This document shows positions 1 through 64,000 of a DNA stretch of 64,000 nt, one piece after another. Every line of letters starts with the position of its first letter. Within the stretch, counting starts at the first letter, position 1. Made by a program: the position numbers and the translations under genes. This DNA is from Oikopleura dioica. Its lineage: Eukaryota > Animalia > Chordata. The stretch is from contig OU015569.1 in assembly GCA_907165135.1 (NCBI GenBank), positions 7,378,001-7,442,000 on the forward strand. The letters run 5' to 3'. The notes beneath the pieces were generated by a model. That model was not told where the DNA came from. It made no database searches and saw nothing but the letters and a program-made list of their open reading frames with translations.

Positions 1-1209
1 GCCGACGACATCGAGTACCTACAAATGTTGCGCTTCGTTCTGGACTTATCGACACTGAGACTTTGGGAGTACTCCAAAATAGGGAGGGCTAAAATCCGAA
101 TAGGCAATCAAAGTATTAAAGCAGATTTTGACCCATGAAAGACAATCTGGAGAGTCGTACCGCAAACTCTACGATACAGCTCAAGATGATCCAGAGAGTG
201 GTTTCCGCGTGCTTTACATCGATCCAGCCCTAGCAATCCCAAAAGAAGCGAAATCAATTGATCATACAATGTTTGATGAGCCTTTACAGCCGTCAAATGC
301 TGGTAACAAGCTTGATACTTTGGCAAAGTCAGGAATGATAGACCAGCAGATTCTTCAAAAGGTAAAGATGTTCATATTTGCAATTTTATTCATATCGCAT
401 ATTAAGTTTAAAAAAGGCGAAATAGACGAGAAAGCCATCAAAGAAAAATTGATGCCATTTGTTGGTGGCTCTGGTGCGATCGGAGGTGTATTACACAAAG
501 AGACTGGAAGTATTTATTCCTTCACCGAAGCGCTAGAACTTCGCCTAATCAAGCGATCCGTAGCAATAGAGTTTCTTCAAGGTATTTCAGTTGTCGTTCT
601 ACAAGTTTGTTTGAATCCTGTTTAGCTCAAATTGCTACAGGTGGACTTATTCATCCCAAAACTGGAGAAAAAGCATCATTACAAAATGGAATTTCCTATA
701 ATTGGGTGCCGAAGATATTCGAACACAGCTTACTAGAGGCTGAACGAGCATATAAAGGCTTTACTATTGCCGGCCATTCAGGTCCTGTCCCGTTAGTTGA
801 GGCTATCCGGGTTGGCATCGTTGGTGAAATGCAAGGCACGCGATTCTTAGAGGCTCAAGTTTCCACTGGCGGACTGGTCGACCCAGCATACGGATATAGG
901 TATCTTAGTAGTCTACGATCGAGCTCTTTAATTTTTCAGAATTCCTCTTGATATGGCGAAATCACAGAATCTCGTTGATAACAGAGTTATCGGACTGCTG
1001 ACACCGGAATCTCCAGAGCAGAAGGGATATGTTGACCCACAAACTGGTATGTTCTTTTTGATTTGTCATTTTGTTGATGAATTTAAGGCGAAAACAAAAC
1101 GTACGAAGAACTGCTATCCGCGTGCATAAAGCGCAACAACATTCCATTACTCCAAGTAACAGATCGTGCGAACCAGATCACGCAGAATCAAATGGTTTTC
1201 ATCGGATAA
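1..1209 (+). CDS. Plakin-family cytolinker (plectin/desmoplakin/dystonin-like), 3' exons with plectin-repeat domains; 5' partial
   Basis: Spliced exons give plectin-repeat motifs: RHRVPTNVALRSGLIDTETL, AQIATGGLIHPKTGEK, LLEAERAYKGF, RFLEAQVSTGGLVDPAYGYRIPLDMA, GYVDPQTGENKTYEELLSAC. Stop TAA at 1207-1209. Short introns, first probably GA-AG (84-124). Confidence 0.88.
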
Positions 1210-2674
1210 ACATACGCGAATTGACCCCTCGAAAATTGTACATTTATTACATACTGCCAAATATACTTCAATATTTAGTTTTAAACAGCGTCGCTTGATA
1301 TGAAGAGTTGAGAAAATTTCAAATTAAAAGTTACAATTTCAAGCCCATATTTCCTGAATCTAACAGATCGTTGAGGAGTTCTATTGCCAGGCGTTCTACT
1401 GCCAACATTGATTCTACCAAATGAGATGAGTTCCGATCTCCTCCGTTTCTGAATTTCGCGAGATTTTCGATAATTTGCCGAAAAATTCAGAAAGAACTTC
1501 ATTAGTTTTCAAGATCGCTCTATAAATAATTGAACAGTATCAGTTCTTGAAAACCAAAATATATCATATACATCGTCATAAAAAGCAACACTAGCGCTGG
1601 AGAATAAAGCACTTTAAAATCATTAAAATAAAATAATGCAACTCAAGCGCACCAAAAGTATAAAGGCATCCCTGAAAGAAATCAGCAGGATCTTCAAACT
1701 CCGCCACGTCCTAAATAAGAGTAAGGCTAGATTTTCGACTAGTAAGCAAATATCTTTTTTACTGAAGATTCTGTCGTTTGTAAATTCGAAGCTTCCTCTA
1801 GTTCAAAATTCATAACAAAGAGTGTTTTTAAAATTGTGCTTCTCTTGAGAATATTTTGATCTAAATCTGTCTTCCTCGACTTTCGGGTATTCAAGGCTCG
1901 CTGCTACGCTTCTGCTGTCAATTACTGTTAAATCAAGCAGTAGGGCAATATTTAGAAGAGGATTACTCAGACTCGATATTCAACAGTACATACAAGATAA
2001 GAGTACACGGCCTTGGACGTGAGAAAAAACCGGTTATGAACGACTCGTCATCGCTCCATTCTATTCGTCTGTTTAGATTGGAAGAAATAGTTATATTTGC
2101 TAATCTCTTCTACGAGTAAAGAACTTATAGAATTGAAATCGACTGAAAGAAAACTGAGGAAAGAGCTTTCCCGAAACTTGGAAGATCAGAAAAAAGTCTG
2201 TACAGCAATCAAAGGAAGGGAAAGACTGGCATTCCTTCATTATTTAAAAAGCGATCATAGTTAGCCCTTGAGAAAGTCGACGAACATGACTTGAAAGATG
2301 TTGAAAGAAGGGGAATACGACTACAAAAAGAAATCTTGTCCTGCTCAAGTCGAAAACGAAGACACTCGCAAGAAACCAGGATCTGCGCCAATTGTTCAAC
2401 TCAGTTCATAAATCATGGACAGTATGTTTTCCCTTGTGGACATATGGGATATTGGCGGGATTCAAATTGAAATTATATTATTTTAAAATTAAACATTATT
2501 TAATATAATTAATTTAATCAAAAGTCGTTTATGATATCAATTGATATTTATCATTTTCGGAATTCATTATCTCCACTGAAGGTTCCTTCGACATAACTTA
2601 TTTGAATCTTTTCAAAAGGTACTGTATCTCTTGTACCCGTCCATCTGGCCTACAAACATTTTACCGGTACTGCC

Positions 2675-3213
2675 CAGTGTTTGAAATAATGGTCAAAACT
2701 CTCGTGAGCGAGTGAGCGCGAGCAGAGGCCCTCAGAACTTTAACACGAGTGAGCGAGCGCGAGCAGACTCTTTTGATTTTTTGGTGAGCGAGCGAGCGCG
2801 AGCGCAGATACCAGGATTTTTCTATGAGTGAGCAAGCGTGAGCGCTCGCTCGCTCGCTTACGCTCACTCGCAGCTTTTCAACAACGTTTTCATTGAGTGA
2901 TTTCTTGAAAAATTCTAATACTTTTAAATTTGAAGGACTTTTAACTATCATAAGTTAATCATGTGTATTCTTACGAGATTAAAAGATAATATCAAGATAG
3001 ATTTCATAAATATCAAATGATTTTGTGATGAGGGTGACTTCACTAAAAATAACCGTGAGCGAGCGTGAGTGAGCGCAAGCTGGGACCTTGGAATTTTATG
3101 GTGAGTGAGCGAGCGCGAGCAAAGGTTCTCGAAATCAACGTGAGTGAGTGAGCATGAGCGCTTGCTCACTCGCTCGCGCTCGTGGCTCGCGCTCACCATT
3201 TTTTCAAACACTG
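2675..3213. mobile_element. Non-autonomous hAT-type DNA transposon (MITE-like), 539 bp
   Basis: TIRs CAGTGTTTGAAATAATGGT / ACCATTTTTTCAAACACTG (1 mismatch). Perfect 8-bp TSD GTACTGCC at 2667-2674 and 3214-3221. Internal arrays of GTGAGCGAGCGCGAGC in both orientations. An 8-bp TSD with CAG termini is typical of hAT. Confidence 0.9.
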
Positions 3214-3467
3214 GTACTGCCCGTCTTGCAGCATCGAGTTTCACCTTTCCCAACTAACGTCTGTCAAGCGACACTATTTTCGTCCAAGCAACAGAGGATG
3301 ACCTTTTGACAAGATCTTTCTCCAGCCAAGAGGAAGCTTCAAATTCGTACAACTATTTTTTTCACAGAATAAATCGCAGTTTTGTTGAATCATCATTGTT
3401 ATTAGAAGTGCAGAATCAGAAGTTTTTGAAAGTTTTAAAGTCTTGCTGGTATCGTAGAATGAATAAT

Positions 3468-4640
3468 TTACGTATAAGCATTTGTTTTACGCCTCCTGGT
3501 CGTGCGAGTATTAGTCTTCTTTTTTCGCTTTGTTCCATACTCTTCGTCATCCGACTCGTCGGAATTCGGGTTGTTCGCAAGATGGCTGAATTACAGATCA
3601 GATTCAGGCTTCCGAGCATCTTTTGAAGTGCTTAGAGGAGCGAGAACTTACCGTGCGAGGATTTCGTCGAGGGCAGTGTTATCGGGTGTGTTTGGTCTAT
3701 CAGGAGGGTCGCTTGGGCACATGGTTTCTAGTGATGGGCGCGTTTTGCATCGGAACTTTGTTGATGGGTAGGAAAACACCTAAATAAATATAAAAAGTCA
3801 ATATAAAACGTCGCTCAGTAACATAAGGATACGAGGGGCCGCTCAAGTCATACAGAAAACAAAGAAATGAATGCAATATTAGCTAGGCAAATGTATAAAG
3901 CGAAACATTCGTGAAGGAGCTAACTTTTAGTCCTCGCGTGGCAAAATCCTACTAGCAGGACAAATGTCTAGTAATCGGGAGTGTGGTAAGCGCAAGTTCG
4001 CCCGTCTGTTCACGAGAGGTTTCACGAAGCGCCTCACGGCAGCCCTGGCTAAGGGGATCAGCGCCACGCCATCATTTTTCACGAATTCCGTGAACACGGG
4101 CGGCGGCGGCAGTCACTCACGCTGGCCGTGAGCCCAGTCAGCAAGAGACCACCGCCGACACCACCTCCAACACTAGATGAAAGTACTTAAACGAAGGCGC
4201 TCCAATTGGTTTACTATACCTCCCAAAACCATGAAAACTAACGAATAAGATTTAAAAACATAACTAAAAATTATCGTACAAGAATAATTTGTACAATTTT
4301 GAAAAGCGCTTTTGTTTGTTGCTTCAAATAGTACTGGTTAGCCTTAGTAAATTATATTTTGGTCGAAATGTTTGATTTCATTTCTCACTTGAGTATTTTT
4401 CTGGGCTGGTTGGCGATGGTGGGCACATCTTTTTACTTGGGCAATCATCGACACTTCGGACTCTCGCTCGGCGACTTTTCTTCGCGCAGTTCTTTCCCGC
4501 AGCATCCTGAACCAGTTAAAATCTGCTGGCGTTTAGAAACAGTACCGGTTGTTGTAGATTCGGCACGATTCGAGGGCGTCCTTGTATCTGATGTTGTCCC
4601 AGTTGCGACTCGTAACTACTTTTCCGCTTTCGGAGACCAT
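3468..4640 (-). CDS. d4/DPF (Requiem) family protein, N-terminal domain only, about 152 aa, 4 exons
   Basis: Spliced product MVSESGKVVTSRNWDNIRYKDALESCRIYNNRMLRERTARRK...MIAQVKRCAHHRQPAQKNTQVFSYPSTKFRCK...DEILARHLANNPNSDESDDEEYGTKRKKK...AYT*. It matches the Requiem_N pattern of DPF1/2/3 (YKDA.E.C..YN.R; Q[LV][YF]SYP...[WF]R.K). All three introns are GT-AG; one is 609 bp (3780-4388). Confidence 0.75.
4010..4131. promoter_or_regulatory. TCACG/CGTGA homotypic cluster 1 (7 copies), in the DPF-like gene intron
   Basis: Pentamer at 4010, 4022, 4034, 4079, 4089, 4117, 4127 in a GC-rich island. Confidence 0.55.
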
Positions 4641-5381
4641 ATCAACTCTAAAATAATAGTCAATAATTATGAAATGAATCACGGGTTTGTTAATCTATTC
4701 AGATAATGTTAAATACACTATTCAATTTATTACAACAATTTTAAAGTAAAAACGGTTTCAATGAGTTTACAATTTAAAACTAAGGAAGAAAGAACAATAA
4801 GAGTAATATTTTCCAAATCGTGGCAGCATTTCTAGCAACTTACAGTGTTCTCTTTGAAGGAAGGCTCTAATTTGGTTTTCGCGGTGTTACGTGATAGAGT
4901 GAATGAGACAAAGGCGTCGTCACTAATTCGTTTCTCTTCTTTTTTTTTATTTTTTGGCGAGTTCGCGCTCAGCATTCACTTTCTCCATTTAAACAAGGAA
5001 GAAAGACAGGCAGCAGGAAAGTTTCTGGGTTTCTTTGACGGCGTGGCTCACGCTGGCCGAGGGCAGTACACGGCTGAGATAGTCGACGCTTCTCTTCTCG
5101 TGCGTTTTCTCTCCCTGCCAGGGCGAAGGAGGCGATTCGCGAAGGAAATCTAGATCGCTTTTTTTCTTTCCCTCTCTCTCTTTTCTTTTTGGCCCTGAGG
5201 GCGGTCGAGGGCAGCGTTAGAGCCGCCACAAGTCCCTTGAGGGGCAAACACAACGCGAGCGACGAGGTCCACTCCGTCAAGTCCCTCCTCGGGTGACGAT
5301 CTCACTCTGGGAGCCAACGCGCCCACGGCCAAAGCCAAAAAAAAGAATCGCCATTTTGGCCTATTTTCAAACGCGCCTTAA

Positions 5382-6070
5382 GGGATCCCCCCCTGATTTT
5401 TCAAATCTTTATGACGGGTCTACCAGTGCCATATTTAAATTCCTCGTTTCATAAGGATCATTTTGATGGTTAATTGTACCCGATTACAAACATCGTTACC
5501 CAAAATTTTTGCACTTGAAAATCGCGAAAATGCATGTAAAATGAACTTAGCGTGAAAATCGTAATTTTTTTCGACTTTTCAGTGTCATCAAAAGTAGACG
5601 AATAAGGGGTCTATCGAAAGCCTAGAATGTACTGAATAAGAATATAATAACCGCACTAGATATTCTGGCCACAAATTGGCGCTAGAGAGCAATTTGAAGC
5701 TAAAAAAGGGTAAAAATGGCTTCAAAAAGTTGTTCATTAGAAATTTCTTCTGTTACTTTATCAATCACACTTATCATGCATGCAAATGTAGCCAAGGGTC
5801 TAAACTTCATAACAATGAAGTAATATAAGGAATGCATAAGGCCAGAAAAAAGTAGATACAACTTGAAAATGGCCGAAAATGGCCGTTTTTGGCAACCTAA
5901 GTCACTTTGACGGCTTCTAATGCATAAGTGAATCTTATAACTAGGGGCTTATCGTGCATGCGTTTGCTCGTCAAGAAACGGGCTTCAATTTGAGCCCCTT
6001 TACAGACCCACACGCAAGACGAGTAAAAAGTAGATAGGGGTCAGAGTTGGGAAAATTGGGGGGGGATCCC
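5382..6070. mobile_element. Non-autonomous TTAA-flanked DNA transposon with GG...CC termini (Kolobok-like), 689 bp
   Basis: TTAA at 5378-5381 and 6071-6074 flank inverted termini GGGATCCCCCCC.../...GGGGGGGATCCC with further partial match (TGATTTTT vs CAATTTTC). No ORF inside. Confidence 0.8.
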
Positions 6071-6745
6071 TTAAATCAAGAGGTTGTTTCAAAAATTTAA
6101 AACAATTACATTTTTTGGAAGTTCATACCTTCGTCTAGGTTTGAATAAAGCTAAATTAAAAAATTCAAAAAAATCATTACGATATACCATCGTCGAACCT
6201 AGGATCTGAAAATCTTGAAAAATGAGTTTTTAAATAAAAATAATTGTCTCTCGTAATAAAATTAATAAATTCTAGCAATAAAATTAACTTTTGTGAAGGA
6301 TGAAAAGCTTTCACATTTAATTTGAGAAAAAGTTCTTCTTCTGGTGGTCACTGAGAGGGGTAGATATTTTGATATCAAACTACTTTTTTACCAAAATCGA
6401 CTTGCTGAATTCGTCCGAAATTTTAATTGCAGAGTTCATCAAAATCTACGACCCAAAATTCCAAGTTGGAATTTCGAGGTACTCAATTTCTTTTCTGCGA
6501 ATTCCTGACAAATGAGAGGATTTCGAATTTTTATAGCTTGAAAGAAAAGATTTTTCTGATTTGTGGAAGCTAAAACTCAACTAGCTTCTAATTTATAAAT
6601 TTTAATTCAATTCCCAACAAGCCAATTCATGACAATTTCCACAAGTCCCTGCTTTCGCCTCCTTGAATACTGGAGTCGTAAAAAGAGCTGTAGAAAAGAG
6701 CGCGCAGCTTTTGAATAGTCATTTTCGTCATGTCAAAAATCAGAT

Positions 6746-6790
6746 TCACGAGCGCGGTTCACGAGGAAAAGCTCTCACGCGCGTTCGTGA
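6746..6790. promoter_or_regulatory. TCACG/CGTGA cluster 2 (4 copies in 45 bp)
   Basis: Pentamer at 6746, 6759, 6775, 6786. Confidence 0.5.
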
Positions 6791-7608
6791 GCGCAACTGC
6801 GCGCTCCCTTCAACGCCGCGCAAATTTATTATTTTTTCTTCTTTTTCGATTTTTGCACTTTTAAATTCACGTTTTTAATTTTATAATGTCTTCCTTTCCT
6901 GTTAGTCGCGCTAAGAGCCGAATTATCCCACGGTTATCAACGATGAGAAAAAGTTTCAAAAAATTCTCACGTGATTTGAAGATCTTCTAAAAGAAAACAT
7001 TAATAATTTGTCTATTCAGGTTTTCGTTGAGAATTTCTTCGTAATTTTTGATCAACGAAAGCGAGACTGTACAAAAAACAGAACAAGATTAAGGCGATCA
7101 GGAACCTTTTGAAATTTTATATGACGATTAAAGAGAGTCTTATTTTTTGCGTTAATTGATAGTGGCAAATTTATTAAAATATTTTGACAAAGGTGTACTA
7201 CGAAAAAAATTGGGCTACTACATCATCACTGGCGCGGTTCATCTTTAGACGGTCTGGTGGGAAAACGCCGCCACCACACGTCGCAGGGTGTAGTGGAGCT
7301 GAGCTGTGTTGAGTGATCAGCCACAATCAACTCCCAAAGATCGCGAAAACCAATTTCACAGTCCTGAAAAACAACCTGTTCCTCTTCAGAAGCAGCAGAT
7401 ATGGAGCTCAAAATAATTCCCTTCTCCTCCTGATCTTGAAATTCATTCCAAAAGTGTAAATTGTCAAGTTCTGTCACCGAAGTTCGGAAGAAAAAAATCG
7501 ACCCTTGCGAAAGATCCTAAGAGCTGCAGTTCATCACTCAGCTCTAGAAGAGGACTTGTCCACTTCCTCATTACTGGGATAAACACCTTGAATGAAAGAT
7601 GAAGATCT

Positions 7609-7778
7609 CGTGAAGAGTGGAAGTCTCACGAAAGGTGCCAAATCGAGAAGAAGGGTGATGTTGCTTCCAACTGGAAAGAAGGTCGAGCTCCAGCTCCGAA
7701 AGAAAGAGCTGAGACGGCGGTCTCACGTGACTTTGCGGTTTAGCCTGCTCGTGAGTCCTTTCGTGAGTCGCACCGTGA
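7609..7778. promoter_or_regulatory. TCACG/CGTGA cluster 3 (7 copies)
   Basis: Pentamer at 7609, 7626, 7723, 7726, 7750, 7762, 7774. Confidence 0.5.
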
Positions 7779-8199
7779 ACCGCAATTTCGGCCTCCGGAC
7801 TTAGCTGCCAGCAAGTACTACTAGACAGAACTTCTGATGCAGTTAAATTATTGCTAAGCAAAAATCCCTCTCTTTAGGGATGAATAGCTAAAGCGAGCGC
7901 TTTCTCTCAAAACACTCAACCCAAATAGCAGACAAAATTTCAAAAAAAAAGCGAAACTGAACAAGTTTTTTAGGAAGAAATGATAAACAATTTATATAAA
8001 AAAATTTTAATAATTAAGTAAGAATAATTAATTCGCAATTAAATTTGTGGTAATTTGTTTTTTAGAAATATTTTGATAGATAAATTTATTATTTTAGAAA
8101 GTCCTAATACAGTCAGAGCCAAAAATAAGGGACACCAAGATAAGGAACTTTTTGGCGCAAAATGATGAAAATCTGCGGCACGATTTGTATCGGCTGCTC

Positions 8200-8300
8200 C
8201 TGGATCGCGCGGAATCCTGGATCGCGCGGATCCCGGATCGCGCGAATTCCTTGATCACGCGGATCGGGGGATTCAGGATTCCGCGCGATCCAGGATTTCG
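8200..8300. repeat. Tandem 17-bp unit (CTGGATCGCGCGGAATC-like), about 4 copies plus one inverted copy; mirrored at 9745-9840
   Basis: Directly visible degenerate tandem units inside both arms of the foldback element. Confidence 0.85.
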
Positions 8301-8452
8301 AAAAAAGTCAGAAATTTAATTTACAATTTTGCTTTTCTTATCAAAAATGGCCAGAACTGTTGTTAAACCATGTAATTCTTATCTTTTCAATTCAGAAATG
8401 TAAGAATATCAAATAAGTAGAACCTTCAACGAAGTCATCATTCAACTATTTT

Positions 8453-8779
8453 TAGTTGTTTGATTTCCGGGACCTACTTTTATGCGCAGGGATAAGCAGC
8501 GCGCAAGTTCCATTTAGAGGCGAGAAATGGATGGCAGTGACTGATTTTCGTAGGGACAGATTAGGATAAAAATTGAGAGCTATTCTTATTTAAGATAAAT
8601 TATTTATCATCATTAACGATTCCCTTCATTTCCTTCTCTTGATTATTTTCAAAAAATTTCTCAAATAACTGTCTGTCCCTGCGAAAATCCTGGACTACCT
8701 TCCATTTGTCACCTCCAAATGGAACTTGCACGCTGCTAATCCCTGCGCATAAAAGTAGGTCCCGGAAATCAAACAACTA
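8453..8779. mobile_element. MITE (about 325 bp, about 105-bp TIRs, TA-flanked) nested in the left arm of the foldback element
   Basis: TAGTTGTTTGATTTCCGGGACCTACTTTTATGCGCAGGGA is a perfect 40-nt inverted match to 8740-8779. It is absent from the equivalent point of the right arm. Confidence 0.9.
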
Positions 8780-10129
8780 ACAATCAGGGTGAAAAATGGC
8801 GTGGGATATTTGTGGGATCTCGCGCGCGCGGTGAAAAAACCTCCCAGGGCGTGTGGGAGGTTTTTGGCTTCTCACAGAGCGTGGGGGAGCTAAATTTTTT
8901 CGCGAGGCGAAGTGACTTTACGCTTTTCTCAAAGCTTGAATGTAAAAAGGGACTTTCACGGTGAAAAATGCTTTGCTCTTGTTGAAAATTTAGTTATAAA
9001 TATAGATTTTCTAGCTGATTTCAATGATACCAAAATAACTGCAGCATCATTTCCCTCTATAAGTTATAGACTATAACTGATCTGACGTCCTGAACAAAAA
9101 TTAAATGCTTGACAACATCTGATGATGGATTCTAGGGTAGAAAAAGAATTATTTTCACTGTTTATGACTGTATAACGAAAAATTTGGTGATTCTTCGCGT
9201 AAATTTCGCGGATCAGAAGTTGTTTTTTCTTTTAAATTAGTAAGCTAACATGATCCATTTTACTTCCGGAATTTTTTTTTGTGTTAATCACCCGGTACTA
9301 TTTGCATCTGATTTCGACTACATGGTCACAATAAGCCCCCACTGAGATTACGGCGCGCTTATGCTTTTTGGGCTCGCCGCGCATCGCGTAAAGCACTAGC
9401 CGTAGTGCTCGTGCGCTCCCAGGCTCTCTGTGAGCTCACAGCGCGTGGGTGATCTCGATTTTTAGGTACCTCACAGAATTTTCTGTGATAATGGCGCCAC
9501 CTCCCACGCGCTCTGGGAGGTTTTTTTGCCGCGCGCGCGAGATCCCAGGCAAATCACGCGCCATTTTTCACCCTGGGTTAGTAACAATAGTTGAATGATG
9601 ACTTCGTTGAAGGTTCTATTTATTTGATATTCTTATATTTCTGAATTGAAAAGATAAGAATTACGATGTTAACAATAGTTCTGGCCATTTTTAATAAGAA
9701 AAGCAAAATTATGAATTGAATTTCTGATTTTTTTTTTCGAAATCCTGGATCGCGCGGAATCCTGAATCACCCGATCCGCGTGATCAAGGAATTCGCGCGA
9801 TCCGGGATCCGCGCGATCCAGGATTCCGCGCGATCCAGGAGCAGCCATTTGTATCATACAATCATCATTGATTTCAATGTTAAATTGAACCAATTTAAGG
9901 GACGTTTTTCGAAAATTTCAGAGCAGAAAAAGTCCCTTATTTTGGACTCCGACTTAAAAAAAAAAGAATAAAAAAATTCAAATACAATTAAAATAAAGTA
10001 AATCGGATAATTAAAAAAATAAACATAATTTCTATCGGTATAGAAGAAGGAAGATGAGGAAAAGCGAAATTCTTCGAGAGTGGTGCTTAGTGTGGTCGAA
10101 TTTCCGATTTCTTCTGTGCGTGTTCGGCG

Positions 10130-10167
10130 TCACGTGAACGCTTTTCATCTTTTCACGGCGCTCGTGA
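10130..10167. promoter_or_regulatory. TCACG/CGTGA cluster 4 (4 copies in 38 bp)
   Basis: Pentamer at 10130, 10133, 10153, 10163. Confidence 0.45.
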
Positions 10168-11007
10168 GTTGCGCGCTTTCTAGCGCCACCCTTGCAGTGA
10201 GCGCGCGCGCACCCATTACATCGCGCAATTTATAAACGCTTTTCTGTTTACCAACTTTCATGTCAATTCTAGCTTTTATACCACAACCTAAAGGTTCAGT
10301 TCAAATCTCTGCTTGTGCGATTTAAAGTCTTTCATTGATCATCAATTATGCTAGATTAACTCGTGTCTTAAAAAATGCACCTAAACCCAATAATCACTAT
10401 TTTCTATTGTTCATTCTTAATGACAGTCAGAAATGGTACTTTGTGAACCGAGAATAAATATACAGTGTTTAATGTATTGACAAAAAAATGATATTTTCTC
10501 GGTAAATCCTGACCCCATGTTTCTTGGGCGAAATTTGAAGTTGTCGATATTTGGTAAAAAAAAAATACCCAATAGCTGTCTCTGATCGAAGAAAAGATTA
10601 TATCCCTTTAATTTATTTATTTTATGAAATTGAAGCTTATTTTTTTACAAAAAGTCTACAACGACGTTTTTTTTTATGTTTCTATCGATATAAGTTGTCG
10701 TTGACAAATTCAAAGGAGCGAAATTAGAGGTTCGAATTCCAGTAAAGCTCCAAATCATCGTTCAAAGTTTGAAATCAGTCAATCGTTCGACTTCCCCTTC
10801 TGAAAACTTGTCAGAGAGTTGTTAGATAGCTTTGTCCTTTGAATTTGATTTGTACTCCTCGAAATCGCCATGAACCTCATGAATGCTGCCACTAGAATCA
10901 AGCAGATGAGGGAAAGGAGAGCGATGGAATGAAGAGCAATGGCGTTTGAAGGGAGCTATTACAAAGTGCGTTTCGGCGTTGCGAGCGGCGTCGCGCGCTT
11001 TTTGACT

Positions 11008-11193
11008 TCACGAGCGCGTTCAGCCGCTCGTGAGCGCGCTGGCCGTGATGCAACCGGGACTTCCGTGAAGAGCATTTGCGGCTCACGATGCGTGAGTGGT
11101 TCGGCCGCGCTCGCGGCGTCTCGTCCGCCGCCAACTCTTTCACGGGCCCTTTTCACGGGAAGCCTTTCACGGACTCAAAACTCGCCAATCACG
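11008..11193. promoter_or_regulatory. TCACG/CGTGA cluster 5 (10 copies in 186 bp)
   Basis: Pentamer at 11008, 11029, 11044, 11064, 11083, 11091, 11140, 11153, 11167, 11189. Confidence 0.6.
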
Positions 11194-11541
11194 ATACACA
11201 CCAATAACACGCGCACACACATCCACTCAAACAGACATTAACTCCCATCACCAAAAGAGGCCGCAGTTTTTTTCGTATTTTATTTCGGCTCTAATTAGAA
11301 GCGATCGGCGCGTGAGAGACTCTCCTCCAGAAGCCCAAAGAAAAGCGAAAGTCGAGTAAATGACTCAAGAAGAATCTTCTCTTTGAAAATAAAACTATCT
11401 GAAAGGTAACTTTCGCATTTTGAAATCGTCATTGTTGAACTTTGAATTAAATCATTTTTTCTAATTTTTGCTTTATCAAAGCTATCTCCAATAATTCTCG
11501 CTGGTCAGCCTGCTAAGTAGCGGCGAAACTAGCCTAAGAGT

Positions 11542-11563
11542 TCTCTCTCTCTCTCTTTCTCTC
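11542..11563. repeat. Short (TC)n microsatellite
   Basis: TCTCTCTCTCTCTCTTTCTCTC. Confidence 0.6.
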
Positions 11564-12815
11564 CCGCTCAATGTACCACACTCGATCACCAGACCTAAAT
11601 GCTCGATGCCGGATATTTTCATTTTTTTTTTCACTAAAAATCATTCATTTAAAATTTCATGCGCGAAATTTCCACTTCGATGCGTTCTTTTCTTTTTTGA
11701 AAGTTTGGACTTTGCGGCGCTCTCCGAATTCTTCTATTCGTCAAAACGGATCGTTTATTCACATCTATTCCATAATCTCCAATTAATTCTACTCTTCAAT
11801 ACTCTCGAACGATAGAATCGTTGGTTTTTGTTTTGAGGAGAAAATGAAAATCGTATTCGAAAATTTATCGAAGATCGGCTTGTTTGAATTTCTATCGATT
11901 TTTGTTTGCAAAGAATGAAAACGTAATTGGGCTAGTGAAATTGATGGAATGAAAAATTTAACCTGTAAGGGTGTAAGTTTTGAATCCAGATCGTGTTTTG
12001 TTTGCATAGATGGAAAGGGTTGAACTGCGGAGCGAGTTGTCATGGATGAGTAGAGTATCCGAGACGAGGAGTGCAAGAAGAGTGATGGTGATGCAAGTGT
12101 TTTTGCGGAATGTCTGCTGATCCGATACTGCTCCTAAATTGAATTCCTGTTAAATAGCGCGTCCACTGGCTTTCGCTCCCACAATCGCGAAAACCTTCAC
12201 ACCGAATTAAAACGTTTTTAATTTGATATTGTTGTCTGCAAGTTCTTCCTCGCCAAGTGCTTCCTTCAGTAAGTAGTTCTGACAAGTTTAATGAAGAGAG
12301 CCTCCGAATCGAGGCCAGGCTGGGCTTGTAAGCGCTGACGATTTGCGCGGCGTAAACAATCGGAAAATTTTCGGTATCCCGTTGGCTTATTCCGGTCATG
12401 GATCAATAAATTTGGACTTTTTGGCGGAGCAGCTCTTCACATGCAAACCACAATTTCGCAGCGAGAATTGAAAACAGAGACTTCTTTTTCTGACGAAATG
12501 ACTTTCTGCGTAAGCGCTAGCTGAAGAGTGTGCGAGAAGTTTTTCACACGTAAGAAAATAACGAGCGTTGAGATTTATTTTTAATAAGTATGATTTTAAA
12601 TTCAAAAGGTACTTTTTGCGAAAGAAAATTAACAAGGTGTAATCAAAGGGAGAAGTCGTTATGATGGAGGCTTAATTTGGTGGAGTTGTTTTGGCGGTGG
12701 AGTTACGGGTTATTGCGCCCCTTGGCATTTTCGCGTGTCTGTCTTTCTGCTTGTGAAATGTGAAATTCGCGGACCGAACCACTTTCGACCGACGACGCTC
12801 CGGGGTGCCTCATTT

Positions 12816-13124
12816 TCACGAAGTGCGCTTCACGGCGCCGTGAATGGAAGGCCTCCACCGCTTTTGGCGAATGCGGCCGTTTCTACTTCTCCAAGTGGAT
12901 TATTTCCACTACTGTACCGCAGGAGTCGCTTTCACGGGGCAGTCGCAATGAATCGATATAATCCCCTTGTCTAGTAAGATGCGAATATTTATCCCTGATT
13001 GTGGCCAGATCGCAGTCGGGAAATAGAACGGGCCGACAGATTCTCTCTTTTTCGCTACCTTCTATTTCTTTCACGATCACGGACCTCGTGAGCGCCCGAA
13101 CTGCGGCGAGCGATCCTTCTCACG
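12816..13124. promoter_or_regulatory. TCACG/CGTGA cluster 6 (8 copies), about 0.5-0.8 kb upstream of the CHD start; probable promoter region
   Basis: Pentamer at 12816, 12830, 12839, 12932, 13071, 13077, 13087, 13120. Confidence 0.55.
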
Positions 13125-13658
13125 GATATGAAAAATGTGAAATGAAAAAACCACCATTTAACTCGGGGCAAAAGCAGATTATCAACTGAACACGCCAAGT
13201 CAACCCCTTTTTTTCTGACAATAATATGTCTCCAATGTCGAATTTCTTCTAGCAGAGAAAAGAAGCAGTCGTTCAAAAGTAACGTGTTTGCGTTTGATAG
13301 AGTCCATTCAGGTTTGGGCTACTTTCTTTTGAGCAATCTAAACATGAGTTTCATTGCAGAAAACAATTTGTCCAAAAACGAGCGTTATTTTTGCTAAAAA
13401 TAATTCAACACAGATGATAATCGAGACACAAATACCATAATAGTTTTCATGATGTCATATCAACTTTATGCTATTCGGAATATTCATGCTTATTCATTGA
13501 AAATCTTTGTCTCAGGGAATCCCCGTGATTTCGCAATAATATTATTATTGTTTTGAATTCAGTCCAAAAGATATCTGACGAGACAGTAGCTTAGACAGTA
13601 TTAAGACAAGTCATACAAATAATCCTGATAAAATCATCCTCCTAACCATATCTTTTAG

Positions 13659-15422
13659 ATGTCCTGGCAAGGTGGAATGCCACCGGGCCATGGGTGGCCA
13701 CCAACTCACCATGGCCAGCCTCCTAACATGATGGGCATGGACCAAAATGGATATCCTAGTTATCCACCTTACAGTCAACAGAATGGAGATAATTGGGGTC
13801 AACACCATCCAGGTAGAACTAATTTCAAAATTATTTGTTTACGAATGCAAGAGAAATATTGTGGAAATAATAATCGAATCAAGTGATACATTTTTAAAAT
13901 AGGGTTTCCTGGCGGGCCCGAGAATGGCGCCCATTACCCAATGACAAGTCAACCTGGTTTTCCTGGACAGCCGTATCCTGGAATGCCTGGGCCGAATCCA
14001 TACGGAATGGGTGGACCAGGTTTTCCTGGTGGTCCCGGTCAACCATACGGCCACCCAGGCTTTCCACCGGTATCAATGGAGGGCTCGATGGGACAGATGG
14101 GTTATCCTCCGATGCCTTCAGCGAGCTTTCCTGGCCCCAACCCTTCAAATTTTACGCCAACTTCTCAACAACCGCAGCGACCTCGTCCAAGCTCAACGAA
14201 TGTGACATCAGTTTACAAGCAGTCGATGGCAACACCTACACCTAGCCATCCACATCCACCAGGCGTCTCTCCGAATCCCATGTTCAGTCAGGCAAATGCT
14301 CCTCGCAACACATTCCCGGGAGCACCCATTCCTCAAGCACCAAGACCTCAAGCTCCGCAAGTGCAGCAAGAATTACGAGCGCCCTCCCCTGCTGCTCCCG
14401 TGGGTTCTGCACCGATGCCCGACTTTAGTTTCAATAATCGAGGTGCCCCTGCACCAACTACATATTCCCGCGCCCCAGCTCCCACACAAATGAATGGAGC
14501 ACCCCCAGCTTCAACACTGCCTCCAAAGCCACAAGAATCTTCGTTTCATTCTCTAAGTAGCGGGCCTCCACCGATGTCAGTTGCTCCAGGAGCAATCGGA
14601 CGCCAACAGCCTCCTCCTTTAACTCGGCCTCCACAGCCTGGAGGATTTTCAGCACAGCTTCAATCACCTCCGCCTCCCGCTGTGAATCAGCCACTTCCAC
14701 AGCAGTCAACTTCACAAGTACCACCACCACCACAACTAGCTGTAGCGCCACCAACTGCAGCTCCCGTACCGGCATCGCCAGCGTTGAATCAACCACAAAC
14801 ATTACAAGCCCCTCAAGCTCAACAGCAACAACATGTTCAGAAACCAACAGTCCAGCCTCTTCCGGAGCCAGTTCAAGATCCCATTCCCCCAATCAACCAA
14901 CAAACCCCTAATATTTCCCAAGCACACAAACCAGTAGCACCAGTAGGAGAGCCACCAGCAGTTGCCCCTGAGCTACAAGCAGATTCTCCTGTACCGCCGA
15001 AACCAGCTGAAGAGACTTCTCCTTCAGTTCCCGCTAGTCCACCCAAGCCTCCACAGTTGCAGCCAAAACCTATTTCTCCACAAGAAAAACAGGAGAAAAC
15101 CGCAGTTGAAACTGGTCCACCAAAGCTTTCTCCTCCAAAGTTGGCTCATCCTTCAATTGCAAGCGGCGGACAAGCCGAGACACAACCAAGCAACGTATCA
15201 AAGGTCCCGGAATTCTCGGACTCAGAGGAAGACACAGATAAAACTAACGATGTTGATGATATCGCTGCTAAACTTTCTTCTGAAGATGAAAACGACAAGA
15301 AGGAAAATCTCGATCCTAATTTGGAGAAAAACGAGAAAACGGCACCAGAAAATGGTGTCCTTGAGGAAAGGTCTTCAGCTAAAAACACAACCGAAAATTC
15401 TGACGAAGACGATCAGGAATGA
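13659..15422 (+). CDS. Pro/Gln/Gly-rich low-complexity exons; probable N-terminus of the CHD7/kismet gene, or a short separate product
   Basis: ATG directly follows an acceptor-like TTTTAG. Exon 13659-13812 splices in frame via a GT-AG intron to 13903. The long P/Q-rich ORF ends in an acidic tail and TGA at 15420-15422. CHD7 and kismet have P/Q-rich N-termini. Confidence 0.75.
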
Positions 15423-15815
15423 GTTAAAATTATCTATGGTTATTCAAAGTGCAAATTGTTTTTATAGCATTAAATTGTTAATATCTATATATATATATTA
15501 ATATAGATATCGTATGTAACATACGGTATGTTCGTTTATAAAATCGTTCAAATATAGATATCGCTTGATAATTAACGCGGTAGATAGAGCTTACTTTGAA
15601 TATTCAAATAAATTACTGTTGAACATAAGAGAACATTTTTCGGATGAATACATTTTTAACGTTTGAAAGTATATTTAGTCAAAGTTACTTTCACATACAC
15701 TGAACCTTATCAATCCGACCTATTATAACTCAAATAAGGAGGCAGAAGACACTAGGGAAAAAGACTTCTGCTCGAATCACAACTGAAAGAGAACTCGTCG
15801 AGGGATAGCTCCAAA

Positions 15816-18800
15816 ATGGAGATCGATGAAAGCGAACCAGTAGAAGAACCTGTATCCGAATCTAACGGCGTAGAGGAAACACCCGCTGTCGAAATGAGCC
15901 AAGAACCCGAATCCACCCAGAATCCGAAGAAAAGAAAACGTAGTAAAAAGGAGAAGAAATCAGAAGCACGTGGAATTACTAGAGAAGCTGCTGCAGCAGC
16001 TGCAGCCGCTCTGGTGAGCGATGCGGATGTCGATCCTTATGGAAACTACAGAACATCTGATAGTAACTCAAATTCCAACGACGGTGCTAACGATGAGGAC
16101 TTTGATATAAATGATCTGAGAGCTGCATCACCTGATGCAGTTCCACAGAAAAAGTCTCAAAGTCGTCGTGGTAAACCTAAAGTTCCAGCTACTATCATCA
16201 ATTCGGCCAAAAAGAAGAAGAAATACGACTATGACGACGAGGATGAAGGAAAATCGAAAAGCAAAAAGAAGAGGAGAAAAATTGAATCGACTGAAGATGA
16301 ATTTATTTCTCCTGAAGATCTTATTGAAAAACGTCGGTCGGGGAGGTCATCTCGAGGAGCCCCCAAGAACTACGATGACAATGCAGTTCCGAACTTCTCT
16401 GATGGTGATGCAGATTCTGATGATGATGAACCTGTAAGAAAGAGAGGTCGTAAAAAGAAGGAATCCGTCGATACTTCCGAAGATGGTGTCCAGGAACCAG
16501 TGGCAGAAGTCGCAGAAGAACCTTTGATTGTTGACAAAATTCTGTCGCACAGGATTGTCAAACGTAAAAAGAGCTCCGAACGCTCGGATGAGGAAAGCAA
16601 TGCTGAATCAAAATCTGAAGAGGCCAAAAAAGAACCCGAGAAAAGGCCAGACGAAGAACCCGAAGAAGAGGAAGAGGAATTTTTTATCAAATGGAAAGGG
16701 TACTCTTACATTCACTGTGTCTGGCTTTTCAAGGATGAGATTTTTGACCCGCGCTTTGATCAGAAGATGCGCAGATACTTCAGCAAGTTGGGTGCGACGA
16801 ACGCGCCTGATCCGGACAACGAGGATCTGTTTAATCCGGACTTCGTAATTGTCGATCGAGTTCTTGATGTGGTGGAAGGTCAGGATGCTGAATCTGGCAA
16901 CGATACTCGCCATTTCCTCGTGAAATGGTGTGGTTTAGCGTACGATGAATGCACTTGGGAATTAGAAGTTGACGTAGACCAAGTCAAAATAGAGTGCTTC
17001 AAAAAGTACAACAAAAGGAAAGCATACAAACGACCATCCGAAAGACCACCAATAAGTCAGTGGCGTAAGCTCGAACATCCGCAACGATTCAAAAATGGTT
17101 GTGAACTTCGCGAATACCAAGTCGAAGGTGTTTCATGGCTGCTTTTCAATTGGTATCAGAAACGAAATTGTATTTTGGCTGATGAAATGGGTTTGGGAAA
17201 AACTATCCAAAGTATAACCTTCATCCAGAAAATTTACGAGACGAATCACAAAGGCCCGTTTCTGATTGTTGTTCCTCTATCTACTGTTGGCAACTGGATT
17301 CGAGAATTCGAAACGTGGACTGATCTAAACGCAATCGTATACCACGGTTCAGCACAATCGAGGCAAATGATCCATCAGTACGAATTATACCAACGTGACA
17401 AAAAAGGATATCCTAAAAGAGGTAATACTAAAATTTAATAAACTTTTTTATTCTTAAAAAATAGGTGATTTCCGATTTGATGCCTTGATCACGACATATG
17501 AAATGATCGTCGCCGACATTCCAGAAATTCGTAACGTTAACTGGCAACTGATGATTATCGACGAAGCTCATCGCTTGAAGAACACCAAGTCAAAGCTTGC
17601 TGAAAATTTGAAGTGAGTAATTATCCGCTGCCGTGTTGTACTTTGCGTAGTCGTCAGTCGATAACCAAATTTATATTCATCTCAGTGCTTCATTTTCACG
17701 GTCGCTTTCACGGCTCGTGAGAAGCGAATCATGAAAACATACCTGACGAGACAGTGATGCACAGAGTCTATTTATCTGTCATAACTCACTATGCCGTCTT
17801 TAAACAGAAAACAAACTCAAATTTGTTTAGTCAAGGGTGCTGAAATTTACCCCAATAACACAATTTCATACTGGTCAATCAGAATTCTCACGCCTTTACT
17901 TTAGGAATATGCATATTGAGCATAAGGTTCTCTTGACTGGAACGCCTCTTCAAAATAACATCGAAGAACTCTATGCACTCCTCAATTTCATGAATCCGAC
18001 AGACTTTTACGACATCGGATACTTCATGCGAGAGTACGGTGTCCTCACCAATAAAGACCACGTAGATAAGATGCAAAAGGTTCTGAAACCGATCATGCTT
18101 AGAAGACTTAAGGAAGACGTGGAAAAATCATTGGCTCCAAAAGAGGAGACGATCATTGAAGTCGAGTTGACTAACATTCAAAAGAAATACTACCGAGCTA
18201 TTCTTGAACGCAACTTCGACTTTTTGTCTAAAGGCGCCTCGAGTGGAAATGTCCCAAGTTTGATGAATACTATGATGGAGCTTCGGAAGTGCTGCAATCA
18301 TCCATTCTTAATTAAAGGAGCCGAAGATAAAATTCTTGATGAGTACAGAGCAAAAGGCGAAGTCGCTGATCCATTGACAGCTATTGTGCAAGCATCTGGA
18401 AAGATGGTCCTCATTCATAAGCTCTTGCCGAAATTGAAGGCTGGTGGACATAAAGTTCTCATCTTTTCCCAGATGATCAGAGTGCTCGATATTTTGGAGG
18501 ATTATTTGTATCAAATGAATATGGGCTTCGAGCGATTAGACGGAAGAATTCGGGGCAACGATCGACAGGCCGCTATTGACAGGTTTTGCAAAAAGGACTC
18601 CGACAGATTTGTTTTCCTTCTTTGCACCCGGGCTGGTGGTCTGGGAATCAACTTGACTGCTGCAGACACTGTTATCATCTTCGATTCGGACTGGAATCCG
18701 CAGAACGATCTTCAAGCTCAAGCACGTTGCCATCGTATTGGTCAAAAGAAGGAGGTCAAAATCTACAGACTTTTGACTAGCAAGACATATGAGCGTGAAA

Positions 18801-21800
18801 TGTTTGATAGAGCATCACTCAAACTTGGGTTGGATCGAGCTGTTCTTCAAAGGTATTTATGGCTTTGCTTTTGAATACGAAATAACCTCTTTTAGTATGT
18901 CTGGAAGTTCTGGAAAAGACTCTGGCGGTCCAATGAACTCATTGTCTAAAAAAGAGGTGGAGGACTTGCTCAAGAAGGGTGCATACGGTGCGCTTATGGA
19001 CGATGATGATGCGGCCGAAAAATTCTGCGAAGAAGACATTGATCAAATTCTTTCTAATCGCGCCACCACTATTAAACACGACGGTGGAGTTAAGGGTAGC
19101 ACATTCTCAAAAGCTACTTTCGCTGGTGCTGCTGACAACCGCATGGATATTGACATAAATGATCCTGACTTCTGGGAAAAGTGGGCACGAAAGGCGGACT
19201 TAGATCTTGATGCTTTAACTGCTAATAAGCTGATTATCGAGCAACCCCGTGTTCGGAAGCAAACACAACGGTACAATCCAGAATTCGATGAAACTGCGCA
19301 CATTGAAGGCATGGAAGGCTCTGATTCTGATTCAGATGGAGGAACTGGAAAGAAACGGCGAAATGTTGGCTGGGGACGAAAGGAATCTTTCAAACTCCAA
19401 AAGGGACTACTCATGTTTGGATGGGGACGCTGGCAAGATATTTCTGACCATTGTCAGCTCTCCAAAAGCTTTCCTGAAAAGGAAATCGAGGAAGTTGCGA
19501 GAGCGATTCTATCTCTAGCTGCCAGTTGTTACAACGGAGACGATAAAGTTAAGCAATTTATTTGGGAATTGATAACTCCACCAGAATTTGCTCACGAACT
19601 TCATCTCCACAGCGCACTTCATCAGAAACAGCCCACGAAGAAATCTAAGCGTGGTCGAGATTCAGAAAGTCCTCCTCCACTTGACGAAGGTCGCGAATGG
19701 GTTATTCAACTTGATGGCCTTTTGGTCGATGATCAATTCCGTAAGCACGTGGTTACTAACACCAACAAGCTCCTTGGTCGTGTTCGCGTTTTATCATATC
19801 TGAGAACAGAAATACTTGCAGACTGGCTAGATCACATCAAAGATAATGTTCATTCTACCGAATACGAGCTCGACGTTCCTAATATCGAAGGTGAACCACC
19901 TGTTCCATGGTGGGACGAGGAAGCCGATAAGTCTCTTCTCGTAGGAATTTTCAAACATGGCTACGATAGATATAGCTTGATTAGAAATGATCCGAGCCTT
20001 GTGTTCGTCAAAAAGGTTGGCCCAGCCGATGATAAGGCTCTAATGGCAGATCTAATGGAGGGCGAATCTAAGCCTGTTAACTCAAGCACCGTTGATGGAA
20101 ATAACCCGGCTGACAAAGAATACAAACCAAAACATCGAAATGTCTTCGAAGATCAAGAACAAATCATGGAGGCCTCCGCAAGTACTGCCAATAATGCAGA
20201 AGAAAAAACTGGCGAAGAAAAAGACAATGCTACTGTAAATGGCGACGGTCCAAAAGATTCTGAGGAGGGAATCAAAGAGGGCAAAGAGGAAGAGAAGGTT
20301 GAAGTTGAAACGAAGGTTCAACCAAAATATGAACCCTGGCCGTCGATTCCAGATCTCAACAAGCGATTCCGCATGATTGTTGCTGCGTATCAGCGTATTT
20401 TCCGAAGAGCTGCTGCTCGAGCTCAAAGAATGAACAAAAATCGAATTCAGAGACAGATTACGGAACGTTGGACTAAACGCGAGGAGTCTGACTTCTATCG
20501 TGCTGTGAGCACTTTCGGCACCGAAATGCTGCCCAATGGAAGTTTCAACTGGGAAAAATTCCGCATGGTTGCAAAACTTGACAAAAAGACCGACACTAGT
20601 CTTACTAATTATTACATTGCATTCCGAGCTATGTGTGAACGGACTTGTCGCCGCACGACGATTCCCGATGAAGATTTACCTGCTGTGTATGTGGAACAAA
20701 TTTCTGAAGATCGAGCAAGTAGAACTCTAATGCGTATCCAGCTTCTCGATCGCATCAGACGAGAATGTCTTATTCATCCTCAGCTTGATGCAAGATTGAA
20801 ACTCTGTCAAAAATCACCAGATCTACCTATTTGGTGGAAAGCGGGTATTCACGACAAAGAATTGCTTGTAGGTCTCCACAAGCACGGACTTTCCAGATGT
20901 GAGATCCATATTCTTAATGATTCGGATCTTACGTTCGGAGATGTTATGAAGACTGCCCAAAAGTCGCTCCTCGGATCAAGGTTAAAACAAAAGAGGAGCC
21001 AGTTGAAATCAAGGAAGACGAAACTCCCGAGAAGACTGACGAACATATGCCTGAAGACAAAAACGAACTGGAGAAAAAGCCGTCTGAAACAGAAAGCAGT
21101 CCGAAATCAAAGCCTCCTGCAGATGAAAATCAATCTTCTGAAGAAAAAATGGAAGAAGATACGCCCAAGGATACTCCACAAGATTCCGAAAAAGAAATGG
21201 AAACGGATGAGCCCAAATCTGATGTTAAACCCATTGAGGAGCCTAAAAATCCTGAAGAAGGTACAGAAGAGGTCAAGGATGAAAAAGCGGGGCAGCCAAA
21301 AGAGGAAGTAAAAGTCGAGGAGCCCGTTCCCGAAGGACCAGTGGTTGAAGTTGCTACTGAGGAGGAAAAACAACTGCTTGAAGCCGAGTTCATCCAACAG
21401 CAGTCACTTAACAGGTGCTGTATTTATCATTGTGGTGTCAAAGCGCACCTCACGTAAGATTTGAGGCGAAATCTAACTAGCTGGACATTAGTGTCTGGTC
21501 CGGGCGAAATCGATTCAGAAGCCTCGTATTAATATACGCCTTTGAATAATTAACTCCTTGATACAAAGAATAAGCAATTTGGAGGGACATAAGTCGAATC
21601 GCTGCTGGATCGATGAACTGTCCCACCACACTCTTCCACTAATACAAAATTGTCATCTTAATTTAATATTCCATCCCCAAGCAAGCGCTAATTCGGCAGT
21701 ATATGATGATTATATACGTGAAAGCATTCTTGTTTGTGGCTCTAAAAGTCTGACCATTTAACACGGCACTTCTAATCGCTTCAATATTCTTCCGCATTAC

Positions 21801-24800
21801 CGCTTGGCTGGGGCATAATATAATTCTCTGTATTTTATTCTTACGTGTTAACTTTAGGTGGCCAAAGGACAAGATCTTGATGCAGCGAGCTGAACAGGTC
21901 TGCTTCTGTATTCTGCAAGGAGAGTGGCCAACACCTAAATTGCTCAACTCGATGATGAATCTGTCAGCTGTCGGGCAACATGGTGCTGGTAGCTCTGGTG
22001 CAATAGACTCACCTCACCGGACCGAATCGCCCGCCAGCGACTATCGCTCCGCCACCAAAAGTGCCAAAATGCGCGGCCGGCCTCAAGCTCGTACTCCCTA
22101 TCAACCCCAAAACAGTACACTCGATGCCATCAATAGCAGCCAACAGGCGAGGGTCCCTACTATCTCAATAGAACATTTTTTGAAAGACACACATAAAAAT
22201 ATTATAAGTCAGAGATTTAATATATTGCCAGAGTGATTAAAGCTGTTTTCGAAGGTTCATCTAGTTGGAGTTTCAGTGAGTAAGTCTGGTTCTTCTGCAG
22301 ATCTACTCAGATTTGAGTTCATTTGAATTCGACTACAGAATTCAAATAAAATCGCTTCTCGTGGCGTGTTATCCTAATTGATTCTACTTCGTGCATATTT
22401 ATCGTGGTTTGGCTCGCTGATAAGTACTTAATGAAAAAGTAACTTGTGACGTTTGTGGTGGTGTATACGTCGAGAAAATATTTTGGCGTTGGTTGGCTTA
22501 ATGCCAGTATGAGTACGGGGTGGTGTAGTGAACCTAAGACCGCTAAGCCGAATGGATAGTCACATGAATGAATCGGGCGACAAGACGAGCATTATTGATT
22601 GCCCCTATCGAATGTGCCCAGTAACAAATCATTTTTAATTCCCGCGAAAGTAGCTCCTCACTCATTATCCAAAATCACAAGAGAAAGTATTTTATTTGTG
22701 CGGATCCGGGCGCCATCACGTTACACTTTAGTAAGTCTATCCAGTTTGATTATTATCAATTAATTATGTGATGAAAATACGCTGCGCAATGATCATTGAT
22801 ACTCCTGATCGGTCATTAAACGAAAGAGAGTAGATAATTTTAAGGAATTATTTACGAAAGCGAAGCGCTCGTAGGAAGGAACTGTGTGGAGAGATATGTT
22901 ATCTATCAAGCCCCCTTTTGGTTCGGTATTAACTCGCTGGCCTGCAAGTGGCCACTTCCGGCTCTGCTGTCCAAACAACATGTCGAGCCGCTTACTTGCG
23001 AGTGTGGCGGGGTGTTCACACGGCTGTGTTCTCAAAAATGTGGCAACATGTGTAGTAAATCAAGAACGATTATTAAATAATTCAAAACTGGGAAGAACAC
23101 CACGGTTCCGCGCTATTTGCGCCGCTTTCGATAAGCTGCCCGCACACTTGAAGCATCAAATACAAACAATGCCGCCTTTGGGCACTAGGCCCGGCTCCAC
23201 TCTTCGGTCACGACCCATCTCTGGGTAACTAACTAACTTTCCAATCCAATCGATCACTTTTCGCCATTTAAAATATTTTCCACTTTTTGTTCGCAACAAG
23301 AGAAACACAAAACACGCGAAAGGAGCCACAGGCGCCGATTCGCGCCCCAACGATCGAGAAATTAAGAGAAAACGAATAATTACCCCTTCTTTTTTAACAG
23401 AAAGGTAATCATCGCAGAAATTATAAATACAGGATTTCCAATGGCTTTAGAAGATAGTTTTACGTGAATTTTTTCGGGAAGTTAGCTTATTACCATGAGA
23501 TTTTTTTCTAAGGGGAGATCTGAGAATCTGAGAGTCCTTAGCCCTCTGGGACTCTCACTTTAGCCGCGCGCGCATAGCGCGGCTAGCCAATCAGAATACC
23601 GTATTTTTCCGCATTGGGCCGCACTCTAGATTCTATATTCTGAAGTGCCCAACAGGAACTCAAGGAATTTTCTAGACTCCCCCGAGAGGGGAACGGGGAA
23701 GCGAAGCCAGGGGCCTTCTCCCTCTCTAAAAAAATCTCATGGTAGTTTATGGAACTGAATATGATATGATCTTGCTAACTGACGCATTATCTGTTCATTC
23801 GCGGTCAAGTCGAGTACACACATTTAGAAACATTTCAATAAATGTAGGCTTAACCAAATCAAAAGAGAAGAAGTAAAATCAATAGCCACTTATCATTGGT
23901 GATTATATACCCCTTGTCTAACAAATGAACAACTCTTCATGCATAAGACATCTCGATATTACTGTTGCACGGGAGTTGTCGAGTACTTACAAGCGCTTAT
24001 GCTCGCCTGTGATGTGGAAAATGTTATATTGTGTATTAGAAGAGTGGTGGGTCGTGTTTCTCCCTGGAAATTTGTATAATTCCGATCGGCCAATGTATTG
24101 TTTCCTTTAGTGTTTATGACTCCACGGGGTGCCACTTGGCTCGATCGTAAATCGCTCATTGTTCCACTTTCGTCCTTCAGAAGAGCTCGAATAAGAAAAA
24201 TTTGCCCAAGTGGACACCCCATTGCCCTCTTATATCGATTTCGAGAATACTAATCTTAAAATCACGATGGCAAAATATTACTAGTCGTTATTTTTTTCTA
24301 AAAGCGCTCAAAAGAGAATTATTCGCGTCAAGAAAAACAAGCGCAACTTTACAGTGGTGACCCTCTATTATAGTTATTGCAGAAATTGACGGAGCTGCAG
24401 CAAATTGGGCAAGTTTCGAAAGAGGAAGCTGAACAACTTCATCATCTTCTCACTCAGTCGATTATGCTCGGGCTACCTGTCGATGCCCTCATGAGCCAAT
24501 TGACACAGCAGCCGCAGATACCGCCGGAAGCAGCAAAAGCGCCCAAGGTCGACAAAAAGCCCAAAATGGAGCAGAACCTGAACGCAGCTGCCGCTGGAGC
24601 CGCTGCAAAGATGACCGCCGAGCAACAGTCGAAGATAATGGCGCTCGAGAAACAACTTCAGGACCCTGCCATTGCGATGTTACTGAGACAAGGAATGATT
24701 GACCCCGCACAACTGGGACTGGATGCTGAAACCGCGAAACTACTCGGTTTGGCCCCTCCATTAACCAATCCTAAAGCAGCTGCTCTTGACGCAAAGACTC

Positions 24801-27800
24801 TCCTCGGTCAAGCAGGTAATTATCGCATTATTCAAGCACCAAAAATTATCAGCAGCGAAACTATCTTCAACGCTTCTAGCGAAGGAATAATTTGAATTCT
24901 TAGAATTTCACAAACTAGTAGATACCGGTTCGAATGCACGCTCGTTAAAACTTTCTTCTATCAAGGGCATGCCCTCTCTGTACCAAATAATAGCCGAATC
25001 GATTATTTGAGATTAATAAAAGTCTGCGCGTTATTTGAAAAGCGGGCGATGACTGTGGTAAGATGATTTTTTGAAAGGCTGTGAAACCAACCATGTAAAT
25101 ATCAAACTGAGCTCGACCAACAATAATCCGTATTCGTTCAGGCATGACGCCGGAAGTATTGCAGCTGATGCAAATGCAAGGTCTACCGATTCCGGGCATG
25201 GCTGGCCTGGGGGTACCAACCCCGAAAAAATCCGCCAAAAAGCGGCCTGCCCCAACCACTGAGCTAGGCTCTGCCAAAGATCCAGATTCACGCCCAGCTT
25301 CAAGAGCATCGATGGCGTCCGGATCACAGAGAGCATCAACACCGAACGCGGAAGGGAAAAAGAGAAAATCTGATGACAAGGTCGATGTCACTACACTCGG
25401 GCCTAACCAGATCATCCCACTCATTATGGGCGGCGTGAAAATGCCAGAAGGAATTCCGAATAAAGATCTTAAAGGACTACTTGACAGCAATCCGTCCATC
25501 AAGGTAATTGCGCAAATAGGATTATCCCGTTCGCGAGAACTTTGAAAAACTAGCCTCTATTACGTTTAATTAGGTTGACTACGAAGCTCTTGATGCCCTT
25601 TTGGAGAAGCAAAAACCAAAGCCCAAAAAACAGGCACCGACGCCTCAGCCAACGGCAACCGTAACACCTGCACATACGGGAGCAGATCTCGCAGAGCTTG
25701 GACTTACACCTGAGGTCATGGCCCAGCTAATGCAACAAGGGGTCGACCCGTCTAAACTCAACCTCGGTGCGCTTGGGAAGAGCATGGCCAAGCCCAAGGC
25801 GAACGATCCCGCGCATCAACGAGTTCAGCTCATTAATTTGTCGACTTATGTCAAGTTGGATCGGAAAAAGTGTCCGGAACTTTACAATCTCGAGAGCTTT
25901 TTGAAAAAGAATCCCGATTACTTTGTTGCCACAGAGTCAAAAGAATTTGTCATCAAGCACCCTAAGTACTTCCCGCGCACCATGTATCAGCGAATTCAGC
26001 CTGAAATCGATCCACTTGCTCATCTTTCCGCTCTACAGGACCCGAAAATGTTGCAAACACTCATGATGCAAGCTCAAATGGATCCTAAAGCGATGGCGGT
26101 GCTACAAGGACTATCTGCGCCGCAAGCAGCCCATGGAATGCATGGAATGGACCAAAAAATGCTTGCTGCCCTAGGGATGGATAAAAATGCTCTCGCCATG
26201 GCACAACTTGGCGGTCTTGATCCGAATATGCTTAAGGCATTAGGATACGGTGGTGGAGGTGCTGCAGCTATGATGGATCCAAAATTCCTGGCATCAATGG
26301 GACTGGACCCCAAAATGCTCGCCTCTCTTACCGACCCAAAACTTCTTCAGCAGCAGCAACAACAACAACAGCAACAACAGCAACTTGCGATGCTCGGTCT
26401 GCAAGGAATGGACGCTAAAACTATGCAAGCACTTATGGGTGGCTTAGATCCGAAACAACTTGGCCTAGCTGGAATGGACCCGGCGACTCTCATGGCACTT
26501 GGCCTCGGTGGTCTTGGAGGAGGTGCTGCTGATCTCGCGAATCTTCAAAAGCAACAGCAAGAACAGCAGCTTAAAGCCATGCAACAGCTTATGGGTGTCG
26601 GAGGATTAGATCAAAAGCAGCTTGCCGCAATGGGGCTTGGCTCACTAACTGGTGCGCCAGCCGTTGCATCTCCCCAAGCACCGAGATCTTCTACCAGTAC
26701 TCCGAAGCCTTCAACTCCGAAACCGGACGAGCGAAGCACACCCAAACCGACAGACACGGCATCGAACGCTGGCGAGTCTGAGAAAGGTGATGCGAAGGCA
26801 CCGCCTTCGAGTACCTCCCCCGTGAACGGAGCCGATGACGATAAAAAGTCAGTGAAATCAGACAAATCGAAATCAGACAAGAAAGAAGACAAAAACGCTT
26901 CCGATGGATCAAAACCATCTAGCCCTAAACCGGAATCTGCAAAATCCGTCACGCCTCGACCCCCTTCGACTCCTAAATCTTCTCAAATGGATAAAGCTAT
27001 GCAAAATACTCTCAAATCATTAGCATCTGTAGATCCTAAAGCGCTTGCAGCAAAAGGAATTGATCCATCTATGCTCAAGCAACTGGGTATTATTGGCGAC
27101 CAGAAGCCTGCAGCCTCGCCGGTCGCATCTACCGCTTCAAAAGTTGCTGGTCTTGAAGGAATGGACATGGAAACGCTGAAAGCAATCGCTGCCGGTGATC
27201 CACAAGCAATGAATCGCTTACTCCAGCAGGGACAACTAGGTGGACTAGGTGCAGCCGGCCTTGGCGGAGCAAACCCATTGGCAGCCCTGGGAGGACTAGA
27301 TCCGCGAATGCTTGGGCTCGATGAACGATCATTGATGGCCCTCTCTGGTGGAGCAGGCACAGCAAACATACTCGGAGGTCTCGATCCAAAACTTGCAGCA
27401 TCAATGGGACTGGATCCGAACTTGATGAAAGCCCTTGGCATGGACGCTAACAGCATGAAAGCTCTCCAGCAGCAAGAGCTGATGAAGCAACAGCAAATGC
27501 AAATGGCTATGCTCGGAATGGGTGCTGGTGCCGGTGGCATGGATCCAAAGGTGCTTCAAATGCTCGGAGGGCTGGATCCAGCTACTGCCCAAGCGCTCAT
27601 GCTTCAACAGCAAATGGGTAAGAAAATATAAATCACATATTTTTTAAGAATATATTATATTATATAATGAGCGCGTAAAAAAGTTCTTCGGAACATTGGG
27701 CTCCCCGAAAATGTTAGTATAACAATTATTTAAGGTGCAGCTGGAGGCATGGAACAAGCGCTTATGCAACAACTCCTCGCAGGTTCTATGGGTCAGGCGA

Positions 27801-28082
27801 AAACAAAATCCTCTACCCCTAAAAAGACTTCCCTTCCGTACTCTCTGCCCAGCTCTCTCCCAACGTCTCTACCAACTTCTGTTCCTTCAAGCATGAGCAT
27901 GGAACTGCTCAAGCAACAGGATCAACAATTAAGAGCACTCGTTAGTGGTCAACTTCAGCCAGATCAGCTCACTCCAGAACTATCTTTATTAGCTGCACAG
28001 GTAAAGCCATTATGATTGCTTACAATGTACAAACATCTTATTTTAGCTTGGACTACAGGTGCCCTCCTCAAAGAGGAATTAA
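15816..28082 (+). CDS. CHD7: Chromodomain-helicase-DNA-binding protein, CHD6-9/kismet subfamily
   Basis: Two chromodomains ([15 protein letters not shown]; [16 protein letters not shown]). SNF2 ATPase ([30 protein letters not shown]) and helicase-C ([21 protein letters not shown]). CHD7-type [34 protein letters not shown] and WPKDKIL motifs. Two BRK-like segments. Last exon stop TAA at 28080-28082. The exact paralog (CHD6/7/8/9) cannot be resolved by eye. Confidence 0.92.
17696..17720. promoter_or_regulatory. TCACG/CGTGA cluster 7 (3 copies in 25 bp) in a CHD intron
   Basis: Pentamer at 17696, 17708, 17716. Confidence 0.4.
23491..23744. mobile_element. TA-flanked MITE (about 250 bp) in the long CHD intron
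   Basis: TACCATGAGATTTTTTT at the left end is an inverted match to AAAAAAATCTCATGGTA at the right end. Confidence 0.75.
26348..26383 (+). repeat. CAG/CAA trinucleotide repeat encoding 12 Gln in the CHD C-terminus
   Basis: [17 protein letters not shown] in ORF 25601-27631. Confidence 0.9.
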
Positions 28083-29484
28083 GGCTTTCTGTATTTTCCT
28101 GTCGTTGCGATAGTTACCTCAGAATTCGATGTACATGTAAAGTACCATTCATACGCGTTCCTTCTTATTGCTGCTAAAAACATGCACCAGCAAAATATCT
28201 TTACTATACAAAACGTAATAATAAAACTGGAACCACACTGCTTCAGAACTTTCGAAAATGAAACTGATTCTTCTTTCGTCTTATTTTTCACCCGCCCGTG
28301 ACGACCCTACTGTTTATCTAGGTTGAAATATTTTATTTTACTGCCACTCTAGCTTCTATTCTCGCTACAGTAACAACACATTTCCGCTTCCGTTCAACCG
28401 TACAGTCAGAAAATTCTATAAAAACTACAACTTTTCCGCTGTAAATAGATAGTAATAATAAATATCATCACACATTGATATGATCATATTTTTATTCTTA
28501 TTTGGGAGACATGGATCGTTTATTCAGCACAATTCAAGCATATCAGCATTCAAATGTCAGGTGCAATAGTCGTTCGGTTAAGTGGAATAAACATGCCTCT
28601 AAAGAAATAGCAGTTCCTTTTGGTCAGGTAATCAACAACGACCAGCAGCTCAAGAAATAATGCCAAGCCTCTCTGATTCTGTCTTTTTGGGAGAGCAATA
28701 GTTGCATCTGAGAATCAAGACTGCAGCTATATCAAACATACGATGCATGAACTGCTTGATAAACTTATAAAATGAATGTAGCTTAAAATCATGAAAGAAC
28801 TTCTGCAATGAAAGTATAACGAGATTGTGAAGTGCGATTAGCTGACCGCAAGGAAATACTATATTTGCTGGAGATGAGAAAAGTGAGGTCTATTTAGCGA
28901 GTTTCCTTATTCTCAAAAGTTTATGGCTATTCTTAATAATTCGTATTCCTAATGTCCACACAGAGGTTATGTGCCTTTGCGACGCTTGCGAATGAGCGAG
29001 TTCGAATGTCGTGTTACTGCAAATAACAATGAACATGAAAACAAGCGACAACATTCACGATGTATCTCGCGATTCCTCGATGATTTGTATTCAATAAATA
29101 TTAACAGCCTTGACTGCGGGAGGGTGTCGTGGAGAAAGAAAAAAAAACTATCCGGGCCATAATACTAGAATAAGGAAAAAGTGCAAGACCAGGATTAACA
29201 GTAACATTAAAACAAATGTTAGGAAGGGTCAAAGCTCAGCTGTTTTCCTGCTGTCTATGATTTCTTCGATGTACAAGGTTAAGGGAAAAGTCTTACTTAA
29301 TAATTAATGCTTAAATATCCGCAAGATAACAATAACATCAGAGATATACTAAGAGATTAAAAATGTTTATGGGAAAGGAGGAGAAGAGAGGAAGAAATTT
29401 TGTACGATCAATGATAAATACGAAGGATTTTACGGTTTCTGTGCGGGTTTTCGATAAAATATTGAATAGCATGGAACGAATTTA

Positions 29485-31503
29485 TTAGGATTCTGCTCGA
29501 ATGACTTCGTTCTTGATGCCAGGATTCATAGGAACAGCAGCCGGGTTACCATTGCCGCCATTGACAGTTTCTGAGTGTTTAGCGCGCATATGAGCGTGGC
29601 CTTCCGCAAGTCGTTGCTCCACCATTCGTTGCTTCTCGACTGCCGCTGCTTGCGAGGCTTGGTTGAAGCTTTGGTTCTTGAACTTTTCAAACGTTTCCTA
29701 GATGAATGTCACCACAGTTAATTATACTATCTGGATTTCATCCGAAGCATATGATCACACTTCCCGATGCGAAATGAATGACTTACATTGTAACTAACAG
29801 TCGGGATTCCTAACCAGACTGCACTTCTTCTCATAATCAAGTCAGAGAGCTTTCTTGCTCGGTGGTAAGACGGCGGTAAAATTTGTATTCCAGAGGATGC
29901 ACCTTCAGGAGCATCGCTGCTGCATCGAAGCACAACTCTTTTTCCATTCCTAGGCGTCCCTCTATGTATGGACCACGGTCCTAAACAAATGAAGAAGCTT
30001 ACGATCGAGCAGAGCATACCTGTAACGGCCGACTCTTCGCAGAGTTCGACAGAGAATGCTCGGAAGTAGCAGCCTGTGCTCACTTGTTGAGCCATCGCGC
30101 TCTTTATCGCATCACCGTACAAATGAATCGGGCAAGTTCTCAGGAATGGTCTCCATGTATGGGGTTGAATTGCACTTCTTCCCCAGCAAACAGCTTCTTC
30201 TTTCTTCTAAAAAATCTCAAGTTGAAACTATGAAAACATAAAAAAGGTTAATCATCGCTTAAATTAACCCGCTTCGTGCCGAATCTTCCCACCCAATATT
30301 GTTTTTATCAATTTGAATGAAGTTAATTAGTTTAAGTGTTGATTGAAGGGGTTTTGTACCATGAAAAAAGAAGTCATATTCACTTTTTCATTCGGTCGTC
30401 GTTCCAGCAAGGCGTTCTCGGAAGATCGTTCAGACCCATCCCAGATATCGATAATCAAGCATGATATGCCATCGGGGTCGCTTAGACTTGTATTCACTTT
30501 CTAGCGTAAGCATTGTCAGAAAGGTAAATGAAGCACACAAACCTGAATCGCTCTCACACGTGTCACCATTCCTTCTAGGTTCACACAAGAGGGTTGGTTT
30601 TTGAGGAATCGCCCAATGTCCTGCGCGTCGCGAGTTGGGAGGACAATCGCTTTCTTTGACTCTGGTATTCCATTACTTCTGATGACTGGTGGCGGGTCTT
30701 CCTTTGCGGCAAATGTGACGAGATTATCTAGAGTTTGAAGCAAAGCGGAAATGTACAGCCGTTGTTCGAATTTGTTGTCCGGAATCCACTAAATTCGACA
30801 TTTGCAATTGAAAATCAAATGTTCATTTACCTTGAGTTCAGGAGCATTTTTTGGTAGTACGGAGCCAGGTGCAGGCCTGGGATCTTTTGCGACCGCACCC
30901 TTGGGGATCACGACTTCGATGGGTTCAACTAGCTTATTCGAGTCACTAATATTTTATGAAATGCTAGCAAAACTGTTCCTAACATGCGTTCGTCCATTTG
31001 ATCTTCTGAGATCATCCCGCTATGGCTTCAAGATGGTTCTTTATCTATTTTTGGGTGTTTGGTGTTACGATAGTTTGATAGAGAATATAGAACCGTGACT
31101 GCCGGTAAGATGGACGGGGTATGCTACAAGTATTTCGCCGGGTTCTGCTCTAGGCAGTCGGTGGATTGAGTCCACTGTTGCCCAGACAGTCAATTCAAAG
31201 CCCCAGCGGGGACAAGCGTCGCCAGCCCGCGCCGAAGAAATGGTGGGATCTTGAATCCACAGCGTCGTGTTCCATTTCCCCTTAATTAACTTTTAGTAGC
31301 GCTTTAACAGGGGTAAGCACCTTTAGCTCGCCCTTGACTGGTCGGGGAGCTTGGATTTTGACGACCATGCCGACAATGGATAGCTCTCTCAAAGTCCCAT
31401 GCATTCCATTGGCGTTCCAGATCTGCGCTGCTTCTGCCAAAGATACTGGCACAGCTCCTGGAGGAGGAACCCGCGATAGAATCGAGTCACAATCGATCAC
31501 CAT
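29485..31503 (-). CDS. POT1: POT1-like telomeric ssDNA-binding protein (OB1+OB2), about 10 exons
   Basis: OB1-like: LSIVGMVVKIQAPRPVKG, TTLWIQDPT, FELTVWATVDSIHRLPRAEPGEILV (human POT1: [50 protein letters not shown]). OB2-like: IIDIWDGS, TCPIHLYGDAIKSAMAQQVSTGCYFRAFSV, GIQILPPSYHRARKLSDL (human: [55 protein letters not shown]). Comparisons are from memory; one exon junction near 30200-30370 is unresolved. Confidence 0.78.
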
Positions 31504-32530
31504 GTCCGCAGAAACGGAGGATCAGTATCAAATAAAACGCGCCTCTGAATTCGTGGTTTTAATAATCACTTCCTCGAATAAGATAATTTACTTAAAAGTT
31601 AATAGGGCCCTTTGGTAAGGAGGATTCATGAAAAATAGCATGGAGATATCTTAGGTACTGGAAATATAATCATTATCGGAACTTTGTATTCTTGGAATAT
31701 TAGAACAATGTAGATAATTAAATAAGCAGTTTGCATATCTCATTTAAACAGATTTGATGAAAACGTATTCAAAATGGCGAGAAGGGAATAAAAAATAGAC
31801 TTTCATACAACAGGTATGAAATGGTGATTGTTAGGATCAAATAGAAATCCTAGATAATAGAAATCATTAGTATGGCCTGCTTAAAAACAGAAAAATTTTA
31901 AATTGAGCGAAATAATTCGGTAATTCTTGTCAGACAAAACGCTTCTGAGTTAAAAGTAAATACAGTCAGGTAAAGTTAACCAAAAAACGCAGGCTCAGAA
32001 ATTCGAGTAAAGGTATGAGTTGACGTTAATTTAGGCTCATTCATTTTAAGGCGTAAAAATACAATTGAAGATTTTTGGAGGTTTTCAATTAGGCAACCGT
32101 TTTTTTGCAAAAAGTGAGACCCTGCTTTAGCGTTGAAACTGTGTGAACATTTGTAGAGAATTCGTCTCTTTGGAATAGTCTAAAACGCGGCATGCCGGCA
32201 TTATTCTTATCACTTTAATAAAGATATTCCTCGCCCATGTGAAAGTGGGGGAAAGACACGTCACTTGAGAATATAAAGACATGTAATATTAACATAATAT
32301 CAAATATATTTATTAACGTGAAGATGGTATCGCATCAGATTGTACAGAGTCGTATGCTGTACGAGTTTGTGTCAAAGGGCAGGGCAACAAGCGCAAAACG
32401 GAGTAACGCGTCGATAGCTTGGTTCTTTTCGTATGGGGAAAGAGATAGAAGCAGCATATAATAGCATAGAGTTATTGGCGTGATCTCCATCAGAATTGGA
32501 AACAGAGTGTCGCTGAGGAAGTGGAGATGC

Positions 32531-35500
32531 CTACTTAGGCGGCTGGCCTCCTTGACTTTGCGTACAGTGCTCCATGTGGACAGGCCAATGACCCTGCTGG
32601 CACGGATAGTCGCAGTAAGCCGTGTTCCAGCAGCAGTAGAATACAGCTTCCTTGCCACACTGAGCGCACCACTGCTTCGATTTCGTAGCCACTAAACAAT
32701 CCCATAATAGTTTCAAAAGCTTGCCAAGAACTTACGAATGGCCTCTTCTTGCTCCTTCCGCAGTTTCGCTTCGAGACGTTCTATCTCAAGGTTCTTCTCA
32801 TTTTCCATACTCTGTCGGATTTCGGCTATAGTGAGTTCATTGTTATGTCTCATATCTGCCAGCTCCATCTCGTGCTGCCATTTCAGGCGGTCAACTTCCA
32901 GCCGAAGTGCTTCCGCTTGCCCCCCGCCTTCTAAACTTGACAGCATTTCACCGTACATTTGTTTGATAATGTGCTCAAAGTGGCCCATTATACGATCTTG
33001 ATATTGACCCATGGAGACATTGGGCGGTAAACCAGATACTGGCAGTGTATTTAACGAAGGGGAGAGGTCGCGAGGAATCGTGCTTGATAGCGCTTTTAGT
33101 CCCTGTATTTCCGATAAAATACTGGCCGAGCCCAAGCGCGAGTTTTCTTTGGCTGCGCCTTTGGACTTTTCCTTTCCGTTTTTAGGGGTATTGTTGGGTG
33201 GCTCAAGCACCTTCGGCTCTGGCGTAGAGCGAGGAGGTGGCCTTTCCCGACCTCGCTTGATGGCTTCTTTACGCTCTTTCTCTTGACGGTGATATGCGTT
33301 TTTACCCTCTGGTGGAGGAGGAGGCGGCGCCGATTTCTCTGATATTGGAGACTCTGTCCGTAGCTTCGACTTTTGCTGCTGCGCCGTCGTCTCGGCTGGG
33401 CTGTCAGAGCGAAGGCGCTTGGGAGCACGGGCCGGCTCACTCTTCGGCTTGCGTTTCTTCACGTCCTCTTTCGACGCCTCGTCAGAGATAATCAACTTAT
33501 TACCATCATCAGAGTCATCATCTGAGGGGAAATCGAAGGCTCCGTTCGCCGAGTCATCTGAGTCAGCTGACTTTTGCTTGTCGGACTGCTAAGGTTTCGC
33601 ATTTACTCACTTAATAAAAAAATAACCAAATTGTTGCTAGAAACGTTCCTTGGGATTGATAATCGTCGAGACACCCTTGATAAGGGTTTTTATCTTATCG
33701 TTAGCTCGTGGTTCTTTCCGCAAGGGAGGTATTTTGGCAAGCACATTTCCCGGCACTGCTTCAAAAAGATTTTTCACATCGAAATGTTTTTCGGGATCGA
33801 AAGGGGTCTTCGGTGGAAATCGTTTTAATTTGCCATATTTTCGCTCAAGGTTTGCAATGTATTGTTTTAGTTCTCTGATGGCTTCTTCGAACTCTTTCTT
33901 TTGTTTGTTTGCCTAACATAAAAGGTAAGATAGGGTCCCCCGTGTGTTGTTAATAGGGACATGGCCTAATGATACAGTACCTTGGGACAACCAGGGCGAG
34001 TGTACGGGTCTTCGGAAGTGTGCATCGTCACGTGCGTCACCGAGAGCCAAGCCTTGTCGTGTTGACCGAAAAAGCGGATGTCCACGTGATGACTAAATGT
34101 TCTTTAAGATTGTGTTTTGGACAGAACATTCAAAAGCGTAATTCACCAAGCAGAGACAGCTTGAACATTCTTGCTGTCTCTTTCTAGCAACCATTTCGAC
34201 AATTAAGCAGATTTCATAAAATGCGAATATAGGCTCGAAGCTAACTCATTTGATTACAAATGTAGATTCGAAAGGAAGTTTTCGCAATGGACATATGTAA
34301 TCAACCAGTCTCCCGTTTTATAGATGCTAAGTTTCAAGTATGCAATCATTTTTCTTGTTTCTGATGATAAAAAGCAGCTGTAACTGTACTAGTCTCGCTA
34401 GCTGATTGAGTTGATTTAATATGCATTTACGAGAAACAAGAAAAACTTGTAAATATGTCCACTGTACTTACCGAGAGGTTTTAGAGTCACCACTCCCTTT
34501 ACTGAAAACGGTGTTAGTCGACGTGAATACAGCAAACTAACCTCTGTGAACCCAACCTTTGGCAGCACATGACCTTCGCCGGCCAAACAGGATAGCCAGA
34601 GAGTTTTCCCCAGACGATCGGGTGAACCTTGTCGCACACTTGCACAAACCAATCCACAGGCTTCGTCAGAGGCCCAAGATAGCATGATGGGCAGTTTTCG
34701 ATTTCCTGAATCAGATTGATAATTCCTATTAAAAACTGGGGAAGAATACTTGGCACTCTGTCTCCGCGATACGAATGATTTTGTTCGCAGTTGTTGAAAA
34801 GTCGTTCTTCGCTCCGTTGAAAATGATGCAATTATGTTTGATCCATTTCAAGTCGGCCAAAAACGCGTCAGTTGATCCGTACTTCTTCTCTTTGATGTTC
34901 GCTTCTATCTGGGACATGTCCATAGGATGGAAAATGTAGTCTAGATAGTTTGGATTCGCCTGCGTGTCAACAGGTTGCATGAAGATCTCGATTCCTAACG
35001 AAAAAGTAACTCAAGAGTCACACTCGAAAGGAAATACCTGGCGGACGAATTTTACTAAGGCAGTTTCGAAGCATTATGCTTAAATTATGAAGCGAGACAT
35101 TCTTCATGCTCTCGACCCTAGTTTCAAGATTTTCAGCTTCTTCTATTCGGGTACATTCGGGGCAGAAAAAACGCTTGAGAAAAAACAATAATAACGCATC
35201 CATGAGCTGATTCAAAATACCTCTGAAGCTTGTATCTTCTTTTGAACTTTCGGAAGGCATTTTTCGTGATATACACGAGGACAAACGTCGCAGCAAACAA
35301 CTTTGCCCTCGAGATGGCAAGACCAGCAGTAAAAATCGTTGCTTCCATCCTAAAATAACATCTTACTTGATTGAAAGTTGAATACGAAGTCATACCGCAC
35401 TTGGATGAAGATCAAGAGCAGTGGCGTTCAGTTCCGTTGGGGAAGGGCTCTCTTTCTTTGTGACCGAGCTCCTCCGTTCCTGCAAAGATGTGACCTTCGT

Positions 35501-36092
35501 GCGAGTCGGACTCATCAAACCTAACCAAACGTTAAGAGTGCTCATTACGGATTAATTATTTGATCACGGCTGAAGCAAGATTGTTTGGGATCTTATCTAC
35601 GAGAGAACAAACGAGGTAAAGTGCGGTACTGAGGGTAATACACATTTGGACGATTGAATTGGAGGAGCGCAATAAAAGGCGATTAAATTCAACAGGGGAA
35701 TTATTTTAATTGTGAAAGTATTTGCAAATGTTTGGAAAAAAGTATGGAGACGTTAAATTACCATCTTGAGAAGGTGAGAGTTCTGTGCGTGACTTCTTCG
35801 CTTCTGGTTGTTTTTCATCGTCCGGTTCCATTGAAGAGCTGGATCGTTTCTGCGGGTCTGGCCGGGAGAACGCCCGCAGCGATTTCTTCTCGCCGAGAGA
35901 CTTCTCAACCTCCCGGTCGAAAATGTCCTCCGATAAAACCTTAATCAAATTGGTTTTACAAAACTGCTGATAAAGGCGAGCAATAGCGGGTGAACGCCAA
36001 TGACTAACAGAGAGCAAATTTATTAGTTCTAACAAAAATACCCCCGGGCAAAATGAGGGGGAACTTTCGGGATTCTTAGACATAGAGATCAT
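32531..36092 (-). CDS. ZMYND8: PHD-bromodomain-PWWP-MYND chromatin reader (ZMYND8/RACK7/PRKCBP1)
   Basis: PHD ([28 protein letters not shown]...FFCPEC), bromodomain ([10 protein letters not shown]...[11 protein letters not shown]), PWWP ([16 protein letters not shown]), coiled coil, MYND ([38 protein letters not shown]). The start codon is uncertain (36092 or 36083). Confidence 0.9.
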
Positions 36093-36644
36093 CTCAAAGG
36101 CGTAGGATGAGAACGAACCAAGATTCGCTTTTATGACTAGACTATTCAATATCGACTTTACATATAATGGAGCTAATTATGGAATGGCACAACAAGCCAA
36201 GTGTGAAAATCGCTACTACTAGTATCATCGGTAATTAGCTCCCGTCAAGTGCCGCTACTGTAGGTCTCTGAAGAAATGTATAATTTTGATGAAAAACAAA
36301 GGCGCGAAAAGTTAGAGAACGTCGTCTTCACTCGAAAAAAAAATATACAATTATTACGAATATAAGCATTGATGTCAATAGATTCACCGTCTCACGCTAA
36401 AATCGGAAAGAACAATATTCTCCCTAAGAGAGAGTAACGCCATCGAAAATTTGCTCTTTCTTGCGCGATTAAGTATTTTTTGCAAAGAAGGCTTACTCTT
36501 TGAATAATCATTTTTTTCATGATATTGATAAAAACTGCTTTTTTTAAATGGTTAGTTAGGTTAGATCGAGTTTCTATGATTTTGCTGAATGATAATCAAG
36601 GGAAGATTGAGTGGCACCGTCTTTCTCATGGGCGAGGGGGAAGT

Positions 36645-39401
36645 CTAGCCGACTGAGGGATTCGGCCTAGCGCTGATAAATTCTGACTTCGATTAGATTA
36701 TTTCGATAACAGGGTAAATTCACTTTTTCTAGCTACGTGGCACACCTTGGGCTTGTCGTCTTTCTTGCGTCGCTCGTTGTCTTTTTCGATTTTTCTTTCC
36801 GGGCTTCTGGAAGAGGAGTCCCTCCTGCTGCCAGTGCTCCGGCGCGATGATCTCTCGCTCCTTCTCCCCTCCGCACTCGAGCTTTTGCCAGTTTCTGCTT
36901 CCACTTCTTTTTGCTTTTTCAACTTCTCACTAAGATATTCGTCAGATACAATCACAACAGATGCAGAATGTACAATATATCTGTAAGTAAAAGCCACAGA
37001 TGTATCATATCATATGATTCATATGCTAAAATCGAAAATGAAGTCACTAAAAGCTGCATTCTTAGGCACATACAGTAAACCAAAAATAGAACTTACCTAA
37101 TGTCATTCACTTTTGTTCCCTGATCCTGCTTGGAAGTCATAAAGCGATCAATTTTGGTCTGTTCCTTTTTGATCAAATCAGAAGACTTCCTTTTAGACTC
37201 AGGTGGGGTACGTTCCGGCCGCGTTCTCGTACTTTTTTCGGGAGTTATTTTAGGAGATGGTGATTTCTCGCTGTTGCTCAATTCCTTCTCTTTCTCCTTG
37301 AGAAGATTATTCAAAGAGATGGACTTCTTCGATGAGATTTTTTCATCGCTGAGCAGCGTCTTCTCGGTCTTTTTCGGGGGCGGCGGCGGAGGTTTCTTCT
37401 CGCTATCCGTCTTCTCCGAGCTTTGAGAGCTTCTTCTTGTTTCTTTTTTCTCTATTGGGGACTTTGTTACTTCTTGAGACTTTTTAGCGGCTTCTTTTTG
37501 CGGCTTTTCAGGCGTCTTTTCACTCTTGTCCGTCATTTTTTCTGGTGATTTTTGGATAACCGTTAATGTTTTCTCCTTCTTCGGCGAGGATTTTACATCG
37601 GCTTTGGCCGTACTCTTATCGGAATCTTTCGCCGCTTCTTTCAAATTCTTCTTCTTTGGTTCGCTGCTGGATTCGGGAGTACTTTTTTCGCCTTCTTTGT
37701 CGCTTTGAGCTGGTGTTGGCTCTTTCGAATCTTTCAAGGTTTCGCTTTTGGACGTTTTCAGAATATCGTTTTTTGTCAACTCGTTTTCGGCACTTTTCTT
37801 TGGCTCTTTTTCTTCAAGAGCTTTGGCGCCTGAGCCGTTGTTCTCAGACTTCGGTTGCGTCTTGTTTTGTTGATTATCGTCTTGTTTTTTCTTTTCTGGC
37901 ACTTTTCCTCCTGATGAAGCAGCTTTTGCTGACAATTCTTCTATAGCACCTTCTTCGGAGCTTTTTTCATTCTCCGCTTTCTTTTCGACAGAAGCTTCAG
38001 GATTTTGCGCCTTCTTTTTCTCCTCACTTTTCTTTTCTTTAGTTTCAGTAGTTACTGCAGCACTATCTTTCTTCTTTTTTCCGTCATCGGCTTCATCGAG
38101 CTTTTTCCCAGGCTTTGACGGCGGCGGAGGCGGCACTTTCTCCATTTTCTCGGTGCTGTTATTTACACTCTCTCCTGTCGACGAAGCTTCGCTGCTCGGT
38201 TTTCCGATCTTTTGGAAATCAATTAGATGAACAGAGAGTTTGCGCACCTGTTGTTCTTCTTCCGTCTTTTCTTTTTCGCTTGTTTTCGATTTCTCCGGCG
38301 AAATTTTAACCTCTTTTTCGTCGCTTTTTGATGGGTTTTTCGCTTTTGGTTCTTTATCGCTTGCGCCTTCTTTTTCTAGGGTCGTTGTTTCTTCGATATT
38401 TTTGCTCTTGCTTGTTTCATCTGATTTCGCCATTGTTTTATCCTTTGCTGGAACGGTTTCAGCCGCCTTTTCGGAGTGAGCGTCTTCTTCTGTTGATCCT
38501 TCGTCGATCTTCAGACCATCGTCCAGCTCGTCATCATCGTCATCTGATCCGTAGCCAATCCCGAGGAAGTTCGAGTTGGAATTCGAGTTAGTCGTCTCCG
38601 CGGGGATCGTTTTCGACGGCGTGGAGTCGAGCAGGGACGTCTTCTTTGGTTCTAAGGTCTGCGTGGAGGGCAACGAACGAGTGTCCTTGTCCCTACTCTC
38701 ACTGTTCTGCGCTCGAGAGTTCGACTAAACACATAAATTCAATGATAACGAGAAAGAAGGTGACTCACCGGTGATCTGTCGCGATTCCTGTCGAAAGAGT
38801 TATTGAATCTGTTCTGGTTGCTTCCTCGAAAGTTGCCGCGATGATTTCGATTGGGACCACCTTTGTTGAAACCCCTAAACAAGTCGTTGCTTTTCATGTT
38901 AACTCCGCCTCAAAGTAAAAAAGAATCTCAACGCCAAATACAACATCAGAACAGTTATTCGACAGTCGATACCTTTTTTCATGCGACTTTTTGAGTTTTT
39001 GGCTTTTCCTAAAGGATAATAGTTTAAGTTGGGCAATGAATAGTAAGAATTAAAGGACTCGTGGCGAAGACAAAGTGAGCCATGTTACATAGCCCATGTA
39101 ATTTTATTATATAGTAGCCTCTCATGAGCACGAGAGCGCAGCAGACCGTGGAAGCTAGCGCAATGGGAAACAATAGATTCCATTGGTTTCTTTTTATTTT
39201 GAAGCGTTATCGGCAGAAAATTTTTGAGATCTTGAAGACGAGCGGAGAAAGACACTTACTGATGGAATGGGTTTCCATTGCGCCATGGCGGTCCGCCACC
39301 TCTTCCACGATTGTTTCTATTCCATCCGCCGTGGTTTCTGAATACAGTATTACACTCAAGCTCAGTCTGGCCAACGCTTGCCTATGTCCGCCCCGGTCCA
39401 T
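36645..39401 (-). CDS. Uncharacterised low-complexity protein: RGG/Asn-rich N-terminus plus a long K/E/S-rich region
   Basis: Exons splice in frame: MDRGGHR|NHGGWNRNNRGRGGGPPWRNGNPFHQ|KSQKLKKSHEKR|GFNKGGPNRNHRGNFRG...RDRSP|SNSRAQ..., then the 526-aa ORF 37093-38673, RYIVHSASVVIVSDEYL..., and a last exon SEFISARPNPSVG*. The first intron (39338-39381) is GC-AG. Confidence 0.7.
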
Positions 39402-40051
39402 AATTACGCTTCTTCCATCAATGCATATTCTGATTTAGTTCTAGGACTCGAGTAGGTTTTGACCGTAATGCGAGAGTTCTACCCCGTCCCGAGGGAGCTA
39501 GGAAGTGTTCTTCCAAAGCGTTTGGAATGTTCTCTTTTGATGAGAAAAATGATGCCTTTCGGATTGTTTTCTAGAGTGGTAGTAACTTGCAAGGGTGCTG
39601 TTAGGAGCGGGTGTATCGGGCTAGTCGGTTGTTGCTGGTGGTGGTTGCTTGGCGCGCGGCACCTCCAAAAAAGCTCGCAGCCGTGACGTCAGCGGCCGCC
39701 GCCCAATGACGCTTACAACGCGAAACGCCTACGCCTGATGCGCGCCAATCCCATGACTGAGTTGTGCATTTTCGGATTCCGGCGCCATTTGCCCAGCAGC
39801 GCAGCCGCGCTGGAATGTGCCTTTCCTGAGGCACCCTCCCCTTTATCCTAAAACGCGCCACCTCGGCCATCGTAGCAACCAGGTTCCAAAAGGCACTAAC
39901 GGGTGCATCAGTGGTGTTACTCTGCCCAGATAGAGACGCCCTGCTGCTTGACACCTTTCGTTATCCCCTAAACGGCCATGTTCCAGCAAGATGGTACGTC
40001 AACAGTAAAAACCGCCCTAGCGCTCTAAAAAATGACGATTCGAAATTGAAA
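39402..40051. promoter_or_regulatory. Probable bidirectional promoter between the orphan gene (-) and COP1 (+)
   Basis: GC-rich head-to-head interval with a CRE TGACGTCA (39684-39691), CCAAT (39703, 39745) and E2F-like TTGGCGC/GCGCCA sites. Confidence 0.6.
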
Positions 40052-42384
40052 ATGGATTCAGATATGAACGAATGCGTTCTCAATCTCTCCCAAGACAACG
40101 GAGGAAGCAAGAGCGAATTCAAAATCGGAGAAGCTTGGAACAGTTTGAAAACGAAAAGTCCTTCCGCTACTCGAAGAACCCCGCTGAAACGAAAACGAAT
40201 AGAAAAGATTGAGCCTGAAAGTGATTCAAACGATGGATCCTCTGGACCGACGGTGTTCGAGCCCGACTTGCATTGTAGTATCTGTGTGAACATGTTCAAA
40301 GAGCCCCATGTTACTCGATGTGGACATACTTTTTGCAGGCAGGGTATTCGAAGCGTTAAGTGTTTTTCTACCGTGGACATTTTGGCTAACTGAATAAATT
40401 GTAAAGAAGTTCAATTTCTCTGAAACGCTGATTTTACCCAAAATTAGAGGATGCTTGTCCCGGTCACTGGCTATATCGCCGAAATGCCCAAAATGCGACA
40501 CTCATGTTTCCAAAAATGACCATTTTCCAAACCACGCTATAAACGACATGATCCGCGTTAGACACAGAAATAAGAAACACCTAGGTAATTACGGTCTGCC
40601 TTGCCTATTTTACTGAAAAGATTGTAGAGCACATGACGATTGACCAGATCGTTAACTTGCCTGGGAACATTCCACTGGATTCGATCACTTCGATAATCGA
40701 CGCCCTCCAAGAGCGTCGAGAAGTCGTTGAAGACCGCCAGCAAAGAATTCACAACCACATGCTTCACCATTTTCTAAACAAAATGAAGATGATGAAGCAA
40801 ACGGAACTGGATAATCTCCGTCGTGAAATAAAAACGATTGAAGGAGACCTCGAAATCGCCGAGAGAAACGTTCGCAACTCGGCTGACAGTGAGAATGCAC
40901 TTGTTCCAGACGCTGATCGACCGGATGTGATGAGTTTAGTCGACTCAAGCTCAAGCAGAAGACGGCGGCTCGATCACCACTTCGCTGATCTGACTAGATC
41001 GTACATCGAAAACCGCTGCGCGATAACAGAAAAGTTTACCCTAGGTAAGAATCACCTGCTGATATAAAAGAAATGAATTCCAGATGATTTTTCGCACGAG
41101 TTGTCGAGATTCACTGCCTACGAAAGATTGCGACCTCTGGCAACGCTGCAATACTCAAACGAAAATATCCAACAGGTAGAAAAATATTATTTTTTTTCGA
41201 TCTTTCAAATCCCATTTTTTAGAGCTCCATCGTATCTAGCATTGATTTCGACTGTGATTCTGACTACTTTGCCGTGGCTGGTGTGACGAAGAAAATCAAA
41301 ATTTATGATTACCACAATGTGATTAGCAACTCCGTAAGCACCTTCCACTTGCCGATTCACGAGATGAGCTGTCAAAATAAGATATCATGCGTCGTGTGGA
41401 ACAAATACCACAAAAACAAGCTTGCTTCCTCCGATTACGACGGACTTATTTCGATCTGGGATACCGTGTCCGGAAAGCAGACGGAGAAGTTCAAGGAGCA
41501 CGAGAAGCGCTGTTGGAGCGTCGACTTTAACACGGTCGACCCCAAGATTCTTGCTTCTGGCTCAGATGATGCAAAAGTTCGGATATGGGCTCTAGGAATG
41601 CCCAATGCGATCACTACTATTGAAGCAAAGGTGACTCACTTGTACTCTTGTTATGTTTTAACATGTTTCTCAAGGCGAATGTCTGCTGCGTTCAATTTAA
41701 CCCCCATACAAGTATGCACGTTGCTTTCGGATCAGCGGATCACTGCGTTCACTACTACGACATTCGTCGATCAGACACACCCTTGAAGATCTACAAAGGC
41801 CACAAGAAAGCTGTTTCTTACGTTAAATTCTGCGACGAAAACACGATCGTCTCTGCTTCGACGGATTCTCAACTGAAACTGTGGAAGTGCGACGAGACTA
41901 GTCCTCAATTCACCCTTTCTGGTCATCAAAACGAACGAAATTTTGTCGGCTTAGCGACCGACGGCGACTACATTGCATGCGGATCAGAGGACAACAGTCT
42001 CTACGTCTATTATAAAGGTATATAATATACCGTATATTGCGTCTGGAGGACGTCCGAGAAGAGTTCACGATCTAGAAAATATTAATAGAAAAGAACGCGC
42101 GTCGAGAATGCGTTTAGAGGAGTATATAGAGTTTCTCTAGAGAGGGTGCCAGTTCGAGGCATCGCTGTACATAAATTGAAATAACTAGTTTTTCACTAAT
42201 TGTTTCAGGGCTCCAAAGTCCGCTGATGAAGTACGAGTTTAACTTGAAGCGCTCCCTTCTGAACGATTTGCAAAGCAACCGCGATGACTCGCAGTTCCTC
42301 TCCGCCGTGGCTTGGCGTCCAAGGTCTACCACTTTACTCGCCGCAAACTCTCAAGGCATCATCAAAGTCCTCTCCCTTGCCTGA
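40052..42384 (+). CDS. COP1: COP1 (RFWD2) RING-coiled coil-WD40 E3 ubiquitin ligase
   Basis: RING ([24 protein letters not shown]...KCPKC), coiled coil, WD40 ([81 protein letters not shown]). Confidence 0.95.
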
Positions 42385-42938
42385 TGCTTGCCGTGTAACA
42401 TTTAATTTATTGGATTTATTTGTTTATTTATGCCGTTTCTCTACCTACCCTTTGCATCATTCTCGCTCTTTACAACACCTTTTCATTCCGCTGCTGTCTT
42501 CACCTCGAAACTAAACCAATCTTGCAAAAATCTTTTATTCCTGGACCTAAATATAATATTTCAACAGATAGTTCGACTATCTTTGTTTCTTCTGAGCGTT
42601 CAACTGAGAGTGGAAAATGGATTAGCACTAAAATGGACTCGTGTCACGCCCCGAAATTCTTTGCGTTTTTTCTCTGAGAGAATTTAATCTTTCAAGCAAC
42701 GCGTCTGTTGTTCGAATTGAACATACATAGGAAGTACTTAAATAGGTATTTAGACAACTTGAATAATCTGAACTTTACCACTTACGTAACTGCCCGGTAA
42801 ATATGTTTCGTTTCAAAGGACGCCCGTAAATACGCTCAAGTACAAATATTTATTTGCACTATTCAAACAGAGTCCCAGCGAAATATTTACGAAGCAGGAA
42901 TCCTACCTTGCTAACGTTAGTTTCTAATTTCAAGAGTT

Positions 42939-45256
42939 ATGTTGCGAAGAGTCGGGCGAGTCGCCGCCCAGACAAGATCAGCTGTCTGGCAAACGCAAAT
43001 CGATAAAAATTCAGATGTCTTCAAGGAGAACGATGCTTCCTTGAGAGCTGATGTTGCCAAATTACGTGAAAGAGTTGCCGAAGTGTCCAGGGGAGGAGGT
43101 GAAAAGGTAGCAAAATGATAATGTCTCTATTTCTCAAGATCACCATCTAGTATGCCAAGCTCCATCAATCCAGAGGCAAACTTTTGCCTCGCGACCGCAT
43201 TCAGCGACTTATTGATCCAGGATCTCCATTTTTGGAACTCTCCCAACTCGCTGCTTACGATTTGTACGGCGACGAAAATGTTCCATGTGCTGGTATTCTT
43301 ACCGGAATTGGACGAGTGAACGGTACTGAGTGTGTTATTGTCGCTAATGATGCCACCGTTAAGGTATAAAAATCAAATAAGAATATCTTCTTGCCAATAA
43401 ACATTTAGGGCGGCTCTTACTACCCAATGACTGTGAAGAAGCACTTGCGTGCGCAGGAAATCGCTCGAGAGAACAATCTCCCATGCATCTATCTCGTTGA
43501 TTCTGGTGGAGCTAACCTTCCTCGACAAGCGGATGTCTTCCCAGAAAAGGAACATTTTGGGCGAATCTTCTTCAACCAGGCCAATCTCTCCGCGGAGGGC
43601 ATTCCTCAAATTGCCGTCGTTATGGGATCTTGTACCGCTGGCGGTGCTTACGTACCTGCTATGGCCGATGAATCTATCATTGTCAAGAATCAAGGAACTA
43701 TTTTCCTTGGTGGACCTCCACTGGTGCAGGCAGCTACAGGCGAAGGTAATATTAAAATAATTTTGTTGGGAATAATCCTTCTCTAGTTATTTCTGCTGAG
43801 GAACTAGGAGGTGCTGATCTTCATTGCGCTCAGTCTGGGGTCACAGACCATTACGCTCTCGATGATGAGCATGCTCTTGATCTTGCGCGAAATGTTGTCA
43901 AAAACTTGAACAGAAAGAAAACCGAGACATCTGGACGTATTCTCGATAATAAAGCGCCAATTTACAATCCAGAGGAGCTCTACGGTATTGTTGGTACTAA
44001 TCTTATGCGTCCCTATGATGTTCGCGAAGTGGTCGCCAGAATGTTTGATAACTCTGAGTTCGATGAATTCAAGGTAAATTACAGTGAAAACCCAAAATTT
44101 GCCCACCCAAAATTTGGCCGCTTTTTGTCTAAATCCGCCTTTTTTGGAACCTGAAATCAACCCAAAATTTTACCGCTTTTTCAAAAATAAAAAATTTTCC
44201 ACCAGAATTGGGCGCAAATGATGCTTTTTCTGATCATTTTTACCATTTTTAGAGTGTTTTCATCACTTAAAATGACTAAATTTCTATAAGAATGTCTTCA
44301 AACAAGCAAAAATTTGAATAAAATTTATCAAAAATGTGAAAATCATGCCGATTTTCGAAAATTTCGAAACTTTGCTTTTTGAAGGGGAAACTTGGCTACC
44401 CGGCAAAAAACCCAAAATTTGGCCGCTTTTTTCGGGAATTTACATCTGAAAACCGGCCAATTTTTGGGTTTTTACTGTATAAACTCACATTCCTTCTCTA
44501 CCTGTTATATTTAAGGCGAAGTTTGGTGACACTCTTTTCTGTGGATTTTCTACGCTTTTTGGCAATCCTGTCGGTATCATTGGAAACAATGGTGTTCTTT
44601 TCTCCGAATCTGCATTGAAGGGTACTCACTTTATTGAGCTTTGTTGCCAGCGAAATATTCCGCTTATCTTCCTCCAGAATATTACTGGCTTCATGGTTGG
44701 TCGAGAGGCTGAAGCTGGCGGTATTGCCAAGAATGGAGCAAAATTAGTCACTGCCGTAGCGTGCGCAAAGGTTTGCTTTCTTCGACATACCGTATGTCAC
44801 ATACGCGATCGCAATTTTTCAGGTTCCTAAAATTACTGTTCTGATCGGTGGATCTTATGGTGCGGGTAACTACGGTATGTGCGGACGAGCTTATTCTCCA
44901 CGATTCCTCTTTATGTGGCCGAATTCAAGAATCTCTGTCATGGGTGGTGAACAGGCTGCGACTGTCCTTTCCACTGTAACAAAGAACAAACTCGCTCGAG
45001 CCGGTCAGGAATTTACTCCTGAGATGGAACAGGCTATCAAAGAACCGATCATTGAAAGGTAGATTCCAATCACTCAGGTTTTCTCTACCTCTTATTTAGA
45101 TTTGAAGAAGAAGGGTCTCCTTATTACTCGACTGCTAGAATCTGGGATGACGGAGTGATTGACCCTGTTGATACTAGGAATGTGATGGGTCTAGCACTTT
45201 CGGCCGCGCTCAACAAGCCCATCGAGAAGACGCGCTTCGGTGTGTTCAGAATGTGA
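42939..45256 (+). CDS. MCCC2: 3-methylcrotonyl-CoA carboxylase beta subunit
   Basis: [105 protein letters not shown]-terminal FGVFRM*. Confidence 0.96.
44082..44477. mobile_element. TA-flanked Tc1/mariner-type MITE (396 bp) inside an MCCC2 intron
   Basis: TA|CAGTGAAAACCCAAAATTTGCCC ... GGCCAATTTTTGGGTTTTTACTG|TA. Internal repeated CCCAAAATTTGGCCGCTTTTT units. Confidence 0.85.
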
Positions 45257-45591
45257 GCATACCCCTTACTTTCAACTGTTCTATCTACCCCAATGAAAAC
45301 AACAAAATACCAATTTTTTTAATAAGTCTATTTACTATTGGCTATTACACGCTAAACGTACTTACGAGCACAACCGAGTTTTGCTGCGCTCTGGACGGGC
45401 GAAAAATTCATCCCCAGACGCGACTCAAAACCGCTTTCCTATTTATTACATTAATTGCTCTTGCCAATACGATTATGTCTGATTTTTCTCCTCTCTGTTC
45501 TGCAAATATTTTAATTTATTATATGACTGGTGATACAAACATACAAATTAATAAATTATAAACACTTCAAATATTTTCTTTTTCTAAGACT

Positions 45592-46890
45592 ATGGACGAC
45601 AAAAGACCCTTGGATGTCATAGATCCCGACAGCGAATGGGAATGCACTGTTGAAGCACCAGTTAATATTGCACTAGTCAAATACTGGGGGAAGAAGGATG
45701 AAAAGCTCATTTTGCCTTACAATGACTCGATAAGTCTCACACTTGACGAGACGGTGCTTGGCACTAGAACCACAGTTTCCTATTCGGCGACGTACGAAGA
45801 GGATTGCTTGGTGCTTAACGGCGAAGAACAGAAAATCTCGAGCCGACTTGAAAATGTAATAGAAGAGATCCGACGCGCCTTTCGAAAACATGCTGTGAGA
45901 AACAAAATGAATGCGCAGAATCTTATGATAATGACCAGATTCCGCTTTAGGTATAATTTATACCGTATAAACGAATTATTGAAAACGATAACCAAGTTTC
46001 ATTTTAGAATAGTCACTGAGAACAAAATGCCCACAGCAGCAGGCCTTGCATCGAGCGCTTCTGGAATGGCCTGTATAACATTTGCGCTGTGCACCGCTCT
46101 TGGAATAGCAGAAAGTGTCGACATGAGTCGACTGGCGCGTTTAGGATCGGGCTCTGCCTGTAGATCGATTTATGGAGGGCTGGTACAGTGGGAGGCTGGC
46201 AAGGAGGAAGACGGAAGCGATTCTGTCGCGAAACAGATTTACCCTGCGCATGCCTGGCCAGAACTCAGAGTGCTCGTTTTGGTCGTAAACGGCGAGAAGA
46301 AAAAAATTGGCAGCACTAAAGGAATGCAGATGTCGATAGAAACATCTGATTTTATGATTTCAAGGCCTAAGCAATGCAAAGACAGAATACAAGAAGTTTG
46401 TTGGGCATTTCAGGTTTGTAACGTTTTTGAGTACTGTTATTGCATAACTGTCTATGTATAGGCAAAGCACTTCCCTGCTCTCGGCGAAGTGATCATGAAG
46501 GACTCAAACACTCTCCATGCAATTTGCCGTGATACCCTACCACCAGTCAACTATTTAAATGAGACCTCAGAAGTGCTCATCGAATTCGTCCACGATTTGA
46601 ATAGCATTATTGGAGAAGTTTCTGTAGCGTACACTTTCGACGCTGGCCCGAACTGCTTCTTAGTTTTTCAAGAGAAACACGAACACTTGCTGAAGTGGAT
46701 TCTATCTCAAACGTTTCTTGACAGTAATGGCCTGCTTAATACTGATAAGCCCAAGTTTGATAATGATGAAAATTTATACGCCGATTTGATAAAACAATAT
46801 CAATCAAAGAATTACAAAGTTATTAAAGATTTCTATTGCACAGAAGTAGGAAGTGGACCAAAAGTCGTTAAAAATCCTACAATTATCTAA
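45592..46890 (+). CDS. MVD: Diphosphomevalonate decarboxylase
   Basis: APVNIALVKYWGK, NDSISLTL, PTAAGLASSASG, ARLGSGSACRSIYGG, IMKDSNTLHA, AYTFDAGPN. Confidence 0.96.
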
Positions 46891-46956
46891 TTTATTTTTT
46901 GATCTGAAAGTAAAGCTATCTTCCGAAACCACTCAGCGAAAGTTCATAACTTTAGA

Positions 46957-48886
46957 ATGTCGAATCCCTTTGCGGCGTACGGTTCTGGAAGCGAATCGGA
47001 CGATGATGCGCCAAGATTACCGAAATTGCCTAACTGTGCTCCGACCATTGTTACCGATTATGATGTTAGCACTGATCGAGCAGTTGATATTTCAAAGGGG
47101 GAAATTGTGTTCAATCCGACAGCGACGGAAATTTACATGCCAGAGCAGGGCCCGAAGCACCCTGAGCGTAAAACTCAGCAAGCTGCGGCTGAAAGAAACA
47201 TGCTTGCTGGATATGCGGAGAAGGAACACATTTCTGATTTCGCCTTCGAAACTCAACGAAAAACGTATCACTCATACGGTTACGCAGTTGATCCCTCGCG
47301 AGTAAGTAGTGGTTGATTATCTTCATCATTGATTGATGTTTATCCGTTCAGAATTTAGACGAAAATGGTGACGAGCTTGAAGAAACTAGGGTCATTTCAC
47401 AGACAGGTATTGATGAAGGGGCATCCGGGAACAATATCTGGCAAAGTGGTGTCCAACGAAAGAAACGAAAAAGAAATAAAAACGACGACACTGCTGATAT
47501 CGACAACTGGCAAGGTCCATGGGCAAAATACCAGGATGAAAAGACGAACGAAGAACTCGCTGCTAAAGGCGAAGATCGCGAAGAGATGGATGCTATGTTG
47601 AAGGAGCGGGCAGAACGGAAAGCCATCAAGCGACAAATGTTCGACGACTCTGACGAAGAAGTTGACACAACAACGGAAACATCGACCCTTCATGTTGATG
47701 GGAAAGACTACCAAGGAAGATGCTACATCAACCCCCCTCACGATGTTGATGTTATACTGACGAAAGAATCTGCCCCTGATCGTTGTTTCTTGCCGAAGAA
47801 ACTTATCCATACCTACAAAAGTCACACCAAAGCTGTTACTTCAGTGGAACAGTTTCCACTTACTGGTCATTTACTTTTAAGCTCATCTATGGACGGTAAA
47901 GTAAAAATTTGGGAGACTTACGGGAAACGCCGTCTTTTGAGGACCTACTGCGGTCATAACAAGGTAATTCATATCAGTAGGGTGTTTTAAACAAACTTAC
48001 GCTTTATTCAAGGGAGTAAGATGTCTTGATTTCACTTACGACGGAAAGAAATTCATGTCTGGAGCGTATGATCGACTAATGAAACTGTGGGATACTGAGA
48101 CTGGCCAATGCATACAAAAATTTTCGAACAAGAAAATGCCTTATGTGATTCGAATTCATCCCAATCCCGAAAGGCAGCACATGTTTCTTGTCGGCTCAAA
48201 CGACAAAAAAGTATCAGCATGGGACTGCCGCTCTGGAAACATTGTGCAGCAATATGATCGCCATCTGAACCCCGTGAATACCATCACCTTTATTGACAAC
48301 AACCGACGATTTGTGACGACTTCTGATGACAAGTCTATCCGAGTCTGGGAATGGAATATCCCTGTTGATTTCAAGGTAGCAAAATTCGTGAATTCACTGA
48401 CGATTGAACAAAACTTAAGTACATCGCTGACCCCGGGATGCACTCGATGCCTGCAATGACTAAATCGCCTGACCAAAATTTTTGCGCCGCCACGAGCTTA
48501 GACAATAAAATAAGCATATTTGACTGTTCCAATGGAAAGTTCCGACCAAAGAAGAAAAAGGAATTTAGAGTAAGGCCTTAAATTCTACCGTTTATTCAAT
48601 ATATTCCAGGGGCATATTGTTGCTGGATATGCTTGTCGGCCGTGCTTTTCGCCCGATCAATCATACCTTTGCTCTGGGGATGCAGAAGGAAAGATGTTCA
48701 TCTGGGACTGGAAAACTGGGAGACTCTATTCCAAATTTCAAGCTCACGATCAGGTCAGAATTTAAAGTTTCAAGAATGCAATAATAAATATACAATCAGG
48801 TGGTTATCGACTGCAAATGGCTGTATCACGAAACGAGTAAACTTGTCACTGCCTCATGGGATGGGAAGATCAAGCTCTGGGATTAG
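46957..48886 (+). CDS. CDC40: Pre-mRNA-processing factor 17 (WD40)
   Basis: FAFETQRKTYHSYGYAVDPS, GKDYQGRCYINPPHDV, CFLPKKLIHTYKSHTKAV, YDRHLNPVNTITF, DDKSIRVWEWNIPVDFK, GHIVAGYAC, terminal IKLWD*. Confidence 0.95.
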
Positions 48887-49018
48887 AAATCAGCTTTCTC
48901 CAGCGTGAAATAAAGTTCCTGAAACTAACCTTCGTGAAAAAGCTCAAGCTGCCCTTGAATGCAAACATGTTAACCCAATAAATTTTCACCCGAAAGATCT
49001 CATGTTTTGTTTATTTAG

Positions 49019-50873
49019 ATGCCACAAAGTGGTCGCAGATCAAGGTCGACCTCGCTCACTGGGCCCGCGCGCCCGCGACAGACAGCAGAATTCGCAGCGC
49101 TTATTCTCGCACAGGCGTGGATTGAAGTTGCAGGCGACAGAACGTCCTCTTAGATTGCATTAAAAATCCAACAAAGGGGTATCAAAATGGAAATCTAGAC
49201 TCAATCTCGCAAGATTCAAAGGCCCTTTTTCCCCTGGCCAATAAACCTATGCTTTATTACTCTATCAAGCAGCTAGAAAGCGTTGGTTTCGCCAGGAATG
49301 AGATCTATGTTGCGATTTCTGGTGATGACCTGAAAGAGTACGAAGCGGATGAGCGCGTTGTGCCAATTGAATCTCGCCTCCCCGATTCTAACTTTATCCG
49401 TGTGCGTCAAGTCGAATCTTCCTTGGATACTCTCAGGTTCGAAACTGCGCTCTTTACAATCCAGAAAAAATGATCATCTTTATAAAGAAGCTATCTTGTT
49501 CAACCTCGTTCAAAAATTATTTATTAGGAAAGCCGTCCGTGAAATCGATACCCGTGATGGTCTTCCAGAGAGTTTATTAGTCGTCTACGTGGACGTTGTT
49601 TGTTGCAAAGTACTCACAAAAGTTGCTGAAATTAGTCGCGTCTATGACCCAGCGCTTGTTTCAGTGTACGGTCCACGATCGACTGGTATAAAGTAAAATC
49701 ATCTAACTCTCTTTTATCAGCAGATGTTTTTGTTTAGCGTGAAGGACTTACCTGGAGCCGAATGTACGCATTCGATGGACAAGATAACAAAATTAATCTT
49801 CTTCAACGGAAAAGACGCCGACGAGACTGTCCGCAAAGTTTTCCTTACAATCGACACCGAGAATTGTAAAATAGTTGAGATTGGTTATTTTCAAACTTAT
49901 TTTCTAGATGATGATGAATCTATAAGACTGTCTCGTAGAGTTCTTACCAAAGGAGAAGGGCATGTAGAAACGTCGTCTGACCTTGATGACCAAGGCATAT
50001 TTCTGTTCCGCAAAGACATGATTCAATGGATCATTCACTCACCAGATGATAAACACTGGCAGTCCATACGAGACGATCTCATTCCAGTGTTGATTAAATG
50101 TCAATACAAACCCTACTCAGGTTCATTCTCCTACTCAGATTCTCATAAAAATGACACTCTTTAAAACTCTGATTAGATGATTTCCCGTTCTTGGAAACCC
50201 CCGAATTTCTTGCAGTTATTGACGAGTCGGGCACGACTCGGCTTGACTCGGTCGAGCATCTAATTTATGCAAATAGGAAAATTATAGCTCAAGAACTACT
50301 TCAGCAATGGGTAGTTAATTCACGCCCGGATCTCAAAAACTGCGACGTACGTATGACCTTGACAAGGGCACCTTGTATCGGAATCGTTCATATATTATCG
50401 AAAAGGTTGACGAGTCGACCATTTTCGGAGACAATGTGACCCGTTTCAACGACGCTGAGACAGAAAGAATCGTCAAGGATGACGCGTCGGACACTCTCAG
50501 TAACGATGCCCTGGAAGGCTGTACAAAGTTACTTATTCGCAAGTCCGTTATTGGACCGCGATGTCGCCTTGAATATCAGGCAACAGGTTGAATAATGTCA
50601 TCTTTCTGGCGCTATCGTTGTTTAAGACGACAAGAAGAAGACGACTACTATATCGAATTGTTACTTGATGGGAGATGCGCGAATTTCGACTGGTTGCAAA
50701 CTGAATAACTGTATTGTAGGCTCTGGAGTCACAATCGGCGAGCAGGTATCTTTTCCAAATTTGAACATTATTCGACATTTTTATAGTGCACGCTCGCGAA
50801 TTGTATTATCGGCCCTGGTGTGGTCGTGGAAAAAGGAAAGAATTTAAGAAATCAAACGCTGGAAATTGAATGA
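49019..50873 (+). CDS. EIF2B3: Translation initiation factor eIF2B gamma subunit
   Basis: EFAALILAQ|GYQ...KALFPLANKPMLYYSIKQLESVGF (nucleotidyl-transferase-like N-terminus), DQGIFLFRK, SIRDDLIPVLIKCQY, C-terminal left-handed beta-helix (IRKSVIG, LNNCIVGSGVTIGE). Confidence 0.85.
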
Positions 50874-50978
50874 GTTGATAGAATATTTGTCGCATCTTGT
50901 CATACTCGTATGTCCATGAACCACGTTCGCAGTTCAACAACGGATCTTAAATGTCCCATTAAAAGTTTCCATTTAAGA

Positions 50979-53475
50979 ATGTCCGATTTGATACAGACAA
51001 TTAACTCGGAAGATGAAATCGATTACTTGGACGATTCTGAGGATGAATTCCAAGAAAAAGTGTTCACAAAGAAAGACCGAGAAGAAATGTTGGAACCGCA
51101 CTCGTACCGTCCCTGTATTAATTTACGTATTTAGGAATCCATTCAACTCAGAATTGGAATTTAACGAAGAGGATCCTTTCTTGGATCCGATCGGCTTCGA
51201 TTCCGGTCTTTCGATGGCGAAGAAGAAGAAGAAGCGAACAACTCTGCAGGAGAAAATCAATAAGGTTCTGAATGATGAGGCGCTCACGCAGCCCGTAGAC
51301 GACGGCAATAAAATGGACACGACAATCGAAGCTTCTGGCGAAGAAAAAATAACTGCCGAAGACGACGATGTTATTGAAGACGACGAGCTACCCGCTGTTG
51401 TTGATTCGGTGAAGGAACGACAGACAACAATTAAAAAGAAAGCAACAGAGACGGACGAGTTCTTCGAGAATTGGGTGAAACCAGACGACGAGGACGAAAA
51501 AGAGTCGTTTGCTGACTATGGCTTCGAAAGAAAACTTCTAAAGGCGCTTGCGAATGTAGGCTGGACATCGCCTACTCCGATTCAAAAGGCTTCCATTCCT
51601 GTTGCTGTAACTGGAAGAGATATTTGTGCCTGTGCCACCACTGGGTCGGGAAAAACTGGTGCTTTCGTCTTGCCGATTCTTCAGCGATTCGCGCTTCGTG
51701 ATCCAGGCAAAGTAGAATCATGTACGCGGGTTTTGGTGCTGCTACCAACGCGTGAATTGTGCGTACAAGTTTTTGCCGTCTTCCGAAAGCTAGTGGCAGA
51801 GCTTGAGAATGTAACCGTCGCCTGTGCTGCAGGTGGCTTAGATTTGCAACAGCAGACGCAACTTCTGCGCCGCGATCCCGACATTTTGGTCGCCACTCCC
51901 GGACGTCTTATTGATCATCTCCACAATACTCCGAATTTTTCTCTGCAGGAAATCGAAATCTTAGTTCTCGATGAAGCAGATCGAATGCTCGATGAGTTCT
52001 TCGCCTCTCAGATGAAAGAAATTTTATCTCAAACTTCTAAGCACCGCCAGACAATGCTCTTTTCTGCTACAATGACAGAAAGTGTTCAAGAGCTTACTGA
52101 TGTAGCTCTAACGAAACCGATGAAGATCTTTATTTCCTCGAATACTGATGTAGCTGATGGCCTCGAGCAGCAGTTCGTCAGGATTCGGCCTGGACGAGAA
52201 GGAGACAGAGAAGCGATCGTGGCAGCCCTTCTGACCCGCTCTTTTCCGCGATTTACTCTTCTCTTTACGCAGGTTCGCTAAATTGTATATTCTATTGTCT
52301 ACCATGAACAAAATCAGACTAGGAAAATGGCTCATCGTATGCACATTCTCCTCGGTTTGCTCGGATTGAAAGTGGTTGAACTTCACGGTTCTATGTCTCA
52401 AACTGCTCGACTCGAAGCGCTGGCGAATTTCAAGAATGGAACCGCTCACATAATGGGTACGCAACTGAAGTGAGTTCTTTACAGTGATTAATATTTAAGT
52501 TTGTACCGATGTGGCGGCGCGTGGTTTAGATATTCCCAGTGTACGGACGGTCATCAATATGACTCTTCCAAATAATTACAAAAGTTATGTTCATAGAGTG
52601 GGAAGAACTGCAAGAGCAGGAAAACAAGGAAGATCGATTTCTCTCGGTAACTTACTGTATTTAATCCATATCTATGCTGGTTTAGTTGGCGAATCTGAAT
52701 GGAAAATTTTGAAAATGATCATCAAGGCGAGCAAAACAAGCTGCAAAACTAGAACCGTAGCGGCAGAAGTCGTCAGCAATTTTAAAACGAAATTGAACGA
52801 GTACGAGACGAAAGTAAAAAAAATTATTGACATGGAAAATGAAGAAGCTGCTTTAGCTGCCATTGAAAATCAAGTCAACGCGGCGAAGAACAAGGTAACT
52901 CGTTAAATAATAATTATTTATAAAGACAACATATAGCTGGAAAACGGACCAAAAGAAAAACGTGGCTGGTTCCAGACAAAATACGAACGTGAATTGGAAA
53001 AAGCCGACAGAATGTTGGACGCGCACTCGGGCATCAAGAATAGAAACACGAGAGGCAAGCAGAAGAACAAAATCGACACGAACACAGCAGAGGGCAGAGC
53101 TCAGCTGGAAATGCAGAAGGCAGAAGCCTTCAGACACCGAGAGCAGAAACGCGCAAAGAAGGGAAATAGATTGAGAGCTCGTATGTATCCTATTTTTGAA
53201 GCCGAAAACCTAATGATTGTTCAGTTGGCTCTGAGCAAGTGCAAAAAGAAAAATTGGAATCCCGCGAGAAGAAACTTGCACGTAAAGATGGAAAAAAGAA
53301 ACGCTCTGGTTTTGCGCGAGACTTGGCAGATGTGAACCAAAAAGCCGTCAAGTTCCACAGATACGTCAAAGATCAGGACCGCTCGAGTAAGACAAAGGGC
53401 CGTGGTGCGAAGAAAGGCAAGGGACAAAATATTTCAAAAGTCGGCGGAAAAGTGAACAAAAGAGGAAAGAGATAA
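50979..53475 (+). CDS. DDX27: DEAD-box RNA helicase DDX27 (Drs1), 60S biogenesis
   Basis: [96 protein letters not shown]. Confidence 0.93.
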
Positions 53476-53563
53476 TGTCTGTACACTTGTTTATGACTGG
53501 ATAAAGAACGGAAATAATGATCATAATATACAACTATAGATCTTTCTTGATTTAGAAAAAGAC

Positions 53564-55550
53564 ATGGAAGTCGACGAGCTCAGAAGAATGCTGGTAGAAG
53601 AATTAGCAGATGATCTGGTGCGCTCGAAGAGCTTCAAAATATTGCAAGACGCTATTCTCGATATCGCTTCCAGTTCCGATCTGAATTTACTTGATGACCA
53701 AGAAAAATTAATCGATCATATTCTTCGAAAGGTTGTCGGTAAGATAAGCGGACTCTTTAGATTCTTGAATTTTTAGGGGAGAATATTGAAACGCATTTCC
53801 TCAACGAAATCTATTCTCATCTGTATGGCTATAAACAGATCTCCTCAACCGAAACTTCGTATTTCCCTGACGAGCCGGACTGGATCATCTCAGGTAGAAT
53901 AAAATGGCTTCGGAGAGTATCAAAGGGACTGGAAAAGATCTCGACGGAGCTTAAAATTCCAAGTGTTCGCAAACGGTCGCCCGAAATGGCGCGTGAATTC
54001 AATCGTAAATGGACTGAGATCTCGACGATCCAGCAAAACCTCGAAGGCATAAAACCGATTTACGCTCCTAGGGAGCTTTACGAAGCGTGTAAAATGTGCG
54101 TTGAAGAAGCTAACGCCGGCAAGGAAAATATTCCTCTGGGCGAAATGCCGGCTCCTGTAAAGCTACGCACCCTCGAAGACGCCCGGGATATCTTTTGGAC
54201 GGCACAGACGACAGCTGTGTCTGACAAATCGAACTGTATACAGGCGCGTAGTATTCTAAAAGGATTGAAGTACAACGGAGAATCCCGCGGTGATCTCTGG
54301 AAAGCTTCTCTTCAAGTCGAACCAACGGCGGCCGATCGAGCGAACTACGAGCTCCTGCGACGCCAAGTGTCGGAATTTGAATACGTATCAGACAAGCTCC
54401 TGCTCAATGACGTTAGAACCAACGCCGGAAACGACGATTTTTACTTTGTTTTTGTTGATTACATCCTCCAATGCTTAATGATTTTTTCAAGAGACGAATC
54501 CAACGCCAGAATAAGTAAACAAGCACTGGACAGGGTTGCGTCAAAGCAAAACAAAAAAAAATAATTCATTAAAATGCTCTTATTTTACGATCGCTTATTG
54601 AATTAGCCTAAATGCCATGTGATACCCTCAAATTAGAACAAACTGCGGCTGAAGACGACGAAAGATACCCGCCCTCGAAGGTGCTGCCTTTCTATGGCTT
54701 CTCATTTTTTGTGGCACCTATTTGCTTTCTCTTCTCTGATCCCGTAATTCTCTACGCAGTCTTCCGCAAAATGTACCTGAGATATTTTATTAGACTTCAT
54801 TCTATTGCTGAAGCTCCGTTTCATGACCCAGGAATGGTAAATTATTGTCCGATTGCTACTTTTGTCGTATCGTTTATCATCAGGGAGCGTCGATAAATAC
54901 CTTCAAATAAGCTTACAAATATAACGAACATTCCTCTGGCAGCGCGCACTTCGTCGAAGATCTCTCATCAACATCAGAAGACCAAGAGCTGCATTCTCCA
55001 GATAACAAACAAATAGATCATGGAATAATCGGACTGGCACATCAATTCGAGTATTTTTTCAAGCAGCGCGACCCCGCCCTTTTCAGGCATCTACACGAGT
55101 AAGCTAGAAGAAACTCGCAAACTTTATTGAAATCTCTAGCATTAATTGCAGACCCGTGTTAATATGCTTTCGCTGGCTTGTGAAAGGGTTCTCTGGTGTA
55201 TTGCATGTCTCCGAAGTATTGCGCCTTTGGGACTTTATTGTCGGGCACGACTCGTTAGGTTCGCAGCGTTTCATGATTCCTTAAACCCGATAACGAGAGT
55301 AGGAGTATTATAAAAATTGCATAAATGCTTTCTCACTCGTTATCGTATAATTTAAAACTCTGTTTATCAGACTTACTATTTGAAACTTTTAGAAATTTTA
55401 TCGGTATTTTCGGTTGGCGTTTTCCTTGTCAGGCGTCAATTTCTACTCGGCTGTGGCGCCTCCGTTGATGCAGAAGCCATCCTTAGCGATCTATCGACTC
55501 TCAAGGTGAAGCCAGTTCTGGAGCTCGTTTTCAGTGGTCGTTTTGCGTGA
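53564..55550 (+). CDS. TBC1D19: TBC1 domain family member 19
   Basis: DKLLLNDVRTNAGNDDFYFVF, YPPSKVLPFYGFSFFVAPICFL, LYAVFRKMYLRYFIRLHSI, FRWLVKGFSG, LWDFIVGHDSL, AEAILSDLSTLKVKP. Confidence 0.88.
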
Positions 55551-55712
55551 GCGTCAAATACGTTCCTCTCTCTTTTGTTAGATAAATATTGTCTTCCACC
55601 CCACTCCTCTCATAATTTCATTGTTCTATTTTTATACTGTAACAAAGGAAATATTTTCATATTTGAGCACGCGATCATATTTGGATTAATTTAGAAAGAC
55701 CGATTCTGAAAC

Positions 55713-57605
55713 ATGGTTCAAATAGAAGAAATTCCATCAGAGCCAGTGGGTATTCCCATCAAAAAGACGGAGCCGATTAAAGAAAAAACAGACACAATTA
55801 AAGATGAAAAAGTTAAACCAAAGGTCAAGGTTGAAAGACTCCCTAAATTTCATAACAATTTTATTCGAGAAAGAAAAAACACTCAACCCGTTGAAGAAAA
55901 AAGCGAAACGGTTCACTATTTCCCTGAATAACGTAGAACCAAAGAGTGCAGAAAAGGACGAAAACAGCCGTGAGTCAAAGCTGGAGAAAGAACTGGACTG
56001 GAACTCGAACAAGTCAAATTTCCCGCGCATGACCAAAGAGGCGATTATGGAAATCTGCAAGAAGAACAAACAGTATCGAACTCCTTACCTTAATGATCAG
56101 CTTTACCTTCATTTCAAAGGTTTTGGGTGGTTGTCTTGGGGAGTTTTTAACGTTATCTTAGGGTGGTGGCGAATCGAAAACCTCGAAGAATATACTGGAG
56201 TGCGATGTCTCTGGCTTGAATCGAATGGTTTGCGAAAAATTGAAGGTCTTGGTGAATGCCGACTTTTGAGAAGTCTGTATTTGCAACAAAATCTCGTTGA
56301 AAAAATTGAGAACCTCGAGTAAGGCCAAATTTCATTTCTTATTTAATAAAATTTCTTTCTAAAGAAATTGCCAAATGCTATGCACACTTAACTTGGAGTC
56401 AAACTTGCTGAAGAAACTCGAGAATCTCGATTGCCTCCCGGATCTCCAGTCACTGAACATCTCAAATAACCACGTCTCAACTTATGAAGGATTGCTTCAT
56501 CTAAAGGCAAGTTTGTATCTGGTAAACTCTTGATGACTGGAAACTTTAGGACCTGAAAAAAGTCTCTGTTTTGGACTTACAAAATAATCGGATCGAAGAC
56601 CCAAGAGTGGTTGAAATATTCGAAGCGATGGAAAGCTTGCGCGTCCTCAATCTATCCAAAAACTCTGTCGCCAGCAAAATTAGAAACTACAGAAAGGTAA
56701 TCAAAACGACTGATCTATAAAGAATAACTTGAAATAATGTTGTCTTGGTGTTATCCTTTTCCCGAGTGGTGATTCATTAGTAACTTCAGACGATGATTGT
56801 GCGTTGCAAGGAGCTCACCTACCTCGATGACCGGCCCGTTTTCCCTCGAGATCGGGCCTGTGCCGAAGCATGGATGAAAGGCGGCATCGAAGCGGAAAAG
56901 GAAGAACGCCAAAAGTGGCAAAACAAAGATAGACAGAAGATGAACGCTTCCATCGCGTATCTTAGAAATCTCAGAGAAAAAGCCGAAGCGAAGAGAGCCG
57001 CCGCAAAAGCCGCTGGCGAGGAAGATTACCAAAGCTCTTCCAATGATAGGTAGTTATAAATACTTTTATATCTTTTTTACATCTTCCTTGCGTTAAGCGA
57101 TTCCTCAAAATCTGAAGAGGTAGAGCAGCCTTGCACTCGTCCACTTCATGAGCTTATGAATGAAGAATCAACCAACGAGGACGCAAATGTTTCGGAAAAG
57201 TCATTCTCTATGGACGACCTCCCAGATCTTGAAACTGTTGATGCAGCCGGAATGCAAGAATTGACGAAACCGGCGCCGAAGGGCTTCCGAAACGTCACGA
57301 TCTTGAATGATTCTGATAGCGAGTCTGATTCAGATTCTGAAGATATAGTTTTAAACGTCCCTTCGACTACGACCGTTCCCGTCGAGGAAAAGTCGAGTGC
57401 AGAACAGCCACAAAGCACATTGTTAGAAGCAAAATCGGAAGCTTCTTCCATTCTTAACATCGCCCAGCAAACTAAGCCCGAAGAAGATGTAGAAATGCTC
57501 TTCCAGAAAGTTGAACGGCCGCAGGAACCTATTATGCAAGCGCCCGTCGCATCTGCAGCTAAGCCAATGATCCAAGAGCTCGATTCCGATGACGAGGAAT
57601 CGTAA
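55713..57605 (+). CDS. DNAAF1: Dynein axonemal assembly factor 1 (LRRC50/ODA7), LRR protein
   Basis: [57 protein letters not shown] repeats, [29 protein letters not shown]-terminal PMIQELD motif. Confidence 0.92.
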
Positions 57606-61196
<3,591 letters not shown>

Positions 61197-61766
61197 CCTT
61201 TTCTTTCAACACCTGTTCACTTTACCTCCTACTGAACTTACTGAACTCCGACTTGTATTTTCTGAAACTGATTAAACTTTCATTCCATTTGACACAATTT
61301 AAAAAAACGGCTAAAAATATGCTAACATTAACGCAAAACATCATTTGAAAATTGCTTTTATACTGGCAGTGTTCAAATTTCGCTTTTCTATCTATTCATA
61401 TAATTCAGGATCGTGTTGCAGAGAAACACTTATAGGTGCAAATGACAGAAAATCTCGCATATAAGATTAAAGTAAAGGTATTGGTGATAAAGCATTTGAA
61501 GAAATCAATTGTGTTTGAGTAAAGTGTGTACAAAAGTTATTTATGTAGGTAAAAAGTTTTCACTAGTAAAATACAGTATTATATGCACTAAACGAGCCAC
61601 ATGATAATTATAGAATTAACACAAGGTAAATACGATAGGTAAATAGGCCGACAAGCGGATGATTGTTCAGTCATTTTGACAGTCAGTGCCAAATCGTTTG
61701 GGTCTGTCCTCCATATGCATGTATTTCCGCAAGAACTAGAACTCATTTTATGCAAACCCGCTGAAA

Positions 61767-63523
61767 TCATCTTACCGAGGAGCTCTGGCATTGTTTATCA
61801 AGAATATCAATAGCCAGAGAGAAAGGTGACAGCGCGATGTTGTAGCAAACATCTGTGTAGCCCTCTTTCAGCTCGATGCCCTCGATGGTAAGCCCTGGCG
61901 GCTCGTAATCCCTGAACTCGACGGCCAACTCTTTGACGGGGCGATATCCTTTGACGCACTTTTCCGCGTTTTCGGTATTCATCTTCTCGAGAATGGCCAT
62001 CTCTGCGGTCATCTTCTCCTCGCCAAACTCTTTCACCTTTCTCCAAAATGTCATGTTCGCCGCTTCGTACACTCTTGTATCCACATTCTGCCACCGACGG
62101 ATCTTTTCCTTTGTATCCTCTTCAAAATGTTTTCGCTGTGAGATATTCTTGGACATGGTCGCTATGTCGCTCCACGTCATGCACAGAAGATGTCTGAGCA
62201 AAATGAGTGATTGTGGCAAATACTCCGAGAGCAAGACGAGATCGAATTCGTTGTCCACTGCAGAAATGATCTCAGCCATTTCGTCATCGCTCGGCAACGT
62301 TTTCAAAAAGTTGTCGAATCCCATTTGAAAGGTCATCGAGTTCCGTGTCACGAAATCGGCGCCGCCAGCTCGACTAATCTCAGAGTTGATACTATTACTT
62401 TCTTTCGAGTACCTATATTTTTCAGGCGACGACACAAAGTTCTCCACAGTCTTGGCTTGTTTGAAAGGTGGATTCCGAGGGAAGTATTTGAACAACGAAG
62501 GAAAGAGTGTTCCCGGATCTCTACATACATTTTGAACGAATAGGTAAAGAGTATTTAAACAAACCTGAGAATCGTTATTCTGTAAGAATCTGATTTTGGA
62601 AAAAGGTCGGCGACTTCCTTTGAATATCTTGTGTGCTGCTGCAGGATATCTGGGCGGCTTCTGTCGGGCAAGGGAAGCATCATCTTTTTCGCAAAAGGCT
62701 TTCTGTAGTTAAAAATGAGAGCCCCATTCGACGGAAAGGCAAAGGTCTTGTCCGTTCGCAAACCGTATCTGTAGAGGATATTTTCGATGACAGAGGACGC
62801 CGTTTTGTGAGTCTTCAAAAAGTAGAGTCTATCTTCATGGAGCGCAACAAAATTTTACATATTTTTCATTCAAAAAAACCATCACTCCCTTCCTTTTTGG
62901 CGAACACAGTGTTCTGGGGTCGCATCGTAATCGATTCCATCAGATTTATCGTTCTCATTTAGAATCACTTTCAAGATTTAAACAACTAACGATATAAATA
63001 AGCCTTCGTAGCGTGTTTAATAAATTCTGTCTGTATGAACGCTTTCATTCCAAGTTATTTTGGCATTTAAATCGGTCCTTGTTCTTGTACGAGTTCGGGC
63101 GCTTTCTTCCCATCTTCAAGTTGAACTGGAGATGGGAGATCCTTAGTCCGCGAAACGATAAATGGCTAATAAATATTTTCCATGGGCCTTATTAAAAAAG
63201 TCTACCGAAGTTTGTGGAAACTCGACGATGAATTTTCCACCAGCGAAAAACCAGCCAACGGAGACGGAACACAGGATCGTCAACAGCAGAAAAAGACTGC
63301 GCACAATAAAGGTTTTCCATAAAACTGTTTTACTCTCAGTCTGGCCGAATCCACTCTTGGATAAAAGAGACCGCTTTGATCCGCCCACTGAAATGGGATT
63401 ATCCGAAAACGTCTGGACAAATTATCACTACAATTGATATAAACTTCGCGAAGACAAAGTATAAGAGAGATATTCTATCCATAACTTACCGCTACTTGTC
63501 CTTATTAGCGGCACTGCTTCCAT
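61767..63523 (-). CDS. Galactose-3-O-sulfotransferase family (GAL3ST), type II membrane protein
   Basis: Start exon MEAVPLIRTSS, TM segment LFLLLTILCSVSVGWFF, FMKTHKTASSVIENILYRYG (5'-PSB), ITILRNP...FPSLFKY, NSMTFQMG, FDLVLLSEYLPQSLILLRHLLCMTWSDI. The 3' end is uncertain. Confidence 0.88.
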
Positions 63524-64000
63524 TTTGATATAAAAAGCGAATCGCCCTTTTATTGATTAATTATAGTAGTCATCACTGTTTTGTGCTATTTTGCATATCG
63601 CGGTTGGGACCTAGTCACCCGCCGTAGGCTGGGTCATCCAACAAATAAGAGTCTTATTATAAGACGCCAAGGTGGGAGGGCTTCTCAAAAATAATGTCGG
63701 ACTCTTTCGGGGCGATGCGGGGCTCGTTGCGCGGCCTTCGAGAAAACTCCGCGCAGAGCGATCACCTACGCGCCACAATTTTCCTCAATGTTACGTCACA
63801 AAATATCGAGCTTCAATACAATTCGGTTCAAACGTTGATAAGACTCCTTAGAGACTCCGAAGCGCTAGAATCTACTTCTCTCGTCTAATATTACCGGTGA
63901 GAAATGTTTTGCGTTGATTGATGATTTCAACTTGCACAATAGATTTTAATAAGTTTTTAACACATACTTTTGACTTTGTCTTGTTTCTCTTAAATTTATC

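Follow-up and report, generated by a model that had tools for sequence, protein, structure and literature searches.

The window, i.e., the whole 64-kb stretch of DNA that was analysed, contains a plus-strand CHD gene whose exons encoding chromo, SNF2 and helicase-C domains were located by domain matches at 15816–18874, and whose orthologues carry HTH_CHD6-9, so that the gene is of the CHD6-9 type (here referred to as CHD7). RNA reads and orthologous sequences define a non-coding exon 1 at approximately 11040–11406, with 11042–11406 on the plus strand being a lower bound on its extent, as the upstream end lies either there or further out. This exon is supported by an RNA joint linking 11252 to 13657 and by loose read ends whose letters match positions 3835–3855 of the orthologous Bergen contig (L003), while its donor is inferred at 11406|GT from the Bergen donor (L003 3857|GT). 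Exon 2 (13659 to approximately 13812, plus strand) opens with a start codon that immediately follows the acceptor AG, and its first residues, MSW..GG.PPG, are common to the window and to a metagenome contig (L001, position 6446). A DPF-like gene, for which the match to Pfam DPF1-3_N is weak (E=0.025, below the Pfam cut-off), is transcribed divergently from CHD7 on the minus strand; its first coding exon (4546–4640) encodes MVSESGKVV...YKDALESCRIYNN and ends at a GT donor, and its second exon starts at 4007.

Around the CHD7 gene, a motif count identified 43 copies of the pentamer TCACG (or CGTGA) distributed across seven islands, none of which is assigned a strand, and this recount reproduced exactly the total, the number of islands and the per-island counts and spans of the original prediction. 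Island 1 (4010–4131; seven copies) lies in the DPF-like gene, at the 3' end of its first intron, in agreement with the cluster previously assigned to a DPF intron, and is composed of three direct copies at 12-bp spacing and two inverted pairs with 5-bp spacers. Islands 2 (6746–6790; four copies in 45 bp), 3 (7609–7778; seven copies including one TCACGTGA palindrome) and 4 (10130–10167; four copies arranged as a TCACGTGA palindrome and an inverted pair) lie between the DPF-like gene and the known CHD7 exon 1, with Island 3 bordering a conserved non-coding block (7693–7890) and Island 4 being located within another (10079–10257). Since the non-coding exon 1 is spliced to the ATG exon at 13659, Island 5 (11008–11193; ten copies, at and inside exon 1) falls in the promoter/5'UTR, while Island 6 (12816–13124; eight copies in a 0.5-kb conserved non-coding block) falls in intron 1. 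The earlier description of a 9-kb interval upstream of CHD7 is thus accurate for islands 2–4, and is revised by the RNA reads and orthologues for islands 5 and 6. Island 7 (17696–17720; three copies) sits, as was proposed, in a CHD7 intron, namely the one that splits the SNF2 domain. The islands are roughly paired, at distances of 1.8–2.7 kb.

The density of these copies far exceeds the background, which amounts to 62 copies in 49 kb for the rest of the window, i.e., approximately one per 790 bp and close to the earlier estimate of about one per 700 bp. At the density found in the rest of the window, 12.3 copies would be expected between positions 4000 and 13650, where 53 are present (Poisson p ~8e-18). 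The window holds 126 copies, 50 of which have another copy no more than 40 bp away, whereas 300 dinucleotide-preserving shuffles (500-bp blocks) yielded 12.9 such copies on average and never more than 28; the densest 200 bp hold ten copies, as compared to 3.5 on average and at most six in the shuffles. The word therefore shows the local excess over composition-matched expectation by which homotypic binding-site clusters are defined, and no other dense cluster of it was found in the 64-kb window.

The islands are GC-rich, and CGCGC and AGCGC also cluster in this region, which would be expected if CpG-rich islands in an AT-rich genome simply accumulated many CpG pentamers by chance. This explanation is scarcely credible, as the islands contain 43 copies, whereas their own dinucleotide shuffles yield 3.4 (z 22), a comparison that is informative on specificity only because the islands were picked for TCACG. 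The other enriched 5-mers in the islands (GTGAA, CACGG, CACGA and CTCAC) all overlap TCACG, none of the unrelated CpG 5-mers exceeds z 5 in these shuffles, and the CGCGC excess derives largely from sub-repeats of a foldback transposon (8192–9846). Furthermore, what is conserved between species is the word rather than the CpG content. The concern that TCACG might be no more enriched than other CpG 5-mers in GC-rich islands is consequently dispelled.

A second possibility is that the islands represent a decayed repeat, either a degenerate minisatellite of 12–14-bp period or sub-terminal repeats to which the transposase of a DNA transposon binds. The direct spacing of 12–14 bp is reminiscent of short tandem units, genuine transposons with internal sub-repeats are located nearby (the foldback element and a MITE-like element at 2674–3214), and the islands are roughly paired. 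However, Tandem Repeats Finder (TRF) reports no array in any island at a minimum score of 30, and only a core of 5–9 nt recurs between copies, with differing spacers, on which grounds a tandem repeat or minisatellite was rejected. A dispersed repeat or transposon family was likewise rejected, since alignments among the islands and to the rest of the 64-kb window gave no match, and the islands have single-copy orthologues in other lineages that are conserved above neutral expectation. The island pairs are not bracketed by terminal inverted repeats, and there is no room for the foldback transposon in the Bergen orthologue: this element accounts for at least 1.65 kb of the interval and is lineage-specific, the corresponding Bergen stretch being far shorter. 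A repeat origin is thus very improbable, in keeping with the earlier view that the islands are neither a tandem repeat nor a single transposable element, and no degenerate repeat family to which they align was found in the window.

The clustered copies share a longer word, YTCACGR. The base preceding the pentamer (-1) is a pyrimidine in 43 of 50 clustered copies as compared to 46 of 76 isolated copies, and the base following it (+5) is a purine in 39 of 50 and 36 of 76, respectively. The same flank bias is found among the Bergen sites (Y at -1 in 29/32, R at +5 in 27/32), and a weaker one in two more distant taxa, where Y precedes 17 and R follows 21 of 26 sites and C occurs at +5 just once. 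Direct repeats show a spacing peak at 12–14 bp, inverted pairs are separated by spacers of 3–6 bp (8–11 bp from start to start), and three TCACGTGA palindromes are present among the islands.

Orthologous loci were compared from a second O. dioica cryptic species (Bergen, L003) and from two metagenome contigs (L001 and L007), which we take to be from larvaceans. The aligned CHD7 segment is approximately 78% identical between Bergen and the window, while the conserved non-coding blocks reach 80–97%. These blocks contain stop codons in all tblastx frames and return no Pfam match and no significant Rfam match; being at least as conserved as the neighbouring exons and lacking an open frame, they are conserved non-coding elements. 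Island 1 lies outside this comparison, as the orthologous contigs stop short of the region, and Island 2 has no alignable Bergen counterpart (L003 200–1424 holds a single site), and would be either lineage-specific or turned over. The remaining five, islands 3–7, have orthologous clusters in Bergen. Island 3 corresponds to five copies at L003 2465–2520. None of the DNA variants listed from two other DNA runs falls within 10041–10261, a segment that includes Island 4 and whose flanks are variant-dense. Island 5 corresponds to 11 copies in Bergen (L003 3495–3674), eight in L001 (4274–4706) and seven in L007 (5222–5411). The block holding Island 6 is 90% identical to Bergen over 517 columns with all eight sites conserved, and three similarly spaced sites are found in L003, L004 and L005 at the position of Island 7. 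Four sense-oriented copies of Island 5 precede or enter an ultraconserved, A/C-rich block of 70 nt in CHD7 exon 1 (11176–11245, plus strand), which contains two CCAAT boxes and one TCACG and is 97% identical in all four taxa, while identity to L001 in the coding exons of CHD7 is just 68–83%.

Within the aligned blocks, 23 of 25 TCACG sites are intact in Bergen, while arbitrary 5-mers taken from these blocks are intact in 54% of cases (p=5e-5, an optimistic value as the sites are clustered and not independent). The islands lie largely within longer conserved blocks that carry other information, and part of the site conservation is accordingly shared with the block. At the 10163 site, CTCGTGAG of the window corresponds to CTCACGAG in Bergen, the word having been rebuilt on the opposite strand by two changes. 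The upstream half of Island 5, which aligns poorly, keeps its site number (two versus three) with shifted positions. Although flanking sequences cannot be aligned in L001 and L007, TCACG recurs there just upstream of the ultraconserved exon 1 block, and it is still over-represented upstream of CHD7 in both of these distant taxa. By z-score against dinucleotide shuffles, TCACG ranks first of 510 pentamers in Bergen, third in L007 (where poly-A and ATATA alone rank higher) and sixth in L001, rankings that do not depend on the window from which the word was picked. Purifying selection therefore acts on the word itself across lineages, and the absence of conservation that would have spoken against a regulatory role was not encountered.

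Selection of this kind might also act on RNA, with the inverted pairs (TCACG, 3–6 nt, CGTGA) forming hairpins of 5–6 bp with variable loops, or with UCACG being bound by an RNA-binding protein that controls CHD7 splicing, stability or translation. Islands are indeed present in the CHD7 5'UTR, in introns and in a DPF intron; the Bergen-type lineage shows transcription of islands 4 (through its block at 10079–10257) and 5, and the four copies adjoining the ultraconserved exon 1 block are sense-oriented in all four taxa. There are eight inverted pairs with one stem sequence and different loops, in which pairing can extend to the Y at -1 and the R that follows CGTGA, and their variable spacing suits hairpin loops better than it does a rigid protein dimer. 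Orientation with respect to transcription is nevertheless balanced, with 26 plus and 20 minus copies, which fits recognition of DNA and not of RNA. Many direct-repeat runs (4010–4034, 7750–7774 and 11140–11189) have no pairing partner, the known exon 1 is downstream of islands 2 and 3, transcription having been seen only over islands 4 and 5, the strand-flipped site preserves the DNA word and not the RNA word, and TCACGTGA is unable to form a hairpin. Action at the RNA level consequently appears improbable.

Judging from these sequence comparisons, the islands are probably homotypic clusters of putative sites for a single sequence-specific DNA-binding factor that reads approximately seven bases, YTCACGR. 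Such a factor would bind in the CHD7 promoter and first exon, in the upstream conserved elements and in the first and a later intron, with one more cluster in the first intron of the DPF-like gene. Several packed sites in either orientation would favour cooperative, high-occupancy binding at each element, and cluster occupancy would in turn set CHD7 transcription and possibly that of the DPF-like neighbour. Comparable clusters of sites for Su(H), Bicoid or NK2 factors also consist of many copies of one short word within 50–300 bp, in either orientation and with diverging flanks, their copy number being kept through conservation and turnover in the promoter, introns and upstream elements of one regulator gene. 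A difference is that TCACG is not the site of any protein encoded at the locus, and there is thus no obvious autoregulation. The blocks also resemble the arrays of conserved non-coding elements in genomic regulatory blocks, as they are more conserved than coding sequence (97% for the 70-nt block) and are spread over a non-coding stretch that is unusually long for a compact genome. Unlike such arrays, which are usually heterogeneous, most blocks here share one short word, and the target is a chromatin remodeller instead of a transcription factor.

The original prediction had suggested that none of the Pax, NPAS4/dysfusion and Hes motifs explains all flank variants, and a tally of 44 sites bears this out, as none of the known motifs considered fits more than 19. 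Pax paired-domain sites were rejected because no site matches the extended pattern (C/G, followed by the WTSA part of a 14–17-bp site). The base at +5 is A in 19 sites, G in 16 and C in only three; read on the other strand as bHLH-PAS sites of ARNT partners such as NPAS4/dysfusion, 19 sites are TCGTGA, while CCGTGA is nearly as frequent (16) and GCGTGA accounts for three, a spread that a relaxed first base might accommodate. A Hes N-box or class C site (CACNAG or CACGNG) was rejected, as the required G at the last position occurs in 19/44 sites, little above composition, and so was the Su(H)/CSL site YGTGRGAA (3/44). The class-B E-box, or CLEAR-type TCACGTGA, recognised by the bHLH-ZIP proteins USF, MITF/TFE and MLX and by class E DEC, shares with TCACG a T-flanked CAC half-site and central G, and the CACGTGA core of two of the three full palindromes is kept in Bergen. 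A full class-B E-box (CACGTG) array was rejected, however, as the palindromes account for just six of the 44 sites and the other 38 are without a second half-site.

Since YTCACGR equals the T-flanked half of TCACGTGA, a bHLH dimer of class B, C or E with a CAC half-site, whose second monomer tolerates a variable half-site, is put forward as a tentative candidate for the factor, one that we regard as distinctly less likely to be right than wrong. Asymmetric dimers of the CAC type, combining a specific CAC half-site with a variable second half-site, have been documented (PMC8431614). Counting against this candidate are the inverted spacers of 3–6 bp, which extend beyond the span of a single bHLH dimer and would not be accepted by a rigid one. 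The sites of USF, MITF/TFE, MLX and SREBP have G or A at -1, in contrast to the T or C preferred here. CREB offers an analogy, though not the same word: alongside the full CRE TGACGTCA it uses the functional half-site TGACG, and the islands likewise combine few full palindromes with many functional-looking half-sites.

As a functional sub-case of the homotypic-cluster explanation, the same factor, bound at the promoter (Island 5) and at the distal islands 1–4, 6 and 7, might multimerise and tether these elements or recruit Polycomb-type silencing, which we consider unlikely, if worth entertaining. Clusters of the word mark the promoter and six further elements over approximately 14 kb and nowhere else in the 64 kb, as short, dense and orientation-independent arrays. 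The clusters have been kept while gene order was otherwise scrambled, across a split dated to around 25 million years by a preprint, if the window represents the subtropical Pacific lineage, as we infer. Clusters bound by fly architectural proteins and Polycomb recruiters (GAGA, Pho, Zeste and BEAF-32, the last via CGATA), among them GAGA-factor tethering elements and Polycomb response elements (PREs), are similar in that a dense, orientation-independent word of 5–7 bp marks promoter and distal elements. The fly words are different, however, and those systems act at many loci, while the TCACG clusters are known from the sequence of one locus. The earlier suggestion of a larvacean tethering or Polycomb-response-like code, like any use of the word beyond this locus, was not supported by the tests applied to the 64 kb. 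The same sequence picture would result if ordinary enhancers and promoters had one activator or repressor in common, and the DPF–CHD linkage was not seen in a distant taxon within the 10 kb of sequence there. Somewhat more doubtful still is the proposal that YTCACGR is recognised by an architectural factor that is specific to larvaceans, or strongly re-specified, and that marks and joins the promoter and distal elements of selected loci under long-range regulation; if true, it would explain the survival of this non-coding landscape in the most scrambled animal genome known.

Little cis-regulatory vocabulary has been described for the very compact and rapidly rearranging Oikopleura genome, and the word does not appear in the CAGE promoter study that was searched. 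CHD7-type remodellers are dosage-sensitive developmental regulators, which makes tight transcriptional control plausible. Should TCACG be limited to this locus, it would constitute an ordinary but unusually clean homotypic site cluster; should further loci be marked by it, the word would define a regulon or an architectural code. With seven elements of 25–300 bp, the locus represents an experimentally small system for a new factor–motif pair, and one that is useful for asking how long-range regulation outlasts genome scrambling.

The seven islands of the pentamer TCACG/CGTGA that had been predicted, containing 43 copies in total, were reproduced exactly by direct count, in both positions and numbers (islands 1 to 7, at 4010-4131, 6746-6790, 7609-7778, 10130-10167, 11008-11193, 12816-13124 and 17696-17720). 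The region 4000-13650 contains 53 copies, compared with 12.3 expected from the remaining window, where the background is approximately one copy per 790 bp (p ~8e-18). Furthermore, 50 of the 126 copies in the window have a neighboring copy at a distance of 40 bp or less, whereas dinucleotide-preserving shuffles in 500-bp blocks, which retain local composition, yielded a mean of 12.9 and a maximum of 28; the densest 200 bp holds ten copies, as against at most six in the shuffles. Within the islands, the 43 copies compare with 3.4 in shuffles of those same islands, and the only other enriched 5-mers are overlapping neighbors of TCACG. A composition artefact was rejected on the island-shuffle counts, and the specificity of this enrichment means that the possibility raised with the original prediction, that the word is no more enriched than other CpG-containing 5-mers of GC-rich islands, does not hold. 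A repeat or transposon origin was likewise rejected, in agreement with the original view that the islands are neither a tandem repeat nor a single transposable element: TRF found no tandem arrays in them, while a repeat finder and self-BLAST of the islands returned neither similarity among them nor extra copies in the window.

The clustered copies extend to the heptamer YTCACGR, with C or T at base -1 in 43 of 50 cases and A or G at base +5 in 39 of 50, a flank bias that is absent from isolated copies. Direct repeats are mostly spaced by 12-14 bp, while inverted pairs are separated by spacers of 3-6 bp, 5 bp being the commonest. Plus and minus orientations are about equally frequent (26 versus 20), and the palindrome TCACGTGA, which consists of two overlapping sites, occurs three times.

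Related loci were gathered by protein look-ups and one DNA-pattern scan. These comprise the Bergen O. dioica contig L003 (FN655174.1) and L008, which is of the same type; L001 and L002, representing a relative found in ENA metagenome assemblies, one of which carries a TARA label; L007, from a fourth taxon, a relative of L001; and L004-L006, which cover the gene body only. The CHD segment (exons and short introns) of the window is ~78% identical to that of Bergen at the DNA level where aligned, and the two would thus represent different cryptic species; according to a preprint, such O. dioica lineages split up to ~25 million years ago, with extreme scrambling of gene order. Outside exons, the window and Bergen align in blocks only, which include islands 3, 4, 5 and 6, as well as island 7 in its intron. 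Conservation among cryptic species had been proposed as a check, and islands 3 to 7 indeed have orthologous clusters in Bergen (5, 4, 11, 8 and 3 copies, respectively; those of islands 3 to 6 at FN655174.1 2465-2520, 3049-3080, 3495-3674 and 5540-5822), while island 2 has no Bergen counterpart. The non-coding blocks that align comprise 1833 positions at 83% identity; in them, TCACG is preserved at 23 of 25 sites, compared with 54% of arbitrary 5-mers (p=5e-5), and identity is 97.5% in the word versus 82% outside it. Of the two ‘lost’ sites, one reads CTCGTGAG in the window and CTCACGAG in Bergen, where the word has been rebuilt on the opposite strand. In the upstream half of island 5, which aligns poorly with Bergen, the number of sites is retained while their positions have shifted.

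The coding exons of the more distant L001 and L007 share 68-83% identity with those of the window, and upstream DNA can be aligned only over a 70-nt A/C-rich block of the non-coding CHD exon 1 (11176-11245 in the window; L003 3662-3730; L001 4693-4762; L007 5399-5467), which is 97-100% identical in the four taxa and carries two CCAAT boxes 17 bp apart. Immediately upstream of this block, L001 and L007 possess four to seven TCACG copies with unalignable flanks; orthology of island 4 to this upstream cluster is not claimed, as the alignment is unreliable. When all pentamers were ranked against dinucleotide shuffles, TCACG was first in the Bergen upstream region, third in L007 and sixth in L001, and the YTCACGR flank bias is also present in all three, if more weakly in L001 and L007, which constitutes replication in sequences that had no role in choosing the word. 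The island-7 intron (17604-17900) is absent from L001 (12087-12101), and a three-copy TCACG cluster sits instead in another CHD intron there (13394-13428).

The plus-strand ORFs at 15816-17438 and 17837-18874 encode chromo, SNF2 and helicase-C domains, to which the orthologues add an HTH_CHD6-9 domain, and on this domain content the gene is classed as a CHD6-9 (‘CHD7-like’) remodeller. The divergent, minus-strand neighbor has a coding exon at 4546-4640, which encodes MVSESGKVV...YKDALESCRIYNN and ends in a GT donor, and a following exon that starts at 4007 and continues the protein as ...RANLRLP. Its predicted product resembles the N-terminus of d4/DPF proteins, the Pfam match to DPF1-3_N being weak (E=0.025, below the cut-off). 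Island 1 occupies the 3' end of the intron between these exons. A good acceptor (ttttag/AGTTGATATG; 4640-4660, minus strand) precedes the DPF-like start codon by 8 nt, suggesting either that the transcript is trans-spliced to an SL or that it has a 5'UTR exon further upstream.

The public RNA runs X21 and X22 are 90-95% alike to the window, and the unaligned ends of their reads are identical to the Bergen contig; as Bergen-type data, they reveal exon connectivity and conserved transcribed blocks rather than transcription start sites or expression in the lineage of the window. These reads cover a transcribed block across island 4 and span 11042-11252, from where a junction leads to 13657. Bergen CHD exon 1 continues to a canonical donor (L003 3857/GT), the window counterpart of which would be GAAAG/GTAACT at 11406, while exon 2 has its ATG immediately after the acceptor, at 13659, an arrangement shared with L001. 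The exon 1 reads and the junction to exon 2 therefore identify island 5 as the CHD promoter/5'UTR. Islands 6 and 7 are intronic, the former in the 2.25-kb CHD intron 1 and the latter in the intron that splits the SNF2 domain. Bergen-type reads are also heaped at 15102-15127 and at 15216-15290 and seem to join 14881 to 15102 and 15127 to 15216, in a region that is a single long ORF in the window (13941-15422); these joints may reflect a lineage difference in exon structure or simply the limits of aligning diverged reads. Protein-coding exons beneath the islands were rejected, since Pfam searches of 26 ORFs and segments returned CHD domains and the weak DPF1-3_N match and nothing else, and every frame recovered by tblastx against the orthologues was interrupted by stop codons. 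Each DPF-like and CHD exon was searched individually; neither the N-terminal CHD ORF as a protein query nor an exact look-up of one window ORF gave a match. Non-coding RNA genes were also rejected, as Rfam over 1-20000 (E<=1) yielded only sub-threshold miRNA-like matches inside two transposons.

Several other elements occupy the region. A foldback-type transposon at 8192-9846 has 115-nt terminal inverted repeats (99% complementary) and holds nested inverted repeats and 17-bp sub-repeats (TCCTGGATCGCGCGGA); the conserved blocks flanking it are ~360 bp apart in Bergen versus ~2190 bp in the window, indicating a lineage-specific insertion in the CHD upstream region. A MITE-like element at 2674-3214, bounded by 20-nt inverted repeats (95%), is packed with about six GTGAGCGAGCGAGCGCGAGC-type units ~40 bp apart and accounts for a small CGTGA pair at 3054/3064. 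Two 28-nt inverted repeats (86%) that begin with TTAAGGGATCC lie 641 bp from each other in intergenic DNA at 5378-6074 and possibly mark another small DNA transposon. Six further non-coding blocks are conserved in Bergen (7775-7870 and 13095-13200, both nearly 100% identical, 5140-5256, 7240-7354, 12079-12191 and 12312-12474); these have few or no TCACG copies and stops in every reading frame, and probably represent additional regulatory elements within this landscape.

The original prediction that known motifs do not explain every copy was borne out by a tally over 44 counted sites: TCGTG (NPAS4/dysfusion) and Hes-type motifs each match 19, CCGTG 16, the full E-box six, XRE and Su(H) three each and extended Pax none. 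Pax, Su(H), XRE, Hes, T-box and full E-box were rejected, each misfitting most sites. TCACG corresponds to a T-flanked CAC half-site plus the central G of TCACGTGA, of which two of three copies keep the CACGTGA core in Bergen. Class B, C and E bHLH dimers often recognize one specific CAC half-site and bind a second, variable half-site loosely (PMC8431614). The half-site, the three palindromes and this documented looseness make a CAC-type bHLH dimer the leading, if tentative, candidate binder, with a likelihood of roughly a third; the binder could, with at least equal probability, be an unrelated or lineage-specific factor. TCACG, CGTGA and CACGTG are absent from the text of the O. dioica CAGE promoter study, and literature searches by sequence word found nothing relevant.

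The 7-nt word, its packing at about one helical turn and its use in both orientations, together with single-copy orthologous elements, retention of the word above already conserved surroundings, and strand flip and turnover, point to selection for a DNA-binding site and count against the alternatives of a repeat, a composition effect and an RNA signal. The predicted cis-regulatory role is thus well supported by comparative sequence evidence, while a Polycomb-like or tethering role is speculative. No further word clusters were found elsewhere in the 64-kb window or, beyond the orthologous CHD regions, in the other sequences retrieved, and the clusters may represent either a larvacean code, as originally suggested, or a feature of one locus. 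The elements involved would be the CHD promoter/first exon and the conserved non-coding blocks around it, at which one putative factor, acting through homotypic clusters of binding sites, would control transcription of the CHD7-like gene and perhaps also that of its DPF-like neighbor. The locus therefore appears to represent a conserved homotypic site cluster within an array of CNEs, a known type of system of which this would be a new case with a candidate motif.

What the first reader, a model, noticed from the sequence alone, without database searches (positions are those of the whole stretch)
29485..31503. Highly divergent POT1 that appears to lack the OB3/HJRL (TPP1-binding) half
None of the six-frame ORFs reveals this gene; it emerges only after splicing about 10 small exons. 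OB1 and OB2 motifs follow human POT1 in order. After OB2 (GIQILPP...) there are only about 20 residues plus a 70-aa in-phase last exon (ETFEKFKNQSF...RAES*), which looks helical then Gly/Asn-rich. Vertebrate POT1 uses its roughly 300-aa C-terminal half to bind TPP1 and join shelterin. Loss of it would imply rewired telomere-end protection in a chordate, paralleling the reduced POT proteins of C. elegans (inference). There are also insertions within and between the OB folds.
Basis: partly seen in the sequence, partly recalled or inferred. Interest (0 to 1): 0.75.

Follow-up and report, generated by a model that had tools for sequence, protein, structure and literature searches.

The report
Truncated POT1-like gene of Oikopleura
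This gene of the tunicate Oikopleura dioica most likely encodes its telomere end-binding protein POT1, but only the DNA-binding half; the part that other animals use to dock POT1 to the rest of the telomere cap is absent here and in every related species found.

Summary
On the minus strand, 31503..29485, nine small exons translate exactly to the public but uncharacterised Oikopleura dioica protein OKI2018_I69.XSR.g15449.t2 (493 aa).

RNA data confirm five introns. A 2.5-kb mRNA contig of a sister lineage has the same stop, followed by about 1 kb of unspliced 3'UTR. That UTR ends about 50 nt from the convergent neighbour's poly(A) site, so there is no room and no evidence for OB3 exons. All 12 orthologue clusters (395-493 aa) end 23-76 residues after a conserved WLGI motif. 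dN/dS is 0.026.

POT1 identity is probable, not proven:
- Pfam PF02765 matches seven orthologues below threshold (E 0.002-0.05), at the expected OB1 position.
- Language-model searches assign the N-terminal half to PF02765 and the second half to PF16686, in the right order.
- The window's own protein has no Pfam hit.
- Profile searches of the PDB found nothing.
- AlphaFold failed twice, so there is no fold evidence.

I could not check whether a canonical POT1, TPP1 or a separate OB3 gene lies elsewhere in the genome.

Verdict: a real, constrained, expressed two-OB POT1-like protein lacking both OB-N and OB3. It is a new variant of a known kind. The scan has an unchecked note on another POT1-like OB gene 3.1 Mb away.

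The parts
31321..31503 (-). Exon 1 (ATG at 31503): N-terminal 38 residues plus the start of OB1
   Evidence: The intron-1 joint 31279/31320 is seen in RNA reads. L001 has an in-frame stop upstream of its ATG, so the N-terminus is complete and there is no OB-N.
31069..31280 (-). Exon 2: core of OB1. In this lineage its last 30 nt add 10 residues (HGSIFSIKLS) in a loop.
   Evidence: exact match to P0011. Residues 39-119 correspond to the stretch that matches Pfam PF02765 in orthologues. Other lineages splice at 31099.
30979..31025 (-). Exon 3: small 47-nt exon coding a variable OB1 loop
   Evidence: The joint at 31025 is seen in reads. It is present in mRNA contig L001.
30914..30978 (-). Intron 3: non-canonical GA-AG, 65 nt
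   Evidence: It is required by P0011 and by the L001 mRNA join.
30831..30913 (-). Exon 4: end of OB1, including the invariant stretch VIPKGAVAKDPRPAPGSVLP
30543..30788 (-). Exon 5: linker helix, variable linker and first strands of OB2
   Evidence: The intron after it (30542-30501) is removed in an X1 metatranscriptome contig.
30384..30500 (-). Exon 6: OB2, contains the WDGS motif
30020..30206 (-). Exon 7: OB2
   Evidence: The 177-nt intron before it is confirmed by 4 reads.
29787..29980 (-). Exon 8: last part of OB2 (HRGTPR ... GIQILPP) and the conserved helix ending in WLGIP
   Evidence: The language-model hit of residues 215-425 is to PF16686 clusters.
29485..29697 (-). Exon 9: 70-aa C-terminal tail plus the TAA stop (29487-29485). 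No OB3.
   Evidence: The 89-nt intron before it is removed in an X1 contig. L001 has the same stop. The tail is poorly conserved and 23-76 aa long among orthologues, yet its dN/dS is 0.096.
28500..29484 (-). 3'UTR of about 1 kb, unspliced. AATAAA starts at 28524 (minus strand). The end coordinate is approximate.
   Evidence: L001 is colinear down to 28518 and ends in the same GCTGAATAAAC. No coding potential. The convergent gene's poly(A) site is at about 28450-28455.

Best explanation
The gene encodes the Oikopleura dioica orthologue of POT1, reduced to its single-strand DNA-binding module. That module is two tandem OB folds (OB1 about residues 39-200, OB2 about 222-418), followed by a short, fast-evolving tail.

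Inferred mechanism. OB1-OB2 bind the TTAGGG 3' overhang and so cap the G-strand and keep RPA/ATR signalling off. There is no OB3, so the protein cannot be held at telomeres through the canonical OB3-TPP1 contact. It must either act alone by its DNA affinity, as the small POT proteins of C. elegans do, or be tethered through new surfaces.

Candidate new surfaces are the invariant helix ending in RSxxWLGI just after OB2, the FEKF-type motif that follows it in one subclade, and the conserved insertions.

Shown here: gene structure, expression, truncation, purifying selection and restriction to the Oikopleura clade. Inferred: POT1 ancestry (probable), DNA binding and telomere function.
For: Structure and truncation:
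- The 9-exon model equals P0011, and the introns are confirmed by RNA.
- L001 is a full-length mRNA with an upstream in-frame stop, a 483-aa ORF, the same stop codon and a 1-kb unspliced 3'UTR ending at a poly(A) signal.
- In L002, from another species, the 411-aa ORF is followed 170 nt later by an RNase_T gene.
- All 12 orthologue clusters end 23-76 aa after WLGI.

Constraint:
- dN/dS is 0.026 over the whole CDS, 0.017 up to WLGI and 0.096 in the tail, at dS about 1.1.

POT1 identity:
- PF02765 is the only Pfam family hit by several orthologues: 6 of the 12 aligned members plus the L002 ORF, E 0.0017-0.046, profile positions 11-82 of 140 placed on the expected OB1 stretch.
- Language-model feature search: the whole protein goes to POT1+POT1PC clusters (score 0.95, 201 of 256 shared features). 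Residues 1-200 go to PF02765 clusters (0.95, 192). Residues 215-425 go to PF16686 clusters (0.93, 183). All ten best family-bearing hits are in one family or clan.

Context:
- The O. dioica telomere repeat is TTAGGG (PMC8008620).
Against: - The window's own protein has no Pfam hit even at E<=10.
- The orthologue hits score 14-18.6 bits against a gathering score of 29, and those orthologues are close kin, so they are not independent.
- No HMM hit to PF16686.
- phmmer and profile searches of all PDB sequences found no POT1 chain.
- Two AlphaFold runs failed (mean pLDDT 32.8 and 31.4), so the OB folds are not shown structurally.
- Language-model hits are leads by the tool's own statement, and its calibration was not made for parts of proteins.
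- Nothing here tests DNA binding or telomere localisation.
- The rest of the genome could not be searched for a canonical POT1.
Confidence: 0.68

Rival explanations
1. It is a POT1-derived paralogue with a side role, or one half of a split gene. A canonical POT1, or a separate gene carrying OB3, exists elsewhere in the O. dioica genome and does the shelterin job.
For: I could not search the genome. An unchecked first-reader note (s1-342537) reports an orphan OB-fold gene with a POT1/SHLD2-like signature 3.1 Mb away on the same chromosome piece. Rodents and nematodes show that POT1 genes do duplicate (C. elegans from general knowledge).
Against: An exhaustive HMMER search with the OB2 half against 1.84 billion representatives found only 7 clusters, all orthologues or fragments at 62% identity or more. 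Word-based searches with the protein and with the profile, over 271-863 aa, found only the 12 orthologue clusters. A paralogue as diverged as human POT1 would escape these searches, so this is weak evidence.
Confidence: 0.15
2. It is not of POT1 descent. It is another tandem-OB single-strand-binding protein (RPA70/MEIOB-, SHLD2-, BRCA2- or CTC1-like), or a lineage-specific protein that only resembles POT1.
For: No hit above any curated threshold, no PDB hit and no usable model. Lower-ranked language-model hits include MEIOB/RPA and BRCA2 OB clusters at 0.88-0.89.
Against: POT1 families fill the top ranks in all three language-model searches, with the correct domain order. PF02765 is the only recurrent Pfam family and sits at the right place. 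No RPA, MEIOB or other OB Pfam family appears even at E<=10.
Confidence: 0.12
3. The truncation is an artefact of annotation or assembly, or a minor isoform. The main transcript continues into OB3 exons.
For: Read depth over the gene is low, about 1-3. The raw reads laid come from a lineage 5-10% diverged from the window.
Against: - Independent transcript contigs from several lineages all stop at the same place.
- The L001 3'UTR is colinear and unspliced, and ends at a conserved poly(A) signal.
- The convergent neighbour ends about 50 nt further on.
- There is no coding potential in between.
- No joint leaves the last exon.
- The tail is under purifying selection.
Confidence: 0.03

Closest known systems
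Metazoan shelterin POT1 (human POT1: OB1-OB2 DNA-binding domain plus split OB3/HJRL; most animals also have OB-N)
   Same: Probable homology of OB1 (PF02765) and OB2 (PF16686), in the same order and with a linker helix between them. The organism has the same TTAGGG repeat.
   Different: No OB3, so no Zn-binding cysteines and no TPP1-binding surface. No OB-N. Extra loops in OB1 and OB2. A short variable tail instead of about 300 residues. Too diverged for curated Pfam thresholds. Myler et al. 2021 describe OB3 as well conserved in the metazoan POT1s they surveyed.
C. elegans POT-1, POT-2, POT-3 and MRT-1 (small POT1-type proteins with one OB fold)
   Same: POT1-type OB proteins without the TPP1-binding C-terminal half, in a fast-evolving animal genome. 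This is the likely working analogy: direct binding of the overhang without the canonical shelterin bridge. The comparison rests on my general knowledge and was not tested here.
   Different: The nematode proteins each carry a single OB fold and serve TTAGGC repeats. The Oikopleura protein keeps OB1 and OB2 in one chain and serves TTAGGG. No sequence comparison was made here.
Isolated DNA-binding domain of human POT1 (residues 1-299, the construct crystallised with telomeric ssDNA) and fission-yeast Pot1 DNA-binding domain
   Same: The conserved part of the Oikopleura protein ends about where these constructs end, just after the helix that follows OB2. This is an inference from motif order and the and 40 hits.
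   Different: In human and yeast these are laboratory fragments of longer proteins. Here the natural protein is this short. Equivalence of individual DNA-contacting residues was not tested.

Membership tests
POT1 / TEBP-alpha family (telomeric ssDNA-binding OB proteins) | OB1 matching Pfam PF02765 (POT1/Telo_bind) | tested here: inconclusive
   The window's protein has no hit. Six of the 12 aligned orthologues plus the L002 ORF hit PF02765 at E 0.0017-0.046 and 14-18.6 bits, against a gathering score of 29, at the expected place. The language-model search of residues 1-200 gives PF02765 clusters at 0.95.
POT1 / TEBP-alpha family (telomeric ssDNA-binding OB proteins) | OB2 matching Pfam PF16686 (POT1PC), directly after OB1 | tested here: inconclusive
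   No HMM hit in any member. The language-model search of residues 215-425 gives PF16686 clusters at 0.93 with 183 shared features.
POT1 / TEBP-alpha family (telomeric ssDNA-binding OB proteins) | OB-fold three-dimensional structure of both domains | tested here: inconclusive
   AlphaFold2 on 12- and 18-sequence alignments gave mean pLDDT 32.8 and 31.4. The models are unusable, so no fold search was run.
POT1 / TEBP-alpha family (telomeric ssDNA-binding OB proteins) | Sequence-specific binding of the telomeric G-strand and localisation at telomeres | not testable with these tools
   Needs EMSA and imaging.
Canonical metazoan shelterin POT1 | C-terminal split OB3 with Zn-binding cysteines that binds TPP1 | tested here: not met
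   Only 76 residues follow the conserved WLGI motif in the window, and 23-54 in the other orthologue clusters. There is no cysteine cluster. The same stop is present in mRNA contigs and no downstream exons exist.
Canonical metazoan shelterin POT1 | N-terminal OB-N (present in most metazoans per Myler et al. 2021) | tested here: not met
   Only about 38 residues precede OB1. L001 and L002 have in-frame stops upstream of the ATG. The longest orthologue N-termini add 16-23 residues.
Canonical metazoan shelterin POT1 | HJRL insert in OB3 (vertebrates only) | tested here: not met
   It is absent together with OB3. It is not expected outside vertebrates anyway.

The most novel reading that the evidence does not exclude
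Oikopleura and its relatives cap canonical TTAGGG telomeres with a minimal two-OB POT1 that cannot make the OB3-TPP1 contact. If so, the POT1-TPP1-TIN2-TRF bridge of shelterin has been lost or replaced in a chordate. This would fit two reports: TRF orthologues could not be found in tunicates, and O. dioica has lost classical end joining. With the main fusion pathway gone, the tethered shelterin architecture may have become dispensable, leaving a nematode-like free end-binder.
Probability: 0.35. Interest if true: 0.72.

Novelty: new variant of a known kind. Interest (0 to 1): 0.55.

Why it matters
In mammals POT1 works only when tethered through TPP1, and the published survey of metazoan shelterin found OB3 well conserved in the POT1 orthologues it examined (arthropods and nematodes were excluded from its analysis). 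That survey could not resolve tunicate shelterin.

A chordate with ordinary TTAGGG repeats whose only detectable POT1 is a bare OB1-OB2 module would be a natural experiment. It would show what the DNA-binding half can do alone, and how end protection changes when classical end joining is absent.

The protein is small and constrained, and O. dioica can be cultured, so the question is directly testable. If a canonical POT1 turns up elsewhere in the genome, this shrinks to an ordinary diverged paralogue.

Tried and rejected
- Pfam on six stop-free exon pieces: nothing. The spliced protein has no reference and I did not type it. Instead I recovered the identical public protein through an exhaustive search with a 140-aa piece that reads through the in-frame 39-nt intron.
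- My first model joined exon 2 to exon 4 across a 165-nt 'intron'. Reads and orthologues showed a small exon inside it and a GA-AG intron.
- phmmer of P0002 and profiles A1 and A2 against PDB sequences: only chance hits to AMP nucleosidase, lamin B1 and ribosomal protein L28.
- Profile search of the 5.8-billion protein set: only the same 12 clusters.
- AlphaFold2 twice: the window's protein with 12 rows, then a less inserted orthologue with 18 rows. Both failed, so I ran no fold search.
- I could not obtain a canonical POT1 sequence from any tool. No hhalign against a POT1 alignment, and no residue-level comparison of DNA-contacting positions, was made.
- Paper searches for Oikopleura or tunicates with POT1, shelterin or telomerase found no description of this gene.
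- tRNA and Rfam scans of the window: nothing.

Full report
WHAT IS THERE

The window is Oikopleura dioica DNA. The protein encoded at the finding is identical to NCBI 'Oidioi.mRNA.OKI2018_I69.XSR.g15449.t2', 493 aa, on a 12.96-Mb contig.

Reading the minus strand, I first built an 8-exon model. RNA joints, orthologues and an mRNA contig corrected it to nine exons:
- 31503-31321
- 31280-31069
- 31025-30979
- 30913-30831
- 30788-30543
- 30500-30384
- 30206-30020
- 29980-29787
- 29697-29485

This model translates exactly to P0011. Introns are 40, 43, 65, 42, 42, 177, 39 and 89 nt. Intron 3 is GA-AG.

Its 'about 10 exons' is 9.

EXPRESSION AND TRANSCRIPT ENDS

Raw oligo-dT RNA-seq of the species label (X8-X10) comes from a lineage 5-10% diverged from the window. 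It covers the gene thinly, at depth 1-3. Even so it shows the joints 31279/31320 and 30206/30384, and a joint into the acceptor at 31025.

Two contigs of a marine metatranscriptome (X1), with 0-2 mismatches per aligned piece, have the introns at 30542-30501 and 29786-29698 removed.

A scan of JGI metagenome records with the family alignment returned L001, a 2514-nt transcript contig of a sister lineage. Its features are:
- an in-frame stop upstream of the ATG
- a 483-aa ORF ending in the same IRAES-stop
- 1 kb of 3'UTR with no ORF over 67 aa

BLASTN shows that this UTR is colinear and unspliced against the window, from 29697 down to 28518. It ends in GCTGAATAAAC, the same poly(A) signal context as the window at 28524.

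The convergent plus-strand neighbour, a BRK-domain gene, has its poly(A) site at about 28450-28455. The two 3' ends therefore lie about 50 nt apart. The minus strand in between has no coding potential.

L002, from a more distant species, has a 411-aa ORF followed 170 nt later by an RNase_T (REXO2-like) ORF.

THE FAMILY

An exhaustive HMMER search with a 140-aa piece of the OB2 half, against 1.84 billion representative proteins, found seven clusters, all at 62% identity or more. Word-indexed searches with the full orthologue and with the profile found 12 clusters of 395-493 aa and nothing else. Several of these come from 1.4-2-kb transcript contigs.

In the alignment, the two OB-like blocks are 79-85% conserved by majority residue, with gaps counted against. 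The linker scores 38% and the tail after WLGI 30%, with half occupancy. Tail length is 23-76 residues.

Between the window and L001, dS is about 1.1. dN/dS is 0.026 overall, 0.017 up to WLGI and 0.096 in the tail. This is a constrained gene, tail included. No member has room for a third OB fold or for an N-terminal one.

IS IT POT1?

Against:
- No Pfam hit for exon pieces, for P0002 or for P0011, even at E<=10.
- No POT1 chain found by phmmer or by profile in the PDB sequences.
- Two AlphaFold2 runs failed, with pLDDT 32.8 and 31.4, so there is no fold evidence.

For:
- Scanning all family members singly, PF02765 (POT1) is the only family hit by several of them. It matches six of the 12 aligned members plus the L002 ORF at E 0.0017-0.046 and 14-18.6 bits, against a gathering score of 29. 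Profile positions 11-82 of 140 fall on the stretch that corresponds to residues 39-119 of the window's protein.
- The language-model feature search placed the whole protein next to POT1+POT1PC clusters (0.95, 201 shared features). Residues 1-200 went next to PF02765-only clusters (0.95, 192). Residues 215-425 went next to PF16686 clusters (0.93, 183). All ten best family-bearing hits lay in one clan.

By the tool's own calibration, a score of 0.95 occurs once in 100 shuffled proteins, and 170 or more shared features is typical of true family members. That calibration was not made for parts of proteins.

By eye, the motif order also follows human POT1: a V-x-G-V-V-K-type first strand, an LP...GE-I/L-V stretch, the linker helix, WDG[ST], and the H-x-G-T...G-I-x-x-L-P ending. 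That comparison rests on my memory of the human sequence and is a lead only.

I put POT1 ancestry at roughly 0.85. I put the full best explanation (the organism's POT1, truncated) at 0.68.

WHAT THE TRUNCATION MEANS

Myler et al. 2021 (PMC8653790) report the following:
- OB1 and OB2 are pfam02765 and pfam16686.
- OB3 is well conserved in the metazoan POT1 orthologues they examined, and carries Zn-binding cysteines. Arthropods and nematodes were excluded from their analysis.
- HJRL is a vertebrate-only insert.
- Most metazoan POT1s also have an N-terminal OB-N.
- No TRF orthologue could be found in tunicates.

Against that background, the notable points here are the loss of OB3 and of OB-N, not the loss of HJRL.

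O. dioica uses TTAGGG (PMC8008620). It is reported to lack classical NHEJ (PMC12426944 and PMC6635534).

The most likely working model is a free-standing G-overhang binder. It would either act without a tether or be tethered through the invariant RSxxWLGI helix, the FEKF-type motif of one subclade, or the conserved insertions. This is inference.

WHAT I COULD NOT DO

The spliced protein has no reference, so I worked through the identical public protein.

No tool supplied a canonical POT1 sequence. I therefore made no profile-profile comparison and no check of DNA-contacting residues.

The rest of the genome cannot be searched from here. A canonical POT1, a separate OB3 gene or TPP1 may exist. 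An unchecked note of this scan (s1-342537) reports a POT1/SHLD2-like orphan OB gene 3.1 Mb away. Another note, with a follow-up (s1-383384), reports an Oikopleura-only PDZ plus telobox-Myb family. Both are leads only.

No contig looked human.

VERDICT

The gene is already in public annotation as an unnamed protein. I found no paper describing it.

It is best classed as a new variant of a known kind. Interest is 0.55, and would rise if genome-wide searches show no other POT1 and no TPP1.

Noticed in passing
window 30914-30978 (minus strand): Intron 3 of the gene is a non-canonical GA-AG intron of 65 nt. It is required by the public protein and by the mRNA contig L001.
   Followed up: partly
window 31026-31099 (minus strand); L003:259-400: The donor of intron 2 has shifted in this lineage. 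Other lineages join GGCAG to CCATAGC; L003 has AG|GT at that donor, and the L001 mRNA and the X10 reads show the join. In the window the same spot reads AG|TC. The annotation uses a GT 31 nt downstream, which adds 10 residues (HGSIFSIKLS) in an OB1 loop. No RNA of the window's own lineage covered this spot.
   Followed up: partly
window 28450-28530: The 3' ends of the POT1-like mRNA (minus strand, AATAAA at 28524) and of the convergent BRK-domain gene (plus strand, poly(A) about 28450-28455, AATAAA at 28457) lie within about 50 nt. A 1-kb 3'UTR seems long for so compact a genome.
   Followed up: partly
window 29229-29275: This patch of about 46 nt is the only part of the 3'UTR that reads from the 5-10% diverged lineage still match; they have loose ends on both sides. 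It may be a conserved UTR element.
   Followed up: no
L002:26-2112: In a more distant species, the POT1-like ORF and a REXO2-like RNase_T exonuclease ORF sit 170 nt apart on one transcript contig, which looks operon-like. The window has a different, convergent neighbour, so synteny is not kept.
   Followed up: partly
window 32531-36149 (minus) and 24377-28455 (plus): Both neighbours are chromatin regulators. One is a ZMYND8/11-like gene with bromodomain, PWWP and MYND finger (Pfam E 2e-17, 7e-5 and 2e-12). The other is a gene with a BRK domain and long runs of G-L/M-D-P-type repeats.
   Followed up: partly
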